From the NCBI GenBank assembly GCA_031459625.1, contig JAVKIH010000002.1:137272-201271 (forward strand): a DNA stretch of 64,000 nucleotides, read 5' to 3'. Source of the stretch: Candidatus Geohabitans tengchongensis (GTDB lineage: Bacteria; Sysuimicrobiota; Sysuimicrobiia; Sysuimicrobiales; Humicultoraceae). Below, in pieces: positions 1 through 64,000 of the stretch (within the stretch, counting starts at the first letter, position 1; the number at the start of each line of letters is the position of its first letter). The notes beneath the pieces were generated by a model. The model was not told where the DNA came from. It searched no databases and saw only the letters and a program-made list of their open reading frames with translations. Position numbers and translations under genes: made by a program.

Positions 1-174
1 TCGCAGGAGCGCGTCCTGCACCAGGTCCTCCGCGGCCGCGCGGTTGCGGGTCAGTCGCAGGGCGGTGCGGTAGAGGCCGTCGAGGTATTCTTCGACCAGG
101 GCGGCGAACTGCTCGCGCGCCTCGGCACCGCCCACCGGCCCGACGCTCAGGGCCACGACCGCTCCGCGAGCCAT
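1..174 (-). CDS. ECF RNA polymerase sigma factor, SigH/SigR-like (5' part; runs off window)
   Basis: Manual translation from ATG at 174: MARGAVVALSVGPVGGAEAREQFAALVEEYLDGLYRTALRLTRNRAAAEDLVQDALLR, a sigma-70 region 2 pattern (LY..ALR.TRN...AEDLVQ). Not in the ORF track. Confidence 0.85.
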   Translation of the reverse strand, partial: MARGAVVALSVGPVGGAEAREQFAALVEEYLDGLYRTALRLTRNRAAAEDLVQDALLR

Positions 175-186
175 GATGGTCGAGCA

Positions 187-212
187 AACGAAAATGGCGA
201 AGGAGGTATTCC
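187..212 (-). promoter_or_regulatory. ECF (SigH/SigR-type) promoter GGAAT-N17-CGTT upstream of the sigma gene
   Basis: Minus strand reads GGAATacctccttcgccattttCGTT, ending 12 nt before the ATG. Confidence 0.6.
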
Positions 213-364
213 AGAAGACAGCAACAGGACGCCTCCGTTCACCGCACCTGGAAGGGGCCCCTGCCCCCGCCCTTCCTGGTCGGGCCAGACCTGCGTGTCC
301 GGAGGCGTCCTGTCACGATACGCTTTCGCCGCAGCCGCGGCAGCTCCTGCCGACGTCTATCAAA

Positions 365-406
365 ATTCACCGCCGGGCCCGCGTCATTCACCGCCGAGCC
401 CGCGTC
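365..406. repeat. 21-bp tandem duplication (1 mismatch) covering the Rrf2 stop codon
   Basis: attcaccgccgggcccgcgtc / attcaccgccgagcccgcgtc. Confidence 0.85.
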
Positions 407-819
407 CCCACCCGGGCCCGGCCGCTCAGGTCCTCCAGCGTGAGCCGGTCCAGCACCCCCTCGGTCGCCGCCTTGATGGCCATCCAGACGGGTCGCAGGC
501 CGCAGCCGGGAGCGTACGCGCAGGCGGGATCGTCCACCTCCACGCACTCCCAGGGGGCCGCGCTGCCCTCCAGGACCTCGAACGCCTCGCGCAGGCGGAT
601 CTGGCCGGGCGGGCGGGCGAGCCGATGTCCCCCGGACGGCCCCCGCTTGCTGGTGACCAGCCCGGCGCGGCGCAGGCTGGCCATGAGCTGGTTGAGGTAC
701 GGCTCGGGAAGGCCCTGCCGGGCGGCAATGGCGTGGCTCTGCACGGGCCCCTCGCCGTAGTGGAGCGCCAGGTCGATGAGGGCCCGCAGGCCGTACTCCG
801 CCCGGCTGCTCACCTTCAT
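388..819 (-). CDS. Rrf2 family transcriptional regulator (IscR/CymR-like, three Cys)
   Basis: MKVSSRAEYGLRALIDLA...YLNQLMASLRRAGLVTSKRGPSGG; C-x7-C-x5-C; ATGA overlap with mec. Confidence 0.92.
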   Translation of the reverse strand: MKVSSRAEYGLRALIDLALHYGEGPVQSHAIAARQGLPEPYLNQLMASLRRAGLVTSKRGPSGGHRLARPPGQIRLREAFEVLEGSAAPWECVEVDDPACAYAPGCGLRPVWMAIKAATEGVLDRLTLEDLSGRARVGTRARR

Positions 820-1229
820 GGCGACACCGCCTCCAGCTCGAGCGGCTCCTCCGTAACGGCCCCGTCGACGATGCGGAACCCCCGCAGGACGGGCCCCGCA
901 CGGTCCTTCAAGGATACGATAACGTACACCGCGTCGGGGTAGAAGGCCCTGGCCACGTCCGTCCGCGAGGGGTAGGCGTCGGAGGCGGTGTGGGAGTGGT
1001 AGATGCCCACCAGGTCCAGCCGCTCCTCGTCCAGCTCCCGCAGGATCGCCAGGAGCTGCCGGTCGTCCAGTCGGTAGGTATAGGGGCTCTCGTCCACGTT
1101 GCGGCCCCGGTAGACGCGCAGCACGCGCCCCTCCCGCCCGGCCAGGAGCCCCACGCACTCGTTGGGGTAGGTCTCCTGCGCGTGGGCCACGATCTCGTCG
1201 GCCTGGGCCCGGGTCAGGCGCAGGGGCAC
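816..1229 (-). CDS. mec: JAMM/MPN+ (M67) metallopeptidase, CysO-cysteine peptidase-like
   Basis: ECVGLL and HSHTASDAYPSRTD (HxH-x7-S-x2-D JAMM motif); GTG start after GAGGG. Confidence 0.9.
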   Translation of the reverse strand: MPLRLTRAQADEIVAHAQETYPNECVGLLAGREGRVLRVYRGRNVDESPYTYRLDDRQLLAILRELDEERLDLVGIYHSHTASDAYPSRTDVARAFYPDAVYVIVSLKDRAGPVLRGFRIVDGAVTEEPLELEAVSP

Positions 1230-1239
1230 GGCAGCGCCC

Positions 1240-2223
1240 TCAGGGCTCGGCGAAGACCCGTGTGGAGAGGTAGCGGTCGCCGCCGTCGGGGAGGACGACC
1301 ACCACCACCCCCTCCCCGGCCTCACGGGCCACCTGCAGGGCGGCCACCATGGCGGCCCCCGCAGAGGGGCCCACCAGCCACCCTTCCTCGCGGGCCAGGC
1401 GCCGCGTCATGGCGTAGGCCGCCTCGGTGGCCACCGCGATTACCCGGTGGTGGACGGAGGGGTCGTAGATACCGGGGACGATGGAGGTGGCCATGTGCTT
1501 GAGCCCCTCCAGCCCGTGCAGCGGCCCGTCCGGCTCCACGCCCACGACCTGCACGTGCGCCAGGGCCTCGCGCAGCCGTCGGCCCGCCCCCACGAGCGTC
1601 CCCGAGGTCCCCAGCCCGGCCACGAAGTGCGTCACCCGCCCGCCGGTCTGGACCAGGATCTCCGCCCCGGTGGTGTCGTAGTGGGCGCGCCAGTTGGCCG
1701 GGTTGTTGTACTGGTCGGGCATGACGTACCGGTCGGGGGCGGCGGCGAAGCGTGCCCGGGCCACCCGGATCGCCCCGTCCGAGCCCTCCAGCGGGTCGGA
1801 GAGGATCACCTCCGCGCCGTAGGCGCGGATCAGCCGCTTGCGCTCCTCGCTGACGTTGGCCGGGAGCACCAGCTCGACGCGGTAGCCCTTGGCCGCCCCG
1901 ATCATGGCGTAGGCGATCCCGGCGTTGCCCGACGAGGAGTCGAGCAGGATCCGGTCGGGGGTGAGGAGGCCGCTGCGCTCCGCCTCCTCGATCATGCGCA
2001 GGACGGGGCGGTCCTTCACCGAGCCGCCGGGGTTGAACCACTCCGCCTTGGCCAGCAGCGTGACCCCGGGGGGGACCTCCGGCAGGCGGGTGACCTGCAA
2101 CAGCGGCGTGTTGCCGATCCGCTCCAGGAGCCTCTGTCCCAGGCGGACGGCCGCCCCGGCCTGGCGGGCCGACGGGGCGGCGGGGAGGGGGTCGGGCGGC
2201 GGCGAGCCCACGGGCGGACTCAC
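1240..2223 (-). CDS. cysM: PLP-dependent cysteine synthase (CysM-like)
   Basis: IGNTPLL, NPGGSVKDR (PLP Lys), SSGNAG, DQYNNPAN, GTSGT, DGGDRYLS; start (GTGA overlap) uncertain. Confidence 0.88.
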   Translation of the reverse strand: MSPPVGSPPPDPLPAAPSARQAGAAVRLGQRLLERIGNTPLLQVTRLPEVPPGVTLLAKAEWFNPGGSVKDRPVLRMIEEAERSGLLTPDRILLDSSSGNAGIAYAMIGAAKGYRVELVLPANVSEERKRLIRAYGAEVILSDPLEGSDGAIRVARARFAAAPDRYVMPDQYNNPANWRAHYDTTGAEILVQTGGRVTHFVAGLGTSGTLVGAGRRLREALAHVQVVGVEPDGPLHGLEGLKHMATSIVPGIYDPSVHHRVIAVATEAAYAMTRRLAREEGWLVGPSAGAAMVAALQVAREAGEGVVVVVLPDGGDRYLSTRVFAEP

Positions 2224-3065
2224 TCGTCCAGCAGGAGCGTGGGCTCGGCGTAGTAGCGCACGCGGTGGGCCAGCAGCCGGGCGTGCAGCAGCTCGTGCAG
2301 CGCGGCGTTCTTCGCCTCGAGCGAGTTCGCCCCCCGGAGGATGTCGAGCGGCAGGTTGAGGCGCAGGACGCGGTTGGGGATGACGTGCCGGGTGATCCCC
2401 GTCGGCAGCTTCTCCGGCAGCTCGGCCAGGCGCAGGATCTCCTCCTTGGCGAACGGGGGGAAGACCGCCACCGCCGCCACGCGCCCGTACTCCGCCGCCA
2501 GCTGGGGGAGGTCGGGCGTGGGCACCCGGTAGATCGCCTGCCGGCCGGCGTACGCGCTCACCAGGGCGCGGACGGCCCGCACGCGCGCCTGCAGCTCCCT
2601 GCCGTCCCGCACGCCCCACACCCCGTCGGGCGTGACGAGCCCGCAGGCCGCCCGCCGCGTGGCCAGCGCGTCGAGCAGCACCTCGACGCTATCCAGCCGC
2701 TCCACCCGCGCCGAGGGGAGCGCGGCCAGCACGTCGCCGTCCTCCTGCAGCAGGTGGTGCCAGACCTCTAGGCGCACCGCCGCGTCGGCGTAGTCCACCA
2801 CCTGCAGCACGTGCGCCGGGAGCCCCAACCGGCGTAGGGCCACGGTCCGGTTGGCGCCGTCCAGGACCACGTAGCCGCCCCGCGGGAGCGGCGCCGCCAC
2901 CGGCGGGTTCCGCAGCACGTCCTCCTGGCGCAGGCGCTCCACCAGCGCCTCGACGCGGCGGGGGTCGGCGTCCTCGTGCAGCCGCACCGCCTCCGCGTCC
3001 ACCACGCGCAGCGGGGGCAGGAGCTGCCCCGAGGGGAGGCGCAGCACGGCACGGGCCTCGCTCAC
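2220..3065 (-). CDS. ParB/Srx-fold protein, SbnI/SerK-like free L-serine kinase (O-phosphoserine forming)
   Basis: LHED.P.R, LRNPP, YVVLDGANR..AL..LG, W-H-H, LPTGITRH.I..R.L.LNLPL and C-terminal RYY.E..LL match the SbnI pattern recalled from memory over the full length. Confidence 0.7.
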   Translation of the reverse strand: MSEARAVLRLPSGQLLPPLRVVDAEAVRLHEDADPRRVEALVERLRQEDVLRNPPVAAPLPRGGYVVLDGANRTVALRRLGLPAHVLQVVDYADAAVRLEVWHHLLQEDGDVLAALPSARVERLDSVEVLLDALATRRAACGLVTPDGVWGVRDGRELQARVRAVRALVSAYAGRQAIYRVPTPDLPQLAAEYGRVAAVAVFPPFAKEEILRLAELPEKLPTGITRHVIPNRVLRLNLPLDILRGANSLEAKNAALHELLHARLLAHRVRYYAEPTLLLDE

Positions 3066-4762
3066 CGTCCGAGCTTCCTCGCCAGGTGGTCGATGACGTC
3101 GATCTTCGTCACGATCCCGACGACCCGTCCCCGGTCCACCACCACGGCGGCGTTGGCGTTGAGGAAGACCTCGGCCAGGTCGTCCACCGGCGTGTCCGGG
3201 CTGACCACCGGCGGGGCGGGGTCGACGATGGGGGTGATGGGGTCGTCGGGTCCGTGCCCGCCCTCCAGCAGGTAGGAGAGGAGGTCGACCTCGCTGATCA
3301 TGCCGACGAGCTGGCCGTCGGCCACGACGGGGAGCTGGCTGACGTCGAACTCCTTCATCTTGGCGATGACGGCCCGCACCGGGTCGGCGGGCCCGGCGGT
3401 GATCAGGGCCAGCCCCTTGGCGCCCAGCAGCTCGCTCACCGTCCCCAGGTCGGCCTCGAGGAAGCCGTGCTCCCGCATCCAGTCGTCGGAGAAGATCTTG
3501 GAGAGGTAGCGCAGCCCGGAGTCGGGGAGGATGACCACGACGCGCCGCCCCTCCCCGTGGTCGGGGAGTCCGCGCAGGTACTTGAGCGCGCCGGCCACCG
3601 CGGCCCCGCTGCTCCCGCCGCACAGCAGCCCCTCCTCCCGCACCAGGCGGCGGGTCATGGTGAAGGCCTCGCGGTCGGTCACCGGCACGACCTCGTCCAC
3701 GACGCTGAAGTCCATCGTCCCGGGGAGGAAGTCCTCGCCGATCCCTTCCACTTTGTAGGTGTGCGGCTCGGGCAGGCGGCCGGTGCGGAAGTACTCGGTG
3801 TAGATCGACCCCACCGGGTCCACCCCGACGCAGACGAGCCCGGGGTGCCGCTCCTTGAGGTAGCGCGCCGCGCCGGAGGCGGTCCCGCCGGTCCCCAGGC
3901 CGACCACCAGGACGTCGAGCCGCCCGCCGGTCTGCTCCCACAGCTCCGGCCCGGTGGTCTCGTAGTGGGCCGCGGGGTTGGCGGGGTTGTGGTACTGGTC
4001 GGCGTAGAAGGCGTTGGGCAGCTCCTGGGCCAGGCGGCGGCTGACGCTGTAGTAGGAGCGCGGGTCGTCGGGGGGCACCGCCGTGGGCGTGATGACCACG
4101 CGGGCCCCGAAGGCGCGCAGGAGGCGGATCTTCTCCTCCGACATCTTGTCGGGCATGACGAAGACGCAGCGGTAGCCGCGCACCGCCGCCGCCATGGCCA
4201 GGGCGACGCCGGTGTTGCCGGAGGTGGCCTCCACGATCACGCCGCCCGGCCGCAGCTTCCCCTCCTGCTCGGCCTGCCGGATCATCCGGATGCCGATGCG
4301 GTCCTTCACCGACCCGCCGGGGTTGAGGAACTCCAGCTTGGCCAGGACCTCGGCCCGCACGCCGCGCACGACCTTGTGCAGGCGCACCAGCGGCGTGTGC
4401 CCGATGAGGTCGAGGACGGTGTCGGCGATGGCCTCCCGGCGGGGAGTGGCCGCCCGCGCCGCGTCCGGCGTCGGGGCCCGCGTGGTGCGGGCCCCGCCGG
4501 CCATGGCCGGGATGATGGAGACCTCGTCCCCCTCCCCCACCGGCGTCTCCTGGCCGGCCTGGGTGCGGATCTCGGTCCCGTTCACGAAGATGTTGATGTA
4601 GGTGCGCACCTCTCCGGAGGCGTCCAGCACCTGCGCGCCCACCTCGGGGTAGGCCCGGGTCAGCGCCTGGAGGACCTCACGGACGGTGCGGCCGGGCACC
4701 TCCAGCCGGCTCTGCCCACCGGTGTGGCGCCGCAACGGGGCCGGCACGAAGACCGTCGGCAT
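3062..4762 (-). CDS. Fusion: N-terminal MoaD/ThiS/CysO ubiquitin-like sulfur carrier plus cystathionine beta-synthase with C-terminal CBS pair
   Basis: aa1-90 beta-grasp ending IIPAMAGG, then linker, then IGHTPLV...NPGGSVKDRIG...PDKMSEEK...LPDSGLRYLSKIF.DDWM and CBS domains; no stop after GG. Confidence 0.88.
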   Translation of the reverse strand: MPTVFVPAPLRRHTGGQSRLEVPGRTVREVLQALTRAYPEVGAQVLDASGEVRTYINIFVNGTEIRTQAGQETPVGEGDEVSIIPAMAGGARTTRAPTPDAARAATPRREAIADTVLDLIGHTPLVRLHKVVRGVRAEVLAKLEFLNPGGSVKDRIGIRMIRQAEQEGKLRPGGVIVEATSGNTGVALAMAAAVRGYRCVFVMPDKMSEEKIRLLRAFGARVVITPTAVPPDDPRSYYSVSRRLAQELPNAFYADQYHNPANPAAHYETTGPELWEQTGGRLDVLVVGLGTGGTASGAARYLKERHPGLVCVGVDPVGSIYTEYFRTGRLPEPHTYKVEGIGEDFLPGTMDFSVVDEVVPVTDREAFTMTRRLVREEGLLCGGSSGAAVAGALKYLRGLPDHGEGRRVVVILPDSGLRYLSKIFSDDWMREHGFLEADLGTVSELLGAKGLALITAGPADPVRAVIAKMKEFDVSQLPVVADGQLVGMISEVDLLSYLLEGGHGPDDPITPIVDPAPPVVSPDTPVDDLAEVFLNANAAVVVDRGRVVGIVTKIDVIDHLARKLGR

Positions 4763-4763
4763 C

Positions 4764-5903
4764 TCACGACTCCTCCAGCGCCTGTCGCAGGTCCTCCACG
4801 AGATCGTCGGGGTGCTCCAGGCCCACCGACAGGCGGAGCAGGCCCGGATCGACGGCCAGCGGCGAGGCGGCCAGCGAAGCGTGGGTCATCGAGGCCGGAT
4901 GGTCGATGAGCGACTCCACCCCGCCGAGGCTCTCCGCCAGCACGAAGAGGCGGGTGCGCGCGGCCACCCGCCGCGCCGCCTCCTCCCCGCCGCGCACGAT
5001 GCAGGAGACCATCCCCCCAAACCCGCTCATCTGCCGGGCGGCCAGCGCGTGCCCCGGGTCGTCGGGCAGCCCCGGGTAGAAGACGCGGGCCACCCGCGGG
5101 TGCTCGCGCAGGAACGCCGCCACCGCCGCGGCGTTGGCGCAGTGGCGCTCCATGCGCACGGCCAGGGTGCGCAGGCCGCGCAGGACCAGCCAGCAGTCCA
5201 GCGGCCCGGGGACGGCGCCGGCGGCGTTCTGGTAGAAGCGCAGGCGCTCGGCCAGGTCGTCGCGCGCGGTCACCACGGCACCCCCCACGACGTCGGAGTG
5301 GCCGCCCAGGTACTTGGTCGTGGAGTGGATGACCAGGTCGGCGCCCAGCCGCAGCGGCCGCTGCAGGTAGGGGGAGGCGAAGGTGTTGTCCACGGCCACG
5401 AGCGCCCCGTGGGCGTGCGCCAGCTCGGCGATGCGGGCGATGTCCAGCACCCGCAGGTAGGGGTTCGTGGGCGACTCCACCAGCACGAGGCGCGTGGTGG
5501 GCCGCAGCGCCCGCTCCACCGTCGCCAGGTCGCGCATGTCCACGAAGTCGCTGGCGATCCCGTACCGGTGCAACACGCGCACCAGCAGCCGGTAGGTGCC
5601 GCCGTAGACGTCGTCCGGCGCCAGCACGTGGGCTCCGGGATCGAGCAGCGTGGTCACCGCGGTGATCGCCGCCATCCCCGAGGCGAAGGCCACCCCGTGC
5701 GCCCCCTCCTCGAGCGAGGCCAGCGCCCGCTCCAGGGCGGTGCGCGTGGGGTTGGCGGTGCGGGAGTATTCGTAGCCGCGGTGACGCCCGGGCGCCTCCT
5801 GGGCGTAGGTGGAGGTCTGGTAGATGGGCACGACCACGGCGCCGGTGGCGGGATCCGGAGCCTGGCCGTCGTGGATGGCGCGGGTCTCGAACCGGTGCGG
5901 CAT
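4764..5903 (-). CDS. Cystathionine gamma-lyase/gamma-synthase (Cys/Met metabolism PLP enzyme)
   Basis: [53 protein letters not shown]. Confidence 0.92.
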
Positions 5904-6634
5904 CAGGCCTCCGGACGGGTGACCGCCGCGGGAACGGGCACGGCGGCGCCCTCGCCCGCCGGCCCCAGCGCTCTGGCCACGGCGTCGGCCGTGACGGGGC
6001 GCAGGCGCACGCCGAAGACCTCGGCGAACCGGCGCGCGTAGGCGTCGGCCACCACGTCCAGGGCCACCGGCCGCCCCAGCTCCTCGGCCAGCGAGGTGAC
6101 GGGACGCCCCAGTCCGCACGGGTCGATCCACCGGAACTGGCCGAGGTCGGTGGTCACGTTCAACGCCATGCCGTGCATCGTCACCCGGCGCTTCACCGCC
6201 ACGCCCACCGCCGCCAGCTTGCGGCCGTCCACCCATACCCCCGGGTAGCCCGGCTCGCGCCCGGCCGCCACGCCGAAGTCCCCCGCCATGCGGATGATCG
6301 ACTCCTCCAGCAGGCGCATGAACCGCACAACGTCCTCTCCCAGCCTGCCCAGGTGGAGGATCGGGTAGGCAACGAGCTGGCCCGGTCCGTGGTAGGTGGC
6401 CTGCCCCCCGCGCTCCACCTCGTAGACCTCGATCCCCTGCTGCGCCAGCGTCTCGCGCGACACCATCAGGGTCCCGCCCCGCCGCCCCAGGGTGATGACC
6501 GGGGTGTGCTCGAGCACCAGCAGCACGTCCGGCAGGAGACCCTGCTGGCGGGCCGGGACCAGGCGTCGTTGCAGGTCCCACGCCTCCCGATAGGGGGTGA
6601 GCCCGGGGAGCCGCAGGAGGAGGGCATCGGTCAC
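5903..6634 (-). CDS. lipB: Lipoyl(octanoyl) transferase
   Basis: EHTPVITLG, RGGQATYHGPGQLVAYP, KLAAVG, HGMALN, PCG. Confidence 0.92.
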   Translation of the reverse strand: MTDALLLRLPGLTPYREAWDLQRRLVPARQQGLLPDVLLVLEHTPVITLGRRGGTLMVSRETLAQQGIEVYEVERGGQATYHGPGQLVAYPILHLGRLGEDVVRFMRLLEESIIRMAGDFGVAAGREPGYPGVWVDGRKLAAVGVAVKRRVTMHGMALNVTTDLGQFRWIDPCGLGRPVTSLAEELGRPVALDVVADAYARRFAEVFGVRLRPVTADAVARALGPAGEGAAVPVPAAVTRPEA

Positions 6635-6640
6635 AGCGCT

Positions 6641-6646
6641 ATTCTA
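6641..6646 (-). promoter_or_regulatory. -10 element TAGAAT 6 nt before the lipB GTG (leaderless transcript likely)
   Basis: Minus strand TAGAATagcgctGTG; no Shine-Dalgarno sequence. Confidence 0.55.
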
Positions 6647-6659
6647 GCAAGAGCCCGGG

Positions 6660-6900
6660 AGGCCGCGGACGCCGGCAGAGGCGGCGGACTTGCGCCAGGC
6701 CTGGGACGAGATCCAACCGGGGATGAGGTCCGGCGCACGGCGGACCGCCTCCTCCGGGTCCACCCGTTGCGAGCGGCGGACGCCCTGCAGCTGGCCGCCG
6801 CACTCCTCCGGGCCGTCGACGACGCGCCGAAGGGTTCGTCTGCCTGGATGACCGCCTGCGCGAAGCGGCGCAGCTCGAGGGCTTTGCGGTCCTCCCCGAG
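6660..6900 (+). pseudogene. Degraded PIN-domain (VapC-like) toxin fragment with two frameshifts
   Basis: DLRQAWDEIQP / DEVRRTADRLLRVHPLRAADALQLAAAL / FVCLDDRLREAAQLEGFAVLP in successive frames; no start codon or antitoxin. Confidence 0.75.
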
Positions 6901-7001
6901 CCCCGGCACGCCGCCGCCAGGCTCACGGGAATGGTTGGACCCGCACCAGGCGCGTCGATGTCGTCAGCCCCGGTGGTCGACACCCGGGCGGTGCACTGCG
7001 G

Positions 7002-8101
<1,100 letters not shown>

Positions 8102-8105
<4 letters not shown>

Positions 8106-9709
8106 GGCTCTGCCCGCCCGACCAGCGTGGCCAGGGAGAGCGAGGAGAGGAGGACGAGCAGCAGGGCCGGCGCGGCGGCGCGGGCGAAGAAACCCTCCCC
8201 CGCCGCCGACCAGACGCGGGTGGCCAGCGTCTCCATCCCGATAGGGCTCAGCAGCAGCGTGGCCGGGAGTTCCTTCATCGTCGTGAGGAAGACGAGCGCT
8301 CCCGCGGCGGCGACGCCCGGACGCACCAGCGGCAGCGTCACCGACCAGAGGACCTGGGTCGGAGTGCGGCCCAGGGTGCGCGCCGCCTCTTCCTGGGACG
8401 GCTGGACCCGCGCCAGGGCGGCGTGCAGCGCCCCGGCCGCCTGGGGCAGGAAGAGCACGGCGTAGGCGACGAGCAGGGCCGCGGGCGTCTGGTAGAGGGC
8501 CGGCACCACGCGCGCCGTGAAGAAGACCAGCGCCAGGGCCACGACGATCCCCGGCAGCGCGTAACCGGCGTAGACGATGCGCCCCGCCAGCAGGGCCAGC
8601 GGACCGGAGAAGCGCGCCGCCAGCAGGGCCAGCGGGAAGGCCGCCGCCACCGTCACCACCGCGCTGGCCGCCCCCAGCGCCAGCGAGGTCAGCGCCGGGC
8701 GCCACGTCAGGACCAGCGGCTCCCCGTGCGCCAGGCCCAGGACGAGCCAGTAGGTGAGCACACCCAGCGGCAGGAGGACGGCGCAGAGCGTCACCGCCGC
8801 GCAGCCGAGCAGCGCGGGCCACCGCCAGGGGCCGAGGGGCACGAGGGGCGGGAGGCGGCCCGGCCCCACGCCGACCCGGTGCTGCCGGCCGCGCCCGGGC
8901 CGGTCGGCGGCCAGCAGGAGGGCCCCCGTGAGCGCCACGAGCACGAGGGCCAGCGCGGCGGCGCCGTGGCGGTCGAAGGACGCCTGGTACTGGACGTGGA
9001 TGGCCGTGGTGAAGGTCTCGAGCTGCATCATCGAGACCGCGCCGAAGTCGGCCAGGGTGTAGAGCGCCACCAGCAGCGCGCCGGCGCGGATCCAGGGCCA
9101 CAGCTGCGGCAGGACGGCCCGGCGGAAGGCGCGCCAGCCGCGCTCCCCCAGCGTGCGCGCCACCTCCTCCAGCGCCGGGTCGAGCCCGCGCCACCCCGCC
9201 CGCACGCTCAGCAGGACGTAGGGATAGGTGAAGAGGGTGAGGACGAGCCAGGCGCCCGGGAACCCGTACAGGTCGGGGAGACGCTCCACCCCGGCCAGGC
9301 GGTGGAGGAGCTGCTGGAGAAGGCCGGTCGGCCCGAGCGCGGTGGCCACGACGAACCCCCCGACGTACGACGGCACCACCAGGGGCAGCGCCGTGACCAC
9401 CCGCCACAGGCGCGCCCCCGGGAGGTCGGTGCGGGTAGTGAGCCAGGCCAGGGGGACGGCCAGGAGGACTGTGGAGGCGGTGACCACCCCGGCCAGCAGC
9501 ACGGAACGCAGCAGGATGCGGCCGGTGCGGGGGCTCCACAGGAGGTCCCAGACTTCGGGGCCGGCGCCGGCCGCCCGCACGACCAGGTAGGCCACCGGCA
9601 GGAGCACCGCCGCCGCCACCACCGCAGCCAGCGCCACGAGCGGTGGGACAGCCGCGGCGTCGCGGCGCCGCCCGGCAGCCGCGGACTCGAGGGCGCGGAG
9701 CTCTAGCAC
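8102..9709 (-). CDS. Fe(III) ABC transporter permease (FbpB-like, duplicated membrane domain)
   Basis: Two EAA loops (EEVARTLG, EEAARTLG), ADFGAV, KELPATLLL. Confidence 0.9.
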
Positions 9710-9769
9710 CGGGTCCTGGCTCGCGCGCGCCGGGTCAGGATCTGCGTCGCAGACCGCCTCCCCGTGACC

Positions 9770-10804
9770 CTACAGCACGCCCGTCTCGCGCAGCAGCCGC
9801 AGCGTCTCCTCCAGGGCTTGCAGGTGGTTCAGGTCGACCCCGGGGGTGCGGATGCGGTCGAGCGGCACGAGGCGCGGGTCCGCGGGCACCCCGGCGACGA
9901 GCGGGTACTCGAAGGTCTCGCGGGCGAAGTACCGCTGCGCCTCGGGCGAGAGGAAGAAGGCGACCAGCCGCTGCGCCTCGGCGCTCTGGCGCGAGGTGTC
10001 CACGATCCCCGCCCCGGCCACGTTCACCAGGTTGCCGGCGTCCGGACCCGGGAAGTGGTAGTTGCGCACCGGGAAGGCCTCGCCGCGCTCCTCCAGGAAC
10101 CGGTAGAGGTAGTAGTGGTTCACGAAGCCCACGTCGACCTCGCCGGCGCCGACTGCGGCCACGATGGCGGTGTTGTTGCGGTAGACGCGGGGGGCGTTGG
10201 CCTTGACGGCCAGCAGCCACCGCCGCGTGCGCTCCGTCCCCCACAGGAGGCGCAGCGCGGTGACGTGCGCCTGGAAGGAGCCGTTCGTGGGCGCCCAGCC
10301 GATGCGCCCGCGCCAGCGCGGGTCGGCGAAGCCGGCCAGGGAGTCGGGCAGGTCGGCCGGGCGCAGCCGACGGGTGTTGTAGGCGACCACCCGGGCGCGC
10401 CCGCTCACCCCCACCCAGAGCCCGTCCTTCGACCGGAAGCGCGGCTCCACCCGGGCGAGGAGGCTGTCCGGCAGGCGGCGCAGCCGGCCGGCGTAGGCCA
10501 GCGCGCCGAGCGCTCCGGCGTCCTGGGCGATGTAGACGTCGGCGGGGCTGTTCGGTCCCTCCTCCATGATGGTGGCGGCCAGCTCGGCGGTCTCGCCGTA
10601 GCGGACCCGCACCCCGATCCCCGTGCTCTGGCTGAACTGCTGCAGGAGCGGGCCGATCAGCTCCTGGGTGCGGCCGGAGTAGATGGTGAGCGCGGGCGCC
10701 TGCGCGAGGACCGCCGCCGGTCCCCCCGGCCAGGCCAGGACCAGCGCGAGCAGTCCCCCCACCGCCGCGACACCTCCCCACCTCGCCTCTCCGAACCTGC
10801 GCAC
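9770..10804 (-). CDS. Fe(III) ABC transporter substrate-binding protein (FbpA/FutA-like)
   Basis: Signal peptide, TIYSGR, SPADV, NHYY iron-ligand motif, FEYP. Confidence 0.9.
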   Translation of the reverse strand: MRRFGEARWGGVAAVGGLLALVLAWPGGPAAVLAQAPALTIYSGRTQELIGPLLQQFSQSTGIGVRVRYGETAELAATIMEEGPNSPADVYIAQDAGALGALAYAGRLRRLPDSLLARVEPRFRSKDGLWVGVSGRARVVAYNTRRLRPADLPDSLAGFADPRWRGRIGWAPTNGSFQAHVTALRLLWGTERTRRWLLAVKANAPRVYRNNTAIVAAVGAGEVDVGFVNHYYLYRFLEERGEAFPVRNYHFPGPDAGNLVNVAGAGIVDTSRQSAEAQRLVAFFLSPEAQRYFARETFEYPLVAGVPADPRLVPLDRIRTPGVDLNHLQALEETLRLLRETGVL

Positions 10805-10904
10805 CGCCTGACCACCCCCCTCCTGGCTCCCTGCGACGCTTCCCGGCCCGCCCGTCCTCGCGCCGGGCCGGAGAGCCGGCCCGGGCTGGAGAACCGGCCG
10901 CGGC

Positions 10905-10960
10905 TAGGCTATCCTTATTGTTGACCTGGGAACAACAGAATGGCCGAACAATCGTTGTTA
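10905..10960 (-). promoter_or_regulatory. Iron-uptake promoter (TTGTTC-N18-TAGCCT) plus 7-1-7-like operator GCCGAACAATCGTTGTTA
   Basis: Same 18-mer and same 38-bp offset to TAGGCTA recur at 62056-62111 upstream of FTR1. Confidence 0.7.
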
Positions 10961-10971
10961 GGACTCTACGG

Positions 10972-11430
10972 ATGCTGACGGCGGCCGAGCTGCGGGAGCG
11001 GTTCCAGGCACGCGGGCTACGCATCACCCCGCAGCGCGACCTGCTCTTCCGCCTGCTGGAGGAGCTGGAGGGGACGCACCCCACGGCCGAGACCCTCCAC
11101 CTGCGGGCCGCCCGGGTGATGCCCTCGATCTCCCTGCGGACGGTCTACGCCATCCTGGAGGAGCTCGCGGAGGTCGGCGCGGTCCGCCCGCTGGAGCTGG
11201 GCACCGGCAGCAAGCGCTTCTGCACCACCGTGACCCGCCACCACCACCTGGTCTGCGACCGCTGCGGGAAGGTGCTGGACGTCTTCGTGAACGTCGGGCC
11301 GGTGGAGATCCCGCCCGAGCAGGCCCGCGGCTTCTGCGTCACGGAGCAGTCCCTGGTCTTCCGCGGTGTCTGCGCGGACTGTCAGCGCATGGCGCCATCG
11401 GCCTCTGCCGAGCCAGCGGCCCGGCCCTGA
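10972..11430 (+). CDS. Fur family transcriptional regulator (PerR-like)
   Basis: RITPQR, HPTAE, ISLRTVY, HHHLVCDRCG, CADC; AGGA RBS before ATG 10972. Confidence 0.92.
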   Translation: MLTAAELRERFQARGLRITPQRDLLFRLLEELEGTHPTAETLHLRAARVMPSISLRTVYAILEELAEVGAVRPLELGTGSKRFCTTVTRHHHLVCDRCGKVLDVFVNVGPVEIPPEQARGFCVTEQSLVFRGVCADCQRMAPSASAEPAARP

Positions 11431-12725
11431 CGTCGATCCCCCAGGACCCCCAGACGAGCCTGCGCGAACTCTTCCTGCTCCGCTCCGACGTCGTCTTCCT
11501 GAACCACGGGGCCTTCGGCGCCTGCCCGCGGCCCGTCTTCGAGGCCTACCAGCGGTGGCAGCGCGACCTCGAGGCCCAGCCGGTGGAGTTCCTCGGCCGC
11601 CGATTCCCCGACCTCATGCGCGAGGCCCGGGGGGCGCTAGCCGCGTTCGTCGGCGCCGACCCCGACGACCTGGTCTACCTGCCCAACGCGACCACCGCGC
11701 TCAACACCGTGGCGCGCTCGCTCCCCCTCCGCCCCGGCGACGAGGTGGTGGGGACCGACCACGAGTACGGCGCGGTAGACCGCCTCTGGCGCTTCGTCTG
11801 TGCGCGCCGCGGGGCGCGCTACGTCCGGGCCAGGGTGCCTGTCCCGGTGGAGACGCCGGCGCAGGTGGTCGAGGCGGTGTGGGCTCACGTCACCGAGCGG
11901 ACGCGGGTGCTGGCCTGCAGCCACCTCACCTCCCCGACCGCCCTGATCTTCCCGCTCGCGGCCCTCCTCCGCCGGGCGCGTGCGGCGGGGATCCTCACCG
12001 TGGTCGACGGCGCGCACGTGCCCGGACAGATCCCCCTCGACCTGCGGGCGCTCGACCCGGACTTCTACGCAGGGAACTGCCACAAGTGGCTCTGCGCGCC
12101 CAAGGGGGCGGGGTTCCTCTACGCGCGCCGGGACCGCCACGGGCTGCTCGAGCCGCTGGTGATCAGCTGGGGGTGGGATCGGGGCGAGGAACGCTCCGGC
12201 GCTGCCGCCCGCGTCCGGTCCGTCACCGAGGACGCCGGAGACGGCACCGCCCGCGGCGACAGCGAGGAGGCGAGGGACGAGGGACGCGAGACGGCGAGAG
12301 GCGGCGGGCTCGTCCTAGGACGGGCGGCCTCACGCCTGGTGGCGGAGCACGAGTGGCAGGGCACGCGCGACATCGCCGCCTGGCTCAGCGTCCCCGAGGC
12401 CATCCGGTTCGTCCAGACACACCTGGGACCGAAGGTCCGCGACCGCTGTCACGCCCTGGCCCGGCGGGCCCGCGTCGAGATCACCGCCCTCACCGGCCTG
12501 CCTCCGCTCAGCCCCGACGATGCGGGCTGGTACGCCCAGATGGTCAGCGTGCCCTTGCCCGTGGCCGACCCCGAGGCCGCGCAGCGGCACCTGCGCGGGG
12601 AGGGGATCGAGGTGCCGGTCTTCCGCTGGACCGACCGCTGCCTGCTCCGGGTGTCGGTGCAGGCCTACAACGAGCCGGCCGACATCGAGCGCCTGGTCGC
12701 GGCGGTGCGACGGCTCCTGGGCTGA
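11427..12725 (+). CDS. Aminotransferase class V PLP enzyme (isopenicillin N epimerase / C-S lyase-like); non-canonical start
   Basis: LRELFLL...FLNHGAFGACP lies in-frame upstream of the first GTG (11583); DGAH, NCHKWLCAPKG, QGTRD. Start either CTG 11427 or ACG 11454. Confidence 0.82.
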   Translation: MTSIPQDPQTSLRELFLLRSDVVFLNHGAFGACPRPVFEAYQRWQRDLEAQPVEFLGRRFPDLMREARGALAAFVGADPDDLVYLPNATTALNTVARSLPLRPGDEVVGTDHEYGAVDRLWRFVCARRGARYVRARVPVPVETPAQVVEAVWAHVTERTRVLACSHLTSPTALIFPLAALLRRARAAGILTVVDGAHVPGQIPLDLRALDPDFYAGNCHKWLCAPKGAGFLYARRDRHGLLEPLVISWGWDRGEERSGAAARVRSVTEDAGDGTARGDSEEARDEGRETARGGGLVLGRAASRLVAEHEWQGTRDIAAWLSVPEAIRFVQTHLGPKVRDRCHALARRARVEITALTGLPPLSPDDAGWYAQMVSVPLPVADPEAAQRHLRGEGIEVPVFRWTDRCLLRVSVQAYNEPADIERLVAAVRRLLG

Positions 12726-12734
12726 CCGGGCACC

Positions 12735-14093
12735 TCAGGGCTGCAGAGGCGCCAGGGCGGCCATCGCCGCCTCCACCGCCTCCTGCGGGTAGGCGAAGTC
12801 CTCCAGCCGGCCGGCCAGGAACTCCTCGTAGGCGCGCAGGTCGAAGTGCCCGTGCCCGCTCAGGTTGAAGAGGATCACCCGCCGCTCGCCGCGCTCGCGC
12901 GCCTCCACCGCCTCGTCGATGACCCGGCGGACGGCGTGCGCCGACTCCGGTGCCGGCACGATCCCCTCGGCCCGGGCGAACTGCACCGCCGCCTCGAAGA
13001 CGGCCCGCTGCGGGTACGCCGCCGCCTCGATGTACCCGTGGTCGTAGAGCAGGCACAGCGACGGCGCGTCGCCGTGGTAGCGCAGCCCGCCGGCGTGGAT
13101 CCCGGGCGGCACGAAGGTGTGGCCGAGCGTGTACATCTTGAAGAGCGGAGTGGTGGCGGCGGTGTCGCCAAAGTCGTAGAGGTAGCGCCCGCGGGTGAGG
13201 GAAGGACAGGCCTCGGGCTCCACCGCCACGAAGCGCGTCTTCGCCCCCTTGAAACGGTCGGGCAGGAAAGGGTAGGCCAGGCCGGAGAAGTTACTCCCCC
13301 CGCCCACGCACCCGATGACCACATCCGGCCCTTCCCCGGCCAGCTCCATCTGCCGGCGGGCCTCCAGCCCGATCACCGTCTGGTGGAGGAGGACATGGTT
13401 GGCCACGCTGCCGATGGCGTACTTGGTGTCGTCGTGGGTAGCGGCGTCCTCCACCGCCTCGCTGATGGCGATGCCGAGGCTGCCCGGCGAGTCGGACTGG
13501 CGCTCCAGGACGTCCCGCCCCGCCCGCGTCCGCTGGCTGGGGCTCGGCACCACCTCGGCGCCCCAGGTCTCCATCATCACGCGGCGGTAGGGCTTCTGCT
13601 CGTACGAGACCCGCACCATATACACGGTGCACGCCAGGTCGAAGAGCCGGCAGGCCAGGGCCAGCGCCGAGCCCCACTGCCCGGCCCCCGTCTCCGTGGT
13701 CAGGCGTCGGGTCCCCGCCTGTCTATTGTAGAAGGCCTGGGCCACGGCGGTGTTGGGCTTGTGGCTGCCGGCCGGGCTCACGCCTTCGTACTTGTAGTAG
13801 ATGTGCGCGGGCGTCTGGAGGGCCTGCTCCAGCCGGTAGGCGCGGTGGAGCGGCGTGGGGCGCCACAGGCGGTAGACGTCGCGCACCGGTTCGGGGATGG
13901 GGATCTCCCGCTCGGTGGAGACCTCCTGGAGGATGATCTCCGTGGGGAAGATGGGAGCCAGGTCGTCGGGACCGATGGGCTGCTTCGTCCCCGGGTGGAG
14001 AACGGGCGGCAGCGGGACGGGCAGGTCGGCCAGGACGTTGTACCAGGCCTTCGGCAGGTCGCGCTCGTCCAGGACGAACTTGGTCTGGGGCAT
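12735..14093 (-). CDS. trpB2: Tryptophan synthase beta chain 2 (TrpB2)
   Basis: [44 protein letters not shown]. Confidence 0.92.
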
Positions 14094-14209
14094 GACACCA
14101 TCCCTCCCGGTCGCACGACAGCTCCGTGCGGTGACTCCCTGAGGAACCCAGCAGGGGCCATTCGCCGCGGCCCGCCCGGCTTCCCGCTGGGCGCCCCCTC
14201 CGCGCCCCC

Positions 14210-14590
14210 CTAGGCGTCAGCCGGCTTCGATGGGGGTTCGATGGGGGCGTGCAGCTCGACCATGCGGCCGTCGGGGTCGTAGAGGTAGGCCGAGCGCCCC
14301 CAGGGAAACCGCGCTGGTCCCAGGACCGCGTAGCCGGCGGTCCGCAGGCGCTCGCACTCCGCCTCCAGGTCGTCCACCTCGAGGGCGATGTGGTCCACGT
14401 CCGCAGGCCAGCCGGGGGCGGGGGGCCCATCGCCGACCGGGTGGACGAGCAGCGTGACTCCGTCCACCGAGAAGTGGTAGGCACCCTGACCCGAGGCCGG
14501 GATCGGGTGCTCCAGCAGGGCGGCGTAGAACGCGGCCACAGCGTCCGGTTGCCTCGTGAACCGGGCCACCTCGCTGATGCGGCGCCTCAT
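14210..14590 (-). CDS. VOC/glyoxalase family protein
   Basis: [44 protein letters not shown]. Confidence 0.85.
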
Positions 14591-14650
14591 CCCTCCCCCC
14601 TTCACCCCAGTGAACGCCGAGGAGTCCATGACTTCGAAGGCTCTTCACAT

Positions 14651-14690
14651 AGCGTCACTCAGCGTCGCTTAGCGTCACTCAGCGTCGCCG
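14651..14690. repeat. Four 10-bp direct repeats (AGCGTCRCnn), equivalent to two 20-bp units
   Basis: agcgtcactc agcgtcgctt agcgtcactc agcgtcgccg. Confidence 0.85.
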
Positions 14691-14758
14691 TCGGCGCCTC
14701 CTCCAGGGCGGCCGGTCCGGTCCCCATGGCGGGAACGGCGATTCGCGACCTCGCCGCC

Positions 14759-15880
14759 TCACCGCGGAAAACCCTCCCAGGGGCCGTTTGCCGCCAGTCG
14801 TTCCACCTCCGCCCGCGTCGCCCCGGCGATGCCCAGACGGCCCGCATGGAGCCCGACGGCCCGGTAGTCCACGCCGGTGACCACGGAGGCCAGGTGGATG
14901 AGCGCGTCCACCGTGGGCACCGACACGGCCGCGGCCTGCGCGAAGGCGGCCATGGGGACCAGGCCGTAGCCCACGTCCTCCTCGATGTACCGCCCCTCTA
15001 GGTTGGGCGGGGCCTTGATGTACCTGTTCGGGACGCTGTCGCGCAGCGCTTCGAAGACCGACCCGGCCTCCCAGGCGCGGCGCGACGTGAAGCCGGCCCG
15101 GTAGAAGAACTCCAGGAAGGAAGGCGTCTCGACACCGTAGGCCCGGGCGATCGCCTGGCGGTCCCGGTCCAGGGCCTCGATGGCCCGGGCCACCCCCGGG
15201 GTGGTCCCCTCGTAGTAGTAGTAGAACTGCCCGGCGGTGTGCTCGACCCACCCGGTGTTCAGCACCATGCCCGCCGGGTGGAGGACCGCGTTGAAGTTGG
15301 ACAGCGAGGTGACCAGCACCGTGGGGACGGGCTGGAGCTGCGGGTAGTAGCGCGCCAGCCGCCGGCAGGCATCCTCCCTGAGGCGCGCGGGCAGGACGCC
15401 GGCGGCGACGGTGCGGGCGGGCCCGGTGATGTTCACCCTGGTCGGCGAGACCATGCGGCAGATGTAGGTTAGCGTGTTGAACTCGACGACGGGCACCGGA
15501 GGAGCACCGCGGTCGGCGAGCCGCCGGGCGACGTGCAGGGCGCTGCCGGTGTTGCTGGCGTTGAGGACCACCAGCTGGCCGGGCTCCAGGCAGTGCGCCA
15601 GCTGGTCGACGTAGAAGCTCTGACCCGGTGCGGGCACGGTGAGCATGACGACCTCCGCCCCGCGTACCGCCTCGGCCACCTCGGTGGTGATGCGCCCCAC
15701 GGGTACGGTGGCCTCGCCCGGCGCTCCTGTGACCTCCACACCGCCCAGGCGCTGGAAGGGCAGGAGCCGCTCGGGACTCCGGTTGCACAGCGCCACGCGG
15801 AAGCCGCGCAGCCCCAGGTCCGCCGCTGCGGCCACGCCGCCGTTGCCCGCCCCCAGCACCGCCACGTCGATCCGCTCCAC
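14759..15880 (-). CDS. NAD/NADP octopine/nopaline (opine) dehydrogenase family protein
   Basis: GAGNGG, NAVLHP, YYYEG, RYIEEDVGYGL. Confidence 0.88.
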   Translation of the reverse strand: MERIDVAVLGAGNGGVAAAADLGLRGFRVALCNRSPERLLPFQRLGGVEVTGAPGEATVPVGRITTEVAEAVRGAEVVMLTVPAPGQSFYVDQLAHCLEPGQLVVLNASNTGSALHVARRLADRGAPPVPVVEFNTLTYICRMVSPTRVNITGPARTVAAGVLPARLREDACRRLARYYPQLQPVPTVLVTSLSNFNAVLHPAGMVLNTGWVEHTAGQFYYYYEGTTPGVARAIEALDRDRQAIARAYGVETPSFLEFFYRAGFTSRRAWEAGSVFEALRDSVPNRYIKAPPNLEGRYIEEDVGYGLVPMAAFAQAAAVSVPTVDALIHLASVVTGVDYRAVGLHAGRLGIAGATRAEVERLAANGPWEGFPR

Positions 15881-15885
15881 GGCGG

Positions 15886-17043
15886 CTAGCTCCAGGCCAG
15901 GCGGTAACGGCCCAGCTTGTCCGGGTCCACCGTAATCCCCAGCCCCGGCCCTGAGGGCACGCGCAGGGCGCCGGCACGGTATTCGAAGGGCGCGGCGAGG
16001 AGGTCATCGGTGTAGATCCGACCGGCCACCCGGGTCTGCTCCCGGCCGGCCACCGTGGTGATCGGGATGATGGCCGGCACCGTGACGGCCGCCGACGCTG
16101 CCCCCAGGTGCAGATTGGCCGCGTTGCCGATGCCAAACTCCGCCGAGCCGCCCACGTCGGCCTCCATCCCCGCTGCCTCCAGGACGGCGGCCATCTGGCG
16201 CGCCCGGTACAGGCCGCCCGGTTTGGTCACGTAGAGCGAGACGTACCGCGCCGCACCGGCCTCCCGCAGGTGGAGGACGTCGCGCGGCGTCCAGGCGCTC
16301 TCGTCGGCCATGATGGGGACACTGACCGCGCGGGCGACGGCCGCCAGTTCGTCGATCCCTTCCGTCGGCTGCTCGGCCAGGGCCAGCCCCCACCGCTCCA
16401 GGACCCGGAGGGTCCGGATGGCCACGGGGACGGTGTAGGCCTGGTTGGCGTCGAGCCGGATCTCCACGTCCGGTCCCACGGCTTCCCGCACCGCCTCCAC
16501 GGTGCGGATGTCCCGTGCCGGATCGGGGCCGCCTTTGACCTTGATGTGCGCGATCCCCTCCCCGACGACCTGCCGCGCCTCCTCCACGGCCGCCTCCACG
16601 TCCATCAGGCCGATGCTGTGCCCCACGGGGATCCACTCCCGCACCTTCCCGCCCAGGAGCTCGTAGACCGGGACGCCCAGGGCCCTCCCCTTCAGATCGT
16701 GCAGGGCGATGTCCAGGGCGGCCTTGGCGTAGGGGTGGCCCTTGATGACGCGGTCCATGACCTGATGGACCCGGGGCAGGTCGAAAACGTCCTCCTCCCG
16801 GAGGGCGGGCAGGAGGAGGTCCTGCAGCACGTGGCGCACCGTCTGCGGCGTCTCGCCGTAGTGGGTGCCGTAGGCGCCGCCCCAGTCTGGCAGGCAGGGC
16901 GTCTCTCCCCACCCCTCCAGGCCGTCCTCGCCACGTACCCGCACGACGACGTAGCGGCCGATGGGTCCCTGCAGGCCCGCCCACCGGTGCACCCGGCGGG
17001 TCGGCAGGCCGACCAGCATCACCTCGAGCTCCGCAATCCTCAT
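15886..17043 (-). CDS. Enolase superfamily, muconate cycloisomerase/racemase subgroup
   Basis: GWGE, AKAALDIALHDL, KVK, DANQ, EQP, ADES, PGLGI. Confidence 0.88.
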   Translation of the reverse strand: MRIAELEVMLVGLPTRRVHRWAGLQGPIGRYVVVRVRGEDGLEGWGETPCLPDWGGAYGTHYGETPQTVRHVLQDLLLPALREEDVFDLPRVHQVMDRVIKGHPYAKAALDIALHDLKGRALGVPVYELLGGKVREWIPVGHSIGLMDVEAAVEEARQVVGEGIAHIKVKGGPDPARDIRTVEAVREAVGPDVEIRLDANQAYTVPVAIRTLRVLERWGLALAEQPTEGIDELAAVARAVSVPIMADESAWTPRDVLHLREAGAARYVSLYVTKPGGLYRARQMAAVLEAAGMEADVGGSAEFGIGNAANLHLGAASAAVTVPAIIPITTVAGREQTRVAGRIYTDDLLAAPFEYRAGALRVPSGPGLGITVDPDKLGRYRLAWS

Positions 17044-17930
17044 GCTCCGCCCTCGCCCGCTGCCCGCCGCCGCCCCGCCCTGGCGACCCGGGAGCGGAGG
17101 AAGAGGTAGTCGCCGGCGCGCCGGACGCTGTGGAGGGAGAGGTGGGGCGCCACACCCGGCAGGAAGCCGGCGCCCTCCACCAGGCTCGGACGGGGACGGC
17201 GGCGGGACCCATCGCCGATGATGAGAGGACAGATCGTCAGGAACTCGTCGTCGACGCAGCCGGCCCGCAGCAGGGTGCCGTAGGTCCGCGCGCCCCCCTC
17301 GCACAACAGCGTGCGCACGGCGAACCGCCGGACCAGCATGGCCAGCAGCCGGCGGACCTGCACGGTGGCCGTCCCGAATGCCAAGACCTCCACCCCCCCT
17401 CGCCTGGCTACGGCGCGGGCAGCCTTCACCCCCCTGGTGGTGGTGGCCACGAGGACGCGCTGCCCCGTGCGGAACACCCGGGCCCGGCCGGGCAGCTCAC
17501 CCGTCTGGGAGAGGATGACCAGCAGAGGGACCCGCTCCCGCCCCTCGGCGCGTCGGAGGGCGGCGAAGGCGGCCGCGTCGGCAGGAAAGATGTGTTCCGC
17601 GGTCCACACGTGGGAGGGGGAGGCCCGCAGGGTGCCGTCCCCGACCATCACCGCGTCCGCCCGCGCCCGCAGGAGGCCCATGAGCCAGCGGTCGTGCGGG
17701 TTGCGCTCGCTGACGTCGGCCGCCCCCCTGTGCCCCGGCACGTTGAAGGAGATCCGCCCGTCGTGCGAGGTGGCGAAGTTGACGAAGGTGTAGGGACGGC
17801 GCTCCCCACGGGGCAGCCGCCAGTCTCCACCATAGATGGCCCGAAAGGGCTCCGGCAGGGGGAGATCGCCTTCCTGGTCCCGCTCGAAGAGCAGGGCAAA
17901 GGGCCGACCGGGGCCCGTGGGCGCGATCAC
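17040..17930 (-). CDS. RibD C-terminal / dihydrofolate reductase-like protein
   Basis: VNFATSHDG, RARADAVMVGDGT, LLCEGG. Confidence 0.82.
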   Translation of the reverse strand: MIAPTGPGRPFALLFERDQEGDLPLPEPFRAIYGGDWRLPRGERRPYTFVNFATSHDGRISFNVPGHRGAADVSERNPHDRWLMGLLRARADAVMVGDGTLRASPSHVWTAEHIFPADAAAFAALRRAEGRERVPLLVILSQTGELPGRARVFRTGQRVLVATTTRGVKAARAVARRGGVEVLAFGTATVQVRRLLAMLVRRFAVRTLLCEGGARTYGTLLRAGCVDDEFLTICPLIIGDGSRRRPRPSLVEGAGFLPGVAPHLSLHSVRRAGDYLFLRSRVARAGRRRAAGEGGA

Positions 17931-18202
17931 CGCTCCCCGCTCCGCACCCGCATTGCCTCTTCCGGGGTCGAGGCGATGACGGCGATGGGCGTCCCCACCG
18001 TCACCGTGTGGCCTTCGCGGACCAGGATGCGGGCCACCACGCCGGCACAGGGCGCGGGCAGCTCCACATTCGTCTTCTCGGTTTCCACAATGCAGAGGAC
18101 GTCGCCTTCGGTCACGGGCTCGTCCTCGTCCACCATCCACTCGACGATGCGCCCCTCCGCCATGGTCAGCCCCCACTTCGGCATGCGCACCGTCTCGACC
18201 AT
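17927..18202 (-). CDS. Stand-alone lipoyl-domain protein
   Basis: MPKWGLTMAEG...VETEKT (lipoyl Lys)...GTPIAVI; 91 aa with no E2 catalytic core. Confidence 0.85.
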   Translation of the reverse strand: MVETVRMPKWGLTMAEGRIVEWMVDEDEPVTEGDVLCIVETEKTNVELPAPCAGVVARILVREGHTVTVGTPIAVIASTPEEAMRVRSGER

Positions 18203-18212
18203 GTCCGGCACG

Positions 18213-19232
18213 CTACGGCCGCCCGGCCGCCATGACCGCCCGGATCCCTTGGACGATGCGCGCCTCGCCGGGGAGGACGGCGTCTTCGAGTTCCGGCGCA
18301 TAGGGGACGGGCGCGTTGAGCCCGGCGACCCGGACGATGGGCGCGCGCAGGAGGTCGAAGCACTCCTCCGCCACCAGGGCGGCCACCTCCGCCCCAAAGC
18401 CGGCACGCCGGGGCGCCTCGTGGACGATGACCAGGCGTCCCGTGCGGGCCAGGGAGCGACGGAGGCCGGCGCGGTCGAAGGGTACCAGCGAGCGCGGGTC
18501 CCACACCTCGACGGAGATGCCCTCGGCCGCCACCGCCTCGGCGGCGGCCAGGGCGCGGGGGACCATGGCCAGGTAAGCCAGCACGGTGACGTCCGTTCCC
18601 TCCCGCACCACCCGCCCGCTGCCCAGGGACACGGTGTAGTCTGACGCCGGCACGGCGCCCCGGCTCGTGTAGAGCAGTTTGTGCTCGAAGAAGAGGACCG
18701 GGTCCGGGTCCCGGATGGCGGCCTTGAGCAGCCCTTTGGCGTCGTACGGGGTCGCGGCGGTGACCACCTTCAAGCCGGGCGTGTGGGTGAACCACGCCTC
18801 CAGGCTCTGCGAGTGCTGGGCGGCCGTCGCGCCGGCCGTTCCCGTGACCATGCGGATGACCAGGGGGACGTTCACCTGCCCGCCCGTCATGTAGCGCAGC
18901 TTGGCCGCCTGGTTGACGATCTGGTCCATGGCCAGGGTGGCAAAGTCGCCGAACATGATCTCCACCACGACGGGGATGCCGGCCAGCGCCGCCCCCAGGG
19001 CCGTGCCGACGATCGCCGCCTCGGAGATCGGCGTGTCGAGGACGCGGTGGGGACCAAAGCGCTGCCACAACCCCTGGGTGACCCCGAAGACGCCGCCGGG
19101 CTCGCCGATGTCCTCGCCCAGGAGGAGGAGCGCCGGGTCGCGCGCCAGCTCCTCCTCCAGCGCCTCCCGGATGGCCGCGGCGTAGCTGAGCTGACGGTCG
19201 GCCGCCTGCGGCTCAGGCCGGCGGGGGGTCAT
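18213..19232 (-). CDS. 2-oxoacid/acetoin dehydrogenase E1 beta subunit
   Basis: GEDIG, DTPISE, AAQHSQSLE, DPDPVLFFEHK, VHEA. Confidence 0.92.
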   Translation of the reverse strand: MTPRRPEPQAADRQLSYAAAIREALEEELARDPALLLLGEDIGEPGGVFGVTQGLWQRFGPHRVLDTPISEAAIVGTALGAALAGIPVVVEIMFGDFATLAMDQIVNQAAKLRYMTGGQVNVPLVIRMVTGTAGATAAQHSQSLEAWFTHTPGLKVVTAATPYDAKGLLKAAIRDPDPVLFFEHKLLYTSRGAVPASDYTVSLGSGRVVREGTDVTVLAYLAMVPRALAAAEAVAAEGISVEVWDPRSLVPFDRAGLRRSLARTGRLVIVHEAPRRAGFGAEVAALVAEECFDLLRAPIVRVAGLNAPVPYAPELEDAVLPGEARIVQGIRAVMAAGRP

Positions 19233-20251
19233 GCGAGTGCGCTCCCGTCGTGGGTCTCGACGTAGACGTCCTCCAGGGCTTCGTCGGCCGCGGGGCGCGG
19301 CGCCTGCAACGCGAAGCGGACGCCGGCCTCCAGCCGCGCCTCCACCGCGCGCTCGACCTCCTCCAGGTCGGCCGTGGTGAACCCCGCCTCGGCCAGCAAG
19401 CGCTCCCGGAAGGTGACCACGGGATCCCGGGCCTGCCAGGCGGCCACCTCGTCCGGCGGACGGTAGTGTCCCATGTCGCCTTCGTAGTGCCCGCGCAGGC
19501 GGTAGGTCTTGCACTCGACCAGCGTCGGCCCCCGCCCCTGGCGCGCGTCGGTCACGGCCTTGCCCACGACACGGAAGACATCGAGGACGTCGTTGCCGTC
19601 GGCGACCACCCCCGGCATGGCGTAGGCCACCGCCCGCCCGGCGATGTCCCGGATCGGCTGGTGCCTGTGCTGGGGGGTGAACTCGCCGTAGAGGTTGTTC
19701 TCGCAGATGAAGACGACCGGCAACCGCCACAGGGCGGCCAGGTTCAACGACTCGTGAAACACCCCTTGGTTGGAGGCCCCGTCGCCGAAGAAAGCCACGG
19801 CCACGCCGGCTGTGGGGGCCCCGGTCCCGGCCAGACGGGCGCGCACCGTCAGGGCGAGCGCCAGGCCCACCGCGATGGGGATGCCGCCGCCCACGATGCC
19901 GTTGGCGCCCATGATGCCCAAGGCCGCGCTGGCGATGTGCAGGGACCCGCCCTTCCCCCGGTTGTAGCCTTCGCGGCGGGCAAAGAGCTCCGCGTACATG
20001 CGTCCGGGATCGGCGCCGCGCGCCAGGATGTGGCCGTGCCCCCGGTGGGTGCTGGTGATGTAGTCCTGGGGCTCGAGGGCGGCGCAGGCGCCCACCGCCA
20101 CCGCCTCCTGTCCGATGGAGGGGTGGAGGAAGCCAGGGATGTGGCCGGCCAGGCGCAGTTGGGCCGCCCGCTCCTCGAACCGGCGGATGAGCAGCATGTC
20201 CGCGTACAGCCGTCGGAGGAAGTCGGGGGTGTAAACCATGGAGGCGCGCAT
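19229..20251 (-). CDS. TPP-dependent dehydrogenase E1 alpha subunit
   Basis: HPSIGQEA, STHRGHGH, GKGGSLH, GDGASNQG...ENN, GHYEGD. Confidence 0.92.
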   Translation of the reverse strand: MRASMVYTPDFLRRLYADMLLIRRFEERAAQLRLAGHIPGFLHPSIGQEAVAVGACAALEPQDYITSTHRGHGHILARGADPGRMYAELFARREGYNRGKGGSLHIASAALGIMGANGIVGGGIPIAVGLALALTVRARLAGTGAPTAGVAVAFFGDGASNQGVFHESLNLAALWRLPVVFICENNLYGEFTPQHRHQPIRDIAGRAVAYAMPGVVADGNDVLDVFRVVGKAVTDARQGRGPTLVECKTYRLRGHYEGDMGHYRPPDEVAAWQARDPVVTFRERLLAEAGFTTADLEEVERAVEARLEAGVRFALQAPRPAADEALEDVYVETHDGSALA

Positions 20252-20254
20252 GGC

Positions 20255-21088
20255 TCACCCGCCCTCCCGGCGGGGAAACCGGTCGGCAAAGATCGCGTGG
20301 ATGGCCCGCACAGCCTCCCCGGACGTGCCCCGCGGTTTCACCTCGAACACCAGGGTCCCGTCGAAGCCCAGCTGGTGGAGATGCCGGTTGAGGTTCACAA
20401 AGTTGATCTCCCCGGTCCCCGGCTCGTGACGTCCGGGGACGTCGGCCACGTGCACGGCGGCCACCCGGTGGTGACACCGCTCCAGCGTCGCCATGAGGTT
20501 GCCTCCCGCCTGCTGCTGGTGGAAGTAGTCGTAGGTCATCGCCAGGGAGGGGTGGTCGACGGCCTCCACGAGGCGCAGGCATTTCTCCGCCGTGTCCAGG
20601 AAGTACCCGGGGACCGAGACGGGGTTGATGGCCTCCAGCAACAGCACGACCCCGTGGGCCTGGGCCAGCGCGGCGGCCTGCCTCAACCCCTCCACCGCGT
20701 TCTCGAAGGCCTCCGCCTCGGCGAGCGGCCGGGTCGGGGGCACCACCGTCCCGTCCTGGCGGATCTCCTGGACGAAGGCGTGGACGGCCGGACACCCGAC
20801 ACGCCGGGCGCAGGCCAGGGACTCGGCCAGGCCGTCCAGGTTCGGGGCGTGCTGGGTGCGGTCAATGAGGGAGTAGCGGCGGTTGCCGAAGAAACCGGTA
20901 ATGACCACGCCGGCGTGCGCCGCGGCGTCCGCCAGCCGGTCCATCTCCTTGGTGCGCCAGTCCCAGAACTCCACGCCCTGGAACCCCGCCTGGGCCGCCG
21001 CCGCCACCCGGTCCACCAGCGGGAGCTCCGCGAACAGGAACTCGATGGACGCCGACGTGCCGACCACGGACCCGGGCGGGCGGCTCAT
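20255..21088 (-). CDS. Hydroxypyruvate isomerase-like TIM barrel
   Basis: EFLFAELP, GVEFW, LEAIN, DYFH, HVADVPGRHEPGTGEIN. Confidence 0.85.
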   Translation of the reverse strand: MSRPPGSVVGTSASIEFLFAELPLVDRVAAAAQAGFQGVEFWDWRTKEMDRLADAAAHAGVVITGFFGNRRYSLIDRTQHAPNLDGLAESLACARRVGCPAVHAFVQEIRQDGTVVPPTRPLAEAEAFENAVEGLRQAAALAQAHGVVLLLEAINPVSVPGYFLDTAEKCLRLVEAVDHPSLAMTYDYFHQQQAGGNLMATLERCHHRVAAVHVADVPGRHEPGTGEINFVNLNRHLHQLGFDGTLVFEVKPRGTSGEAVRAIHAIFADRFPRREGG

Positions 21089-21897
21089 CCCTTCAGCCCC
21101 GACATGGTGTACGTGCCGACGATCTCGCGCTGGGCCGCCAGGAACAGGGCCATGGCTGGCACCGTGGCCATGGTGGCCGCCGCCATCAGAGGGCCGAAGA
21201 GGGTGCCCCCCTCGGCGCTGACGAACCGGGCCAGCCCCAGGGGCAGGGTGGTGGCCCGGTCGCGGGCGACCAGCAGCGGCCAGAAGTACTCGTTCCAGTT
21301 CTGGATGAAGAAGAGGATGGCCAGCGCCCCCAGCGCCCCGCGGTTGACCGGCACCACTACCCGCCAGAGGATCTGCCAGCGGGAAGCCCCCTCCAGCGCC
21401 GCCGCCTCCTCCAGGGAGGCGGGGAAGGCCAGGAAGTGCTGGCGCAGGAGGAAGATGCCAAAGGCGCTGGCCAGGTGGGGCACCGCCAGCCCCGGGATGG
21501 TGTCGATCCAGCCCAGGCGGGAAACCAGCAGGAAGTTGGGGATCATCGTGATCTGAAACGGCACCAGCATGGTGCCCACGGTCAGCAGGAAGATCGCCTC
21601 CCGCCCGGGCGGGCGGAGGCGGGCGAAGGCGTAGGCCGCCAGGATGCTGGAGAGCAGCTGCCCCGCCACCACCACGGCCGCCACCGCTAGGCTGTTGACG
21701 ACGTAGCGCAGCATGGGCACCCGGGTCCAGACGTAGCGGAAGTTCTCCAGGGTGGGGGCGGTCGGCCACAGGCTCAACGAACCGAAGACCTCCCGCTCGG
21801 TCTTGAACGCCGTGGTCACCATCCACAGGAGGGGAAACACCTGCAGCGCCGCCGCGGCCAGCACCACGGTGAAGGCCAGGGGGCGGTTAACCCTCAT
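21085..21897 (-). CDS. Carbohydrate ABC transporter permease (UgpE-like)
   Basis: EEAAALEGA loop, WNEYFWPL. Confidence 0.9.
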   Translation of the reverse strand: MRVNRPLAFTVVLAAAALQVFPLLWMVTTAFKTEREVFGSLSLWPTAPTLENFRYVWTRVPMLRYVVNSLAVAAVVVAGQLLSSILAAYAFARLRPPGREAIFLLTVGTMLVPFQITMIPNFLLVSRLGWIDTIPGLAVPHLASAFGIFLLRQHFLAFPASLEEAAALEGASRWQILWRVVVPVNRGALGALAILFFIQNWNEYFWPLLVARDRATTLPLGLARFVSAEGGTLFGPLMAAATMATVPAMALFLAAQREIVGTYTMSGLKG

Positions 21898-22819
21898 AGT
21901 GGACGAACCGCTCCAGCAGCCGGAACTGCGCCCACGTCGCCCCCAGGAAGGCGACGAACATCACCACCGCCACCGCCGAGGCCAGTCCGGTCTGGAAGAA
22001 CTGGAACCCGTAGTCGTAGATCAGGTAGACCAGGTTGGTCGTGCTACGATTGGGGCCGCCGGCGGTGAGGATCTGGATGGGCGTGAAGGTGTGCTGGGCC
22101 GTGGCGATGAGCGTGCTGAGACCGACGAACAGCGTCGTCGGCGAGAGGAGGGGCCAGACCACGTGGCGGAAGGTCTGCCAGGCCGAGGCGCCGTCCGCAG
22201 CCGCGGCGTCCAGGTACTCGGCGGGGATCGCGGCCAGCCCGGCCAGGTAGATCACCAAGTTGTACCCGAAGCTCTTCCAGGCCATGAGCACCACGATGGC
22301 CCAGAGGGCCCAGTCCGGGTCGCTGAGCCAGGAGCGCCCGGGCAACCCCGCCAGCGCCAGGGCCCGGTTGGCCACCCCGTGGATGGGATTGAGGATCCAC
22401 AGCCAGACCATGCTGCCCACCGCGAAGGAGACCACGGACGGCGAGAACAGGGCCAGCTTGAGGACCGGCTGCAGCCGGCGGGAGAGCGCCAGCAGGCACA
22501 CCGCCACGGCCAGGGGGACGCCGGCGGCCAGAGGGAGCACGGCACCGAAGTACTTGAGGGTGGTCCAGACGGCGCCCCAGAACTCCGCGGAGCGCGCCAG
22601 GTCCCGGTAGTTCTCCAGCCCCAGGTAGGTGCGTGTGGGCGCGATGAGGTTCCAGCGGAAGAGGCTGAGCTCAACGGTCCGGAGGACCGGCCAGTAGGTG
22701 AACACCAGCAGCACCACCAGCGCCGGAATTGCGTACAGGTAGCCCAGGGGGCCCCTCCCCGTGGCCTCCCAGCTGCGGGGTCGGCGCAGAGCCCACCCGG
22801 CGGCCTGGGCGCGCGTCAC
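21887..22819 (-). CDS. Carbohydrate ABC transporter permease (UgpA-like)
   Basis: YLAGLAAIP.EYLDAAAADGA, GGPNRST; GTGA overlap start. Confidence 0.88.
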   Translation of the reverse strand: MTRAQAAGWALRRPRSWEATGRGPLGYLYAIPALVVLLVFTYWPVLRTVELSLFRWNLIAPTRTYLGLENYRDLARSAEFWGAVWTTLKYFGAVLPLAAGVPLAVAVCLLALSRRLQPVLKLALFSPSVVSFAVGSMVWLWILNPIHGVANRALALAGLPGRSWLSDPDWALWAIVVLMAWKSFGYNLVIYLAGLAAIPAEYLDAAAADGASAWQTFRHVVWPLLSPTTLFVGLSTLIATAQHTFTPIQILTAGGPNRSTTNLVYLIYDYGFQFFQTGLASAVAVVMFVAFLGATWAQFRLLERFVHYEG

Positions 22820-23616
22820 CGGGCCAGCCACCGGGCCAGCAGTGCCGCGCCCTCCCGCAGCCGGTCCAGGGCCGTGCCGGGCGCGTACTCGAGGACGCAC
22901 TGACAGCGCGCCGGCAGCGCGTGCAGCACCGGGTGGAGCGCGGCCCACCCGATGGTCCCGTCGCCGATGGGCAGGTGCCGGTCGGCGACGCCGTCGTTGT
23001 CGTGCAGGTGCACGGCCACGAGGCGGGACGCAAGGGTGCGGAAGGCCTCGGGGAGGTCCCACCCCGCCAGGTAGGCGTGGCCCACGTCCAGGAGGACCCC
23101 CGCCGTGTCAGGCAGCCGGGCAGCCAGGGCTGTGAACTCCTCCTGGTCGCAGACCTCCTGCCCGTGCCAGCCCACGTTCTCCACCGCCAGCACCACGCCG
23201 GCCTCGCGGGCCAGCGGGGCCAGGATCCCGATGGCCTCCTCCGCCCGTCGCAGGCAGGCAGGCCGCGGCAGGCTGGGGTCGCCCCGCCAGCCGACGTGCA
23301 CCACGACGTAGGCGGCCTCCAGCCGGTGCGCCCACTCCAGGGCCTGGCGGTAGACGCCCAGCGCGGCCTCGCGGACGGGCGCGGTGTAGCTGGCGATGTT
23401 CACGTCCCAGGCGGGCGGGTGGAGGGAGACGGGGCCGGCGAAGGCGGACCGCGCCCGCCGCACCTCCTCGAAGGCGTCGGCAGCCCACCACTGGGGGCCT
23501 TCCATGAAGATCTCGAGCGCCGGGATGCCGGTCCGTGCCAGCGCCTGCAGCCCCGCCCCGATCGGCTCGGTGAGGACGGCAAACTGCGACACGGCCAGGC
23601 CGGGCCCGCTGGGCAT
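22816..23616 (-). CDS. Sugar phosphate isomerase/epimerase (AP endonuclease 2-type TIM barrel)
   Basis: VVHVG, AVEN, LDVGHA, HLHDNDG..DRHLPIGDGTI. Confidence 0.85.
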   Translation of the reverse strand: MPSGPGLAVSQFAVLTEPIGAGLQALARTGIPALEIFMEGPQWWAADAFEEVRRARSAFAGPVSLHPPAWDVNIASYTAPVREAALGVYRQALEWAHRLEAAYVVVHVGWRGDPSLPRPACLRRAEEAIGILAPLAREAGVVLAVENVGWHGQEVCDQEEFTALAARLPDTAGVLLDVGHAYLAGWDLPEAFRTLASRLVAVHLHDNDGVADRHLPIGDGTIGWAALHPVLHALPARCQCVLEYAPGTALDRLREGAALLARWLAR

Positions 23617-23620
23617 GGGC

Positions 23621-24892
23621 TCAGCGCCCGACCAGGTCGGTGATGCGCGCCTGCGCCTCGTCCAGGGCCTGGGCGACGGGCGTGCGGCCGCTCAGGATGG
23701 CCGTCACCGCGTCGAGGATGGCGCGCTCGGCCTGGGGCCCCTGGCTGCCGGGGAAGTTGGTCCACCGCACCACGGCGTCCAGCGTCTCCAGAGCCGGCCG
23801 GGCCAGCGGGTTGAGGGGGCGCACCTTCTGCGCCTCCACCATGCGCCGCAGCGGGGAGAGGTACCCCAGCCCGGTGGTCCACCGGCTCAACCCGTCCGCG
23901 GAGACCAGGTAGCGGATCAGCTTCCACGCGGCCTCCTGCTGCCGCGGGTCGAGGGCGAAGACGAAGAGGTTGTTGCCGCCGGCGACGACGCGGCGCGGGC
24001 GCGTCCCGAAGGTGGGGAAGGCCGCCGTCCGGAGCGTGAAGCGCGCGCTGCGCTGGAAGTTCTCCAGGTTGGCGATGGAGGCCACGTGCATGGCGATCTC
24101 TCCGCGCAGGAAGCTCGCCTGCGCTTCGTCGGAGGTGGCCAGCGGCGTGACCCGGTGGACGTTGACCAGGTCGCTGTAGAACTGGAGCGCCTCGCGGTTG
24201 GCCGGGGCGTTCACCGTCACCCGGCGGTTGTCGAGGCTCATGAACGCGCCCCCGGCGGACTCCACCAGCGACTGGATGACGAACGTGTCCCGGTTCCACA
24301 GGAAGACCCCGAACTTGCCCGTCCTGGCCCGAATGGCCAGAGCCGCCTGGAGCACCTCTTCCCACGTCGCCGGGGGGCGGTCAGGGTCCAGGCCGGCGGC
24401 CCGGAAGAGGTCCGCGTTGTAGAACATGACGGGGACGCTCAGGCTGTAGGGGATGCCGTGCTGCCGCCCGTGCTTCTGCCCGAAGGCCACCACCCGGGGC
24501 GCGAACCCGGCCAGCAGCTCCTTCCAGCCCGGGAACTCCTGGGCGGGCTTGTGTGGAAAGGTGTCGATGACGAACTCCGTGAAGTTGTAGCCGATCACGG
24601 CCACGGCCGGAGGGGTCCGGGCGGCGATGGCAGCCTGGAGGCTCTGCAGCAGGCCGATGTAGCCGCCCGGCTGCAGGCGCTCGACGACGCGCACGCTGCC
24701 CTGGGACTCGTTGAACCGGCTCACGACGCTGCGCAGGACCGGGCCGCCGAAGGTCTCGGAGAAGATGTGCCAGTACTCGATGGTGATGCCGCCTGCCGGC
24801 GCCCCCCCGGTCGGTCGCACCCCCCAGACCCCCGGGAGCAACAGCGCCAGCGCCATGGCCAGCACCACCCCGATGCCGCGTGTCGACCTCAT
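23621..24892 (-). CDS. Carbohydrate ABC transporter substrate-binding protein (UgpB-like)
   Basis: Signal peptide, IEYWH, FYNADLFRAAGLDP..PPATWEE, EAAWKLIRYL. Confidence 0.88.
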   Translation of the reverse strand: MRSTRGIGVVLAMALALLLPGVWGVRPTGGAPAGGITIEYWHIFSETFGGPVLRSVVSRFNESQGSVRVVERLQPGGYIGLLQSLQAAIAARTPPAVAVIGYNFTEFVIDTFPHKPAQEFPGWKELLAGFAPRVVAFGQKHGRQHGIPYSLSVPVMFYNADLFRAAGLDPDRPPATWEEVLQAALAIRARTGKFGVFLWNRDTFVIQSLVESAGGAFMSLDNRRVTVNAPANREALQFYSDLVNVHRVTPLATSDEAQASFLRGEIAMHVASIANLENFQRSARFTLRTAAFPTFGTRPRRVVAGGNNLFVFALDPRQQEAAWKLIRYLVSADGLSRWTTGLGYLSPLRRMVEAQKVRPLNPLARPALETLDAVVRWTNFPGSQGPQAERAILDAVTAILSGRTPVAQALDEAQARITDLVGR

Positions 24893-24912
24893 GATCCCTT
24901 CCCCCCTCCCCC

Positions 24913-25689
24913 TCAGGTCATCACCAACCCGCCGTCCACGTGGATGGCGTGGCCGGTGATGTAGGCCCCGTCCGGTCCGCACAGGAAGGCCACCACGCCG
25001 GCCACGTCCTCGGGCGTCCCCAGGCGCCCCAGCGGGATCTGTCCCGGCCGCTCCCGCAGGAACGTCCCTGGCGCCCGCCCGTCGCGCGCCGTGACCGCGG
25101 CGTCCACCTCTTCCAACATGCGGGTGTGAATGTTGCCCGGGCAGACGGCGTTCACCGTGATGCGATGCGGCGCCAGCTCGACCGCCAACGCCCGGGTCAG
25201 GCCCAGGAGCCCGGTCTTGGACGCCACGTAGGCCACGTCTTGGCCGAAGGCCGTCTTGCTGGAGATGGAGGCCATGTTGACGATGGTGCCCTGCCCGCGG
25301 GCGAGCATATCCGGGACCACCGCGCGTGCGCACAGCAGCGGACCCGTGAGGTTGACCGCCAGGCTCTGGTGCCAGTCCTCCAGGGGGAAGCCCAGCAGGG
25401 GCGTGCGGCGGTAGACTCCGGCGTTATTGACCAGGATGTCGATGGGCCCCAGCGCCTCCCGGGCGTCGCGGCAGGCCCGGGCGATGCTCGCCTCGTCGCG
25501 CACATCGAGCCGGGTCGCGATGGCCCGCCCGCCGGCGCGGGTGATCTCCGCGGCCACGCCCGCGGCGCTGTCTTCCTCGATATCCGCCACGACCACGGCC
25601 CCCCCGTCCCGCGCCAGCCGCAGCGCGATCCCCCGGCCGATCCCCCGACCGGCTCCCGTCACCAGGGCGACCCGCCCCGCCAGCGTCAC
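24913..25689 (-). CDS. SDR family oxidoreductase
   Basis: TGAGRGIG, NNAG, YVASK, PLGRLGTPED. Confidence 0.92.
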   Translation of the reverse strand: MTLAGRVALVTGAGRGIGRGIALRLARDGGAVVVADIEEDSAAGVAAEITRAGGRAIATRLDVRDEASIARACRDAREALGPIDILVNNAGVYRRTPLLGFPLEDWHQSLAVNLTGPLLCARAVVPDMLARGQGTIVNMASISSKTAFGQDVAYVASKTGLLGLTRALAVELAPHRITVNAVCPGNIHTRMLEEVDAAVTARDGRAPGTFLRERPGQIPLGRLGTPEDVAGVVAFLCGPDGAYITGHAIHVDGGLVMT

Positions 25690-26546
25690 CGACGCCCTCC
25701 GACCGGGCGCCGGCGGCCGGCCCCCCGACCGCTCCCTGTCCGCCACCGGTCCGCCGTCAGGTGGCGCCGCCCACCCGTCCGGCCGGCCGGGTGACCCAGC
25801 TCCTCAGAGAGGCGCGCCGCCGTTTCCACCACCACCCGGGCCAGCGGCGGGATCCGCCCGGACGGGATGTCGGCCGCGATCCCCGAGATCCCGATGGAGG
25901 CCACGACCTCGCCACCCCTGCCCCGGACCGGCGCGGCGATGCAGCGGATGTTGCGGTGGAACTCCTCGTCGTCCACGGCGTAGCCCTGGCGGCGAACGAC
26001 CGCCAGGTGCCGCTCCAGCGACGGCAGCGTCACGCGGGTCTTGGGTGTGAACTTGGTCAGTCGGGCGTCGGCCAGCACGGCGCGCAGCCTGTCCGGCGGC
26101 AGACCCGCCAGCAGGGCCTTGCCCACGGCGGTGCAGTGCGCGGGGGCGACGTGACCGATGCCGATGTCCACCTGGACGCGGGAGGGCCCCTTCTCCTGGC
26201 CGACGTAGACGGTCCACAGCGGGTTCTCTGGCGCCAGCACCGCCAGGTGGGCGCTCTGCCCGGTCCGCGTCACCAACGCGGCCAGGTACGGCCGCGCGCG
26301 CTGGGGGAGGTCCATGCGGGAGAGCACCCGCGCCGACAGGGTCAGCAGGCCGGCGTCCAGGTCGTACCGGCGAGTCTGCGGGTCCTGGCGCACGTAGCCC
26401 CGCCGGCTCCAGGCCGCCAGGATACGGAAGACCGTGGCCTTGTCCAGGCGCAGGACGCGGGTCAGCTCGGACACCCCCAGCGGCCCCTCGCTGGCCACCA
26501 GCGCCTCGATGACCGCCAGCGCCCGCTCCAACGTCCGCGTGCGCAC
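25686..26546 (-). CDS. IclR family transcriptional regulator
   Basis: TLERALAVIE, HTH, HCTAVGKA, GYAVDDEE, CIAAPV. Confidence 0.92.
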   Translation of the reverse strand: MRTRTLERALAVIEALVASEGPLGVSELTRVLRLDKATVFRILAAWSRRGYVRQDPQTRRYDLDAGLLTLSARVLSRMDLPQRARPYLAALVTRTGQSAHLAVLAPENPLWTVYVGQEKGPSRVQVDIGIGHVAPAHCTAVGKALLAGLPPDRLRAVLADARLTKFTPKTRVTLPSLERHLAVVRRQGYAVDDEEFHRNIRCIAAPVRGRGGEVVASIGISGIAADIPSGRIPPLARVVVETAARLSEELGHPAGRTGGRRHLTADRWRTGSGRGAGRRRPVGGRR

Positions 26547-26560
26547 CCCTCCTGGGTGGT

Positions 26561-26605
26561 CTGTTTTATTGAGCGCAACTCTGTTTCACTTCTTCCCGAA
26601 CAAAT
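26561..26605. promoter_or_regulatory. AT-rich putative IclR promoter/operator
   Basis: ctgtttTattgagcgcaact ctgtttCact...gaaca; CTGTTT repeated at 20-bp spacing just upstream of iclR. Confidence 0.4.
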
Positions 26606-26707
26606 ACCTCTTCGACACCCGGGCGGGTCCCTTCCTCCTCCCGCGCCCCTACCCCCGCACGCCGGGACGGCGCGGCGGCTCCGACCTCTTCCGCCGTGGG
26701 CCGCGGC

Positions 26708-28057
26708 TCAGTACGACCGCAGGACCCGACCCGCCGGCGGTCCGATGACCTCCCCGTCGCGGAAGACCACGCGCCCCCCCTTGATGGTCGTCGTCGGCCA
26801 GCCGCGCAGGCGCATGCCATTGGCCGCGGTTTTGAACCGCGAGACCGTGGTCTGCGGGCTCACCACCCGCTCCCGGTCCATGTCGACCAGCACCAGGTCG
26901 GCGTCCTTGCCGACGGCGATGGCCCCCTTGCGGTCGTCGATGTGGTAGAGGCGGGCGGGGGTGAGACAGGCCACCCGGACCAGGTCCTGCAGGGTGATCC
27001 GCCCCCGGTGCACGCCCTCCGAGAGGAGCAGGGGCAAGGCCACCTCGATCCCCGGCATGCCGGCGGTGGCCTGCCAGAGGTCGTCGGTCTCGTGCTTCTC
27101 ACACGAGATGTGGTCGGTACCGACGGTGGCGATGGCCCCGGAGCGCACCCCCGCCCACAGCCGCTCGCCGTTGGTGCGGTCGCGCAACGGCGGGTTCATC
27201 TTGCCGATGGCGCCGATCCGCGGTCCCGCCTCTTCCGGAAAGACCGTGAGGAACTGCACCAGCGTCTCCAGGATCAAGGGGCGCTGGGTCCACCGCTGCG
27301 CCGCCTCGATGCCCTCGGCGGCCGCCAGGTGCAGGACGACCGCGCGGCAGCCGGTGAGCTCGCTGAGGTAGGCCATCGTGTGGATGTCCGCCACCTCGCA
27401 GAAGGCCGGTCGGGCGTCGGTCCACGCCTGCAGGTCCCGCCGGCCCGTGCGCTGGACGGCCGGCAGCGTGTAGCGGATGATCTCGACGTCTTCGCAGTGG
27501 AGGGCGCAGAGGGCGTCGATCTGCGCGCACTGCCGCATGGTCAGGTAGGCGTCACCGTCGTCCAGGGGTTCGATGTCCAGCTCCGCCACGGCCCGGACAC
27601 GGTAGTCCAGGTGCAGCTTGTAACAGAGGACCCCGAACCGCTCCCGGTACTGGGGAATCTCGTCGATGTGGCGGCGGTTCTGGATCTGAAGGTGGAAGAC
27701 GACGTCGCAGTGAGAGCGCGCGGCCACCACCTGCTCCCAGGCCGGATAGACTTCCAGGTACGACGCCTTGGCGCGGGCGTGGGGCATCATCACCGTCGTG
27801 CCGCCCGCCACGGCCGCGGCGCTGGTCTGCTCCACGTCCACCTCGAAGGGGTAGTGGACCCCGAGGTGGATGTGGGGCTCCACCCGGCCCGGCAGCAGCA
27901 CCTGCCCGCGCCCCTCCAGGACCTCCTCAGCTGCAGGGCCGTCCCCCTCGTCGCCCATGGCCACGATGCGCCCTCCCCGCACGGCCACCCAGCCCCGGAA
28001 GGTCAGGTCGGGGGTCACCACGTGGCAGTCGCGGACCACCAGATCGACTCGCGCCAT
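26708..28057 (-). CDS. Cyclic amidohydrolase (dihydroorotase/allantoinase/hydantoinase family)
   Basis: PHIHLG, GGTT, Lys in CYKL, LHCE, KMNPPLR, GTDH, GKDADLV. Confidence 0.88.
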   Translation of the reverse strand: MARVDLVVRDCHVVTPDLTFRGWVAVRGGRIVAMGDEGDGPAAEEVLEGRGQVLLPGRVEPHIHLGVHYPFEVDVEQTSAAAVAGGTTVMMPHARAKASYLEVYPAWEQVVAARSHCDVVFHLQIQNRRHIDEIPQYRERFGVLCYKLHLDYRVRAVAELDIEPLDDGDAYLTMRQCAQIDALCALHCEDVEIIRYTLPAVQRTGRRDLQAWTDARPAFCEVADIHTMAYLSELTGCRAVVLHLAAAEGIEAAQRWTQRPLILETLVQFLTVFPEEAGPRIGAIGKMNPPLRDRTNGERLWAGVRSGAIATVGTDHISCEKHETDDLWQATAGMPGIEVALPLLLSEGVHRGRITLQDLVRVACLTPARLYHIDDRKGAIAVGKDADLVLVDMDRERVVSPQTTVSRFKTAANGMRLRGWPTTTIKGGRVVFRDGEVIGPPAGRVLRSY

Positions 28058-28088
28058 CGCTGCCTCCTCCCGGACCCGTCCCCCCGCC

Positions 28089-28730
28089 TCAGGATCCCGG
28101 TGCGGGCGCGGGGGACGCGGCCAGCATCTCCAGGACCTGGTCGGAGGTCACCACCAGACCGCAGTAGTGCGCCCAGACGGCCAGGGCCATCTCGTGCCAG
28201 TCGCGGCGGATGCCGCCGATGCAGTCCGCGACGATGAGGAGGTCGTAGTCGCGCATGTACGCCTCGCGGACGGAGGTGTCGATACAGGCGTTGGTGGTGG
28301 TCCCGGTGACCAGGAGCGTGCGCCGGCCGAGAATGCGCAGCAGCACCTCGAGGCGCGTCCCGTAGAAGACGCTGAACTTGTGCTTCTCGATGACGTGGCT
28401 GCGCCCGTCCAACAGCGGCTTGAGCTCGTCGGCGATCTCCGCATCCCACGTGCCGGGCTGGCAGGCGATCCGGGCCCGCTTCTGGGTATGGGGCTGGATG
28501 CGGTGCAGGGTGCGGGTGCGGTCCTCGGGCAGGTGGTGCTGCACGGTCCAGATGTCGGGGATCGCCCGGGCCTTGCAGGCCTCGATGAGGCGCCGCAACG
28601 GCGGGAGGATGGCCGAGAGCAGTGTGGTGTCCACGCCGCTCAGCCCCAGGGTGCCCTGGGGGTGCAGGAAGGCGTTCTGGGCGTCGATGACCAGCAGCGC
28701 CGTATCGTTTACATCGAGGGTGTAGTCCAT
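28089..28730 (-). CDS. Isochorismatase family cysteine hydrolase (RutB / N-carbamoyl amidase-like)
   Basis: D-K-C triad: IDAQN, EKHKFS, TNACID. Confidence 0.9.
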   Translation of the reverse strand: MDYTLDVNDTALLVIDAQNAFLHPQGTLGLSGVDTTLLSAILPPLRRLIEACKARAIPDIWTVQHHLPEDRTRTLHRIQPHTQKRARIACQPGTWDAEIADELKPLLDGRSHVIEKHKFSVFYGTRLEVLLRILGRRTLLVTGTTTNACIDTSVREAYMRDYDLLIVADCIGGIRRDWHEMALAVWAHYCGLVVTSDQVLEMLAASPAPAPGS

Positions 28731-29971
28731 ACCGGTGCCTCCTCCACGCCGCCGTCCGCCACGGAGAGGGGGGCCACCCGACCTCCCCGCACCACCAGCG
28801 CCCGGCGAGGCAAGCTGACCACCGGACCGTCGGGCGGCCGGCAGTCCAGGACCACCAGATCGGCCCGCCCGCCCGGCCGCACGCCGTAGTCGCCCAGGGC
28901 CAACACCTCGGCAGCGGCGGTGGTGACCATCGTCGTCAGTGCCGCGCGCTCGGCCTCTGTGGTGAGCTGCGCCGCAATGCCCAGGACGAAGGCCGCCAGC
29001 AGCGGATCACCGTTCCCATACGGCAAGAACGCATCCTGCACGTTGTCCGAACCGCAGACCACCTGCACGCCAGCGGCCAGCAGCTCGCGCACCGGGGCGA
29101 TGCCCCGTGGGCCCGAGGGGTCGCCCCGGCCCTGCAGGAAGAGGTTGGTCAGCGGCAGGACCGCCACGGTGATCCGCGCTGTCGCCAGACCCTCGATCAG
29201 GGAGGCGCGCTCGGTGGCGTCGACGCAGGCCAAGGCGGAGCAGTGGCCGGCCACGACGCGACCGGCATAGCCATGGGCCAGGGTCGCCGGGATGAGCGCC
29301 GCCAGGCCAGGGCAGCGCGGCTCCGTGTGTTCGTCCACATGGAGGTCCACCCCCAGCCCGCGAGCCTCCGCCAGCTCGAAGAGGACCTTCAGGACCGGCC
29401 CCGGATCGTCGTCGATGCCGATGCTGGCGCCGAGACTGTCGCATCCCAGGCGGGCGGCCTCGACCAGCAATTCCCGGGTGGGGCGTTCCGGGAGCCCGTG
29501 CCGCGAGGCAAAGGCGACGACCTGCACACGCAGCCGATCACCGTACTCCTCGCGCAACGCCAGCGCCGCCTCGACGCCGAGCAGCCCGACGGCCGGATCC
29601 ACATTCACGTGGGCGCGTAACGCCCCCACGCCCCAAGCCTGGACGGTATCCAGCAATCGGCGGCCCCGGGTCATCAACCCCGGGCGGTCCCTGACCTGGC
29701 GCAGAGCCGCCGTGGCGGTGACAGCGCCGGCCAGGTCGGCAGCCGGCCCGGTGAGGTCCAGCGAGAAAGCCTTGTCCAGGTGCAGGTGCGGTTCGACCAG
29801 CGCCGGCAGCACCCACCGCTGCGCGCCGGACCACTCCCCACGCCCCCGGCCCTCCAGCCGTGGCGCCACCTCCGCGATCCGCTCCCCCACCATGGCGATG
29901 TCGCAGGGCATCGGCCACCCGGGGACGGTGACGTCCCGCAGGATCAGGTCGTAGGCCGCTGCGGAGCTCAC
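28709..29971 (-). CDS. Cytosine/creatinine deaminase-like amidohydrolase
   Basis: EPHLHLDK, RAHV, QVVAF, LHVDE, GHC, GSDNVQD. Confidence 0.88.
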   Translation of the reverse strand: MSSAAAYDLILRDVTVPGWPMPCDIAMVGERIAEVAPRLEGRGRGEWSGAQRWVLPALVEPHLHLDKAFSLDLTGPAADLAGAVTATAALRQVRDRPGLMTRGRRLLDTVQAWGVGALRAHVNVDPAVGLLGVEAALALREEYGDRLRVQVVAFASRHGLPERPTRELLVEAARLGCDSLGASIGIDDDPGPVLKVLFELAEARGLGVDLHVDEHTEPRCPGLAALIPATLAHGYAGRVVAGHCSALACVDATERASLIEGLATARITVAVLPLTNLFLQGRGDPSGPRGIAPVRELLAAGVQVVCGSDNVQDAFLPYGNGDPLLAAFVLGIAAQLTTEAERAALTTMVTTAAAEVLALGDYGVRPGGRADLVVLDCRPPDGPVVSLPRRALVVRGGRVAPLSVADGGVEEAPVWTTPSM

Positions 29972-30885
29972 GGCGGCCACTCCGTGGCCAGGATGCGCGT
30001 GATGCCCAGCCACTGGCTGTACCCCACCGTCCGGGGGGCACGCCCGCCCAGGCCCCTCGCCCACACCACTGGCACCCCCAGCTCGCCGGCGGCAGCCAGG
30101 TCGACGGCCCCCGGCGGCCCGCTGAGGTCGATCAACAGGCACTGCGGGTCCAGGCGGGTCAGCACCTCGCGGGTGAAGAGGCGCGCCGGGGCCGTGTTGA
30201 AGATCACGCACATGTCGCGCGCACGCTCGGCGAGCGCCTCCAGGGGAACCGCGGCGCACCCCATCGCCCAGGCCCGCGCCAGCTGTGCGGGGTTCCTGGC
30301 GGCCACCGTCACGCGTGCGCCGAGCCCGCGCAGCGTAGCCGCCAGCACGGGACCGATCCTGCCGAAGCCCACGACCATGCAGGGGTGTCCGTGCAGGGTG
30401 ACTTCCGTGTGCTCGATGGCCACCCGGATGGCCCCCTCGGCAATGGCGGGGGCGCGCAGCAACATCAGGTCCTCCTCCTGCTCGTACTCGCGGAGGCGCA
30501 GGTGCAGCGCCTGCGCAGCCTCGGCCATCTGCGGGCTGGCACGGCCGGTGATGAGGACGGCCCCGGGACGCACGCCCCGCAGGGTGGCCGTGTTCACCAC
30601 CAGCGGGTCGGGGGCGTGGGGGGCGAAGAGACTCCCGTCCGCCGCGGGCAGGGGGACCGGGCAGATCACCACGTCGGCGTCCCGTACGGCTTCCGCCACC
30701 GTCGAGGCGGGAGTTCCGGGCACGTCGCCGGTGACAGGCAGCCCGCAGGTCCGGACGACGGCCCCGGCCCGCGCAGCCTGGCGGGCGATCTCCACCTCGC
30801 GGCCGTCCCCGCCCAGCACGGCCACGGTGCGGCCGCGCAGGTCCAGATCGGGTACCGCCCCCACGACCACGGCGTCCCCGTTCAC
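29968..30885 (-). CDS. Dipicolinate synthase subunit A (DpsA/SpoVFA)-like NAD-binding protein
   Basis: VAVLGGDGRE, AEGAI..AIEHT..TLHG, VGFGRIG, FNTAP, IDL..PPG.VD, GL.GR.AP.T.G. Confidence 0.78.
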   Translation of the reverse strand: MNGDAVVVGAVPDLDLRGRTVAVLGGDGREVEIARQAARAGAVVRTCGLPVTGDVPGTPASTVAEAVRDADVVICPVPLPAADGSLFAPHAPDPLVVNTATLRGVRPGAVLITGRASPQMAEAAQALHLRLREYEQEEDLMLLRAPAIAEGAIRVAIEHTEVTLHGHPCMVVGFGRIGPVLAATLRGLGARVTVAARNPAQLARAWAMGCAAVPLEALAERARDMCVIFNTAPARLFTREVLTRLDPQCLLIDLSGPPGAVDLAAAGELGVPVVWARGLGGRAPRTVGYSQWLGITRILATEWPP

Positions 30886-32006
30886 GGCCGGTCCCCCGGC
30901 ACCATCTGCCACAGCCGGCCCACGTCGTACTGGCAGGTCGCCACCTCGCACCCCGTTGCGGTCACGATCACGGTCTCCTCCAGCTGCATGCCCAGGGCCG
31001 GGAGGGTGACCAGCGGCTCGATGGCCAGCACCATTCCCTCCTCCAGGGTCGTGTCGGCGTAGCGGTTGAGGTAAGGCTCCTCGTGCAGGGTCAGGCCGAG
31101 GCCGTGGCCCAGGAAGTGCAGCGTCGGCAGCCTCCAGGCGTCCATCTTCTCGATGTACGCTCGGAAGATGGCGCGCGTGCTGGCGCCCGGGCGGATCAGG
31201 TCCAGGGCCAGGTGGCGGCACTCCACCAGCCGCCCCCAGAGCGCCTCCTGCTCCGGGGTCGGAGGGCCCACCACGGCCGTCCGGGCCACGTCGCACACGT
31301 AGTGCTGGACCGTCCCGATGACGTCGATGCGCACCACCTCCCCCGGCCGAATCTCCCGGCGGGTGGGCGGCCCGTTGAGCATGGGGGTACGCTCGCCCGC
31401 GGTCACGCTGAGCATGGTCAGGTTCTCTCCACCGGCCGCGCTGAAGGCGTCGGCGATGCGCCGGCCCAGGTCGGCCTCGGTCATCCCCGGCCACCACGTC
31501 TGCAGCCCGGCATGGGCCGCCTGCTCCGCCACCTGCGCGGCACGGCGCAACCGGGCCAGCTCCTCGGGGGTCTTGACCATCCGCAGGGCGGCCAGCACCT
31601 CGTCGACAGGGACGAGGTGGGCCACGCCGTCCAGCGCCTGCTCCAGGAGGCGGTAGTCGGCGTAGTTCAGGTAGGCTGCCTCGACGCCCACCGCCCCGCG
31701 CAGGCCCCGGGCCCGAATCGCCTCCGCCAGCACCAGCACCGGCCGCTGGGTGAACTCGTTGTAGGCGGTCACCCGGGCCACGTCCGCGTGGGCCCGGGCG
31801 AAGCCCTCCTCGACGTCCACGACGAACAGCTCCGCCTCGCCTTCGCCGGGCACCAGGGCGATGGCGTGACGGTGGCGGACCGTCCGCTGGGAGGGGATCA
31901 GGGCGCCGGTGGTCCAGCAGACGTTTTCGGGGGCCACGATCACCATGGCCGCCAGCCCCAGGCGCGCCATGGCCTCGCGCTGGCGCCGGCGGATCTCCTC
32001 AGGCAT
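30882..32006 (-). CDS. M24 family Xaa-Pro peptidase-like hydrolase
   Basis: RMVKTPEE, D...DVART, GHGLGL..HEEP, IEP, LEE metal ligands. Confidence 0.88.
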   Translation of the reverse strand: MPEEIRRRQREAMARLGLAAMVIVAPENVCWTTGALIPSQRTVRHRHAIALVPGEGEAELFVVDVEEGFARAHADVARVTAYNEFTQRPVLVLAEAIRARGLRGAVGVEAAYLNYADYRLLEQALDGVAHLVPVDEVLAALRMVKTPEELARLRRAAQVAEQAAHAGLQTWWPGMTEADLGRRIADAFSAAGGENLTMLSVTAGERTPMLNGPPTRREIRPGEVVRIDVIGTVQHYVCDVARTAVVGPPTPEQEALWGRLVECRHLALDLIRPGASTRAIFRAYIEKMDAWRLPTLHFLGHGLGLTLHEEPYLNRYADTTLEEGMVLAIEPLVTLPALGMQLEETVIVTATGCEVATCQYDVGRLWQMVPGDRP

Positions 32007-32062
32007 CGCCCATCCCCTCCGCCTCCCCGCCTCCCGGCCGGCCGGTAGCCAGCGCGCCCCGG

Positions 32063-33514
32063 TCAGTCATAGGCCGTGCTAACCGTGGGGGTGACCCCCG
32101 GGCGGATGCCGGCGCGTTCCACCACCCGACGGGCGTGCTCCCGCGCCAGGGCGTAGACCTCGTGCTCGTCCACCGTGAGGACCCGGCGGTCGCGCATGAC
32201 CACCCGGCCGTCGATGATCACGGTGTGGACGGAGCTCACGCTGGCCGAATAGACCAGGGTCTGGATGGGGTCGCCGTAGGGGACCCAGTCGCACGCTTCG
32301 AGGGTGAAGAGCACCAGGTCGGCCCGCTTGCCCACCTCCACGGAGCCGATCTCATCATCCCACAGCAGGGCGCGGGCTCCGTCGATGGTGGCCATGCGTA
32401 GCGCCTGCCGCGCGCCGATGAGCGTGGGATCCATCCGGGCGTCCTTGAAGAGGCCGGCCGCCAGGTACATCTGGCGCATCATGTCCAGCGAGCCCGCCGC
32501 CGAGGGACCATCGCAGCCCAGGGCCACGGTGATCCCGGCCTGGAGCATCTCCGGGTACTTCCCGATGCGGGTGGCGCCCTTGGCCAGCTTGAGCGCGGTG
32601 CCCGGACAGAAGGCCACCTTGGTGCCGGCCTCGGCCAGGTAGGCGATCTCCTCGCTCCGCACGGCCACCACGTGGGCCAGAACCAGGTTGTCCTGCAGGG
32701 CGCCCCACTCGTGCAGCAGCGTGACCGGCCACTTCCCGGTCCGGCGCTCGCTGGCCTGCGCCTCCTCGATGGACGACGCGATGTGGTAGGTCGTCCCCAC
32801 GCCGAGGCGTCGAGCCAGCGCCGGTGCTCCCGCATGGAGCTCCGGGGAGCAGGGCTCCTTCCCCTCGATGTTCACCCACACCCGGATGCGCCCCCCGCCG
32901 CTTCCGTGGTACTGCCGCACGCAGCGCTCCAGCTCGCCCAGCGCGGCCTCGGCACTGGGGAAGAAGTGGCGCTCGACCATCTCGGGAGTCCAGTGGGGCG
33001 GCAGCCGCTCAGGCAGGCGGTCGGCGGCGTGGCGCCCGGTCACCGCCCGCACGCCCACCCGCTCCAGGGCCCGTACGACGGCCCCCACGTCGCTCTGTGC
33101 CCCCATGTCCAGGGCGCAGGTGGTTCCGGTCTTGATCATCTCGATGCCGGCCAGCAGGGTGGCGACGTACTCGTCCTCGGCCCGCATGGCCGCGTAGACC
33201 GGCTTGGCCCAGTTGAAAACCCACGGGCGGGTCGACAGGGTGTCGACGAAGACGCCCCGGACCAGCTGCTCGGAGAAGTGGAGGTGGGCGTCGACCAGTC
33301 CGGGCATCACCAGGCGCCCGCGCCCGGGGATCACCTCGTCGAACGGCGTCTCGCCGTAGCGACGGTCGATCTCCTCCGTGGGGCCCAGGGCGGCGATCCG
33401 GCCGTCCTCCACCACGATGGAGTGCGCGGTGAGGACGCGGTCCTGGGGATCGACGGTGAGGACCACGTCGGCGTCGCGGATCAGCAGGCGTGCCATGGCT
33501 ATGCCCGGCCTCAT
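32063..33514 (-). CDS. Amidohydrolase, MtaD/AtzA/TrzA-like
   Basis: PGLVDAHLH, GTT, LAH, LGCDG, GSVEVGKRADL; ATGA overlap. Confidence 0.88.
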   Translation of the reverse strand: MRPGIAMARLLIRDADVVLTVDPQDRVLTAHSIVVEDGRIAALGPTEEIDRRYGETPFDEVIPGRGRLVMPGLVDAHLHFSEQLVRGVFVDTLSTRPWVFNWAKPVYAAMRAEDEYVATLLAGIEMIKTGTTCALDMGAQSDVGAVVRALERVGVRAVTGRHAADRLPERLPPHWTPEMVERHFFPSAEAALGELERCVRQYHGSGGGRIRVWVNIEGKEPCSPELHAGAPALARRLGVGTTYHIASSIEEAQASERRTGKWPVTLLHEWGALQDNLVLAHVVAVRSEEIAYLAEAGTKVAFCPGTALKLAKGATRIGKYPEMLQAGITVALGCDGPSAAGSLDMMRQMYLAAGLFKDARMDPTLIGARQALRMATIDGARALLWDDEIGSVEVGKRADLVLFTLEACDWVPYGDPIQTLVYSASVSSVHTVIIDGRVVMRDRRVLTVDEHEVYALAREHARRVVERAGIRPGVTPTVSTAYD

Positions 33515-33903
33515 GCGGGGCCTTCGTCCCGCCACCGATCGTGCAGCTCGATGCGCGTCCCGTCGGGGTCGACGACGTAGATCGAGGTCCCGTACGCGGC
33601 GGTGGTCACCGGCCCCTCGGAGGGCAGCCCGGCCCGGAGGAGTCGCGCCCGCAGCGCGTCGAGGTCCCGGACGCGGAAGGCGATGTGGTCCACCAACCCC
33701 GGCCCGGCGGGGATGCCGGCCGGGCGGGCCGTCAGGCCGAGCCCCTGCTGCAGGACGACGAGGGGCCGGCCGTCGCGCAGCGTCCCGCGGTCCCGCACGG
33801 TGAAGCCCAGCACGTCGACGAAGAACCGCTCCGCCGCAGCCAGGTCCCCGACCTGCAGCAGCACGTGGCTGAGCCCCTCGGGACGAGAGGGCGCGGCCAC
33901 CAC
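33511..33903 (-). CDS. VOC/glyoxalase family protein
   Basis: LSHVLL.V.DL...ERFF..VLG, DHIAF.V, YVVDPDG..IEL. Confidence 0.85.
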   Translation of the reverse strand: MVAAPSRPEGLSHVLLQVGDLAAAERFFVDVLGFTVRDRGTLRDGRPLVVLQQGLGLTARPAGIPAGPGLVDHIAFRVRDLDALRARLLRAGLPSEGPVTTAAYGTSIYVVDPDGTRIELHDRWRDEGPA

Positions 33904-34095
33904 CTACCGCTCCCGGTCCGACCCCAGGACCCCCGCCCGGGCCCAGTTGTGCCTGGGGACCTCGTGGATGATCACGTGGAGGTGATCCGCGCTGGCGCCA
34001 GCGTGGCGGACCATTGCCTCGGTGATCGCCGCCACGAGGCGGCGCTTCTGTTCCAGCGTCCGTCCTTCCCACATCTCCACCGTCACGACGGGCAC
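33904..34095 (-). CDS. 4-oxalocrotonate tautomerase family protein
   Basis: Pro-1 after Met, EGRTLEQKRRLV..ITEA, W...G; 63 aa. Confidence 0.9.
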   Translation of the reverse strand: MPVVTVEMWEGRTLEQKRRLVAAITEAMVRHAGASADHLHVIIHEVPRHNWARAGVLGSDRER

Positions 34096-34946
34096 GGCGT
34101 CACCCCCTTCTCGTCAGTGTGCTCGCGCACTCGGCCGGCCCCCCGGCCGCGGCCGGCCTCACCGGGCGGGCCCAGGAGGCCCTGGCTGCGGAACAGGTCG
34201 CGGATCCTCCGCACGGCGCTGTGGAAGGCGTCCTCCTCCCGCAGTGCGGGGGTCCGCGGCCGCCCCAGCGGGACCTCGACGGACTGGACCACGCGCCCGG
34301 GGCGCGGCGACATCACCACCACCCGGTCGGCCAGCAGGACCGCCTCCTCGATGGCATGGGTAACGAAGACCACGGTGTTCTGCCGGTCCTGCCACAACCC
34401 GAGGAGGTACGTCCCCAGTTCTTCGCGCGTAAAGGCGTCCAGCGCGGCAAAGGGTTCGTCCATGAGCAGGAGGGGCGGGTCGTGGATGAGGGCCCGGCAG
34501 AGGGCCACCCGCTGGCGCATGCCGCCGGAGAGCTCGTGCGGGTACCGGTGCTCGAACCCGGCCAGGCCCACGCGCTGCAGGAGCTGGCGGGCACGGTCGA
34601 CGGCGGCGGCGCGGGAGAGGTTCTTGATCTCCGCGGGCAGGAGGACGTTGCCCAGGACGGTGCGCCACTCCAGCAAGGCGTCCCGCTGGAACACGACGCC
34701 CACGTCCGTGTAGGGGCGCGTCCGCACCTGGCCGTCGACGGCGATGGTCCCGCCGGTGGGAGGGATGAGCCCGGCGATCATCAGGAGCAACGTGCTCTTG
34801 CCGCACCCGCTGGGCCCGACCAACGCGACGAACTCTCCCGGCCGGACCGCCAGGCTCACCCCCTCGACGGCCAGGATATCCGCCCCGCGGGCGCGGTACC
34901 GCTTGGACACCCGCTCCAGGGCGATGCCGACGGCCTGTTGTGTCAT
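34083..34946 (-). CDS. ABC transporter ATP-binding protein (TauB/SsuB/NitT type)
   Basis: GPSGCGKST, LSGGMRQR, DEPFAALD, SPRPGR. Confidence 0.92.
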   Translation of the reverse strand: MTQQAVGIALERVSKRYRARGADILAVEGVSLAVRPGEFVALVGPSGCGKSTLLLMIAGLIPPTGGTIAVDGQVRTRPYTDVGVVFQRDALLEWRTVLGNVLLPAEIKNLSRAAAVDRARQLLQRVGLAGFEHRYPHELSGGMRQRVALCRALIHDPPLLLMDEPFAALDAFTREELGTYLLGLWQDRQNTVVFVTHAIEEAVLLADRVVVMSPRPGRVVQSVEVPLGRPRTPALREEDAFHSAVRRIRDLFRSQGLLGPPGEAGRGRGAGRVREHTDEKGVTPCPS

Positions 34947-34985
34947 GCCCAGTCCGGGACGCGTCTGGCCACGGGCGGCTACCCC

Positions 34986-35054
34986 TCACGCCCTCACGAA
35001 CCGGTTGGTGCAGGAGTCTCCAGCGGCAGATACCGAGCCACCCTTCACCCCCAT
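34986..35054 (-). pseudogene. 22-aa mini-ORF, possible deletion remnant of a second substrate-binding protein
   Basis: TGATG-coupled ORF MGVKGGSVSAAGDSCTNRFVRA ends like the neighbouring SBP (EYFTNRFVGD). Confidence 0.4.
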
Positions 35055-35869
35055 CACAGCGTCTCCCGGGCAGCCTCCAGCTGCTCCTCCCCCGGCCGCC
35101 AGCGGACCACCAGCCGTTCCAACACGCCGACGGCGTAGAAGAGCACGATGCCCAACGCCGACAGGACCGCGATGGTCGCAAAGAGCATCACCGTATCCAG
35201 ATTGCTGTTGGCCTGGAGCTGGATGTACCCCAGCCCTTCGTTGGCGGCGATGTACTCCCCCACGATGGCGCCGACGACCGCGAGCGTAATGGCCACCTTC
35301 AGGCCCCCGAAGATGCTTGGCAGGGCCCGGGGGAGCCTCACCTTGAGGAAAACCTGCAGGGGGGTCGCCCCCAGGGACTGCGCCAGGTAGATGGTCTCGG
35401 GTTCCACCGAGCGCATCCCGATAACGGTGTTCACGACGATGGGGAAGAAGGCGATGAGGAAGGCGACCGCCACTTTGGAGAGCAGCCCGAACCCGAACCA
35501 GAGTACGAACAGCGGGGCCAGGGCGGTCTTGGGAATCGTCTGGAAAGCCACGATCACCGTGTAGCTCACCCGTTCGAAGACGCGCGAGTACACGATGCCG
35601 ATGGCCACGGGGATGCCGACCAGGGTACTGGCGAGGAAGCCCAGCAGGATTTCCTGTGTCGTGGGCAGGGCATGGCGCAGGAAGAGGTCGTGGCGACTGA
35701 CCAGCATCCCCGCCACCGCGGACGGCCGCGGGAGGACGAAGGCCGGCACCTGCAGGGCCCGGACACCCGCTTCCCACAGGAGCACACCGGCCAGCAGGAC
35801 CCCCAGGGACGGACCGTGGGTCTGGAGCAGCCGCCCCGTGCTCTTCCCGACCCCGAGCCCGCGAGCCAC
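35054..35869 (-). CDS. ABC transporter permease (TauC/SsuC type)
   Basis: QTIPKTALAP, FFPIVVNT, LPSIFGGLK, GE.I....GLG; start uncertain. Confidence 0.88.
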   Translation of the reverse strand: MARGLGVGKSTGRLLQTHGPSLGVLLAGVLLWEAGVRALQVPAFVLPRPSAVAGMLVSRHDLFLRHALPTTQEILLGFLASTLVGIPVAIGIVYSRVFERVSYTVIVAFQTIPKTALAPLFVLWFGFGLLSKVAVAFLIAFFPIVVNTVIGMRSVEPETIYLAQSLGATPLQVFLKVRLPRALPSIFGGLKVAITLAVVGAIVGEYIAANEGLGYIQLQANSNLDTVMLFATIAVLSALGIVLFYAVGVLERLVVRWRPGEEQLEAARETL

Positions 35870-35886
35870 TGGTTGCCCCGCGGATC

Positions 35887-36897
35887 TCAGTCGCCGACGA
35901 AGCGGTTCGTGAAGTACTCCGTGGGCGCCTTCACCTTCTGCAGCAGCCCCCCGCGCGCCAGGATCTCCACGGTCTTCCGCCACTCGTCCATGGAGTTCCA
36001 GCCCAGCGGCCGGCCTGCCACAGCGCGTGTCCGCACCAGCTCCAAGGTGAAGCTGATCTGCAGCGGTGTCGTCTCACGATCGAGGGCGTCCGGGAAGAGC
36101 CTCACCAGGATGTCGGAGGCCTCCACGGGGTGGCGCAGCGTGTACTCAAAGCCCTCGTTGGTCCCGGCCACCACGGCCCTGACTGTCTGCGGGTTCTGCT
36201 CCGCAAATCGCAGGCTGGTAACCAGTCCGTGGCCCAGGATGTTAAACCCGTGGTCGGCGACCCAGAGGAGGTTCAGGCGGCGCCCCGCCCGGACCTCCAC
36301 GACCGGGACCTCGTTGGTGTAGAACGCCGACAGGACATCCAGGCGGCCCTGGAGGAACTGGGCCAGCCGGGCGCTGGGATCCAGGTTCACCAGCCGGACC
36401 TTGGACTCGTCGATGCCGTTAGCCCGGGCAAATGCCGGCCAGATCCGCTGGAAGGTATCCGCGGGCGAGGTGCCCACGCTTTTGCCCTCCAGGTCCCGCG
36501 GGGAGGCCAGGGGGCCAAACGACGCCAGGACCATGGGGCTCTTGCGAATGTAATTGGCCACCATGACGATCGGCATGTCCTGGGACACGCCCTGAGCCGT
36601 CTCGATGGCCCCCACGTAGGCGAACTCGTCGTTGCCATTGGCCAGCGCGGTCAGCGTGGGGCCGGCACCCGCCCCCTCGAGCACCCGCACGGAGACCCCG
36701 CGCTTGGTGTAGAAGCCCTTCTGCACAGCGACGAAGAGGGGCGCGAACTCCCCCTTGATCTTCCAGCTCAGGCGGATCGTCACCGTCGGTCGCGTCTGCG
36801 CCACGCTCGCGGCCGGGACGAACATGCCGCTCAGGAGGACCGTCACGACCGCCGCCAACCAAACCTTCCCCCACCGTGCCCTTCCTCGCCCTCGCAT
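35887..36897 (-). CDS. ABC transporter substrate-binding protein, NMT1/THI5-like
   Basis: Signal peptide, LSW, VAVQKGFY..RG..V, DLEGKSVG, EYFTNRFV. Confidence 0.88.
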   Translation of the reverse strand: MRGRGRARWGKVWLAAVVTVLLSGMFVPAASVAQTRPTVTIRLSWKIKGEFAPLFVAVQKGFYTKRGVSVRVLEGAGAGPTLTALANGNDEFAYVGAIETAQGVSQDMPIVMVANYIRKSPMVLASFGPLASPRDLEGKSVGTSPADTFQRIWPAFARANGIDESKVRLVNLDPSARLAQFLQGRLDVLSAFYTNEVPVVEVRAGRRLNLLWVADHGFNILGHGLVTSLRFAEQNPQTVRAVVAGTNEGFEYTLRHPVEASDILVRLFPDALDRETTPLQISFTLELVRTRAVAGRPLGWNSMDEWRKTVEILARGGLLQKVKAPTEYFTNRFVGD

Positions 36898-36926
36898 GGC
36901 CCACCCCCTCTGCTCCGCCGGGCCGT

Positions 36927-37742
36927 CTACCCCGACAGAGAGTCTCGGCCTCCGTCCGCCTCCCCGGTCATCGGCCCCTCGGTCCCCACGGACCGGTCCG
37001 CCGGCCCGTCTCCGCTGGCGCGCAGGGCCCGCACCGACGCCATCGTGGACTGCAGGTGTCTGGACATGCGCTCGGCCGCCTCCGTTGCGTTGCCGGCCTT
37101 GATCGCCTCGAGGATCAGACGGTGCTGCTCCACCGACTGCAGGGCGCGACCCGGGAGTGCCATCACCGCCCGCCGGTCGGCGAAGACGTAGTTGATCGAG
37201 CGCGAGAGGTAGACCAGGTAGGGGTTGCCGCCCAGGTCGGCGATGAGGCCGTGAAAGGCCAGGTCGATCTGCTCCAGGGCGACGATGTCCCGGCTGCGGG
37301 CGGCGACGGCCATCTCGGCCACGTTGGCCTCCAGTGCCGAGAGGTGCCGCCCCGCGTCCCCGGAGGCGTTGGCCACAGCCCGGGCGGCCAGGGCCGCCGC
37401 CTTCGTCTCCAGGACCTCTCTGACCTCAAGCAGAGCCAGGACATCGTCGCGGTGCGACTCCAGCCAGGGCAACCAGGCGGCCGGATCGCCGGCTCCGTCA
37501 GCGGTCGGTGACGCGACAACTGTCCCCCGCCCCTGGCGGACGTCGACCAGCCCGAGGGCCGACAGGATCTGGATCGCCTCCCGAACGGTGGATTGGCTCA
37601 CGCCAAATCGGAGCGCCAGTTCCCTGACGGAAGGCAAGTGGGCCCCCGGACCCAGGCGGCCTTGGTGAATCAGCTCGCGGATCTGCTCGACCACCTGCTG
37701 CGCGGTGGTCTGCAGACGCACCGGGCGAAAGTCAACACTCAT
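36927..37742 (-). CDS. GntR family regulator, FadR subfamily
   Basis: LPS.RELA..FGVS.STVREA, G.GT.V, FCD domain (D.AFH, H..I..AI). Confidence 0.92.
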   Translation of the reverse strand: MSVDFRPVRLQTTAQQVVEQIRELIHQGRLGPGAHLPSVRELALRFGVSQSTVREAIQILSALGLVDVRQGRGTVVASPTADGAGDPAAWLPWLESHRDDVLALLEVREVLETKAAALAARAVANASGDAGRHLSALEANVAEMAVAARSRDIVALEQIDLAFHGLIADLGGNPYLVYLSRSINYVFADRRAVMALPGRALQSVEQHRLILEAIKAGNATEAAERMSRHLQSTMASVRALRASGDGPADRSVGTEGPMTGEADGGRDSLSG

Positions 37743-37753
37743 CCGTTTACCCG

Positions 37754-37795
37754 TTGGTCAGACCAATTCTAGCGCCTCATTACCGACATCGGCAA
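37754..37795 (-). promoter_or_regulatory. gntR promoter (TTGCCG-N18-TAGAAT) with perfect FadR-type operator TTGGTCAGACCAA
   Basis: Palindrome at 37754-37766 abutting the -10 at 37766-37771. Confidence 0.75.
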
Positions 37796-37797
37796 TT

Positions 37798-37811
37798 CGA
37801 ACACTTGTTCA
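37798..37811. promoter_or_regulatory. Possible LexA (SOS) box CGAAC-ACTT-GTTC
   Basis: Exact GAAC-N4-GTTC immediately upstream of the gntR -35. Confidence 0.4.
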
Positions 37812-37887
37812 ATAAAGGTGGTATCTCACGGTGGGCCCCTCGGGGCCACCGCAATGCGGGTGACTCATACACCGTCCGTGGGAACGA

Positions 37888-39834
37888 TCAGGTGTCGATC
37901 AAGCCCGGATCGCCAGCAGCGTCCGCCTGCCGCATCTCCGTGTCAGCTCCAACCGGCGCGTCAGCCTCCATCGGTGACGGCTGGCTCCGCCCTGACCCTG
38001 GTGGCGCGCCCAGCGGCATCGGGGGGGGCATGTGGCTGCCTGGGGAACGCCCTGCGTTTGCCCCCACCTCACCCGCGCCCGGCATCATGGGCTCCGCGGA
38101 GGGGGTGTCGGCTCCGCCTGCCTGTCGCACCACCAGCGTCCGCAGCCGGTTGATGGCTGCGGCCACCTCGAACCGCCGCGGCCGCGCGTAGTCGCCCGGG
38201 TGGCCCTCGAAGGTGGAGAGGACCTCGAGCCCGCGCCGGTCGATGTCCGCCATGAGCGCGTCCAGCACCTGGCTCAGCGTGCGGGTGCCGTCGAAGTACT
38301 CCTGCTCCAGGGCGTAGAAGATGGCGTCCCCGATGGCCCGGGTCTGGCTCTCGTCCACCACCTGCTCCACGGCGGAGAGGTCGATGACATCACGCCCGAA
38401 GACGATGGTCCGCAGCCCCCGGGCGTTCACCCGTACCCGCCGCCCCCGGTAGGGGTTGAACCCCTGCGGGAGGGGCAGACGCGGGCGGGGCGGGCCGAAG
38501 GGCCGTCCCTCCGGCACGCGCCGGTCCCCGTGCTCGGCCGCCAGCCGCCGGGCCTCCTCCGTCACCACCCGGGGCACGAAGTGGTCCATGAGGATGACCG
38601 TGTCGGCCACCCCCAAATAATCCCCCGACCCGCCGATCACCAGGATGGTGGAGACACCCAGGGCGTCGCGCAGGTGGCGCACCTGGTCGACGAAGGGGGT
38701 GATCGGCTCCAGCGCCTTCGGGACGAGCCGCTGCATCAGCTCGTCACGGATCATGAAGTTGGTGGCACAGGTGTCCTCGTCCATCAGGAGGACCTGCGCA
38801 CCCACCTCGAGCGCCTCCATGATGTTGGCGGCCTGGGAGGTGCTGCCGCTGGCGTTGTCGGTGGAGAACGCGGTCGTCTCCACCCCGCCGGGCAGGGTGC
38901 CGATGAAGGGGCTGATGTCCACCCGGGCGATCCGGCGGCCGTCTTCAGCCCGGATCTTCACCGCCCCGGGGAGCGTGACGACGTACTCCCGCCCGTCGCC
39001 GGGGACGTGCGGGTAGACGCCGCGGACGAGGGCGCGGAGCAAGGTGGATTTCCCGTGAAAGCCGCCGCCGACAATCAGGGTGATCCCCCGCGGGATGCCC
39101 ATGCCCGTGACCGGGCCACGGTTGGGCGCGTGCAGGGTGACGCGGAGCCCCTCCGGGGCGCGGAAGGGCACGGCACGGTGGGCGGGCAGGGGGAGCTCGG
39201 AGACGCCGCTCTCCCGCGGGAGGATGGCGCCCTCGGCGACCAAGGCGACGAGCCCGTGCTCGCGCAGGGCAGCCTGCAGGGCGGCGTGGTCCTCGGCGAC
39301 CTCGACGTGCCGGCGGGCCGCCGCCCCATCGAGCCGCGACCAGTACAGGGCCGCCTCCAGCGCGCGCGGGAGCTCGTCGAAGAAGAGGGCTGTCGCGTCT
39401 TTGGGCAGCGGCCGGCGGCCCTCCGCGGGGAGCCCTGCCGCCAGTCGCACCTCCACGTACTCCTCCGTCAGCCGGACGGCGGTGCGCTCGAGGATCTCCT
39501 GCCCCCCGGCGTCCACCGTCACCTGCCCGGACCGGCCCGCGCCCCGACGCGGCCGGACATGCGCCCGCAGCGCCTCGGCCATGCGGCGCCCCAGGAAGTC
39601 CTCCAGGGCCACCCGTCGGACCCGCGTGGCCCACAGCTCCGGAGGGAGCTGGGCTTCGGCCATGTCGACCCGGATCCGGAGCAGGGAGGGCGGGGCGAAG
39701 GGGTCGGGCTGGACGTGGTCGATGTAGAGGACGTGGCGGGGGAAACGGTAGGCCCCCATCAGGGCCTTGTACGCTCCATAGCCCTTCCCCTCGATGGTCA
39801 GGAGCTTGTCGCGGAGGCGTTCCGCCGGCAGCAT
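37888..39834 (-). CDS. Predicted ATPase of the ABC class (ABC-ATPase domain protein)
   Basis: IDHVQ.DPFAPPS, GGGFHGKST, ASGSTSQAA, DEDTCATNFMIRD, AAINRLR. Confidence 0.88.
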   Translation of the reverse strand: MLPAERLRDKLLTIEGKGYGAYKALMGAYRFPRHVLYIDHVQPDPFAPPSLLRIRVDMAEAQLPPELWATRVRRVALEDFLGRRMAEALRAHVRPRRGAGRSGQVTVDAGGQEILERTAVRLTEEYVEVRLAAGLPAEGRRPLPKDATALFFDELPRALEAALYWSRLDGAAARRHVEVAEDHAALQAALREHGLVALVAEGAILPRESGVSELPLPAHRAVPFRAPEGLRVTLHAPNRGPVTGMGIPRGITLIVGGGFHGKSTLLRALVRGVYPHVPGDGREYVVTLPGAVKIRAEDGRRIARVDISPFIGTLPGGVETTAFSTDNASGSTSQAANIMEALEVGAQVLLMDEDTCATNFMIRDELMQRLVPKALEPITPFVDQVRHLRDALGVSTILVIGGSGDYLGVADTVILMDHFVPRVVTEEARRLAAEHGDRRVPEGRPFGPPRPRLPLPQGFNPYRGRRVRVNARGLRTIVFGRDVIDLSAVEQVVDESQTRAIGDAIFYALEQEYFDGTRTLSQVLDALMADIDRRGLEVLSTFEGHPGDYARPRRFEVAAAINRLRTLVVRQAGGADTPSAEPMMPGAGEVGANAGRSPGSHMPPPMPLGAPPGSGRSQPSPMEADAPVGADTEMRQADAAGDPGLIDT

Positions 39835-39844
39835 CCTCCGAGGG

Positions 39845-41038
39845 TCAGGACCGCCCCAGCAACCTGATGGCCACCTGGGCGTAGAAGGTCGCGGCGGTCA
39901 TCACATCGTCCAGGTCGACGTACTCGTCCGACGCGTGGGCCAGCTCGGGGATGCCGGGGCCGAAGAGGATCGTCTCCACACCCCGCACGCTGAAGAAGCG
40001 GCCGTCGCTGGCCTGCTGGTAGCCCACCGGGCTGGGGTCCAGGCCCAGGGTGATGGCCGCCTCCTGGGCCGCCCGCACCAGCAGGGCCTCGGGAGAGGTC
40101 TCCACCGGCGGTCCCGTCTGAATGGGCTCGACGGTGACGTCCAGGTCCGGGTCCTCGTGCCGCAGGCGGGCGATCACGCGGTCGATCTCGGCCAGGGCCT
40201 CCTGCGGGCTCTCCTCCGGGAGGGTCCGGCGGTCGATGGTCGCCTCGCACCGGTCGGGCACGACATTCGTGGCGATGCCGCCGCGAATCGTCCCGAAGCT
40301 CAGTGAGGGCGGCGGCGTGAGCGGGTGGGTGCGCCGGGCCAGCGCCGTCCCGATCTCGGCGTCCAGCGCCGCCAGCACGCGGACCATCGAGCGGATGGCG
40401 TTCACGCCCGTCCAGGGCGTGGAGCCGTGCGCCGTGCGCCCCCGCGTGACCAGGCGGACCCAGAGCACGCCCTTCTCGGCGATGGCGATGCGGTTGTTGG
40501 TCACCTCCCCCACGATGACGCGGTCGGGGCGCAGGAAGCCGCGCGTGACCAGCATCTCCGTGCCGCGCGCTCCGCCCACCTCTTCGTCGCTGACGAGGGC
40601 GAGGAGCAGCGAACCGGCCAGCGGGACGGCCAGGCGCGCCAGCGTCTCCACCGCCACCACCATCGCCGCCGCACACCCCTTGGGGTCGCCGGCACCGAGC
40701 CCGTACAGCCGCGTGCCTACCAGCTGCGCGGCGAAGGGCGGGTGCCGCCACGCTCCAGGGTCGCCCGGGGGGACGGTGTCCAGGTGGGTGAGGAGGAGCA
40801 GCTCCGGCCGGCCGCGGCCGAGCCGCAGGAGCAGGTTGGGCTTCTTGGGCTCGTCGGCCAGAATCTGGAAGTCGAGGCCGGCGCTGCGCAGCCGGGACGC
40901 CACCAGGTCCACGGCGCGGCGCGTGTCCCCGGGCGGGTTGGTCGTGTCGGTGCGCACGAGCGCCCCCAGCAGCCCGCACAGCGTGGGCCGCTGTCGGGCG
41001 ATCTCGGCCGTGACATCGGGGACGGTGACCTGGGCCAT
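39845..41038 (-). CDS. M20 metallopeptidase, ArgE/DapE family
   Basis: HLDTVP, G.GA.DPKG, SDEE, GE, AHGS, AH..DE. Confidence 0.9.
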   Translation of the reverse strand: MAQVTVPDVTAEIARQRPTLCGLLGALVRTDTTNPPGDTRRAVDLVASRLRSAGLDFQILADEPKKPNLLLRLGRGRPELLLLTHLDTVPPGDPGAWRHPPFAAQLVGTRLYGLGAGDPKGCAAAMVVAVETLARLAVPLAGSLLLALVSDEEVGGARGTEMLVTRGFLRPDRVIVGEVTNNRIAIAEKGVLWVRLVTRGRTAHGSTPWTGVNAIRSMVRVLAALDAEIGTALARRTHPLTPPPSLSFGTIRGGIATNVVPDRCEATIDRRTLPEESPQEALAEIDRVIARLRHEDPDLDVTVEPIQTGPPVETSPEALLVRAAQEAAITLGLDPSPVGYQQASDGRFFSVRGVETILFGPGIPELAHASDEYVDLDDVMTAATFYAQVAIRLLGRS

Positions 41039-41058
41039 CGGACAGGGTGCCTCCGTGG

Positions 41059-42438
41059 CTAGGGTCGCGGGGACTGCGCCACCGTCGGTACCCGGCCGGC
41101 GGCCACCCGCTGCCGGGCGAGCTGCACCGCCCGGGCCAGCGGCGGGTCCACCCCCCGCTCCAGATCCTCGACGGTGAGCTCCAGGGTGACGTGCGGGGTC
41201 ACGCCCTCGCGCTCCAGCCGGGCGCCCTTCGCCGAGCGCATCCGCAGGATCGTCACCGAGAGCGCCGAGCCGTCGGAGAGGCGGTAGAGCGTGCTCGCCT
41301 CCACGGCGCCGGCCGTCTTCGTCCCCACGATCAGGGCCCGCCCGTGCTCCTTCAACGCCGCGGCCAGCAGCTCGGCCGCCGACGCGCTGCCCTCGTCCAC
41401 CAGGACCACCATCGGCACCGTCCGCGGCAGGAAGGCCGGCGCCCGGGTGCGCACGACCGTCGTCTGCCCGCCCCGCGTCGTCTCCTGGTAGATGGGGAGC
41501 CCCGCCGGGAGCAGCAGGTTCAGCGTCCCGCGCAGCTCGTGGAGGAAGCCGCCGCTGTTGCCGCGCACGTCCAGCACCAGCGCCCGCATCCCCTGCCCGA
41601 GCAGCCGCCCCAGCGCGGCCCGCATCTCCGCCGTCGTCCCCTCGACGAACTGGTAGAGCTGGACGTAGCCGATGCCGGGCTGGACCATCTCCGCGGCGAA
41701 GACGGAGGGCATCTCGATGGGCGCCCGCACCACGGTCACGACGAGCGGCGTGGGGCGGCCGGGACGCTGCAGGGTCAGCGTCACCGCCGTCCCCTCGGGA
41801 CCGCGGATCAGGTTCACCACCTGGTCCACCTCCAGGCCGCTGGTGGAGACATCGCCGACGCGCAGGATGCGGTCGAACCGTCGCACGCCGGCGCGCTGGG
41901 CCGGGGTGTTGGGGATGACGTCCCGCACGTAGAAGCGCCCCTCGTTCGGCAGCAGCACGATGCCGACACCGGAGAAGAAGGCCTCGCGGCGCTGCTTGCG
42001 CAGGCGCTCGGTGTACTGCTCCGGCGTCATGAAGCCTGTGTGGGAGTCGTTGAAGGCGGCGGTCATCCCGCGGATGGCGGCGTAGGCCAGCGCCTGGGCC
42101 GAGAGCTTCCCCTGGACCGCCGCCTGTGCGGCGTCGAAGCGGGCGCGGAAAAGGCGGTCCGCCTCGCCGTCGGTGGTCCCCGGCGGCAGGGGCTCGAGGG
42201 TGACGGTCACGCCGGCCGCGGCCAGCGCCCGCTCCAGAGTGGTCAGCGCCGCGTTCAGCAGCCGCACGCGGTCGACCGGGTCGACGTAGTGCTGGTCGAG
42301 CACCCCGAGGGCCTCCAGGACCAGCCCGGCGTCGGCAGGTGCGGCCTGCCCCCGGCCGACATGCGGCGCCAGGAGCAGGCCCGCAGCCAGGACCACCCCG
42401 AGGGCCAGGACCTGCCACGGCGCAGCCCGTCGCTTCAC
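41059..42438 (-). CDS. S41 C-terminal processing protease (with PDZ)
   Basis: Signal peptide, GVGI PDZ, LDVRGNSGG, SASAAE, GVTP. Confidence 0.9.
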   Translation of the reverse strand: MKRRAAPWQVLALGVVLAAGLLLAPHVGRGQAAPADAGLVLEALGVLDQHYVDPVDRVRLLNAALTTLERALAAAGVTVTLEPLPPGTTDGEADRLFRARFDAAQAAVQGKLSAQALAYAAIRGMTAAFNDSHTGFMTPEQYTERLRKQRREAFFSGVGIVLLPNEGRFYVRDVIPNTPAQRAGVRRFDRILRVGDVSTSGLEVDQVVNLIRGPEGTAVTLTLQRPGRPTPLVVTVVRAPIEMPSVFAAEMVQPGIGYVQLYQFVEGTTAEMRAALGRLLGQGMRALVLDVRGNSGGFLHELRGTLNLLLPAGLPIYQETTRGGQTTVVRTRAPAFLPRTVPMVVLVDEGSASAAELLAAALKEHGRALIVGTKTAGAVEASTLYRLSDGSALSVTILRMRSAKGARLEREGVTPHVTLELTVEDLERGVDPPLARAVQLARQRVAAGRVPTVAQSPRP

Positions 42439-42568
42439 GTCGCTCCTCCCATCAGCGCAGCCGCCTCCGCGCCGCGCACGGTCTCGACCCTCCCGCCCTC
42501 ATCCCGCGGACGGCGCCGGTCCCGCACACCGCCGCCCGTCCACCGCCGCGCTCACGGTGCCAGCCCCC

Positions 42569-43297
42569 TCACAGCGCCGGCCGGAAGGGCAGCAGCCGGA
42601 AGAGCCAGGCGTTCACCGTATACACGAGGTCGGTCACCAGCGCCAGCCCCATGACCACCAGGAAGGCGCCGCTCAGCGCCGTCGTCGGTCCGGTCAGGCG
42701 GCGCAGGACGCCGAGCGTGTCGAACGCCAGGACGAGCGCCGCGGCGGTGACGAGGAACGGCACCCCCAGCCCGAGCGAGTAGGCGAAGAGCAACGTCGCG
42801 CCCGTCGCGGCATCCTGCTGCGTCGCCGCCAGCGTCAGCACCGCCGCCAGCACCGGCCCCACGCACGGCGTCCAGGCGAAGCCGAAGGCCATCCCCACGG
42901 GGATCGCCCCCAGCAGGCCAACGGGGCGGTGGGTCAGGCGGATGCGTCGCTCCCGCAGGAGGAACGGCGCACGGGTCAGCACCGCCACCCCCAGGAGGAG
43001 GACCACGGCCCCACCCACGCGGCTCAGCCAGACCCGGTTGGTCAGGACGAAGCCGCCGACCACCGAGGCCGACGCCCCCAGCGCCGTGAACACCAGGGCA
43101 AACCCCAGGACGAAGAGGGCCGTGGCGCTGAGCACGCGGGCCAGGTGACGGCGGCGCTCCCGCGGGTCCAGCGCGGGGAGCGCGACCCCCGAGACGAACG
43201 AGACGTAGCCGGGGATGAGGGGGACGATGCAGGGCGACAGGAACCCCAGCACGCCCGCCGCGAAGGCGACGAGGATGCCGACCTCAGCCACGTTCAC
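42569..43297 (-). CDS. ccdA: Cytochrome c biogenesis thiol-disulfide transporter CcdA
   Basis: FLSPCIVPLIP and WTPCVGP. Confidence 0.9.
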   Translation of the reverse strand: MNVAEVGILVAFAAGVLGFLSPCIVPLIPGYVSFVSGVALPALDPRERRRHLARVLSATALFVLGFALVFTALGASASVVGGFVLTNRVWLSRVGGAVVLLLGVAVLTRAPFLLRERRIRLTHRPVGLLGAIPVGMAFGFAWTPCVGPVLAAVLTLAATQQDAATGATLLFAYSLGLGVPFLVTAAALVLAFDTLGVLRRLTGPTTALSGAFLVVMGLALVTDLVYTVNAWLFRLLPFRPAL

Positions 43298-43429
43298 ACG
43301 CTCTCGAGCCCCTCTCCGCCTCGCCCCCAGCCTTCCCGCGCCATTCTAGCACCGCCACGCCGCTTCGCTCTGGCACCGGCGCTCCGCTCGTGCAACGGCG
43401 CTGGGGCCGCCGGTGTTCCTGGGTACGTG

Positions 43430-44203
43430 CTACGCCGGCTTCAGCCGCACCGGCGCGCCCGGCCCGAGACCTAGCACCGCCGCGGCGCTCCCCTCCCGGA
43501 CCGCGACCTCCACGAGGCCGTCGCTGCCCGCCAGCACGAGGAGTTCTCCCGTCACCCCCTCGCCGTACGTCCGCCGCACCGCCACCTCCCGCGTGCTGCC
43601 CGGCGTCTCCAGGCGGAGGGCGCCGGCCCCGGGCAGCAGGGTCGCGGGGATGCTGGTGATCAGGTTCCCGAAGGGGTCGATGTAGAGGACCTCGCCGACC
43701 AGATCCTCCCCCTCCCGCCGCCCCACGGCCCAGGCGAGGTCGACGAGGTCCGTGACCGGCACGCCCAGGCGGTCGGGAAGTTCTCCCGCCAGCAGGCGGG
43801 CGGCGGCCGGGGCAAACAGGTCCCGCCCGTGGAACGTCGTGGAGGCACCCGGGAGCGCCACACCCGGGTCAAGGGTCCAGGCCTGCGGCCGCCCCAGACG
43901 GCGAGCCGCGGGGAGCAGCAGCCCGTTGTCCGGCCCGACGAAGAGGTGCCCCCCGCTGCGGACCACCAGCGGGCGGCGGGCGGTACCGACGCCGGGATCC
44001 ACCACGGCCAGGTGGACCGTGCCCGGCGGGCAGAACGGCGCCACCGCGGCGAGCAGGTAGGCCCCCTGCCGGACGTCGTGGCGCGGCACGTCGTGGGTGA
44101 TGTCCAGGAAGAGCGCCTCCACCCGCGCGGCCACGACGGCTTTCATCGCGGCCGGGTAGGGCGAGGCGGACCCGAAGTCGGAGAGCAGGGTGAGCAGCCG
44201 CAT
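43430..44203 (-). CDS. DUF62 SAM hydrolase / chlorinase-fluorinase family
   Basis: LLSDFG, DITH, VVDPGVGT, STTFHGRD, IDPFGN. Confidence 0.9.
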   Translation of the reverse strand: MRLLTLLSDFGSASPYPAAMKAVVAARVEALFLDITHDVPRHDVRQGAYLLAAVAPFCPPGTVHLAVVDPGVGTARRPLVVRSGGHLFVGPDNGLLLPAARRLGRPQAWTLDPGVALPGASTTFHGRDLFAPAAARLLAGELPDRLGVPVTDLVDLAWAVGRREGEDLVGEVLYIDPFGNLITSIPATLLPGAGALRLETPGSTREVAVRRTYGEGVTGELLVLAGSDGLVEVAVREGSAAAVLGLGPGAPVRLKPA

Positions 44204-44238
44204 CCCGTGTCAGCCAGCCGACGCCCGGGAGCCGTGCA

Positions 44239-45039
44239 TCACCGCTGGCAGGTGGGGCACCAGAACGACGGACGGCCGCCCAGGCGCCCCTGCCGGATCG
44301 GCGTGCCGTCGCGCGGGCAGGGCTGGCCGGCCCGCCCGTAGACCGCCAGCGGGAACCGCCCGTGCCGTCCGCGGGCGTCGACGAAGTCCGGCTCGCCGCC
44401 CAGGCGGACGGCTTCGCGCAGCACGGTGCGCACTGCGTCGTAGAGCGCCGCCCGCTCGGCCTCACCGAGGGACTCCACCGGCCGGTGGGGCGCCAGGCCG
44501 GCCCGGTGGGCGATTTCGTGAGCCCAGAGGTTGCCGATCCCGGCAACGCGCGCCTGGTCGGTGAGGACCGTCCAGACGGCGCCCCGGGCCCCCGCCAGGC
44601 GCGCCTCGAAGGCGGAGCGCGTGAAGGCGCGGCTCAGCGGGTCGATCCCCAGCTCCTCGACGCCGGGCACCTCGTGGTCCCGCAGCCGCACCAGGTGGAT
44701 CTCGCTGAGCTGCAGCTCCCGGAACTCAAGGGCGCTGCCGTCATCGAAGGTGAGGAGGAGCGCGGTCTCCCGGTCGGGAGCGGGAGGGCGCCGGTGGAGC
44801 CGCACCGCGCCCCAGAGTTTGAAGTGGAAGCGCAGCGCGTGCCCGTCCACACGCAAGACGAGCGACTTCCCCAGCCGTTCCAGGCGCTCCACGCGCTTCC
44901 CGCGCAGCGCCCGCGCCAGGGCGGGGGCAGTGTGGGTGCGCACCGCCACCGGCCGCAACACCTCCACCGCGGTGATGCGCCGGCCCAGGATGGGGCGCAG
45001 GGTGCGGCGGGCGGTCTCGACCTCGGGCAGCTCGGGCAC
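44239..45039 (-). CDS. Fpg/Nei DNA glycosylase (copy 2)
   Basis: PELPEVE, GIGNLWAHE H2TH, CPRD...CPTCQ. Confidence 0.88.
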   Translation of the reverse strand: MPELPEVETARRTLRPILGRRITAVEVLRPVAVRTHTAPALARALRGKRVERLERLGKSLVLRVDGHALRFHFKLWGAVRLHRRPPAPDRETALLLTFDDGSALEFRELQLSEIHLVRLRDHEVPGVEELGIDPLSRAFTRSAFEARLAGARGAVWTVLTDQARVAGIGNLWAHEIAHRAGLAPHRPVESLGEAERAALYDAVRTVLREAVRLGGEPDFVDARGRHGRFPLAVYGRAGQPCPRDGTPIRQGRLGGRPSFWCPTCQR

Positions 45040-45041
45040 GG

Positions 45042-45908
45042 CTAGCGCAGGAGGCGGGAGAGGCGGCGGTCGGCGTAGACCTTGCCGCCGGTCTGGCAGG
45101 TCGGACAGTAGGTCGTCTCGTGCTCGGCGTAGTAGACGGCGGCAAGGAGCGTCCCGCAACGCGGGCAGGGCTCGCGGGCGTGGCGGTGGACGCGCAGCAG
45201 GTCGAGCGGCTCGCGCTGCGGCCAGGTGCCGGCGAAGCGGCGGCGGTGCGCCTCCACCGCCCGGTCGAGCACGATGCGGACGGCCTCGTAGAGGCGGCGG
45301 CGGGCTGCGTCATCCAGCGTGGCGGTGATGGCGAAGGGGGAGCAGCGGGCCTCCCAGAGGATCTCGTCGGCATAGGCGTTGCCGATGCCGGCCAGGAACG
45401 TCTGCGTGGTGAGGAAGCGCTTGGCCTGGGTGCGCGCCCGGTCCAGGAGGGCGTCCAGCACGTCGGGAGTGAAGGCCGCCTCCAGCGGCTCCACGCCCAA
45501 CGCCGCGACCGGCTCGAGGCGCTCCGCCTCGGCGGTGGGGCGCACCCACAGCCCCGCCCGCTTCCTGGGGCCCGGCTCGACCAGGCGCACCTCTTCGCCG
45601 CCGTCCAGCCGCAGCACGAGGGCGACGTCGCGCGCCGGCCGGCGCGCGCCCGGGGCGAGCAGCAGACGGCCATCGCGCTTCAGGTGGAGGATCAGGGTCA
45701 GTCCCCCGCTCAGGTCGAGGAGGAGGAGCTTCCCGCGGCGGCGCGCGGCCTCCACGCGGCGGGGCGGCACGGCCGCGACGCTGCCGAGCGGCGGCTCCAC
45801 GGTCTTGAGCAGGGAGGGGGCCAGGACGTGGACGCCGGTGACGGGGCGGCCGACGACCTTCGCCCTGAGCGTCTCCACCAGGACCTGCACGAAGGGCAGC
45901 TCAGGCAT
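45042..45908 (-). CDS. Fpg/Nei DNA glycosylase (copy 1)
   Basis: MPELPF, RRGK, GIGNAYADE, CPRC...CPTCQ, ADRRLSRLL. Confidence 0.9.
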   Translation of the reverse strand: MPELPFVQVLVETLRAKVVGRPVTGVHVLAPSLLKTVEPPLGSVAAVPPRRVEAARRRGKLLLLDLSGGLTLILHLKRDGRLLLAPGARRPARDVALVLRLDGGEEVRLVEPGPRKRAGLWVRPTAEAERLEPVAALGVEPLEAAFTPDVLDALLDRARTQAKRFLTTQTFLAGIGNAYADEILWEARCSPFAITATLDDAARRRLYEAVRIVLDRAVEAHRRRFAGTWPQREPLDLLRVHRHAREPCPRCGTLLAAVYYAEHETTYCPTCQTGGKVYADRRLSRLLR

Positions 45909-45929
45909 GGCGCGCGGCCGCCGCCTCCC

Positions 45930-46586
45930 TCACCGGCGCAGGCTGAGCGTCACCCCGTCGTGCAGCGGCAGGATCACGGAGAGGAGCGCGGGATCGCTGA
46001 AGGCGCGCGCGTTGTAGGCGCGGACGCCCTCCCGGGCCTCCTCGTCCCAGAACCCCGGGCCCGAGCCGGGGATGACCTCTCCCCCGAGGAGGGCGTTGTC
46101 CGCCAGGATGAGGCCGCCCGGCGTGGTCAGGCGCAGGGCGTGCTCGAGGTAGGCGGGGTACTCGGCCTTCACCGCATCCAGGAAGATCAGGCCGAAGCCG
46201 GGGTCCAGCTGGGGCAGCACGTCCAGGGCGGCACCCACGCGCACCTCCACCACCTCCGCCAGCCCCGCCTCCGCCAGATTGCGCCGCGCCCGCGCCGCCA
46301 TGGACTCGCGCAGCTCCACGGTGAGCAGCCGGCCGCCCGTCTCGCGCAGCGCGCGGCCCATCCAGATGGCGGCGTACCCGATGGCGGTGCCCACCTCCAG
46401 GGCCCGCGCCGGGCGGGTCGCCCCGATCAGGGCCGCCAGGAGGTGGCCGACGTGGGGGCCGGAGATGGGGATGCGCTCCTCGCGCGCCTGGGCCTCCAGA
46501 TCGGCCAGCAACGGGTCGCGTGGAGGCAGCAGGCCATCGAGGTAGGCGTTGAGTCGCGCTTCGAGCACGTCCGGCATGCGCGCCAT
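45930..46586 (-). CDS. SAM-dependent O-methyltransferase (caffeoyl-CoA/YrrM-like)
   Basis: LEVGTAIGY, FLDAVKAEY, ADNAL, LPLHDG. Confidence 0.88.
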   Translation of the reverse strand: MARMPDVLEARLNAYLDGLLPPRDPLLADLEAQAREERIPISGPHVGHLLAALIGATRPARALEVGTAIGYAAIWMGRALRETGGRLLTVELRESMAARARRNLAEAGLAEVVEVRVGAALDVLPQLDPGFGLIFLDAVKAEYPAYLEHALRLTTPGGLILADNALLGGEVIPGSGPGFWDEEAREGVRAYNARAFSDPALLSVILPLHDGVTLSLRR

Positions 46587-46784
46587 ACGGCAGCCTCACG
46601 CCCGCACGATTGGGGCGTCACCGGAAGGCGGCACCCCTGGGGGGACGGCACTACGGTAGCGCGGCCGGTCGTACCCGTACAGCCACGGGAACGATAGTGG
46701 AGAAGCGAGGGGGGGTGGAGGAGCGCCCGGACACCCACCCCATCGCCGGGGCCGCGACCCGGCCACCGGCCAGGTCGCGGTGAA

Positions 46785-46830
46785 GGAGGCAACGGGACCC
46801 GGCACCCGCAGGAGGTGCCGGGCTCGCCTC
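46785..46830 (-). terminator. GC-rich hairpin downstream of the small secreted protein gene
   Basis: ggaggc..cccggcacc-loop-ggtgccggg..gcctcc; no U tract. Confidence 0.4.
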
Positions 46831-46851
46831 CACGCCCGGGCCTGCTCTTGC

Positions 46852-47082
46852 CTAACGCCCGGCCTGCTGGCGGACGATCCGCTCCGCCTCGGCCCGGCTG
46901 ATCCAGTTGCCCGTCTGCTGGAAGACCAGCCAGCGCAGGTAGCCCGGCAGCGACATGTACATCGTCTGCTGGCTGAACGGCTCCAGCGTGCTGACGTTGG
47001 GCACCTGCTGCGCGGCGGCCCCCTGCACCAGCAGGGCGCCCACGACGAGCGCCGCGAGGACAAGGGACGCCAGGACTCGCAT
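46852..47082 (-). CDS. Small secreted hypothetical protein (76 aa)
   Basis: GGAGGT RBS, Sec signal (..AAAQ), mature part PFSQQTMYMSLPGYLRWLVFQQTGNWISRAEAERIV. Confidence 0.8.
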   Translation of the reverse strand: MRVLASLVLAALVVGALLVQGAAAQQVPNVSTLEPFSQQTMYMSLPGYLRWLVFQQTGNWISRAEAERIVRQQAGR

Positions 47083-47368
47083 GGCGCACACCTCCCTGGA
47101 TTCTGGCATCGGGTCGGGCGGTCCGCCCCAGGCGGCCCGCCCGGAGAAGAGTTTCCCCCGCCCCGGGGACCGGCTAACTCCTCCGCCCGACAGAGGGGCC
47201 GGAGCGGATCGGACAGAGGAGTTCCCCCGAACCGCCATCGAGACAGCCGGGAAGTGGCCGCAGGGTGCATGGAGGCTGCGGGGCCGACGGCTGGCAGGGG
47301 GCAGGGGCGCGGCGATGAAGCAGGCCCCGACGACTGGCAGGGGCGCGGCGGCGGGCAGGCGAAGAGTG

Positions 47369-48418
47369 ATGCGACCGAGAGCGATGTCCCGCTGCTACTG
47401 CGTCGTCGCGCTCCTCGTCGTCGCCGCGCTCGCGCTCCCCGACCCGACCGCCGCCGCCGAGGCCCAGACCGCCCTGGCCGCGGTCCTGGGAGCCTACCAC
47501 CGTCTCCACGACGAGCACCTGCAGCCGCTTGGCCCCGAGGTCCTGCTCACCCGCGCGCTGGCCGCAGCCTTCCGCCAGGTCAGGGTGGGGCGTCCCGTCC
47601 CGTCACCGGTGGTGGCCGACGTCGGCGAGGCGGGGCGTCCGGCAGGCGCCTTTGACCTGCGCGGCGACGAGGCCCGGGACCTGCAGCGGTTCCAGCAGGT
47701 CTTCCTGCTGGCCCTGGCGGGCGCGCCCCACCTCCCACCGTTGGTGGTGGGGCACGCGGCGATCCGCGGGATGACGCAGGCGTACCATGATCCCTACACC
47801 CGGCTGCTGGACGAGGACGGGGCTGCGGGGCCGCCGGTCCCCGGACGGACGGCCGTCACTGTCCGCGCCCTCGACGGCGGGCTGGCGCACCTGGTCGTGC
47901 CGACCCTGGCGGGGGCCGTGCCGCGTCAGGCCCTGCAGGCCATCACCGCGCTGCAGGCCCGCGGGACGCGAGGGCTGATCCTCGACCTGCGCGGCAACGG
48001 CGGAGGACCGGTCCTGGGCGCCATGCTGCTGGCCGGCCCGTTCCTGCCCTCCGGGCCCGTGGCGCGGGCGCGCTACCGCAGCGGGCGGACCGTCCCCTAC
48101 CCTGTCCTGCCGGCGCGGCGGTTCGAGGGCGGCGTGGCGGTCCTGGTCGACGGGGGCACGGCGTCGGCGGCGGAGATCCTGGCCGCGGCGCTACAGGAGG
48201 AGGGCATCCCGCTGGTGGGCCGGCGGACGTACGGCAAGGCGCTGGTGCAGAGCGTGTGGCGCCTCCCCGACGGGGCGATCCTGCAGTACACGACTGCGCG
48301 CGTCCTCACCCCGCAGGGGCGGGACCTGGGCGATCACGGGCTCGCCCCCGACGTAGCGGTGGCCCGGGGTGAGGACCCGCTGGCCGCCGCGGCCGCGCTG
48401 CTGCGGGCGCGGCCCTGA
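47369..48418 (+). CDS. S41 family peptidase lacking a PDZ domain
   Basis: Signal-like N-terminus, DPYT, LDLRGNGGG, TASAAE, TYGKALVQ; start uncertain. Confidence 0.8.
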   Translation: MRPRAMSRCYCVVALLVVAALALPDPTAAAEAQTALAAVLGAYHRLHDEHLQPLGPEVLLTRALAAAFRQVRVGRPVPSPVVADVGEAGRPAGAFDLRGDEARDLQRFQQVFLLALAGAPHLPPLVVGHAAIRGMTQAYHDPYTRLLDEDGAAGPPVPGRTAVTVRALDGGLAHLVVPTLAGAVPRQALQAITALQARGTRGLILDLRGNGGGPVLGAMLLAGPFLPSGPVARARYRSGRTVPYPVLPARRFEGGVAVLVDGGTASAAEILAAALQEEGIPLVGRRTYGKALVQSVWRLPDGAILQYTTARVLTPQGRDLGDHGLAPDVAVARGEDPLAAAAALLRARP

Positions 48419-48421
48419 GGG

Positions 48422-48469
48422 CTGAGGCCATACAGCGCGGTGTACTGCCTGAGGCCATACAGCGCGTTG
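48422..48469. repeat. Direct repeat CTGAGGCCATACAGCGCG x2, 27-bp period
   Basis: Copies at 48422-48439 and 48449-48466. Confidence 0.85.
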
Positions 48470-48495
48470 CGTTCCCTCCCGGGGTGTGCTAGACT
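48467..48495 (+). promoter_or_regulatory. Sigma70 promoter for the csp gene (TTGCGT-N17-TAGACT, extended -10)
   Basis: Implies a ~90-nt 5' UTR, typical of csp genes. Confidence 0.6.
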
Positions 48496-48594
48496 CCGCG
48501 CGGCAGGTAAGGCGCGGGGCGTCCCCGTACGTCAACAGCGCAGTATCTGTACGTCACCCGCCCAGGGCGGGACAAGAGGAAAGGGGTTGTCTCC

Positions 48595-48795
48595 ATGGCA
48601 ACTGGTACGGTCAAGTGGTTCAGCGCGGAGAAAGGCTACGGCTTCATCTCCGTGGAAGGCGGCAAGGACGTCTTCGTGCACTACACGGCGATTCAGGCCG
48701 ACGGCTTCCGGAACCTCCAGGAAGGCCAGGCGGTGCAGTTCGACATCGTCGAGGGGAAGAAGGGGCCGCAGGCCGCCAACGTGATCCCGCTCTAA
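48595..48795 (+). CDS. cspA: Cold shock protein
   Basis: GTVKWF, KGYGFI (RNP1), DVFVHY (RNP2), GPQAANV. Confidence 0.95.
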
Positions 48796-48816
48796 GACGC
48801 ACCTGTCGGACCACGA

Positions 48817-48855
48817 CCGGGAAGCCCGGGCATGCCCCGGGCTTCCGGCATTTCT
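48817..48855 (+). terminator. Intrinsic terminator after csp
   Basis: gaagcccggg-catgc-cccgggcttc followed by atttct. Confidence 0.7.
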
Positions 48856-48921
48856 CAGCCCCCGGGACACATCCCCCGGGAGACAAGGAAGTGGCCGGCG
48901 GGAGGTGAAGTAGCCGAGCCG

Positions 48922-49194
48922 ATGGGACTGCTCGGTCTGGTGCAGCTCCTCTTCCGGCTCGTCTACCTCCTGCTGCTGGCCCGGGTGGTGATGTCGTGGG
49001 TCTTCCCGCGCGGTGTCGACCACCCCGTGGCGCTGGCGATCTACCGGCTCACCGACCCCATCCTCGAACCGCTGCGCCGGCTCGTCCCCCCCATCGGCGG
49101 CCTCGACATCTCCCCCATCCTGGCGTTCCTGGTCCTGGGCCTCCTCGAGCGGCTGGTCGTGGAGGCGCTGGTGGCCTCAGGGCTGGCCTTCTGA
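48922..49194 (+). CDS. YggT family membrane protein
   Basis: RVVMSW, LTDPILEPLRR..P.IGGLDISPILA. Confidence 0.9.
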   Translation: MGLLGLVQLLFRLVYLLLLARVVMSWVFPRGVDHPVALAIYRLTDPILEPLRRLVPPIGGLDISPILAFLVLGLLERLVVEALVASGLAF

Positions 49195-50406
49195 GTCCCC
49201 GTCCCGTCGGTAGCGCCTGCGCCCCCGCGGGAGGCCCGGCACCGTGAGCGCTCCCAGCGCCAGGAGGGCCAGGGTGACGGTGAGGGTGCGCTGCAGGCCC
49301 ACCGCGTCGGCGACGGCACCGAAGAGGGTGAGGGTGAGGGCGGCCACGCCCCAGGCCAGACCCATGACGATGCTCGAGGCCAGGCCGGCGTGCTGCGGCA
49401 GGACCTCCTGGGCCATGACGATGGTCACCGGCGCGGAGAGGTAGATGATCACGCCGGCCACCGGCAGGAGGGCGAGGCGCCACCCCACCGGGGCCTGGAG
49501 GTAGAGCGCGAGGAGCGGCAGCGCGAGCAGGAAGGAGAGGGCCAGCACGGCCCGCCGGCCCCACCGGTCGGCCAGCATGCCGCCCGTGACACCTCCGATG
49601 GCGCCGATGCCCCCGAAGAGGAAGACGGCGGTGCCGCCCATGACCAGCGACACCCCCTGCTGCCGAAGCAGCAGCGGCAGGAAGGTCAGGAACGTCAGCG
49701 TCACGATGCTCCGGACGACCACGTAGGCCCACAGCAGTCCCAGCGTGCGGCGCTCCAGCGCCAGCGCCGACCCGAGCGTGCCGCGCCGCGCGGGCGGGGC
49801 CGTGGGCCAGCGGGCGACGGCCAGCGCCAGGGCTGCCGCCGCCACCACCCCGGGGAGGGCCGCCGCGCCTGTCGCGTCCAGGCCCTGCCACTGCACGATC
49901 GCCGAGATGTACAGGGGGCCCAGCGCGTAGGCCAGCTCGCCGCCGGCCACGAAGATGGAGAGCCCGGCGGCGCGCCGGTCGCCGCTCAGGTGGCCGGCCA
50001 GGGCCGCGCCCTGGGGGTGGAAGGCGGCGGTGCCGAGGCCGGCGGCGAAGAGCGCCAGGACGAGCACCTGGTACGCCGGCAGGAGCCCCAGCAGCGCCAT
50101 CGCCGCCACGGTCAGCGCCGGACCCACGGCGGCCAGCACGCCGGTGCGCAGGCGGTCGGCGAGCAGGCCGAAGAGGGGCTGCGCCAGAGCCGCCGCCGTG
50201 TTGAGGATCGTGCCGAGCAGGCCGGCCAGCGCCAGGCTGAGGTCGAAGCGCGCGACCACCAGCGGCAGGAGCGGGGCCAGCCAGCTCATGTGGAAGTCGT
50301 TGAGGAAGTGGTTGGCCGTCACCCCGAGCAGGCGGCGGAGGTCGGGCGCGCGCGGCGGAGCGACGGGAGGCACGGCTGGAGCCGGACGGGTCGGTGCGAG
50401 GGACAC
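49177..50406 (-). CDS. MFS transporter (Fsr-like)
   Basis: HFLND, QPLFG.LADR, AAFHP.G, ADRWGRR; TATAAT 7 nt upstream of GTG 50406 (alternative ATG 50415). Confidence 0.85.
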   Translation of the reverse strand: MSLAPTRPAPAVPPVAPPRAPDLRRLLGVTANHFLNDFHMSWLAPLLPLVVARFDLSLALAGLLGTILNTAAALAQPLFGLLADRLRTGVLAAVGPALTVAAMALLGLLPAYQVLVLALFAAGLGTAAFHPQGAALAGHLSGDRRAAGLSIFVAGGELAYALGPLYISAIVQWQGLDATGAAALPGVVAAAALALAVARWPTAPPARRGTLGSALALERRTLGLLWAYVVVRSIVTLTFLTFLPLLLRQQGVSLVMGGTAVFLFGGIGAIGGVTGGMLADRWGRRAVLALSFLLALPLLALYLQAPVGWRLALLPVAGVIIYLSAPVTIVMAQEVLPQHAGLASSIVMGLAWGVAALTLTLFGAVADAVGLQRTLTVTLALLALGALTVPGLPRGRRRYRRDGDSEGQP

Positions 50407-50481
50407 GCCGCCCATTATACCGGAGGTCCCCCACGCGACGAGGAGACGGCGCGCGCGGCCGGCGAATCCCTTGGCGGAACC

Positions 50482-53376
50482 ATGACGACGGAGACGCTCG
50501 CCCGACGGCTGCGCGAAGCCGTCCGCGGGGAGGTGCGCTTCGACGCCTTCTCCCGCGTCCTCTACAGCACCGACGCCTCGATCTACCAGATCCTGCCCAT
50601 CGGCGTGGTCCTGCCCCGCGACGCCGACGACATCGCCGCGGCGCTGCGGGTCTGCGCCGACGCCGGCGTGCCGGTGCTCCCGCGCGGGGCCGGCACCAGC
50701 CTGGCCGGCCAGACGGTCGGGCGGGCCGTGGTGCTGGACTGCTCGCGCCACATGGACCGCATCCTGGAGGTCGACCCGGCGGAGCGGCGGGCGCGGGTCG
50801 AGCCCGGCGTCGTGCAGGACGTCCTGAACCAAGCCGTGGCCCCCTACGGCCTGCGCCTGGGCCCCGACACGGCCACGAGCAACCGGGCCACGCTCGGCGG
50901 GATGATCGGCAACAACTCCGCGGGCGCCCGCTCCATCGTCTACGGGAAGATGGTCGACCACGTCGAGCGCCTGCGCGTGCTGCTGGCCGACGGCACCGAA
51001 CTCCACCTGGGGCCGCTGGACGACGCGGCGCTGGCGGCCGTCCGCGCCCGCCCGTCCCGCGAGGGGCGGCTGGTGGACACCGTCCTGCGCCTGGTCGAGG
51101 CCCACCGCGACGAGATCGACCGCCGCTACCCCAGGCTCCTGCGGCGCGTCGCCGGCTACAACCTGCCCGAGCTGCTCCTGCGGCCCTTCAACCTGGCCCG
51201 CCTGATCGTCGGCTCCGAAGGGACACTGGGCGTCGTCACCGAGGCCACGGTGCGCCTCGTCCCCCGCCCGCGCCACACCGCCCTGGCCGTGGTCCACTTC
51301 GCCGACCTGCTGGAGGCGCTGGAGGCCACGCAGGTCATCCTGCCCCACGGCCCCTCGGCGGTGGAGCTGCTCGACCGCATGATCCTGGAGATGACCCGCG
51401 CCCAGCTGGAGTACGCCCGCCGCCTCACCTTCGTGCAGGGGGAGCCGGAGGCGCTGCTCATCGTGGAGTTCAGCGGGGAGCGCCGGGAGGAGGCGCTGGA
51501 GCGCCTCGACGCCATGACGCGCGCGCTGGCGGCGGCCCGGATGGGGTACGCGGTCGTGCCCGCCGTGGAGGCGGCCGAGCAGGACAACATCTGGCGCGTG
51601 CGCAAGGCCGGCCAGGGGCTGCTGCAGGGGGTGAAGGGCGACACCAAGCCCATCACCTTCGTCGAGGACACGGCGGTCCCGCCGGCGGTCCTGGCCCCCT
51701 ACATCCGGCGCCTGCGGGCGATCCTGGAGGCGCACGGCCTGCGCGCGGCCGTCTACGCCCACGCCAGCGTCGGCTGCCTGCACGTCCGCCCCCTCATCAA
51801 CTTGAAGGACGCGCAGCAGGTGGCCACGATGCGCGCTGTCGCCGAGGCGGTGGGGGAGCTGGTCCTGGAGTTCGGCGGGGCGATGAGCGGCGAGCACGGG
51901 GACGGGTTGGTGCGCGGCTGGTTCCTGGAGCGCTACTTCGGGCCGGTGGTCTACGACCTCTTCCGCCACATCAAGCGCGCCTTCGACCCGCAGGGGCTGA
52001 TGAACCCCGGGAAGATCGTGGACGCCCCACCCATGACCGAGGACCTGCGCTACGGCCCCGGCTACCGCACGATCGCCGTCCCCACCGTCTTCGACTGGAG
52101 CCGCGACGGGGGGTTCGCCGCCGCGGTGGAGCTGTGCAGCGGCGTGGGCGCCTGCCGCAAGACCACCGACGGCGTCATGTGCCCCTCCTACATGGCGACG
52201 CGCGAGGAGGAGCACAGCACGCGCGGGCGCGCCAACCTGCTGCGGGCGGTCCTCTCCGGGGTGCTGCCGCCCGAGGAACTCACCGGGCGCCGCCTGTACG
52301 AGGCCCTCGACCTCTGCCTGGAGTGCAAGGGGTGCAAGGCGGAGTGCCCGGCCAACGTGGACATGGCCAAGATGAAGTACGAGTTCCTGGCCCGCTACCA
52401 CGAGGCGCACGGCACGCCCCTGCGCGCCCGCCTCTTCGCCCACGTCCACACCCTGAGCCGCTGGGGCGCCGCGGCGGCCCCCCTCGCCGGGGCGCTGGCC
52501 CGCTCCACCCCGGTGCGCTGGGCGCTGGACCGGTTCCTGGGGATCGACCGGCGGCGGCCGCTGCCGCCGCTGGCCCGCCCCACCTTCGACCGCTGGTGGC
52601 ACCGGCGCAACGGGACCGCTCCGGCGCCGGACGCGCCGCGCGTGGCGCTCTTTGCCGACACCTTCACGCGCTTCACCGTGCCCGAAGTGGGGCGGGCGGC
52701 GGTGCAGGTGCTGGAGGCCCTGGGCTACCGGGTGGAGGTGCCGGCGGTGGGGTGCTGCGGGCGGCCGATGATCAGCAAGGGCCTCCTGCGGGAGGCGCGC
52801 CGCGCCGCCGAAGCCAACGTCCGCCGCCTCCTCCCCTACGCGGCCGCGGGAATCCCCATCGTCGGGCTGGAGCCCTCCTGCCTGCTCACCTTCCGCGACG
52901 AGGTGCCGGACCTGCTGCCGGGCGAGGACACGCGCACCCTGGCCGCGCACGCCGTCCTCATCGACGAGTTCTTGGCCCGCCACCTCGAGGCGTCGCCCGC
53001 GGGGCTGGGCGCGGTGGGGGACGGGCGCCGGGTACTGCTGCACCCGCACTGCCACCAGCGGGCGGCGGTGGGGACCGGGCCTGCTACGGCAGTGCTGCGG
53101 GCGGCGGGGTTCGCGGTGGACGTGGTGGACTCGGGGTGCTGCGGGATGGCCGGCGCCTTCGGGTACGAACGGGAGCACTACGCGCTCTCCATGGCCATCG
53201 CCGAACGCCGCCTGCTCCCGGCGGTGCGCGCGCTCCCCCCCGAGGTGGAGGTGGTGGCGATGGGCATCTCCTGCCGCCAGCAGATCGCCCACGGGACGGG
53301 TCGGCGGGCGAAGCACCTGGTGGAGGTGCTCGCCGGCGACGCGGGCCGCAGCGCCGTCCGGGCGGCGAGAGCCTAA
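50482..53376 (+). CDS. FAD-binding and (Fe-S)-binding oxidoreductase (GlcD/GlpC fusion, YdiJ-like)
   Basis: RGAGTSLAGQ, GSEGTLG, SGEHGDG, CSGVGAC, CLECKGCKAECP, CCG motifs. Confidence 0.92.
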   Translation: MTTETLARRLREAVRGEVRFDAFSRVLYSTDASIYQILPIGVVLPRDADDIAAALRVCADAGVPVLPRGAGTSLAGQTVGRAVVLDCSRHMDRILEVDPAERRARVEPGVVQDVLNQAVAPYGLRLGPDTATSNRATLGGMIGNNSAGARSIVYGKMVDHVERLRVLLADGTELHLGPLDDAALAAVRARPSREGRLVDTVLRLVEAHRDEIDRRYPRLLRRVAGYNLPELLLRPFNLARLIVGSEGTLGVVTEATVRLVPRPRHTALAVVHFADLLEALEATQVILPHGPSAVELLDRMILEMTRAQLEYARRLTFVQGEPEALLIVEFSGERREEALERLDAMTRALAAARMGYAVVPAVEAAEQDNIWRVRKAGQGLLQGVKGDTKPITFVEDTAVPPAVLAPYIRRLRAILEAHGLRAAVYAHASVGCLHVRPLINLKDAQQVATMRAVAEAVGELVLEFGGAMSGEHGDGLVRGWFLERYFGPVVYDLFRHIKRAFDPQGLMNPGKIVDAPPMTEDLRYGPGYRTIAVPTVFDWSRDGGFAAAVELCSGVGACRKTTDGVMCPSYMATREEEHSTRGRANLLRAVLSGVLPPEELTGRRLYEALDLCLECKGCKAECPANVDMAKMKYEFLARYHEAHGTPLRARLFAHVHTLSRWGAAAAPLAGALARSTPVRWALDRFLGIDRRRPLPPLARPTFDRWWHRRNGTAPAPDAPRVALFADTFTRFTVPEVGRAAVQVLEALGYRVEVPAVGCCGRPMISKGLLREARRAAEANVRRLLPYAAAGIPIVGLEPSCLLTFRDEVPDLLPGEDTRTLAAHAVLIDEFLARHLEASPAGLGAVGDGRRVLLHPHCHQRAAVGTGPATAVLRAAGFAVDVVDSGCCGMAGAFGYEREHYALSMAIAERRLLPAVRALPPEVEVVAMGISCRQQIAHGTGRRAKHLVEVLAGDAGRSAVRAARA

Positions 53377-53446
53377 GGGTCCGGAGCGGTCCCCGCTCGA
53401 TCTCCAACCCGCAACGCGTGTAGCGCGGACGACACCGCGGAGTCGG

Positions 53447-53483
53447 CCAACCCGCCGCGCGGCGCCTCTTGCGCGCGGCGGGG
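53447..53483. terminator. Hairpin between convergent genes
   Basis: cccgccgcgc...gcgcggcggg. Confidence 0.4.
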
Positions 53484-53517
53484 GTCGAGGCCGGCGGCCT
53501 CGGCCGGCACGAGCGCC

Positions 53518-54291
53518 TCAGCCAACGCGCCGCGCTCCCCGGCCCGCGCGGGCGCCCGCCGGCTCGCCCGCGCGCACCAGCGCGGCGAAGCGGCGGGCGT
53601 CCTCCCACATGGCCACGTTGTTGAAGAGGACGTACGTCTCGCCGCGGCAGCGGGCGCGCAGGAGGGCCAGGTCGTCGTCGGTGTAGCGGTAGCGGTACCC
53701 GCCGCGCCCGTGCAACCGGTAGTAGCGCGGCCGACCGGCGACCGGCGACGCGACGAACGGGTCCACGGCGTGGATCAGGTCCAGCTCGCGGCACAGCGCG
53801 CGCACGAGGGTAGCCGGCCACGCACCGCGGGGCTCCCAGGCGAAGCGCAGGCCGTCCCGGTCGACCCGCGCGAAGAAGCGGCGCAGCCGCTCGACGTTGC
53901 CGTCGGAGGGGAGGAAGCTGGCCGGGCACTGGAAGAGGACCAGGCGGGCGCGCAGTACCCGGGCGATCTCCCGCGTCGCCTCCCAGGCCTGGGCCACCTC
54001 CTCGGTGGGGGCGAAGCTGCCGTAGCGGTCGTGGTGCGCCTCGGGGATGGCGCGGCCGAGGCGACGGTAGGTCGGGCTGGTGGGCGGGTGGGTGATGAGC
54101 TGCCAGGCCTTCAGGGTGAACTCGAAGGACTCCGGGACGCGCGCGCGCCACCGCGCCGCCGTGGCCGGGCGCGGCGGGCGGTAGAAGGTCTGCTGCACTT
54201 CCACCACCGGCATCTCACGGGCATAGAGGTCGAGCCGGCGGGGGAACCCGCAGCAGCCGACGCGGATGGCCTCGGGGCGTTGCACGGGCAT
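53518..54291 (-). CDS. DUF72 domain-containing protein
   Basis: VEVQQTFY, FTLKAWQLITH, FQCP.SF, WEPRG, YRLHG, FNN. Confidence 0.9.
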   Translation of the reverse strand: MPVQRPEAIRVGCCGFPRRLDLYAREMPVVEVQQTFYRPPRPATAARWRARVPESFEFTLKAWQLITHPPTSPTYRRLGRAIPEAHHDRYGSFAPTEEVAQAWEATREIARVLRARLVLFQCPASFLPSDGNVERLRRFFARVDRDGLRFAWEPRGAWPATLVRALCRELDLIHAVDPFVASPVAGRPRYYRLHGRGGYRYRYTDDDLALLRARCRGETYVLFNNVAMWEDARRFAALVRAGEPAGARAGRGARRVG

Positions 54292-54330
54292 GCGCTCGCG
54301 GCCCCCCTTCGCCGCGAGGGCGCAGGGCTC

Positions 54331-55083
54331 CTACGGACCGCCCCTCCCGGCGCGGCGGCGCCGCAGCACGCCGCGCACCGCCTCCAGGCTCACGCCGCGC
54401 TCGACCAGCAGCACCAGGGTGTGGTAGAGGAGGTCGGCCGCCTCCTCGGCCACCCGCTCATCGCGCTCGGCGACGGCCGCGCGCACGAGTTCTCCGGCCT
54501 CCTCACGGACCTTCGCCCCGATGCGCGCGCGCCCGGCTCGCAGGAGGGCGGTGGTGTAGGACCCTGCGGGCAGCTCGGCACGGCGGCGGACGAGCAGCGC
54601 AAAGAGCTCGTCCAGGATGTCGGGCGCCGCTCCCCCGGGTGTCGCCGGCGGGAGGAGGGTCGAACCATCGGGAGCGCGGAAGAAGCAGGAAGGCTCGCCG
54701 GTGTGGCAGGCGGGGCCGGTCTGGTCCACCAGCAGCAGCAGAGCGTCGCCGTCGCAGTCCACCCGCACCTCGCGCACCGTCTGGGTGTGGCCGGAGGTCT
54801 CGCCCTTGCGCCACAGCGCCGCTCGGCGGCGGCTCCAGTACCAGGCCTGCCCGGTGGCCAGCGTGCGCGCCAGCGCCTCGGCGTTCATCCACGCCACCAT
54901 GAGGATCCGACCGGTGCGCGCCTCCTGCGCGACGACCGGCAGAAGACCGTCCGGGCCGAACTGCACGGCGCGCGTCCGCGCGTCCTCCGCAGCCCGCGCG
55001 TCCTCGGCAGGCCGCCCATCCTCGACCGACCGCACCGGCATGGGGTCGGGCTGCGGCCTGCCGGCGGCGTCCGTCCCGCTCAT
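54331..55083 (-). CDS. hisIE: Bifunctional PR-AMP cyclohydrolase / PR-ATP pyrophosphatase
   Basis: [40 protein letters not shown]. Confidence 0.92.
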
Positions 55084-55868
55084 GGGATCGGTCCTCCCAC
55101 CGGCGTCTCCCGGCGCACCGCCACGCCCCGCGCCTCCAGGTAGCGCTTCACCTCGTCGATGCGCACCGCCCCCGTGTGGAAGATGGACGCGGCCAGGGCG
55201 GCATCGGCCTTGCCCGCGGTGAGGACGGCGTGGACGTGCTCCGGGGTCCCCGCCCCGCCCGAGGCGATGACCGGGATCGCCACGGCCTCGGCGACGGCGC
55301 GCGTGAGCGCCAGGTCGTAGCCCTCCTGGGTGCCGTCGCGGTCGATGCTCGTCAGCAGGATCTCCCCGGCGCCCCGCGCGGCCACCTCCTGCGCCCACGC
55401 CACCGCGTCCCGCCCGGTGGGGCGGCGGCCGCCGTGGGTGTAGACCTCCCACCCGTCGCCGGCGGCGCGCCGCTTCGCGTCGATGGCCACGACCACGCAC
55501 TGGCTGCCGAAGCGGTCGGCCGCCTCCTCGACCAGCGCCGGGTCGGCCACCGCCGCCGTGTTGACCGCCACCTTGTCCGCGCCCGCCCGCAGGAGCCGCC
55601 GCACGTCCTCCACCGAGCGCACCCCGCCGCCGACGGTCAGCGGGATGGTGAGACGGGCCGCGGCCGCCCGCACCGCCGCCTCGAGCGTCTCCCGGCCCTC
55701 CACGGAGGCCGTGATGTCGAGGAAGACCACCTCGTCCGCGCCCTCCCGGTCGTAGAGCGCGGCCAGCTCGGCGGGGTCGCCGGCGTCACGCAGGTTCACG
55801 AAGCGGACACCCTTCACCACCCGGCCGGCATCCACGTCCAGGCAGGGGATGATGCGCGCGGCTACCAT
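55080..55868 (-). CDS. hisF: Imidazole glycerol phosphate synthase cyclase subunit
   Basis: [35 protein letters not shown]. Confidence 0.95.
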
Positions 55869-56608
55869 GCGCCTCCTCCCGTGGCCGTTCCCGTTCCGAC
55901 AGCCATCAGGTCAACCCGTCCCTCGTACAGCGCCCGGCCCACGATGGCCCCGGCCGCGCCCGCCTCCGCCAGCGCCGCCAGGTCCTCGGGGCGGCCCACG
56001 CCCCCGGCCGCCAGGACGGGGACCTGCACAGCCCGGCAGAAGGCCCGGACCGCCTCCACGTCCGGTCCTGTCAGCGTCCCGTCCCTGCTCACCGCCGTGT
56101 AGATGAAGCGCCGGATCCCCGCGTCGACCAGCCGCCGGGCCAGGTCGAGCGGGGCGTCCCCGGCCGCCCTCCACCCGTCCACCATCGCCCGCCCGCCCCG
56201 CACGTCCAGGGCCGCAGCGACCCGCTCGCCGAACCGCCCCGTCGCCGCAGGGGCCAGGGCCAGGGCGGCGGTGCCGAGCACCACGCGGGCCACGCCGGCA
56301 GCGAGCAGCCGCTCGACGTCCTCGAGCGTGCGCACGCCGCCGCCGGCCTGCACCGGCACGGGGACCGCCCGGGCGATCGCCTCGATGAGGTCGCGGTGCA
56401 CGGGACGGCCGGCGAAGGCGCCATCGAGGTCCACCACGTGCAGCCAGGGAGCGCCCCGCTGTGCCCAGGTCCGCGCCACCGCCACCGGGTCGCCACTGTA
56501 GACGCGCTCGCGGGCGGGATCCCCCTGGACGAGGCGGACGCAGCGGCCGGCGCGCAGGTCCACCGCCGGGATCACCGCGAACGTGCGGAGCGGCGCGGGG
56601 AGCGTCAT
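55862..56608 (-). CDS. hisA: ProFAR isomerase
   Basis: [37 protein letters not shown]. Confidence 0.93.
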
Positions 56609-57294
56609 GGCACGGGCGCCGGATGGCGGGGCTCGCCGCCCAGCCGGCCCGCAGCGGCCAGGCGGACGATCCCTTCCAGCAGGCGGCGGCCGGTCGCCCC
56701 GCTCTTCTCCGGGTGGAACTGCACCCCGAGGAGCGCTCCACGGCCCACCACTGCCGCCACGGGGCCGCCGTAGTCGGTGACGGCCAGGACATCCTCCGTG
56801 CGGCCCGGGCGCACGACGTAGCTGTGGACGAAGTAGGCCCACGCGCCCTCGAGGCCGTCCAGCACCGGGTGCGCGGCCGTGCAGCGCAGGCGGTTCCAGC
56901 CCATGTGCGGGACCTTCAGCTCCGCCGGCAGCCGGACCACCTCGCCGGGGAGCAGCCCCAGCCCCTCCGCCCCGCCGCCTTCGCCGCTGCGCTCGAAGAG
57001 CAGCTGCATCCCCAGGCAGACGCCCAGCAGCGGGGTGCCCCGTCGCACCTCCTCCACCAGCCAGGCCGGAAACCCGGCGGCGGCCAGACGGGCCATGGCC
57101 GGCGGGAAGGCGCCCACACCGGGCAGCACCAGCAACGCCCACGGACCGGCTTCCGGCGCGGGCGCGGGCAACACCGTCACCGCCGCACCCGCGCGGGTGA
57201 GCGCGCCCACCAGGCTGAAGAGGTTGCCGGCCCCGTAGTCGATCACGCCGACGCGCGGGGCCTGCGGCACGGACGGGGCGCCCGGAGCGCTCAC
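56605..57294 (-). CDS. hisH: Imidazole glycerol phosphate synthase glutaminase subunit
   Basis: IDYGAGN, PGVG, GVCLGMQ, YFVHSY, QFHPEKS. Confidence 0.93.
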   Translation of the reverse strand: MSAPGAPSVPQAPRVGVIDYGAGNLFSLVGALTRAGAAVTVLPAPAPEAGPWALLVLPGVGAFPPAMARLAAAGFPAWLVEEVRRGTPLLGVCLGMQLLFERSGEGGGAEGLGLLPGEVVRLPAELKVPHMGWNRLRCTAAHPVLDGLEGAWAYFVHSYVVRPGRTEDVLAVTDYGGPVAAVVGRGALLGVQFHPEKSGATGRRLLEGIVRLAAAGRLGGEPRHPAPVP

Positions 57295-57917
57295 AGCACG
57301 CCCTTCGTCGAGGGGATGGCCTCGCCGCGCACCCGGGTAGCCCGTCCCAGGACGATCCCCGTCCCCTTGAAGGCCGCCTCCAGCACGTGGTGCGCGTTCT
57401 CGCCGTGCCACTGCACCAGGTGGAGCGTGACCGCGGCGTGCGTGGTGAAGGCACGGAAGAACTCCCGCGCGAGGTCGGTGGGGAACGTGCCGAGGAGCTG
57501 CGGCGGCACGGTCAGCCCGTAGTGCAGGTAGGGGCGGCCGCCCACGTCGACGGCGGCCAGCACGAGCGCGTCGTCCATGGGCACGTGCTGCGAGGCGAAG
57601 CGCACGATCCCCTGCCCGCTGCCGACGGCCTCGCGCAGGGCCTGGCCCAGCACGATCCCCGTGTCCTCGACGGTGTGGTGGGGGTCGACCGCCAGGTCGC
57701 CCCGCGCGTGGACCTCCAGGTCGAAGCCGCTGTGCCGGGCCAGGGCGGTGAGCATGTGGTCGAGGAAGGGCACCCCGGTCGCCACCACGCTCTCGCCGGC
57801 ACCGTCCAGGGTGAGCGCCACGGTCACCGCCGTCTCGGCGGTGCGGCGCTCCACGCGCGCCAACCGCAGGGCGCGCTCCCCGCCGCCCGCTGCCGACGCG
57901 CGCGCCCCCGGCGGCAT
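57291..57917 (-). CDS. hisB: Imidazoleglycerol-phosphate dehydratase
   Basis: FLDHML, DPHHTVED, NAHH..EA.FK, PSTKG. Confidence 0.95.
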   Translation of the reverse strand: MPPGARASAAGGGERALRLARVERRTAETAVTVALTLDGAGESVVATGVPFLDHMLTALARHSGFDLEVHARGDLAVDPHHTVEDTGIVLGQALREAVGSGQGIVRFASQHVPMDDALVLAAVDVGGRPYLHYGLTVPPQLLGTFPTDLAREFFRAFTTHAAVTLHLVQWHGENAHHVLEAAFKGTGIVLGRATRVRGEAIPSTKGVL

Positions 57918-59065
57918 CAGGCGCCCTCCCCCAGCACGCGCCGCAGGGCGGCGACGAACCGGTCGTCCTCCCCCGGCTGCCCCACGCTCACCCGCAGGCA
58001 GCCGGCCAGCGCCGGCCAGGCGGAGACGTCGCGCACCAGCACCCCGTGCGCCAGGAGGCGCGCCGCCACCTCGGGCGCGGGCAGCGGCGTGCGAAAGAGG
58101 AGGAAGTTGGCGTCGGAGGGGAAGACGGTGACACCCGGCACCTCTCGGAGCGCACCGGCCAGCCGCTCCCGCTCCGCCACCACCGTCCGCACCCGCTCGG
58201 CCACGAGGTCGGGGCGTTCCGCCGCGGCCCGGGCCGCCTCCAGCGAGAAGACGTTCAGCGTGTAGGGTGGCAACGCCCGGCGCACCGCGCCGATGACCTC
58301 CGGGTCGGCGACGATCCAGCCGATCCGTGCGCCGGCGAGCGCCAACGCCTTCGACGCGGTACGCAGCAGGGCGACGTGCGGGTACCGGTCTAGCAGCGGC
58401 CGGTGCGTGCGCCCGGCGAAGGCGGCATAAGCCTCGTCGACCACCACGAGCCCGGGGGCGCCGCGCACGACCGCCTCCACGGCCTCGGGGGAGAAGGCGT
58501 TCCCGGTAGGGTTGTTGGGCGAGGTGAGGAAGACCACGGGCGCGGTCTCGCCCGAACCCGCCCCATCCGCTGCCGGTTCGCCCGCTGCCGTCTGGCGCGC
58601 GGTTGCGTGGCGCGCGGCCGCCAGCACCGCCCCGGGGTCGAGCGCGAAGTTAGGGCGCAGCGGCACCTCGACCAGACGCGCGCCGGCGCTCGCCGCCAGC
58701 GCCCGGACCATCGAGTACCCGGGCACCGGGAAGACCACGGCACCGCCGGCGGCGAAGGCCAGCAGCACTCCCAGGATGGCCTCGTTGGAGCCGTTCGTCG
58801 CCAGCATCATCTCCGGGTCGACGCCCTCCAGGCGGGCCAGCGCCGCGCGCACCTCCGCCGCGTCGGCCTCCGGGTAGCGGTGCCACGCCCGGGCGGCCAC
58901 GCGCTCCAGGACGACGCGCTTGAGGTCGGCCGGCCAGTCGGCCGGGCTCTCGTTCCGGTTGAGCCGCACCGGCGCGTGCTGCGCGACCCGGTACAGGGGC
59001 AGCGCGGCCACTTCCGGGCGGGGCCGGGCGCGCTGCGGGATCGGGCGGACGCCGGGGCGCGGCAT
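57917..59065 (-). CDS. hisC: Histidinol-phosphate aminotransferase
   Basis: NESP, RYP, NGSNE, SPNNPTG, DEAY, RTASK, RVSVG. Confidence 0.9.
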   Translation of the reverse strand: MPRPGVRPIPQRARPRPEVAALPLYRVAQHAPVRLNRNESPADWPADLKRVVLERVAARAWHRYPEADAAEVRAALARLEGVDPEMMLATNGSNEAILGVLLAFAAGGAVVFPVPGYSMVRALAASAGARLVEVPLRPNFALDPGAVLAAARHATARQTAAGEPAADGAGSGETAPVVFLTSPNNPTGNAFSPEAVEAVVRGAPGLVVVDEAYAAFAGRTHRPLLDRYPHVALLRTASKALALAGARIGWIVADPEVIGAVRRALPPYTLNVFSLEAARAAAERPDLVAERVRTVVAERERLAGALREVPGVTVFPSDANFLLFRTPLPAPEVAARLLAHGVLVRDVSAWPALAGCLRVSVGQPGEDDRFVAALRRVLGEGA

Positions 59066-59090
59066 CACGCGGGGCTCACGAACGGCCGAT

Positions 59091-59720
59091 TCATGTGGCC
59101 TGCACCGCAGGCGCCACCGCCTCGAGCAGCGCCCGCACGCCCGGCGCCTTGAGCCGCAGGCTCACCCGGTTTACCACCAACCGGGCGGTGGAGCGGAAGA
59201 CCTCGGCCACCTCGACCAGGCGGTTCGCCCGCAGCGTGCGACCGGTCATCACCAGGTCGACGATGGCGTCCGCCAGGCCCACCTGCGGGGCCAGCTCCAG
59301 CGCCCCGTGCAGGACGATGACCTCCACCGGACGGCGGGCCTGCTCGAAGAACCGCGCCGTCACGCGCGGGTAGCGGGTGGCCACGCGCAGCGGGGCCGAG
59401 CCGGCGAGCAGCGCCTCCCGGCCGGCCGGCACCGCCACCACAGCCCGGCAGGCGCCGAACCCCAGGTCGGCCAGCTCGTAGACGTCGGCCTCCTGCTCGA
59501 GGAGCAGGTCCTGGCCGACGATGCCCGCGTCGGCCGCGCCGTGCTCCACGTACGTGAGGATGTCGAGCGGCTTGGCCACGAGGATGCGCCCGCCCTCCGG
59601 CCCCGGCAGGACGAGGGCGCGCTCGGGCGGCGGGGCGTCGAGCAGCCGGAGCCGCTGCAGCAGCGCCACGGCCTCGGGGAAGAGGCGGCCGGTGGGGACG
59701 GCCAGCGTCAGTGGCTCCAC
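59091..59720 (-). CDS. hisG: ATP phosphoribosyltransferase, short form
   Basis: AVPTGRL, DI.TYV..G.AD.GI.G.D, RVATRYP, GALELAP..GLADAIVD.V.TG.TL..N. Confidence 0.93.
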   Translation of the reverse strand: MEPLTLAVPTGRLFPEAVALLQRLRLLDAPPPERALVLPGPEGGRILVAKPLDILTYVEHGAADAGIVGQDLLLEQEADVYELADLGFGACRAVVAVPAGREALLAGSAPLRVATRYPRVTARFFEQARRPVEVIVLHGALELAPQVGLADAIVDLVMTGRTLRANRLVEVAEVFRSTARLVVNRVSLRLKAPGVRALLEAVAPAVQAT

Positions 59721-61015
59721 GCTCCCACCTCCGGACCCCCGGCCACCTGGTGGGCGTCCGCGGCGGCCACCACGTCGGCGGCCCCTGCCACCGGCACGCG
59801 CCGCTCGACGGTGGGACCGTCGCCGCGGAGCCGGCGCACGCGAGCACCGTCGCCGTCCACCCACATCACCCAGCGCGCGCCTTCGCGCCCGGCCCGGTCC
59901 AGGGTCTTCTCCCAGGAGCGGCCCGGCTCGGCGATGACGGCGGCCCCGGCCTCGCGCAGGCCGCGGGCCAGGCGCAACGCGGAGGCGCGCGCCGTCGGTT
60001 CCGCCCAGGCGATGAGGACGTCCAGCTCCTCCTCGCCGTCCGCGACGAGGGCCACCACGCGGTCGACGCCCAGGGCGAACCCCGTCGCCGGGGCAGGGGT
60101 CCCGAAGGCGGCCAGGAGGCCATCGTACCGCCCGCCGCCGAGCAGCGGGTAGCCCGAGCCGGCCCCGTAGCCCTCGAAGACGACGCCGGTGTAGTAGCTG
60201 AAGTCCCGGATGATGCTGAGGTCGACCGCCGCCGCCTCGCCCACACCGTGCTCCTCCAGCCGGCCCAGCAGCGCCTCGAGCCCCGCGAGCGCGGCCTCCC
60301 CGCGTTCCGTGCGCACCACCGCCCGCGCCGCCGCCAGGGCGTCACCCCCCTGCAGCAGCGGCAGCTCGCGAAGGAACGCGCCGAGGTGCCGGTCGGGGAC
60401 CGTCGTCTCGATGCCGGCGAACTGCTTGCGGTAGAGACGGGCCACGAGCGCGTCCCGCGTCTCCGGGGGCAGCGCGCCCAGGGCGTCGTCCAGGAAGCCG
60501 ATGTGGCCCACCGTCACGACCGGCCGGGCGATGCCGGCGCGCCGCAGCGCCTCCACGGCCAGCGCGATCACCTCGGCGTCCGCGTCTACGCCGTCCTCGC
60601 CCAGGCGCTCGACCCCGGCCTGCGTGAACTCCCGCAGCCGCCCCCGCCCCTCCTCCTGCTCCCGGTAGACCGGCGCCACGTAGGCCAGGCGCAGCGGCCC
60701 GGCGGCATCCGGCAGGAGACGGGTGGCGGCCAGCCGGGCGATGGAGACGGTCAGGTCGGGGCGCAGGGCCAGCAGCTCCCCCCGCCGGCCGACCACCTTG
60801 AAGAGGCGGTCCTGGATCCCGGGCCCGCCGCCGTGGACGAGCGTCTCCAGGTACTCCAGCGCGGGGGTGAGGACCTCGCGGTAGCCCCAGGCGCGGAAGG
60901 TGCCCCGCAGGCGGCCGACCACCCGCAGGTGGCGGGCCGCCTCGGCGGGGGCCAGGTCGCGCAGGCCGCGGGGCAGCGCGGCCCAGCGCTGGCGGGGGCC
61001 GGTGCGCAGGCGCAG
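59708..61015 (-). CDS. hisZ: ATP phosphoribosyltransferase regulatory subunit; probable CTG start
   Basis: LPRGLRD motif upstream of the first GTG, LRPDLT, REFTQAGVE, YYTG, GGGRYD; AAGGAG RBS 10 nt before CTG 61015. Confidence 0.88.
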   Translation of the reverse strand: MRLRTGPRQRWAALPRGLRDLAPAEAARHLRVVGRLRGTFRAWGYREVLTPALEYLETLVHGGGPGIQDRLFKVVGRRGELLALRPDLTVSIARLAATRLLPDAAGPLRLAYVAPVYREQEEGRGRLREFTQAGVERLGEDGVDADAEVIALAVEALRRAGIARPVVTVGHIGFLDDALGALPPETRDALVARLYRKQFAGIETTVPDRHLGAFLRELPLLQGGDALAAARAVVRTERGEAALAGLEALLGRLEEHGVGEAAAVDLSIIRDFSYYTGVVFEGYGAGSGYPLLGGGRYDGLLAAFGTPAPATGFALGVDRVVALVADGEEELDVLIAWAEPTARASALRLARGLREAGAAVIAEPGRSWEKTLDRAGREGARWVMWVDGDGARVRRLRGDGPTVERRVPVAGAADVVAAADAHQVAGGPEVGAWSH

Positions 61016-61026
61016 CGAGACTTCAC

Positions 61027-61093
61027 TCCTTTAGCAAGTTAAATTGCTACCGAAGCAAACTGCCGTTGAGGATACCCCGGCGGTGGCCGGCAC
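61027..61093 (-). promoter_or_regulatory. his promoter region (TTGACG-N18-TATCCT) with HisR/YerC-type operator TTTA-N6-TAAA overlapping the RBS
   Basis: tccTTTAgcaagtTAAAttg at 61027-61046; also TAGCAA-N6-TTGCTA; -35 at 61093-61098, -10 at 61069-61074. Confidence 0.65.
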
Positions 61094-61136
61094 GTCAACC
61101 CGGTGGGGCGGCAGGGCGGCCGCGGCGCGAGGTCGG

Positions 61137-61970
61137 CTAACCGACGCGCTCGGTCGTCGGGCGCAGCTCCCGGAGGGTGGGCGGGCGGAAGTAGGCCCAC
61201 CCCACGAGCCCGAGGTAGCCCCCGTAGGCCACGACCTCCACCAGCGAGGGGTCGCCGTTGTAGCCGAAGAGCGCGGCCAGGAAACTCCCCAAGAGGGACC
61301 GTTCGTCCAGCACGGCGTTCGTGTTCCAGACGGGCTCCACGAGCGCCGGTACCAGGCCGGCCTCGTGGAACTCGTGAAGGCCGTGGGCGAGCAACCCGGC
61401 CGCGAAGAGGAGCAGCAGGATGCTGGTGACGTTGAAGAACGCCCGCAGGTTCAGCCGGTAGGTGCCGCGGTAGAGCAGGTAGCCCAGCACCGCCGCGGCC
61501 GCGAGGCCGAGCCCTCCGCCCAGCAGCGCCGCGGAGGCCGAGGCGGTCGTGATCGCCGCGATCATGAAGAGGACGGTCTCGAGCCCTTCCCGCCCCACCG
61601 CGACGAAGGCCAGCAGGCCCAGCGCCCACAGGGAGCCGGATTCCAGCGCCGTCTGCACCTGGGCCTGCAGGTGCGCCCGGATGCCGATGGCCTGACGCCG
61701 CATCCAGAAGATCATGTAGGCGAGGACGCCCGCGGCCGCCACCATGGTAGCGCCCTCGAAGATCTCCTCGGCGTGCCCCTCCAGGCCCCCAGCCGTGAGG
61801 AAGATCGCTACGCCGGCGGCCACGCTGAGCACGATGCTCGACACGGTCCCCAGCCAGACGGCGCCCGCCTTGTCCCGGTGTCCGGTCCTGGCCAGGTAGG
61901 CCAGGATGATGCCGAGGATCAGCGCCGCTTCCAGACCCTCCCGCAGGGTGATCAGCAGAGACGAAGCCAT
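61137..61970 (-). CDS. FTR1/EfeU iron permease
   Basis: Two REGLE motifs, multiple TM helices; AGGAG RBS. Confidence 0.92.
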   Translation of the reverse strand: MASSLLITLREGLEAALILGIILAYLARTGHRDKAGAVWLGTVSSIVLSVAAGVAIFLTAGGLEGHAEEIFEGATMVAAAGVLAYMIFWMRRQAIGIRAHLQAQVQTALESGSLWALGLLAFVAVGREGLETVLFMIAAITTASASAALLGGGLGLAAAAVLGYLLYRGTYRLNLRAFFNVTSILLLLFAAGLLAHGLHEFHEAGLVPALVEPVWNTNAVLDERSLLGSFLAALFGYNGDPSLVEVVAYGGYLGLVGWAYFRPPTLRELRPTTERVG

Positions 61971-62055
61971 CGCTGCTCCTCTCCTGGGCCCGCGCGCGGG
62001 CTCGTGGGCCGGCGCGCGGGCTCGACGTGCCGGGGCCCGGGTGTCACGCCGCGGG

Positions 62056-62111
62056 TAGGCTACCTCGGTGCGTGCGGCGACAACAAGGGGATTGCCGAAC
62101 AATCGTTGTTA
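62056..62111 (-). promoter_or_regulatory. Second copy of the iron-uptake promoter/operator (TTGTTG-N18-TAGCCT; GCCGAACAATCGTTGTTA)
   Basis: 18/18 identity with 10943-10960 and same spacing. Confidence 0.7.
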
Positions 62112-62191
62112 CCAGCCAACAGGAGATGCGTCGGCCTGCGTGCGGGTCTCCGCTCTCCAGGGTGGTGCAGGAACCAGGCCAGCGGGGCGCC

Positions 62192-62530
62192 TCAACCGCG
62201 GCCCCCCCGCCCCGGGCGCACACCCAGACGGGTGAGCACCAGGCGGTAGCCGTCGGCGCCGTACTCCAGGAAGCGGCGCACACGGCTGATGGTGGCGCTG
62301 CTGGCCCCCGTGCGCGCCGCCACCTCCTGGTAGGTCCGTCCCTCGAAGAGGAGGCGGGCGATCTCCAGGCGCTGCGCCATCGCCTTGAACTCGCCGATGG
62401 TGGCGACGTCCTCGAAGAACCGGTAGCACTCCTCCACGGAGGTGAGGGTGAGCACCGCCTGGCAGAACCGGTCGGCCAGCGGGTCCTTCAGGCGCGGGTT
62501 GATGGGACGCCGGGGGCGTGGCACGGCCAT
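62192..62530 (-). CDS. YerC/YecD TrpR-related repressor (probable HisR)
   Basis: EECYRFFED..T..E..AM.QRL.IA, TY..V...TGASSATISRV.R.L.YG.DGY. Confidence 0.92.
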   Translation of the reverse strand: MAVPRPRRPINPRLKDPLADRFCQAVLTLTSVEECYRFFEDVATIGEFKAMAQRLEIARLLFEGRTYQEVAARTGASSATISRVRRFLEYGADGYRLVLTRLGVRPGRGGRG

Positions 62531-62648
62531 GGCTGCTGCCTGCTTCCCCGGCCTCGGCGCATCCTCCTGCGCCCGCTGAGGCCTGGACCCCCGGCATCAC
62601 GCGGCCCATGGTGCCCGCGGATGAGCAGGCCCTTCGGCGTGCGTCCCC

Positions 62649-63218
62649 TCAGTCCTCGAAGAGGGGCTTCAGCTCCAGCTCAAAGCCCGGGAGCTCCGGA
62701 TCCAGTGGAACACGCGCGGGCTCGCGACTGACCTCAGGCGCGCGGCCCGGGCGGTGAACCTCCACCGTTCGCGTGTAGGGGTCCACCAGCACGGCCACCC
62801 GCGCGCCGTTCCTCAGGTAGGCCTGCAGCTTCTCACGCACCTCTTCGGCGTCCTGCCCCCGTGAGCGGAGTTCAAAGACCGCGTCCGGGCACAGGGGCAC
62901 GAACCCCTCCCGTTCCTGCCGGGTCAGGACCTCCCACCGCTCTCGGGACACCCAGGATGCGTCGGGAGAGAACAGCGCCCCGTCGGGAAGCCGAAATCCC
63001 GTGGAGGAGTCGAAGACGACACCGGTCCGGGTCCGCTCATTCCACCCCTGGAGCTGGTAGCCCAAGTTCACGCTGCGCCGCCCATGCTCTCCTCCCGGAG
63101 GGCTCACCACCAGCCTCCCGTCCGCGGTGCGCTCAAACTGATACCCCGGGTTCCGCTCCGAGAGCCGCAACAGCTCCTCGTCCGTTACCGCCCGCAGCAG
63201 GTCGATCCGAACCACCAC
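62649..63218 (-). CDS. Uma2 family endonuclease
   Basis: FDSSTGFRLPDG...SPDASWV, CPD..FELRS, K...YL.NG; GGAGG RBS. Confidence 0.9.
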   Translation of the reverse strand: MVVRIDLLRAVTDEELLRLSERNPGYQFERTADGRLVVSPPGGEHGRRSVNLGYQLQGWNERTRTGVVFDSSTGFRLPDGALFSPDASWVSRERWEVLTRQEREGFVPLCPDAVFELRSRGQDAEEVREKLQAYLRNGARVAVLVDPYTRTVEVHRPGRAPEVSREPARVPLDPELPGFELELKPLFED

Positions 63219-63315
63219 GGAAGACCTCCTCCCGGGCTCCGGAGAGCTCCGGAGAGATTGTAGCGTGCCGGCGAGACGATCCGGCCGCGACGGCGCCCTT
63301 CCTCCGGAACCCGGA

Positions 63316-64000
63316 TCAGTCGGGGATGTAGACCTCGTTGGCGCCGCTGAACGACCCGCCCGGGCGCGGCCCGCCGCTGAGGGCGTAGACGCGCCCCTCC
63401 AGCGCCACCGCGGCCAGCCCGTGGCGCGGCGTGGGCATGGGCGCGCGGGGGGTCCAGCTCCCCGTGCGCGTGTCGAACTCCTCGTTCTCGGGGTAGGTGG
63501 TGGGCCGGCCCAGTTCCCCGCCCATGACGAAGACGCGGGGACCCACCGCAGCCGCACCGTACCCGCTGCGCGGCGTCGGCATCGGTGCCGCCATGCGCCA
63601 GGTGTCGGCGGCCGGGTCGTAGACCTCGGTGACCGGCAGGTTCCGCCCACTCCGCCGTCCGCCGAAGGCATAGACCCTCCCATCCACCGCCACGGCCCCC
63701 AGGTGGTCGCGCGCCACGGCCATGGGGGCGAGCGCTCGCCACCGGTCCTGGTCCGGATCGTACAGCTCGACGGCCGTCACGTCGCCTCCCGGCCCCACGC
63801 CGCCCACGGCGATGATGCGCCCGTCCACGACCGCTGCGGCGAGCGCCCCGCGCGGGGTCGGCAGCGGCGCGCGCTGCCGCCAGCGGTCCTGTGCGGGGTC
63901 GTACTCGAAGACGGCGGCGAGCGGTGTCCAGCGCGCGTCGAACCCGCCGATGACGTAGAGCCGGCCGCCGACGGCGGCCGCGGCGGCGTGGTGCACGGCG
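63316..64000 (-). CDS. Kelch repeat beta-propeller protein (3' part; start outside window)
   Basis: Repeated G.IY..GG...E.YDP..D.W...APMP..R units. Confidence 0.9.
   Translation of the reverse strand, partial: AVHHAAAAAVGGRLYVIGGFDARWTPLAAVFEYDPAQDRWRQRAPLPTPRGALAAAVVDGRIIAVGGVGPGGDVTAVELYDPDQDRWRALAPMAVARDHLGAVAVDGRVYAFGGRRSGRNLPVTEVYDPAADTWRMAAPMPTPRSGYGAAAVGPRVFVMGGELGRPTTYPENEEFDTRTGSWTPRAPMPTPRHGLAAVALEGRVYALSGGPRPGGSFSGANEVYIPD

Follow-up and report, generated by a model that had tools for sequence, protein, structure and literature searches.

The mycobacterial mec-cysO-cysM cluster and MoeZR (PDB 3dwg) are among the closest described relatives of the locus analysed here. As set out in the available parts of the sources, the system combines a CysO-type sulfur carrier, a PLP enzyme of the CysM type whose R220 position is basic and a JAMM protease, with a rhodanese-containing MoeZ encoded elsewhere in the genome, and our locus resembles it in each respect (PMC3227635, PMC12910592). 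A carrier module of this kind was already predicted outside Actinobacteria, including in Chloroflexus, as the Ubl-E1-JAB-cysteine synthase operon of type 4c (Iyer et al., 2006); that arrangement differs from ours in having no kinase and no CBS fusion, and the terms ‘ParB’, ‘cystathionine’ and ‘Rrf2’ are absent from the accessible text (PMC1779556). In Thermococcus kodakarensis, the SerK system (PDB 5x0b and others) was shown genetically to lead from serine through O-phosphoserine (OPS) to cysteine without serine acetyltransferase. Unlike the operon described here, SerK is archaeal and ADP-dependent and has CysK as its partner, and the accessible part of the paper, which states that clear-cut SerK homologues were not found in bacteria, leaves a carrier unmentioned (PMC5120207). 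Lastly, MoaD-MoaE linear fusions, such as Deinococcus DR0402, hold a Ubl domain behind an internal Gly-Gly and are a known type of JAMM substrate (PMC8832034).

In the window (the whole 64,000-nucleotide stretch of Candidatus Geohabitans tengchongensis DNA that was analysed), seven ORFs span positions 388-6634, all on the minus strand and with a GC3 of 0.93-0.98. From lipB to rrf2, their junctions read as a TGATG overlap, a 1-nt gap, GTGA, GTGA, a 10-nt gap and ATGA, so that the seven tightly coupled genes of the initial annotation stand, in coordinates and overlaps alike. The features are:

5903..6634, minus strand: lipB, octanoyltransferase (TIGR00214 and PRK14345 above cut-off)
4764..5903, minus strand: Cys/Met lyase, cystathionine gamma-lyase/synthase (MetB type), accessory (PRK07811, 571 bits against a cut-off of 513)
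3062..4762, minus strand: Ubl::CBS fusion, whole ORF (Pfam ThiS and TIGR01137)
4493..4762, minus strand: CysO-like sulfur carrier domain, residues 1-90, with the internal PAMAGG at its end (Pfam ThiS)
4430..4492, minus strand: Ala/Arg/Thr/Pro linker of about 20 residues after the Gly-Gly, without a stop codon; JAMM cut predicted at the GG boundary
3062..4429, minus strand: cystathionine beta-synthase with CBS (Bateman) domains, accessory (TIGR01137, 522 against 510)
2220..3065, minus strand: SbnI/SerK-family protein, predicted free L-serine kinase (profile, fold, motifs)
1240..2223, minus strand: CysM-type cysteine synthase, predicted user of OPS and thiocarboxylated carrier (PLP lysine motif)
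816..1229, minus strand: Mec-like JAMM metalloprotease (Prok-JAB)
388..819, minus strand: Rrf2-family regulator, with C92, C100 and C106 as possible Fe-S ligands (TIGR00738 above cut-off)

The gene order recurs among the relatives at the 58 loci compared, which is more than chance, and this conservation disposes of the worry that the set might not be kept together in any relative. No tRNA or Rfam match was found in the window, and the one RNA run has an even depth over the region, within a contig of 41 kb; this resembles DNA and shows no transcription. In contrast to the mycobacterial cluster as described in the available parts of PMC3227635 and PMC12910592, this one includes a predicted serine kinase, lipB and an Rrf2 gene, its carrier is tailed or fused, its CysM lacks an extension and its phylum yielded no cysE. 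Our literature search found no description of the kinase wiring or of the carrier::CBS fusion, and supplements of the cited papers may mention such clusters. Judged from sequence and models, the locus is likely a new variant assembled from known parts; each part has a characterised relative, and a specialist may find the whole tidy rather than startling.

We consider it fairly probable that the cluster makes cysteine, with an SbnI-type kinase supplying OPS to a CysM that works with a sulfur-loaded CysO-like carrier freed from CBS by Mec. The kinase would convert serine and ATP (or ADP) to OPS, and Mec would cut after Gly90 to yield free carrier and free CBS. MoeZ would then adenylate the carrier and its rhodanese domain would thiocarboxylate it; by analogy with mycobacteria, CysM would form carrier-Cys, from which Mec would release cysteine. 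CBS and the lyase would be an optional add-on, likely recycling homocysteine to cysteine. If this is correct, a serine kinase route to cysteine known from archaea and the carrier-dependent synthesis known from Actinobacteria are joined in one bacterial pathway, a kinase family with no Pfam match gains a function, and an apparent cysteine gap is closed for a widespread uncultured phylum.

Does CysM take its sulfur from the carrier? The carrier is a beta-grasp domain that ends in Gly-Gly, with PAMAGG invariant in 34 aligned carriers, and in the PDB it matches mycobacterial CysO best (3dwg_C, E 3.5e-15). CysM carries the PLP lysine motif SVKDR, and its start is uncertain because the Pfam match sets in at residue 34; it falls narrowly below the cysKM cut-off (342 vs 344) and also below that of TIGR01138 (358 vs 394). 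Its K242 aligns with mycobacterial R220, the position being K in 48/50 rows and R in 2/50. We take a basic residue here to be a trait of CysO-dependent CysM, but enterobacterial CysM also has Arg at this position, so the residue is not diagnostic. Over its whole length the protein scores slightly higher with enterobacterial CysM than with the mycobacterial enzyme, and its top PDB matches are enterobacterial. The C-terminal extension of mycobacterial CysM (16 residues), which closes the active site and has a role in donor choice, is missing, as the alignment stops at 307/323 of that enzyme and 325/327 of the query; the proteins of relatives have similar ends or unrelated tails. A co-fold of carrier and CysM lent weak support, with 0.59 against 0.00 for the best control, and this may reflect memorisation, since the like complex 3dwg is already solved. 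At least 75% of its contacts agree between runs, and pLDDT is at least 88 for the partners. The co-fold mark was reached by 116/157 solved and 2/215 mismatched pairs, and the values from the mark up to 0.60 comprise only 18 solved pairs plus both mismatches.

The enterobacterial matches and the missing tail would suit another division of labour, in which the kinase supplies OPS while CysM takes its sulfur from free sulfide or thiosulfate, like CysK2 or the enterobacterial enzyme, leaving the carrier and Mec to other sulfur transfers (homocysteine or molybdopterin synthesis, for instance). The same reading draws on the second carrier of this genome, which sits behind a threonine-synthase-like gene, and on MoaD::MoaE, which is fused in 5/5 relatives checked and requires a JAMM protease anyway; MoaE is present in those five and was not found in this genome, probably owing to an assembly gap. 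It also draws on six genomes of genus g3, whose locus keeps the kinase, mec and rrf2 and dispenses with the carrier gene. These genomes count against the carrier-dependent pathway too, encoding a 41%-identical cysteine synthase elsewhere. However, this cysM is gone from the same loci. Members of the cysM clade, moreover, have carrier, mec or moeZ beside them in a second phylum: a cluster of kinase, carrier, cysM and moeZ, in a different gene order, is found in 13/75 mostly Chloroflexota loci, and carrier, mec or moeZ stands alongside cysM in 8/10 further loci from kinase-bearing genomes. With the CysO match and the weak co-fold on the same side, we regard a carrier-independent CysM as unlikely and continue with the carrier-dependent pathway.

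The genetic linkage of CysM extends to the JAMM, the carrier and an E1-rhodanese protein, the last of these encoded outside the operon. As the initial annotation had reported, cysE, an E1 and a rhodanese domain are missing from the window (none among the 54 other ORFs scanned). Its description of the operon as self-contained does not hold, since MoeZ is encoded on contig C27 and a two-domain rhodanese on contig C1, and the genome search it proposed found serA, a serC-like gene and MoeZ, all outside the operon. Sulfate assimilation was set aside as the sulfur source, as NIR_SIR (sulfite reductase) has no match in this 94%-complete genome, which makes sulfane sulfur derived from sulfide the probable donor. 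Two SQR-like matches (24-32% identity) are a lead only.

The kinase is present in 88/94 genomes of the inferred phylum Sysuimicrobiota, and in 53/54 of the high-quality ones, nearly always beside mec, rrf2 and cysM. We found a cysM orthologue in 53/60 phylum genomes and cysE in 0/60, with a control in which cysE scored above cut-off in 8/14 reference genomes. Together with the fold and motifs of the kinase, this makes it probable, as first proposed, that serine is activated by phosphorylation rather than acetylation. SerA is above cut-off in 38/60 genomes and full-length serA was not found in the other 22/60, which leaves the kinase as the only identifiable OPS source in some genera; other D-2-hydroxyacid dehydrogenases occur in all 60 and might act as a short SerA. 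At 15/15 loci from serA-lacking genomes there is no serA beside the serC-like gene, and serS directly follows that gene in the 7 loci whose ORFs were listed. Three genomes (G014, G021 and G015) have the kinase and cysM without cysE, full-length serA or a second cysteine-synthase/CBS match. In the present genome, serA is above cut-off and has serC-like and PspA-like neighbours, so OPS has a possible source besides the kinase, and CysM could be fed without the latter.

If SerA and SerC supply CysM, the kinase could mainly send serine to central metabolism (serine to OPS to 3-phosphoglycerate, by reversed SerC and SerA), and its placement would reflect shared regulation only. Thermococcus SerK has both roles according to the available part of PMC5120207, and a similar proposal appears in that of PMC13759103 for SerBK. 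The serA count points the same way, as do the many Chloroflexota kinases without cysM nearby, most of the 75 outside loci being of this kind. Against this, the kinase is kept in whole genera without detected full-length serA, it lies directly before cysM in 49/58 loci, and no serA- or serC-like match was found in the 80 loci of the outside survey. We therefore think it quite improbable that central metabolism is the main destination, and retain OPS supply to CysM as the role of the kinase in this phylum. Elsewhere, cysE is above cut-off in 12/36 genomes (Chloroflexota and two labelled Latescibacterota), and in 9/14 of those whose kinase cluster includes a carrier, so replacement of cysE by the kinase is not universal; a cysM orthologue is missing in 7/36.

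The assignment of the kinase comes from its profile, fold and motifs. Profile searches against the PDB matched SbnI (E 1.7e-28) and SerK (1.4e-11), and the predicted model (pLDDT 93) has a full-length fold with TM scores of 0.73/0.80 to SbnI 6nr6 and 0.69 to SerK, the only full-length structural matches. A ParB or sulfiredoxin identity was rejected on fold: the protein has two domains, ParB/Srx-like and a second one, over its full length, and those families match the N-domain alone (TMq of about 0.24). The motifs H30-E31, D69-G-A-N-R73, W102, H104 and P221-x-G-x-x-R226-H227 are invariant in the alignment of relatives, with E31 and D69 invariant in all 56 rows covering them. E31 corresponds to the catalytic E30 of SerK, which is mutated in PDB entries 5x0e/g/j/k. 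D69, the Asp of the DG motif, aligns with the second catalytic acid of the SbnI and SerK kinases. Staphylococcus SbnI (PDB 5uje, 5ujd, 6nr6) is thus the closest match in both structure and profile, over the full length and with Glu and Asp kept. SbnI reportedly feeds staphyloferrin B synthesis, whereas the neighbour here is a cysteine synthase. Identity to SbnI and SerK is about 20%, the scores lie below the curated cut-offs of both models (SbnI, 72 vs 350 bits; SerK, 43 vs 380), and all rows have DGANR where those two have DGxHR. The scores and the motif indicate a separate subfamily rather than an orthologue. The family has no Pfam match and yielded 310 homologues at E <=0.001 among 7997 candidates scored. 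By these models, the SbnI-like protein probably phosphorylates free L-serine.

Such distance from the characterised kinases, far under both cut-offs, leaves some room for a ParB/Srx-fold kinase with another substrate (homoserine for the MetM/MetO-like pair, say, or an oxidised sulfur species), or for a regulatory protein comparable to heme-sensing SbnI. According to the available part of PMC12704722, archaeal fusion proteins resembling SerK bound CTP, and Fe-S assembly genes are frequent neighbours of the kinase in Chloroflexota. But the alignment to SerK and SbnI runs full length and takes in the second domain, W102 and the T-R-H positions, sulfiredoxin covers only a quarter of the model, and the adjacent gene encodes the enzyme predicted to consume OPS, all of which makes a different substrate or a regulatory role very improbable. 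A free-serine kinase thus remains our preferred assignment.

As encoded, the Gly-Gly of the carrier is not C-terminal: 476 residues follow it in Ubl::CBS. A carrier buried in this way would need proteolytic release, a point absent from the initial annotation. Among 41 readable carriers, 33 have a tail of 1-20 residues after the Gly-Gly (33/36 of the free carriers), five are fused to CBS and three end at the Gly-Gly; the carrier is also found fused to the kinase, ThiF/MoeZ or DUF59, with linkers unrelated in sequence and length. DUF59 itself occurs in at most 34/75 outside loci, an upper bound because one fusion merges the carrier and DUF59 ORFs. An assembly artefact was rejected as the origin of the fusion, since runs from two further studies gave contigs that cross the junction, with no indel there among the rows listed, and 23 database clusters share the Ubl::CBS architecture. 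Functional coupling of carrier and CBS was likewise rejected as the main reading, as the genes are separate in 15/20 relatives with both and other partners are fused too. The carrier::CBS fusion is sporadic, arising at four places on a tree confined to the 21 rows with CBS. A single clade of fused forms is rejected (AU p 6.6e-28; the group was named before this tree and after an earlier FastTree), a further reason against coupling, and shuffled fusion labels gave as few state changes in 53-63/500.

The JAMM motif E...HxH-x7-S-x2-D, in the form given in the available part of PMC8832034, is present in Mec as E24, H78, H80, S88 and D91. Of 58 rows, 57 are full-length and each of these keeps the motif unbroken; mec occurs in 57/58 loci and, by tblastn, this is the only copy found in the genome. 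The tails and the fusions to various partners suggest that Mec is likely the maturing protease of the carriers too. In MoaD-MoaE, as described in that source, the partner is the carrier's own enzyme, whereas here it is a downstream gene, CBS, kinase, MoeZ or DUF59 (PMC8832034). That the fusion stays uncut, with the Ubl a passenger on CBS and a second Ubl on contig C25 as the carrier, is hardly credible. In its favour, this second Ubl exists (43% identical), and the tree shows at least four switches between the fused and separate states, a pattern that a neutral accident could also leave. On the other side, PAMAGG and the consensus of the carrier are retained in the fused domain, the C25 Ubl is also tailed after its Gly-Gly and needs the same protease, and JAMM proteases are known to cleave linear Ubl fusions (PMC8832034). 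Maturation by Mec thus stays the preferred reading, and in the fusion nature provides a simple substrate with which to ask whether Mec-type proteases mature carriers from polyproteins. More tentatively, and at slightly less than even odds, serine acetyltransferase may be dispensed with in the cysteine synthesis of the whole phylum, its place being taken by an unnamed free-serine kinase subfamily, which would be the sole means of serine activation in serA-less genera. The carrier would be a pro-protein with any downstream enzyme as its tail, and one JAMM protease would be a general polyprotein maturase (CysO::CBS, CysO::kinase, MoaD::MoaE), like eukaryotic ubiquitin-fusion processing.

CBS and the lyase are accessory and not part of the core module, being present in 21/58 and 18/58 loci, respectively. 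The two cysteine routes initially proposed therefore apply where these genes occur and not elsewhere. The best PDB match of CBS is mycobacterial CBS (E 4.7e-118); it has a PLP core and Bateman domains, and AdoHcyase in the genome is a homocysteine source. As for the lyase, the family call stood but not its direction: it is above the cut-off of PRK07811 and below that of PRK07671 (gamma-lyase), and PRK07811 is named for cystathionine gamma-synthase, which makes ‘gamma-lyase’ an assumption; mycobacterial Rv1079 is bifunctional, according to the available part of PMC12910592. The three Cys of Rrf2, a putative regulator of this operon, are kept in 53/54 rows, the remaining row being truncated, and the protein is below the cut-offs for IscR (72 vs 208 bits) and CymR (100 vs 195). 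LipB lies within the fetched locus in 44/58 relatives. Its presence, the three-Cys Rrf2 and the SUF genes in Chloroflexota suggest that the module may feed Fe-S and lipoate sulfur supply.

Promoter-like elements and a further gene flank the operon:

6641..6649, minus strand: predicted element like an extended -10 (TG-n-TAGAAT), 6 nt upstream of the lipB start
187..212, minus strand: promoter-like GGAAT-N18-GTT motif preceding the ECF sigma gene downstream (pattern search)
1..174, minus strand: start of a SigH/SigR-like ECF sigma gene that runs off the window (orthologues score best on TIGR02947, under cut-off)

A similar -10-like element stands just before lipB in many relatives, though not all, and the operon likely has a leaderless start there, as far as the sequence indicates. 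The sigma gene, absent from the initial annotation, lies downstream in 52/58 loci. Its GGAAT-N18-GTT motif, which we take to resemble the SigR/SigH promoter consensus, is found in 40/52 relatives against 21/1560 random windows, and the gene is probably its own transcription unit.

Seven minus-strand genes (lipB, a Cys/Met lyase, a carrier::CBS fusion, an SbnI-like kinase, cysM, mec and rrf2) occupy 388–6634 of the window exactly where the initial annotation had placed them, with GC3 of 0.93–0.98. Read from the sequence, their junctions are in order TGATG, a 1-nt gap, GTGA, GTGA, a 10-nt gap and ATGA, and one further element lies at the head of the operon:

Extended -10-like element, 6 nt before the lipB start, minus strand (from sequence)

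Pfam and NCBIfam models matched LipB, the Cys/Met lyase, cysteine synthase, a JAB domain and Rrf2, and placed ThiS, PALP and CBS domains in a single 566-residue frame; the fourth gene, the kinase (2220–3065), had no Pfam match and scored weakly with SbnI and SerK models.

The kinase is present in 59/61 relatives and in 88/94 genomes of the phylum (53/54 of the high-quality ones). Neighborhoods around it, fetched for all 58 matching relatives and in many cases stopping at contig edges, contain mec (57), rrf2 (53), cysM (49), lipB (44), a carrier gene (43), CBS (21) and a lyase gene (18). Because of these frequencies, we take carrier, kinase, cysM, mec and rrf2 as the core. The initial annotation proposed an operon running two cysteine routes; the carrier/kinase/cysM route is likely; transsulfuration is accessory rather than a fixed part. 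The refuting outcome it named, a gene set conserved together in none of the relatives, does not hold, and the operon is real and conserved across the phylum. We take this phylum to be Candidatus Sysuimicrobiota, to which a named record sharing the gene order (locus L145) belongs. Six genomes of one genus, g3, keep kinase, mec and rrf2, lack the carrier and operon-type cysM, and encode a different cysteine synthase elsewhere, which counts against strict kinase-carrier-cysM coupling. One g3 genome, G028, has a second locus (L177:3740–6928) with a lyase, a carrier-less CBS and a kinase copy that is truncated or disrupted. The reading we favor, and think probable, is kinase-fed, carrier-dependent cysteine synthesis with maturation of the carrier by the JAMM protease.

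Searched against the PDB at E 0.1, a profile built from 37 members of the kinase family found only SbnI, matched over its full length (E 1.7e-28), and SerK (E 1.4e-11). The predicted structure of the kinase (pLDDT 93) fits SbnI at TM 0.73/0.80 and SerK at 0.69; the two other folds compared, ParB and sulfiredoxin, each cover the N-domain alone and were rejected as identities. E31 aligns with SerK E30, and E31, D69, W102, H104 and R226 are invariant in all kinase rows covering those positions. The family differs from SbnI and SerK in its motif, DGANR in place of DGxHR, and identity is about 20%. The kinase is best regarded as a distinct subfamily, one that likely works like SbnI. Its homologues carry the database labels Armatimonadetes or Armatimonadota.

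In carrier-dependent CysM of the mycobacterial type, R220 is a functional residue and a C-terminal extension that closes the active site bears on donor choice. K242 of the CysM encoded here aligns with R220 and is basic in 50/50 relatives; however, enterobacterial CysM also has Arg at this position and scores slightly above the mycobacterial protein overall, and the mycobacterial extension is absent. The best PDB match of the carrier is CysO. Co-folding of carrier and CysM gave weak support for binding, with 0.59 against 0.00 for the best control (75% or more of contacts shared between runs, partner pLDDT 88 or higher); the mark was reached by 116/157 solved and 2/215 mismatched pairs, both mismatches at or below 0.60, and the score may reflect a similar complex that is already solved. 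The predicted carrier dependence of CysM rests mainly on gene neighborhood. A carrier-dependent pathway is described for mycobacteria in PMC3227635 and PMC12910592, and PMC9547175 calls the mycobacterial CysM type unique to actinobacteria. Two loci of genus g27 encode a CysM::Mec fusion (L054:5625–7049, L072:2407–3879), both alongside carrier::CBS with a very short linker.

Thiocarboxylate formation requires a free C-terminal glycine. In the window's fusion, 476 residues follow the carrier GG; among 43 relatives' carriers, 33 have tails of 1–20 residues, five are fused to CBS, three end at GG and two are cut by contig ends. Searching carrier residues 1–95 against database proteins of 311–991 residues gave 28 matches among 210 candidates (23 Ubl::PALP/CBS, three Ubl::ThiF, two Ubl::kinase); one more Ubl::kinase and one fusion with DUF59 were found beyond these, and linkers vary in sequence and length. 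In a phylogeny of 21 loci that carry CBS, a single fused clade was rejected and the fused/free state changes at least four times, with gain and loss both fitting the counts. MoaD::MoaE is fused in 5/5 relatives examined. The catalytic motif of Mec is intact, and no second copy was found in the source genome. Most simply, Mec would remove anything after GG; this would render the fusions harmless and explain why g3 retains mec. JAMM cleavage of MoaD::MoaE-type fusions is established (PMC8832034).

The source genome (94% complete) encodes no cysE over cut-off and no sulfite reductase domain. The initial annotation had reported no cysE in the window; across the phylum, cysE matched in 0/60 genomes (each at least 90% complete) at E 1e-15, a cysM orthologue (at least 62% identity) is present in 53/60 and serA over cut-off in 38/60. 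A candidate E1 and sulfurtransferase for CysO, which the initial annotation found absent from the window, are encoded elsewhere in the genome; they are listed here with two other loci:

Contig C27, MoeZ with a rhodanese domain
Contig C1, two-domain rhodanese
Contig C27, 11011–11841, homocysteine methyltransferase domain
Contig C25, 10714–12542, threonine-synthase-like gene, then a second Ubl with four residues after its AGG

Thus, a putative carrier activator is available in trans. Near moeZ (C27:14644–23993) lie lipA, a SufA/IscA-like ORF and a NifU-like ORF, assigned by eye from their motifs. Contig C26 carries serA, a serC-like gene and a PspA-like gene, and AdoHcyase is also encoded. The C25 pair resembles the MetM/MetO homocysteine route as listed in Table 2 of PMC13759103. 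For 15 of the 22 genomes without serA over cut-off we fetched the best serC-like locus (two of the 15 matches are probably paralogues); serA stood beside it in 0/15, and serS directly followed it in 7/7 ORF-listed loci (L194, L196, L198–L200, L202, L204). Three relatives (G014, G021, G015) have kinase and cysM and lack cysE, full-length serA and a CBS-like match. Judged from gene content, the kinase would be their sole identifiable O-phosphoserine supplier, unless another D-2-hydroxyacid dehydrogenase replaces SerA.

Outside the phylum, we used the best 80 of 252 related stretches from the genome collection and excluded five arranged as in Sysuimicrobiota. Thirteen of the remaining 75, all labeled Anaerolineae or close Chloroflexota, group kinase, carrier, cysM and moeZ together, in an order differing from that in Sysuimicrobiota. 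Some of these clusters include a rhodanese or SUF genes (sufS in 8, sufU in 10). In seven Chloroflexota loci (L108, L110, L112, L114, L120, L147, L161) the kinase ends a SUF Fe-S cluster (sufS, sufU), and some such loci add sufB/D, Rieske ferredoxin and DUF59. A cysM orthologue occurs in 29/36 outside genomes and cysE over cut-off in 12/36, including 9/14 with the carrier in the kinase cluster; cysE lies near cysM in two loci, following a separate CysK-like gene. Since cysE coexists with the module, the module there would be an additional route, not a replacement.

The proposed pathway is a new combination of known parts. Iyer 2006 (PMC1779556) already lists operons of carrier, E1, JAB and cysteine synthase, Chloroflexus included. 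Makino 2016 (PMC5120207) shows that Thermococcus makes cysteine from serine by way of O-phosphoserine, and did not find clear homologues in bacteria. A full-text literature search, with supplements and most subscription journals beyond its reach, returned no description of a serine kinase within a CysO/CysM/Mec operon or of a carrier::CBS fusion; the words 'serine' and 'cysteine' are absent from the accessible text of the Sysuimicrobiota phylum paper (PMC11604079).

A SigH/SigR-like ECF sigma gene follows rrf2 in 52/58 relatives, preceded in 40/52 by a GGAAT-N17-19-GTT-type motif found in 21/1560 random windows. Its counterpart here is:

Window 1–212 and contig C12 ~136300–137450, SigH/SigR-like ECF sigma gene with GGAAT-N18-GTT motif (from sequence)

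Behind it lies a small cysteine-bearing ORF resembling an anti-sigma factor, and an N run just outside the window falls inside an apparent duplicated start of the sigma gene. Genes for an iron-type ABC transporter (ATPase, permease and binding protein; 7005–11427) lie immediately upstream of the operon, divergent from a Fur-family regulator. The short stretch between its ATPase and lipB (6658–6930) is absent or altered in strains from two sequencing runs, X6 and X7, whose contigs skip ~6655–7041; it could be a small gene, either mobile or decayed. Elsewhere the window encodes tandem Fpg/Nei-family DNA glycosylases (44242–45908), an FTR1 iron permease (61140–62102) and a histidine biosynthesis operon (54334–62530) with a TrpR-like regulator of the YerC/YecD type upstream.
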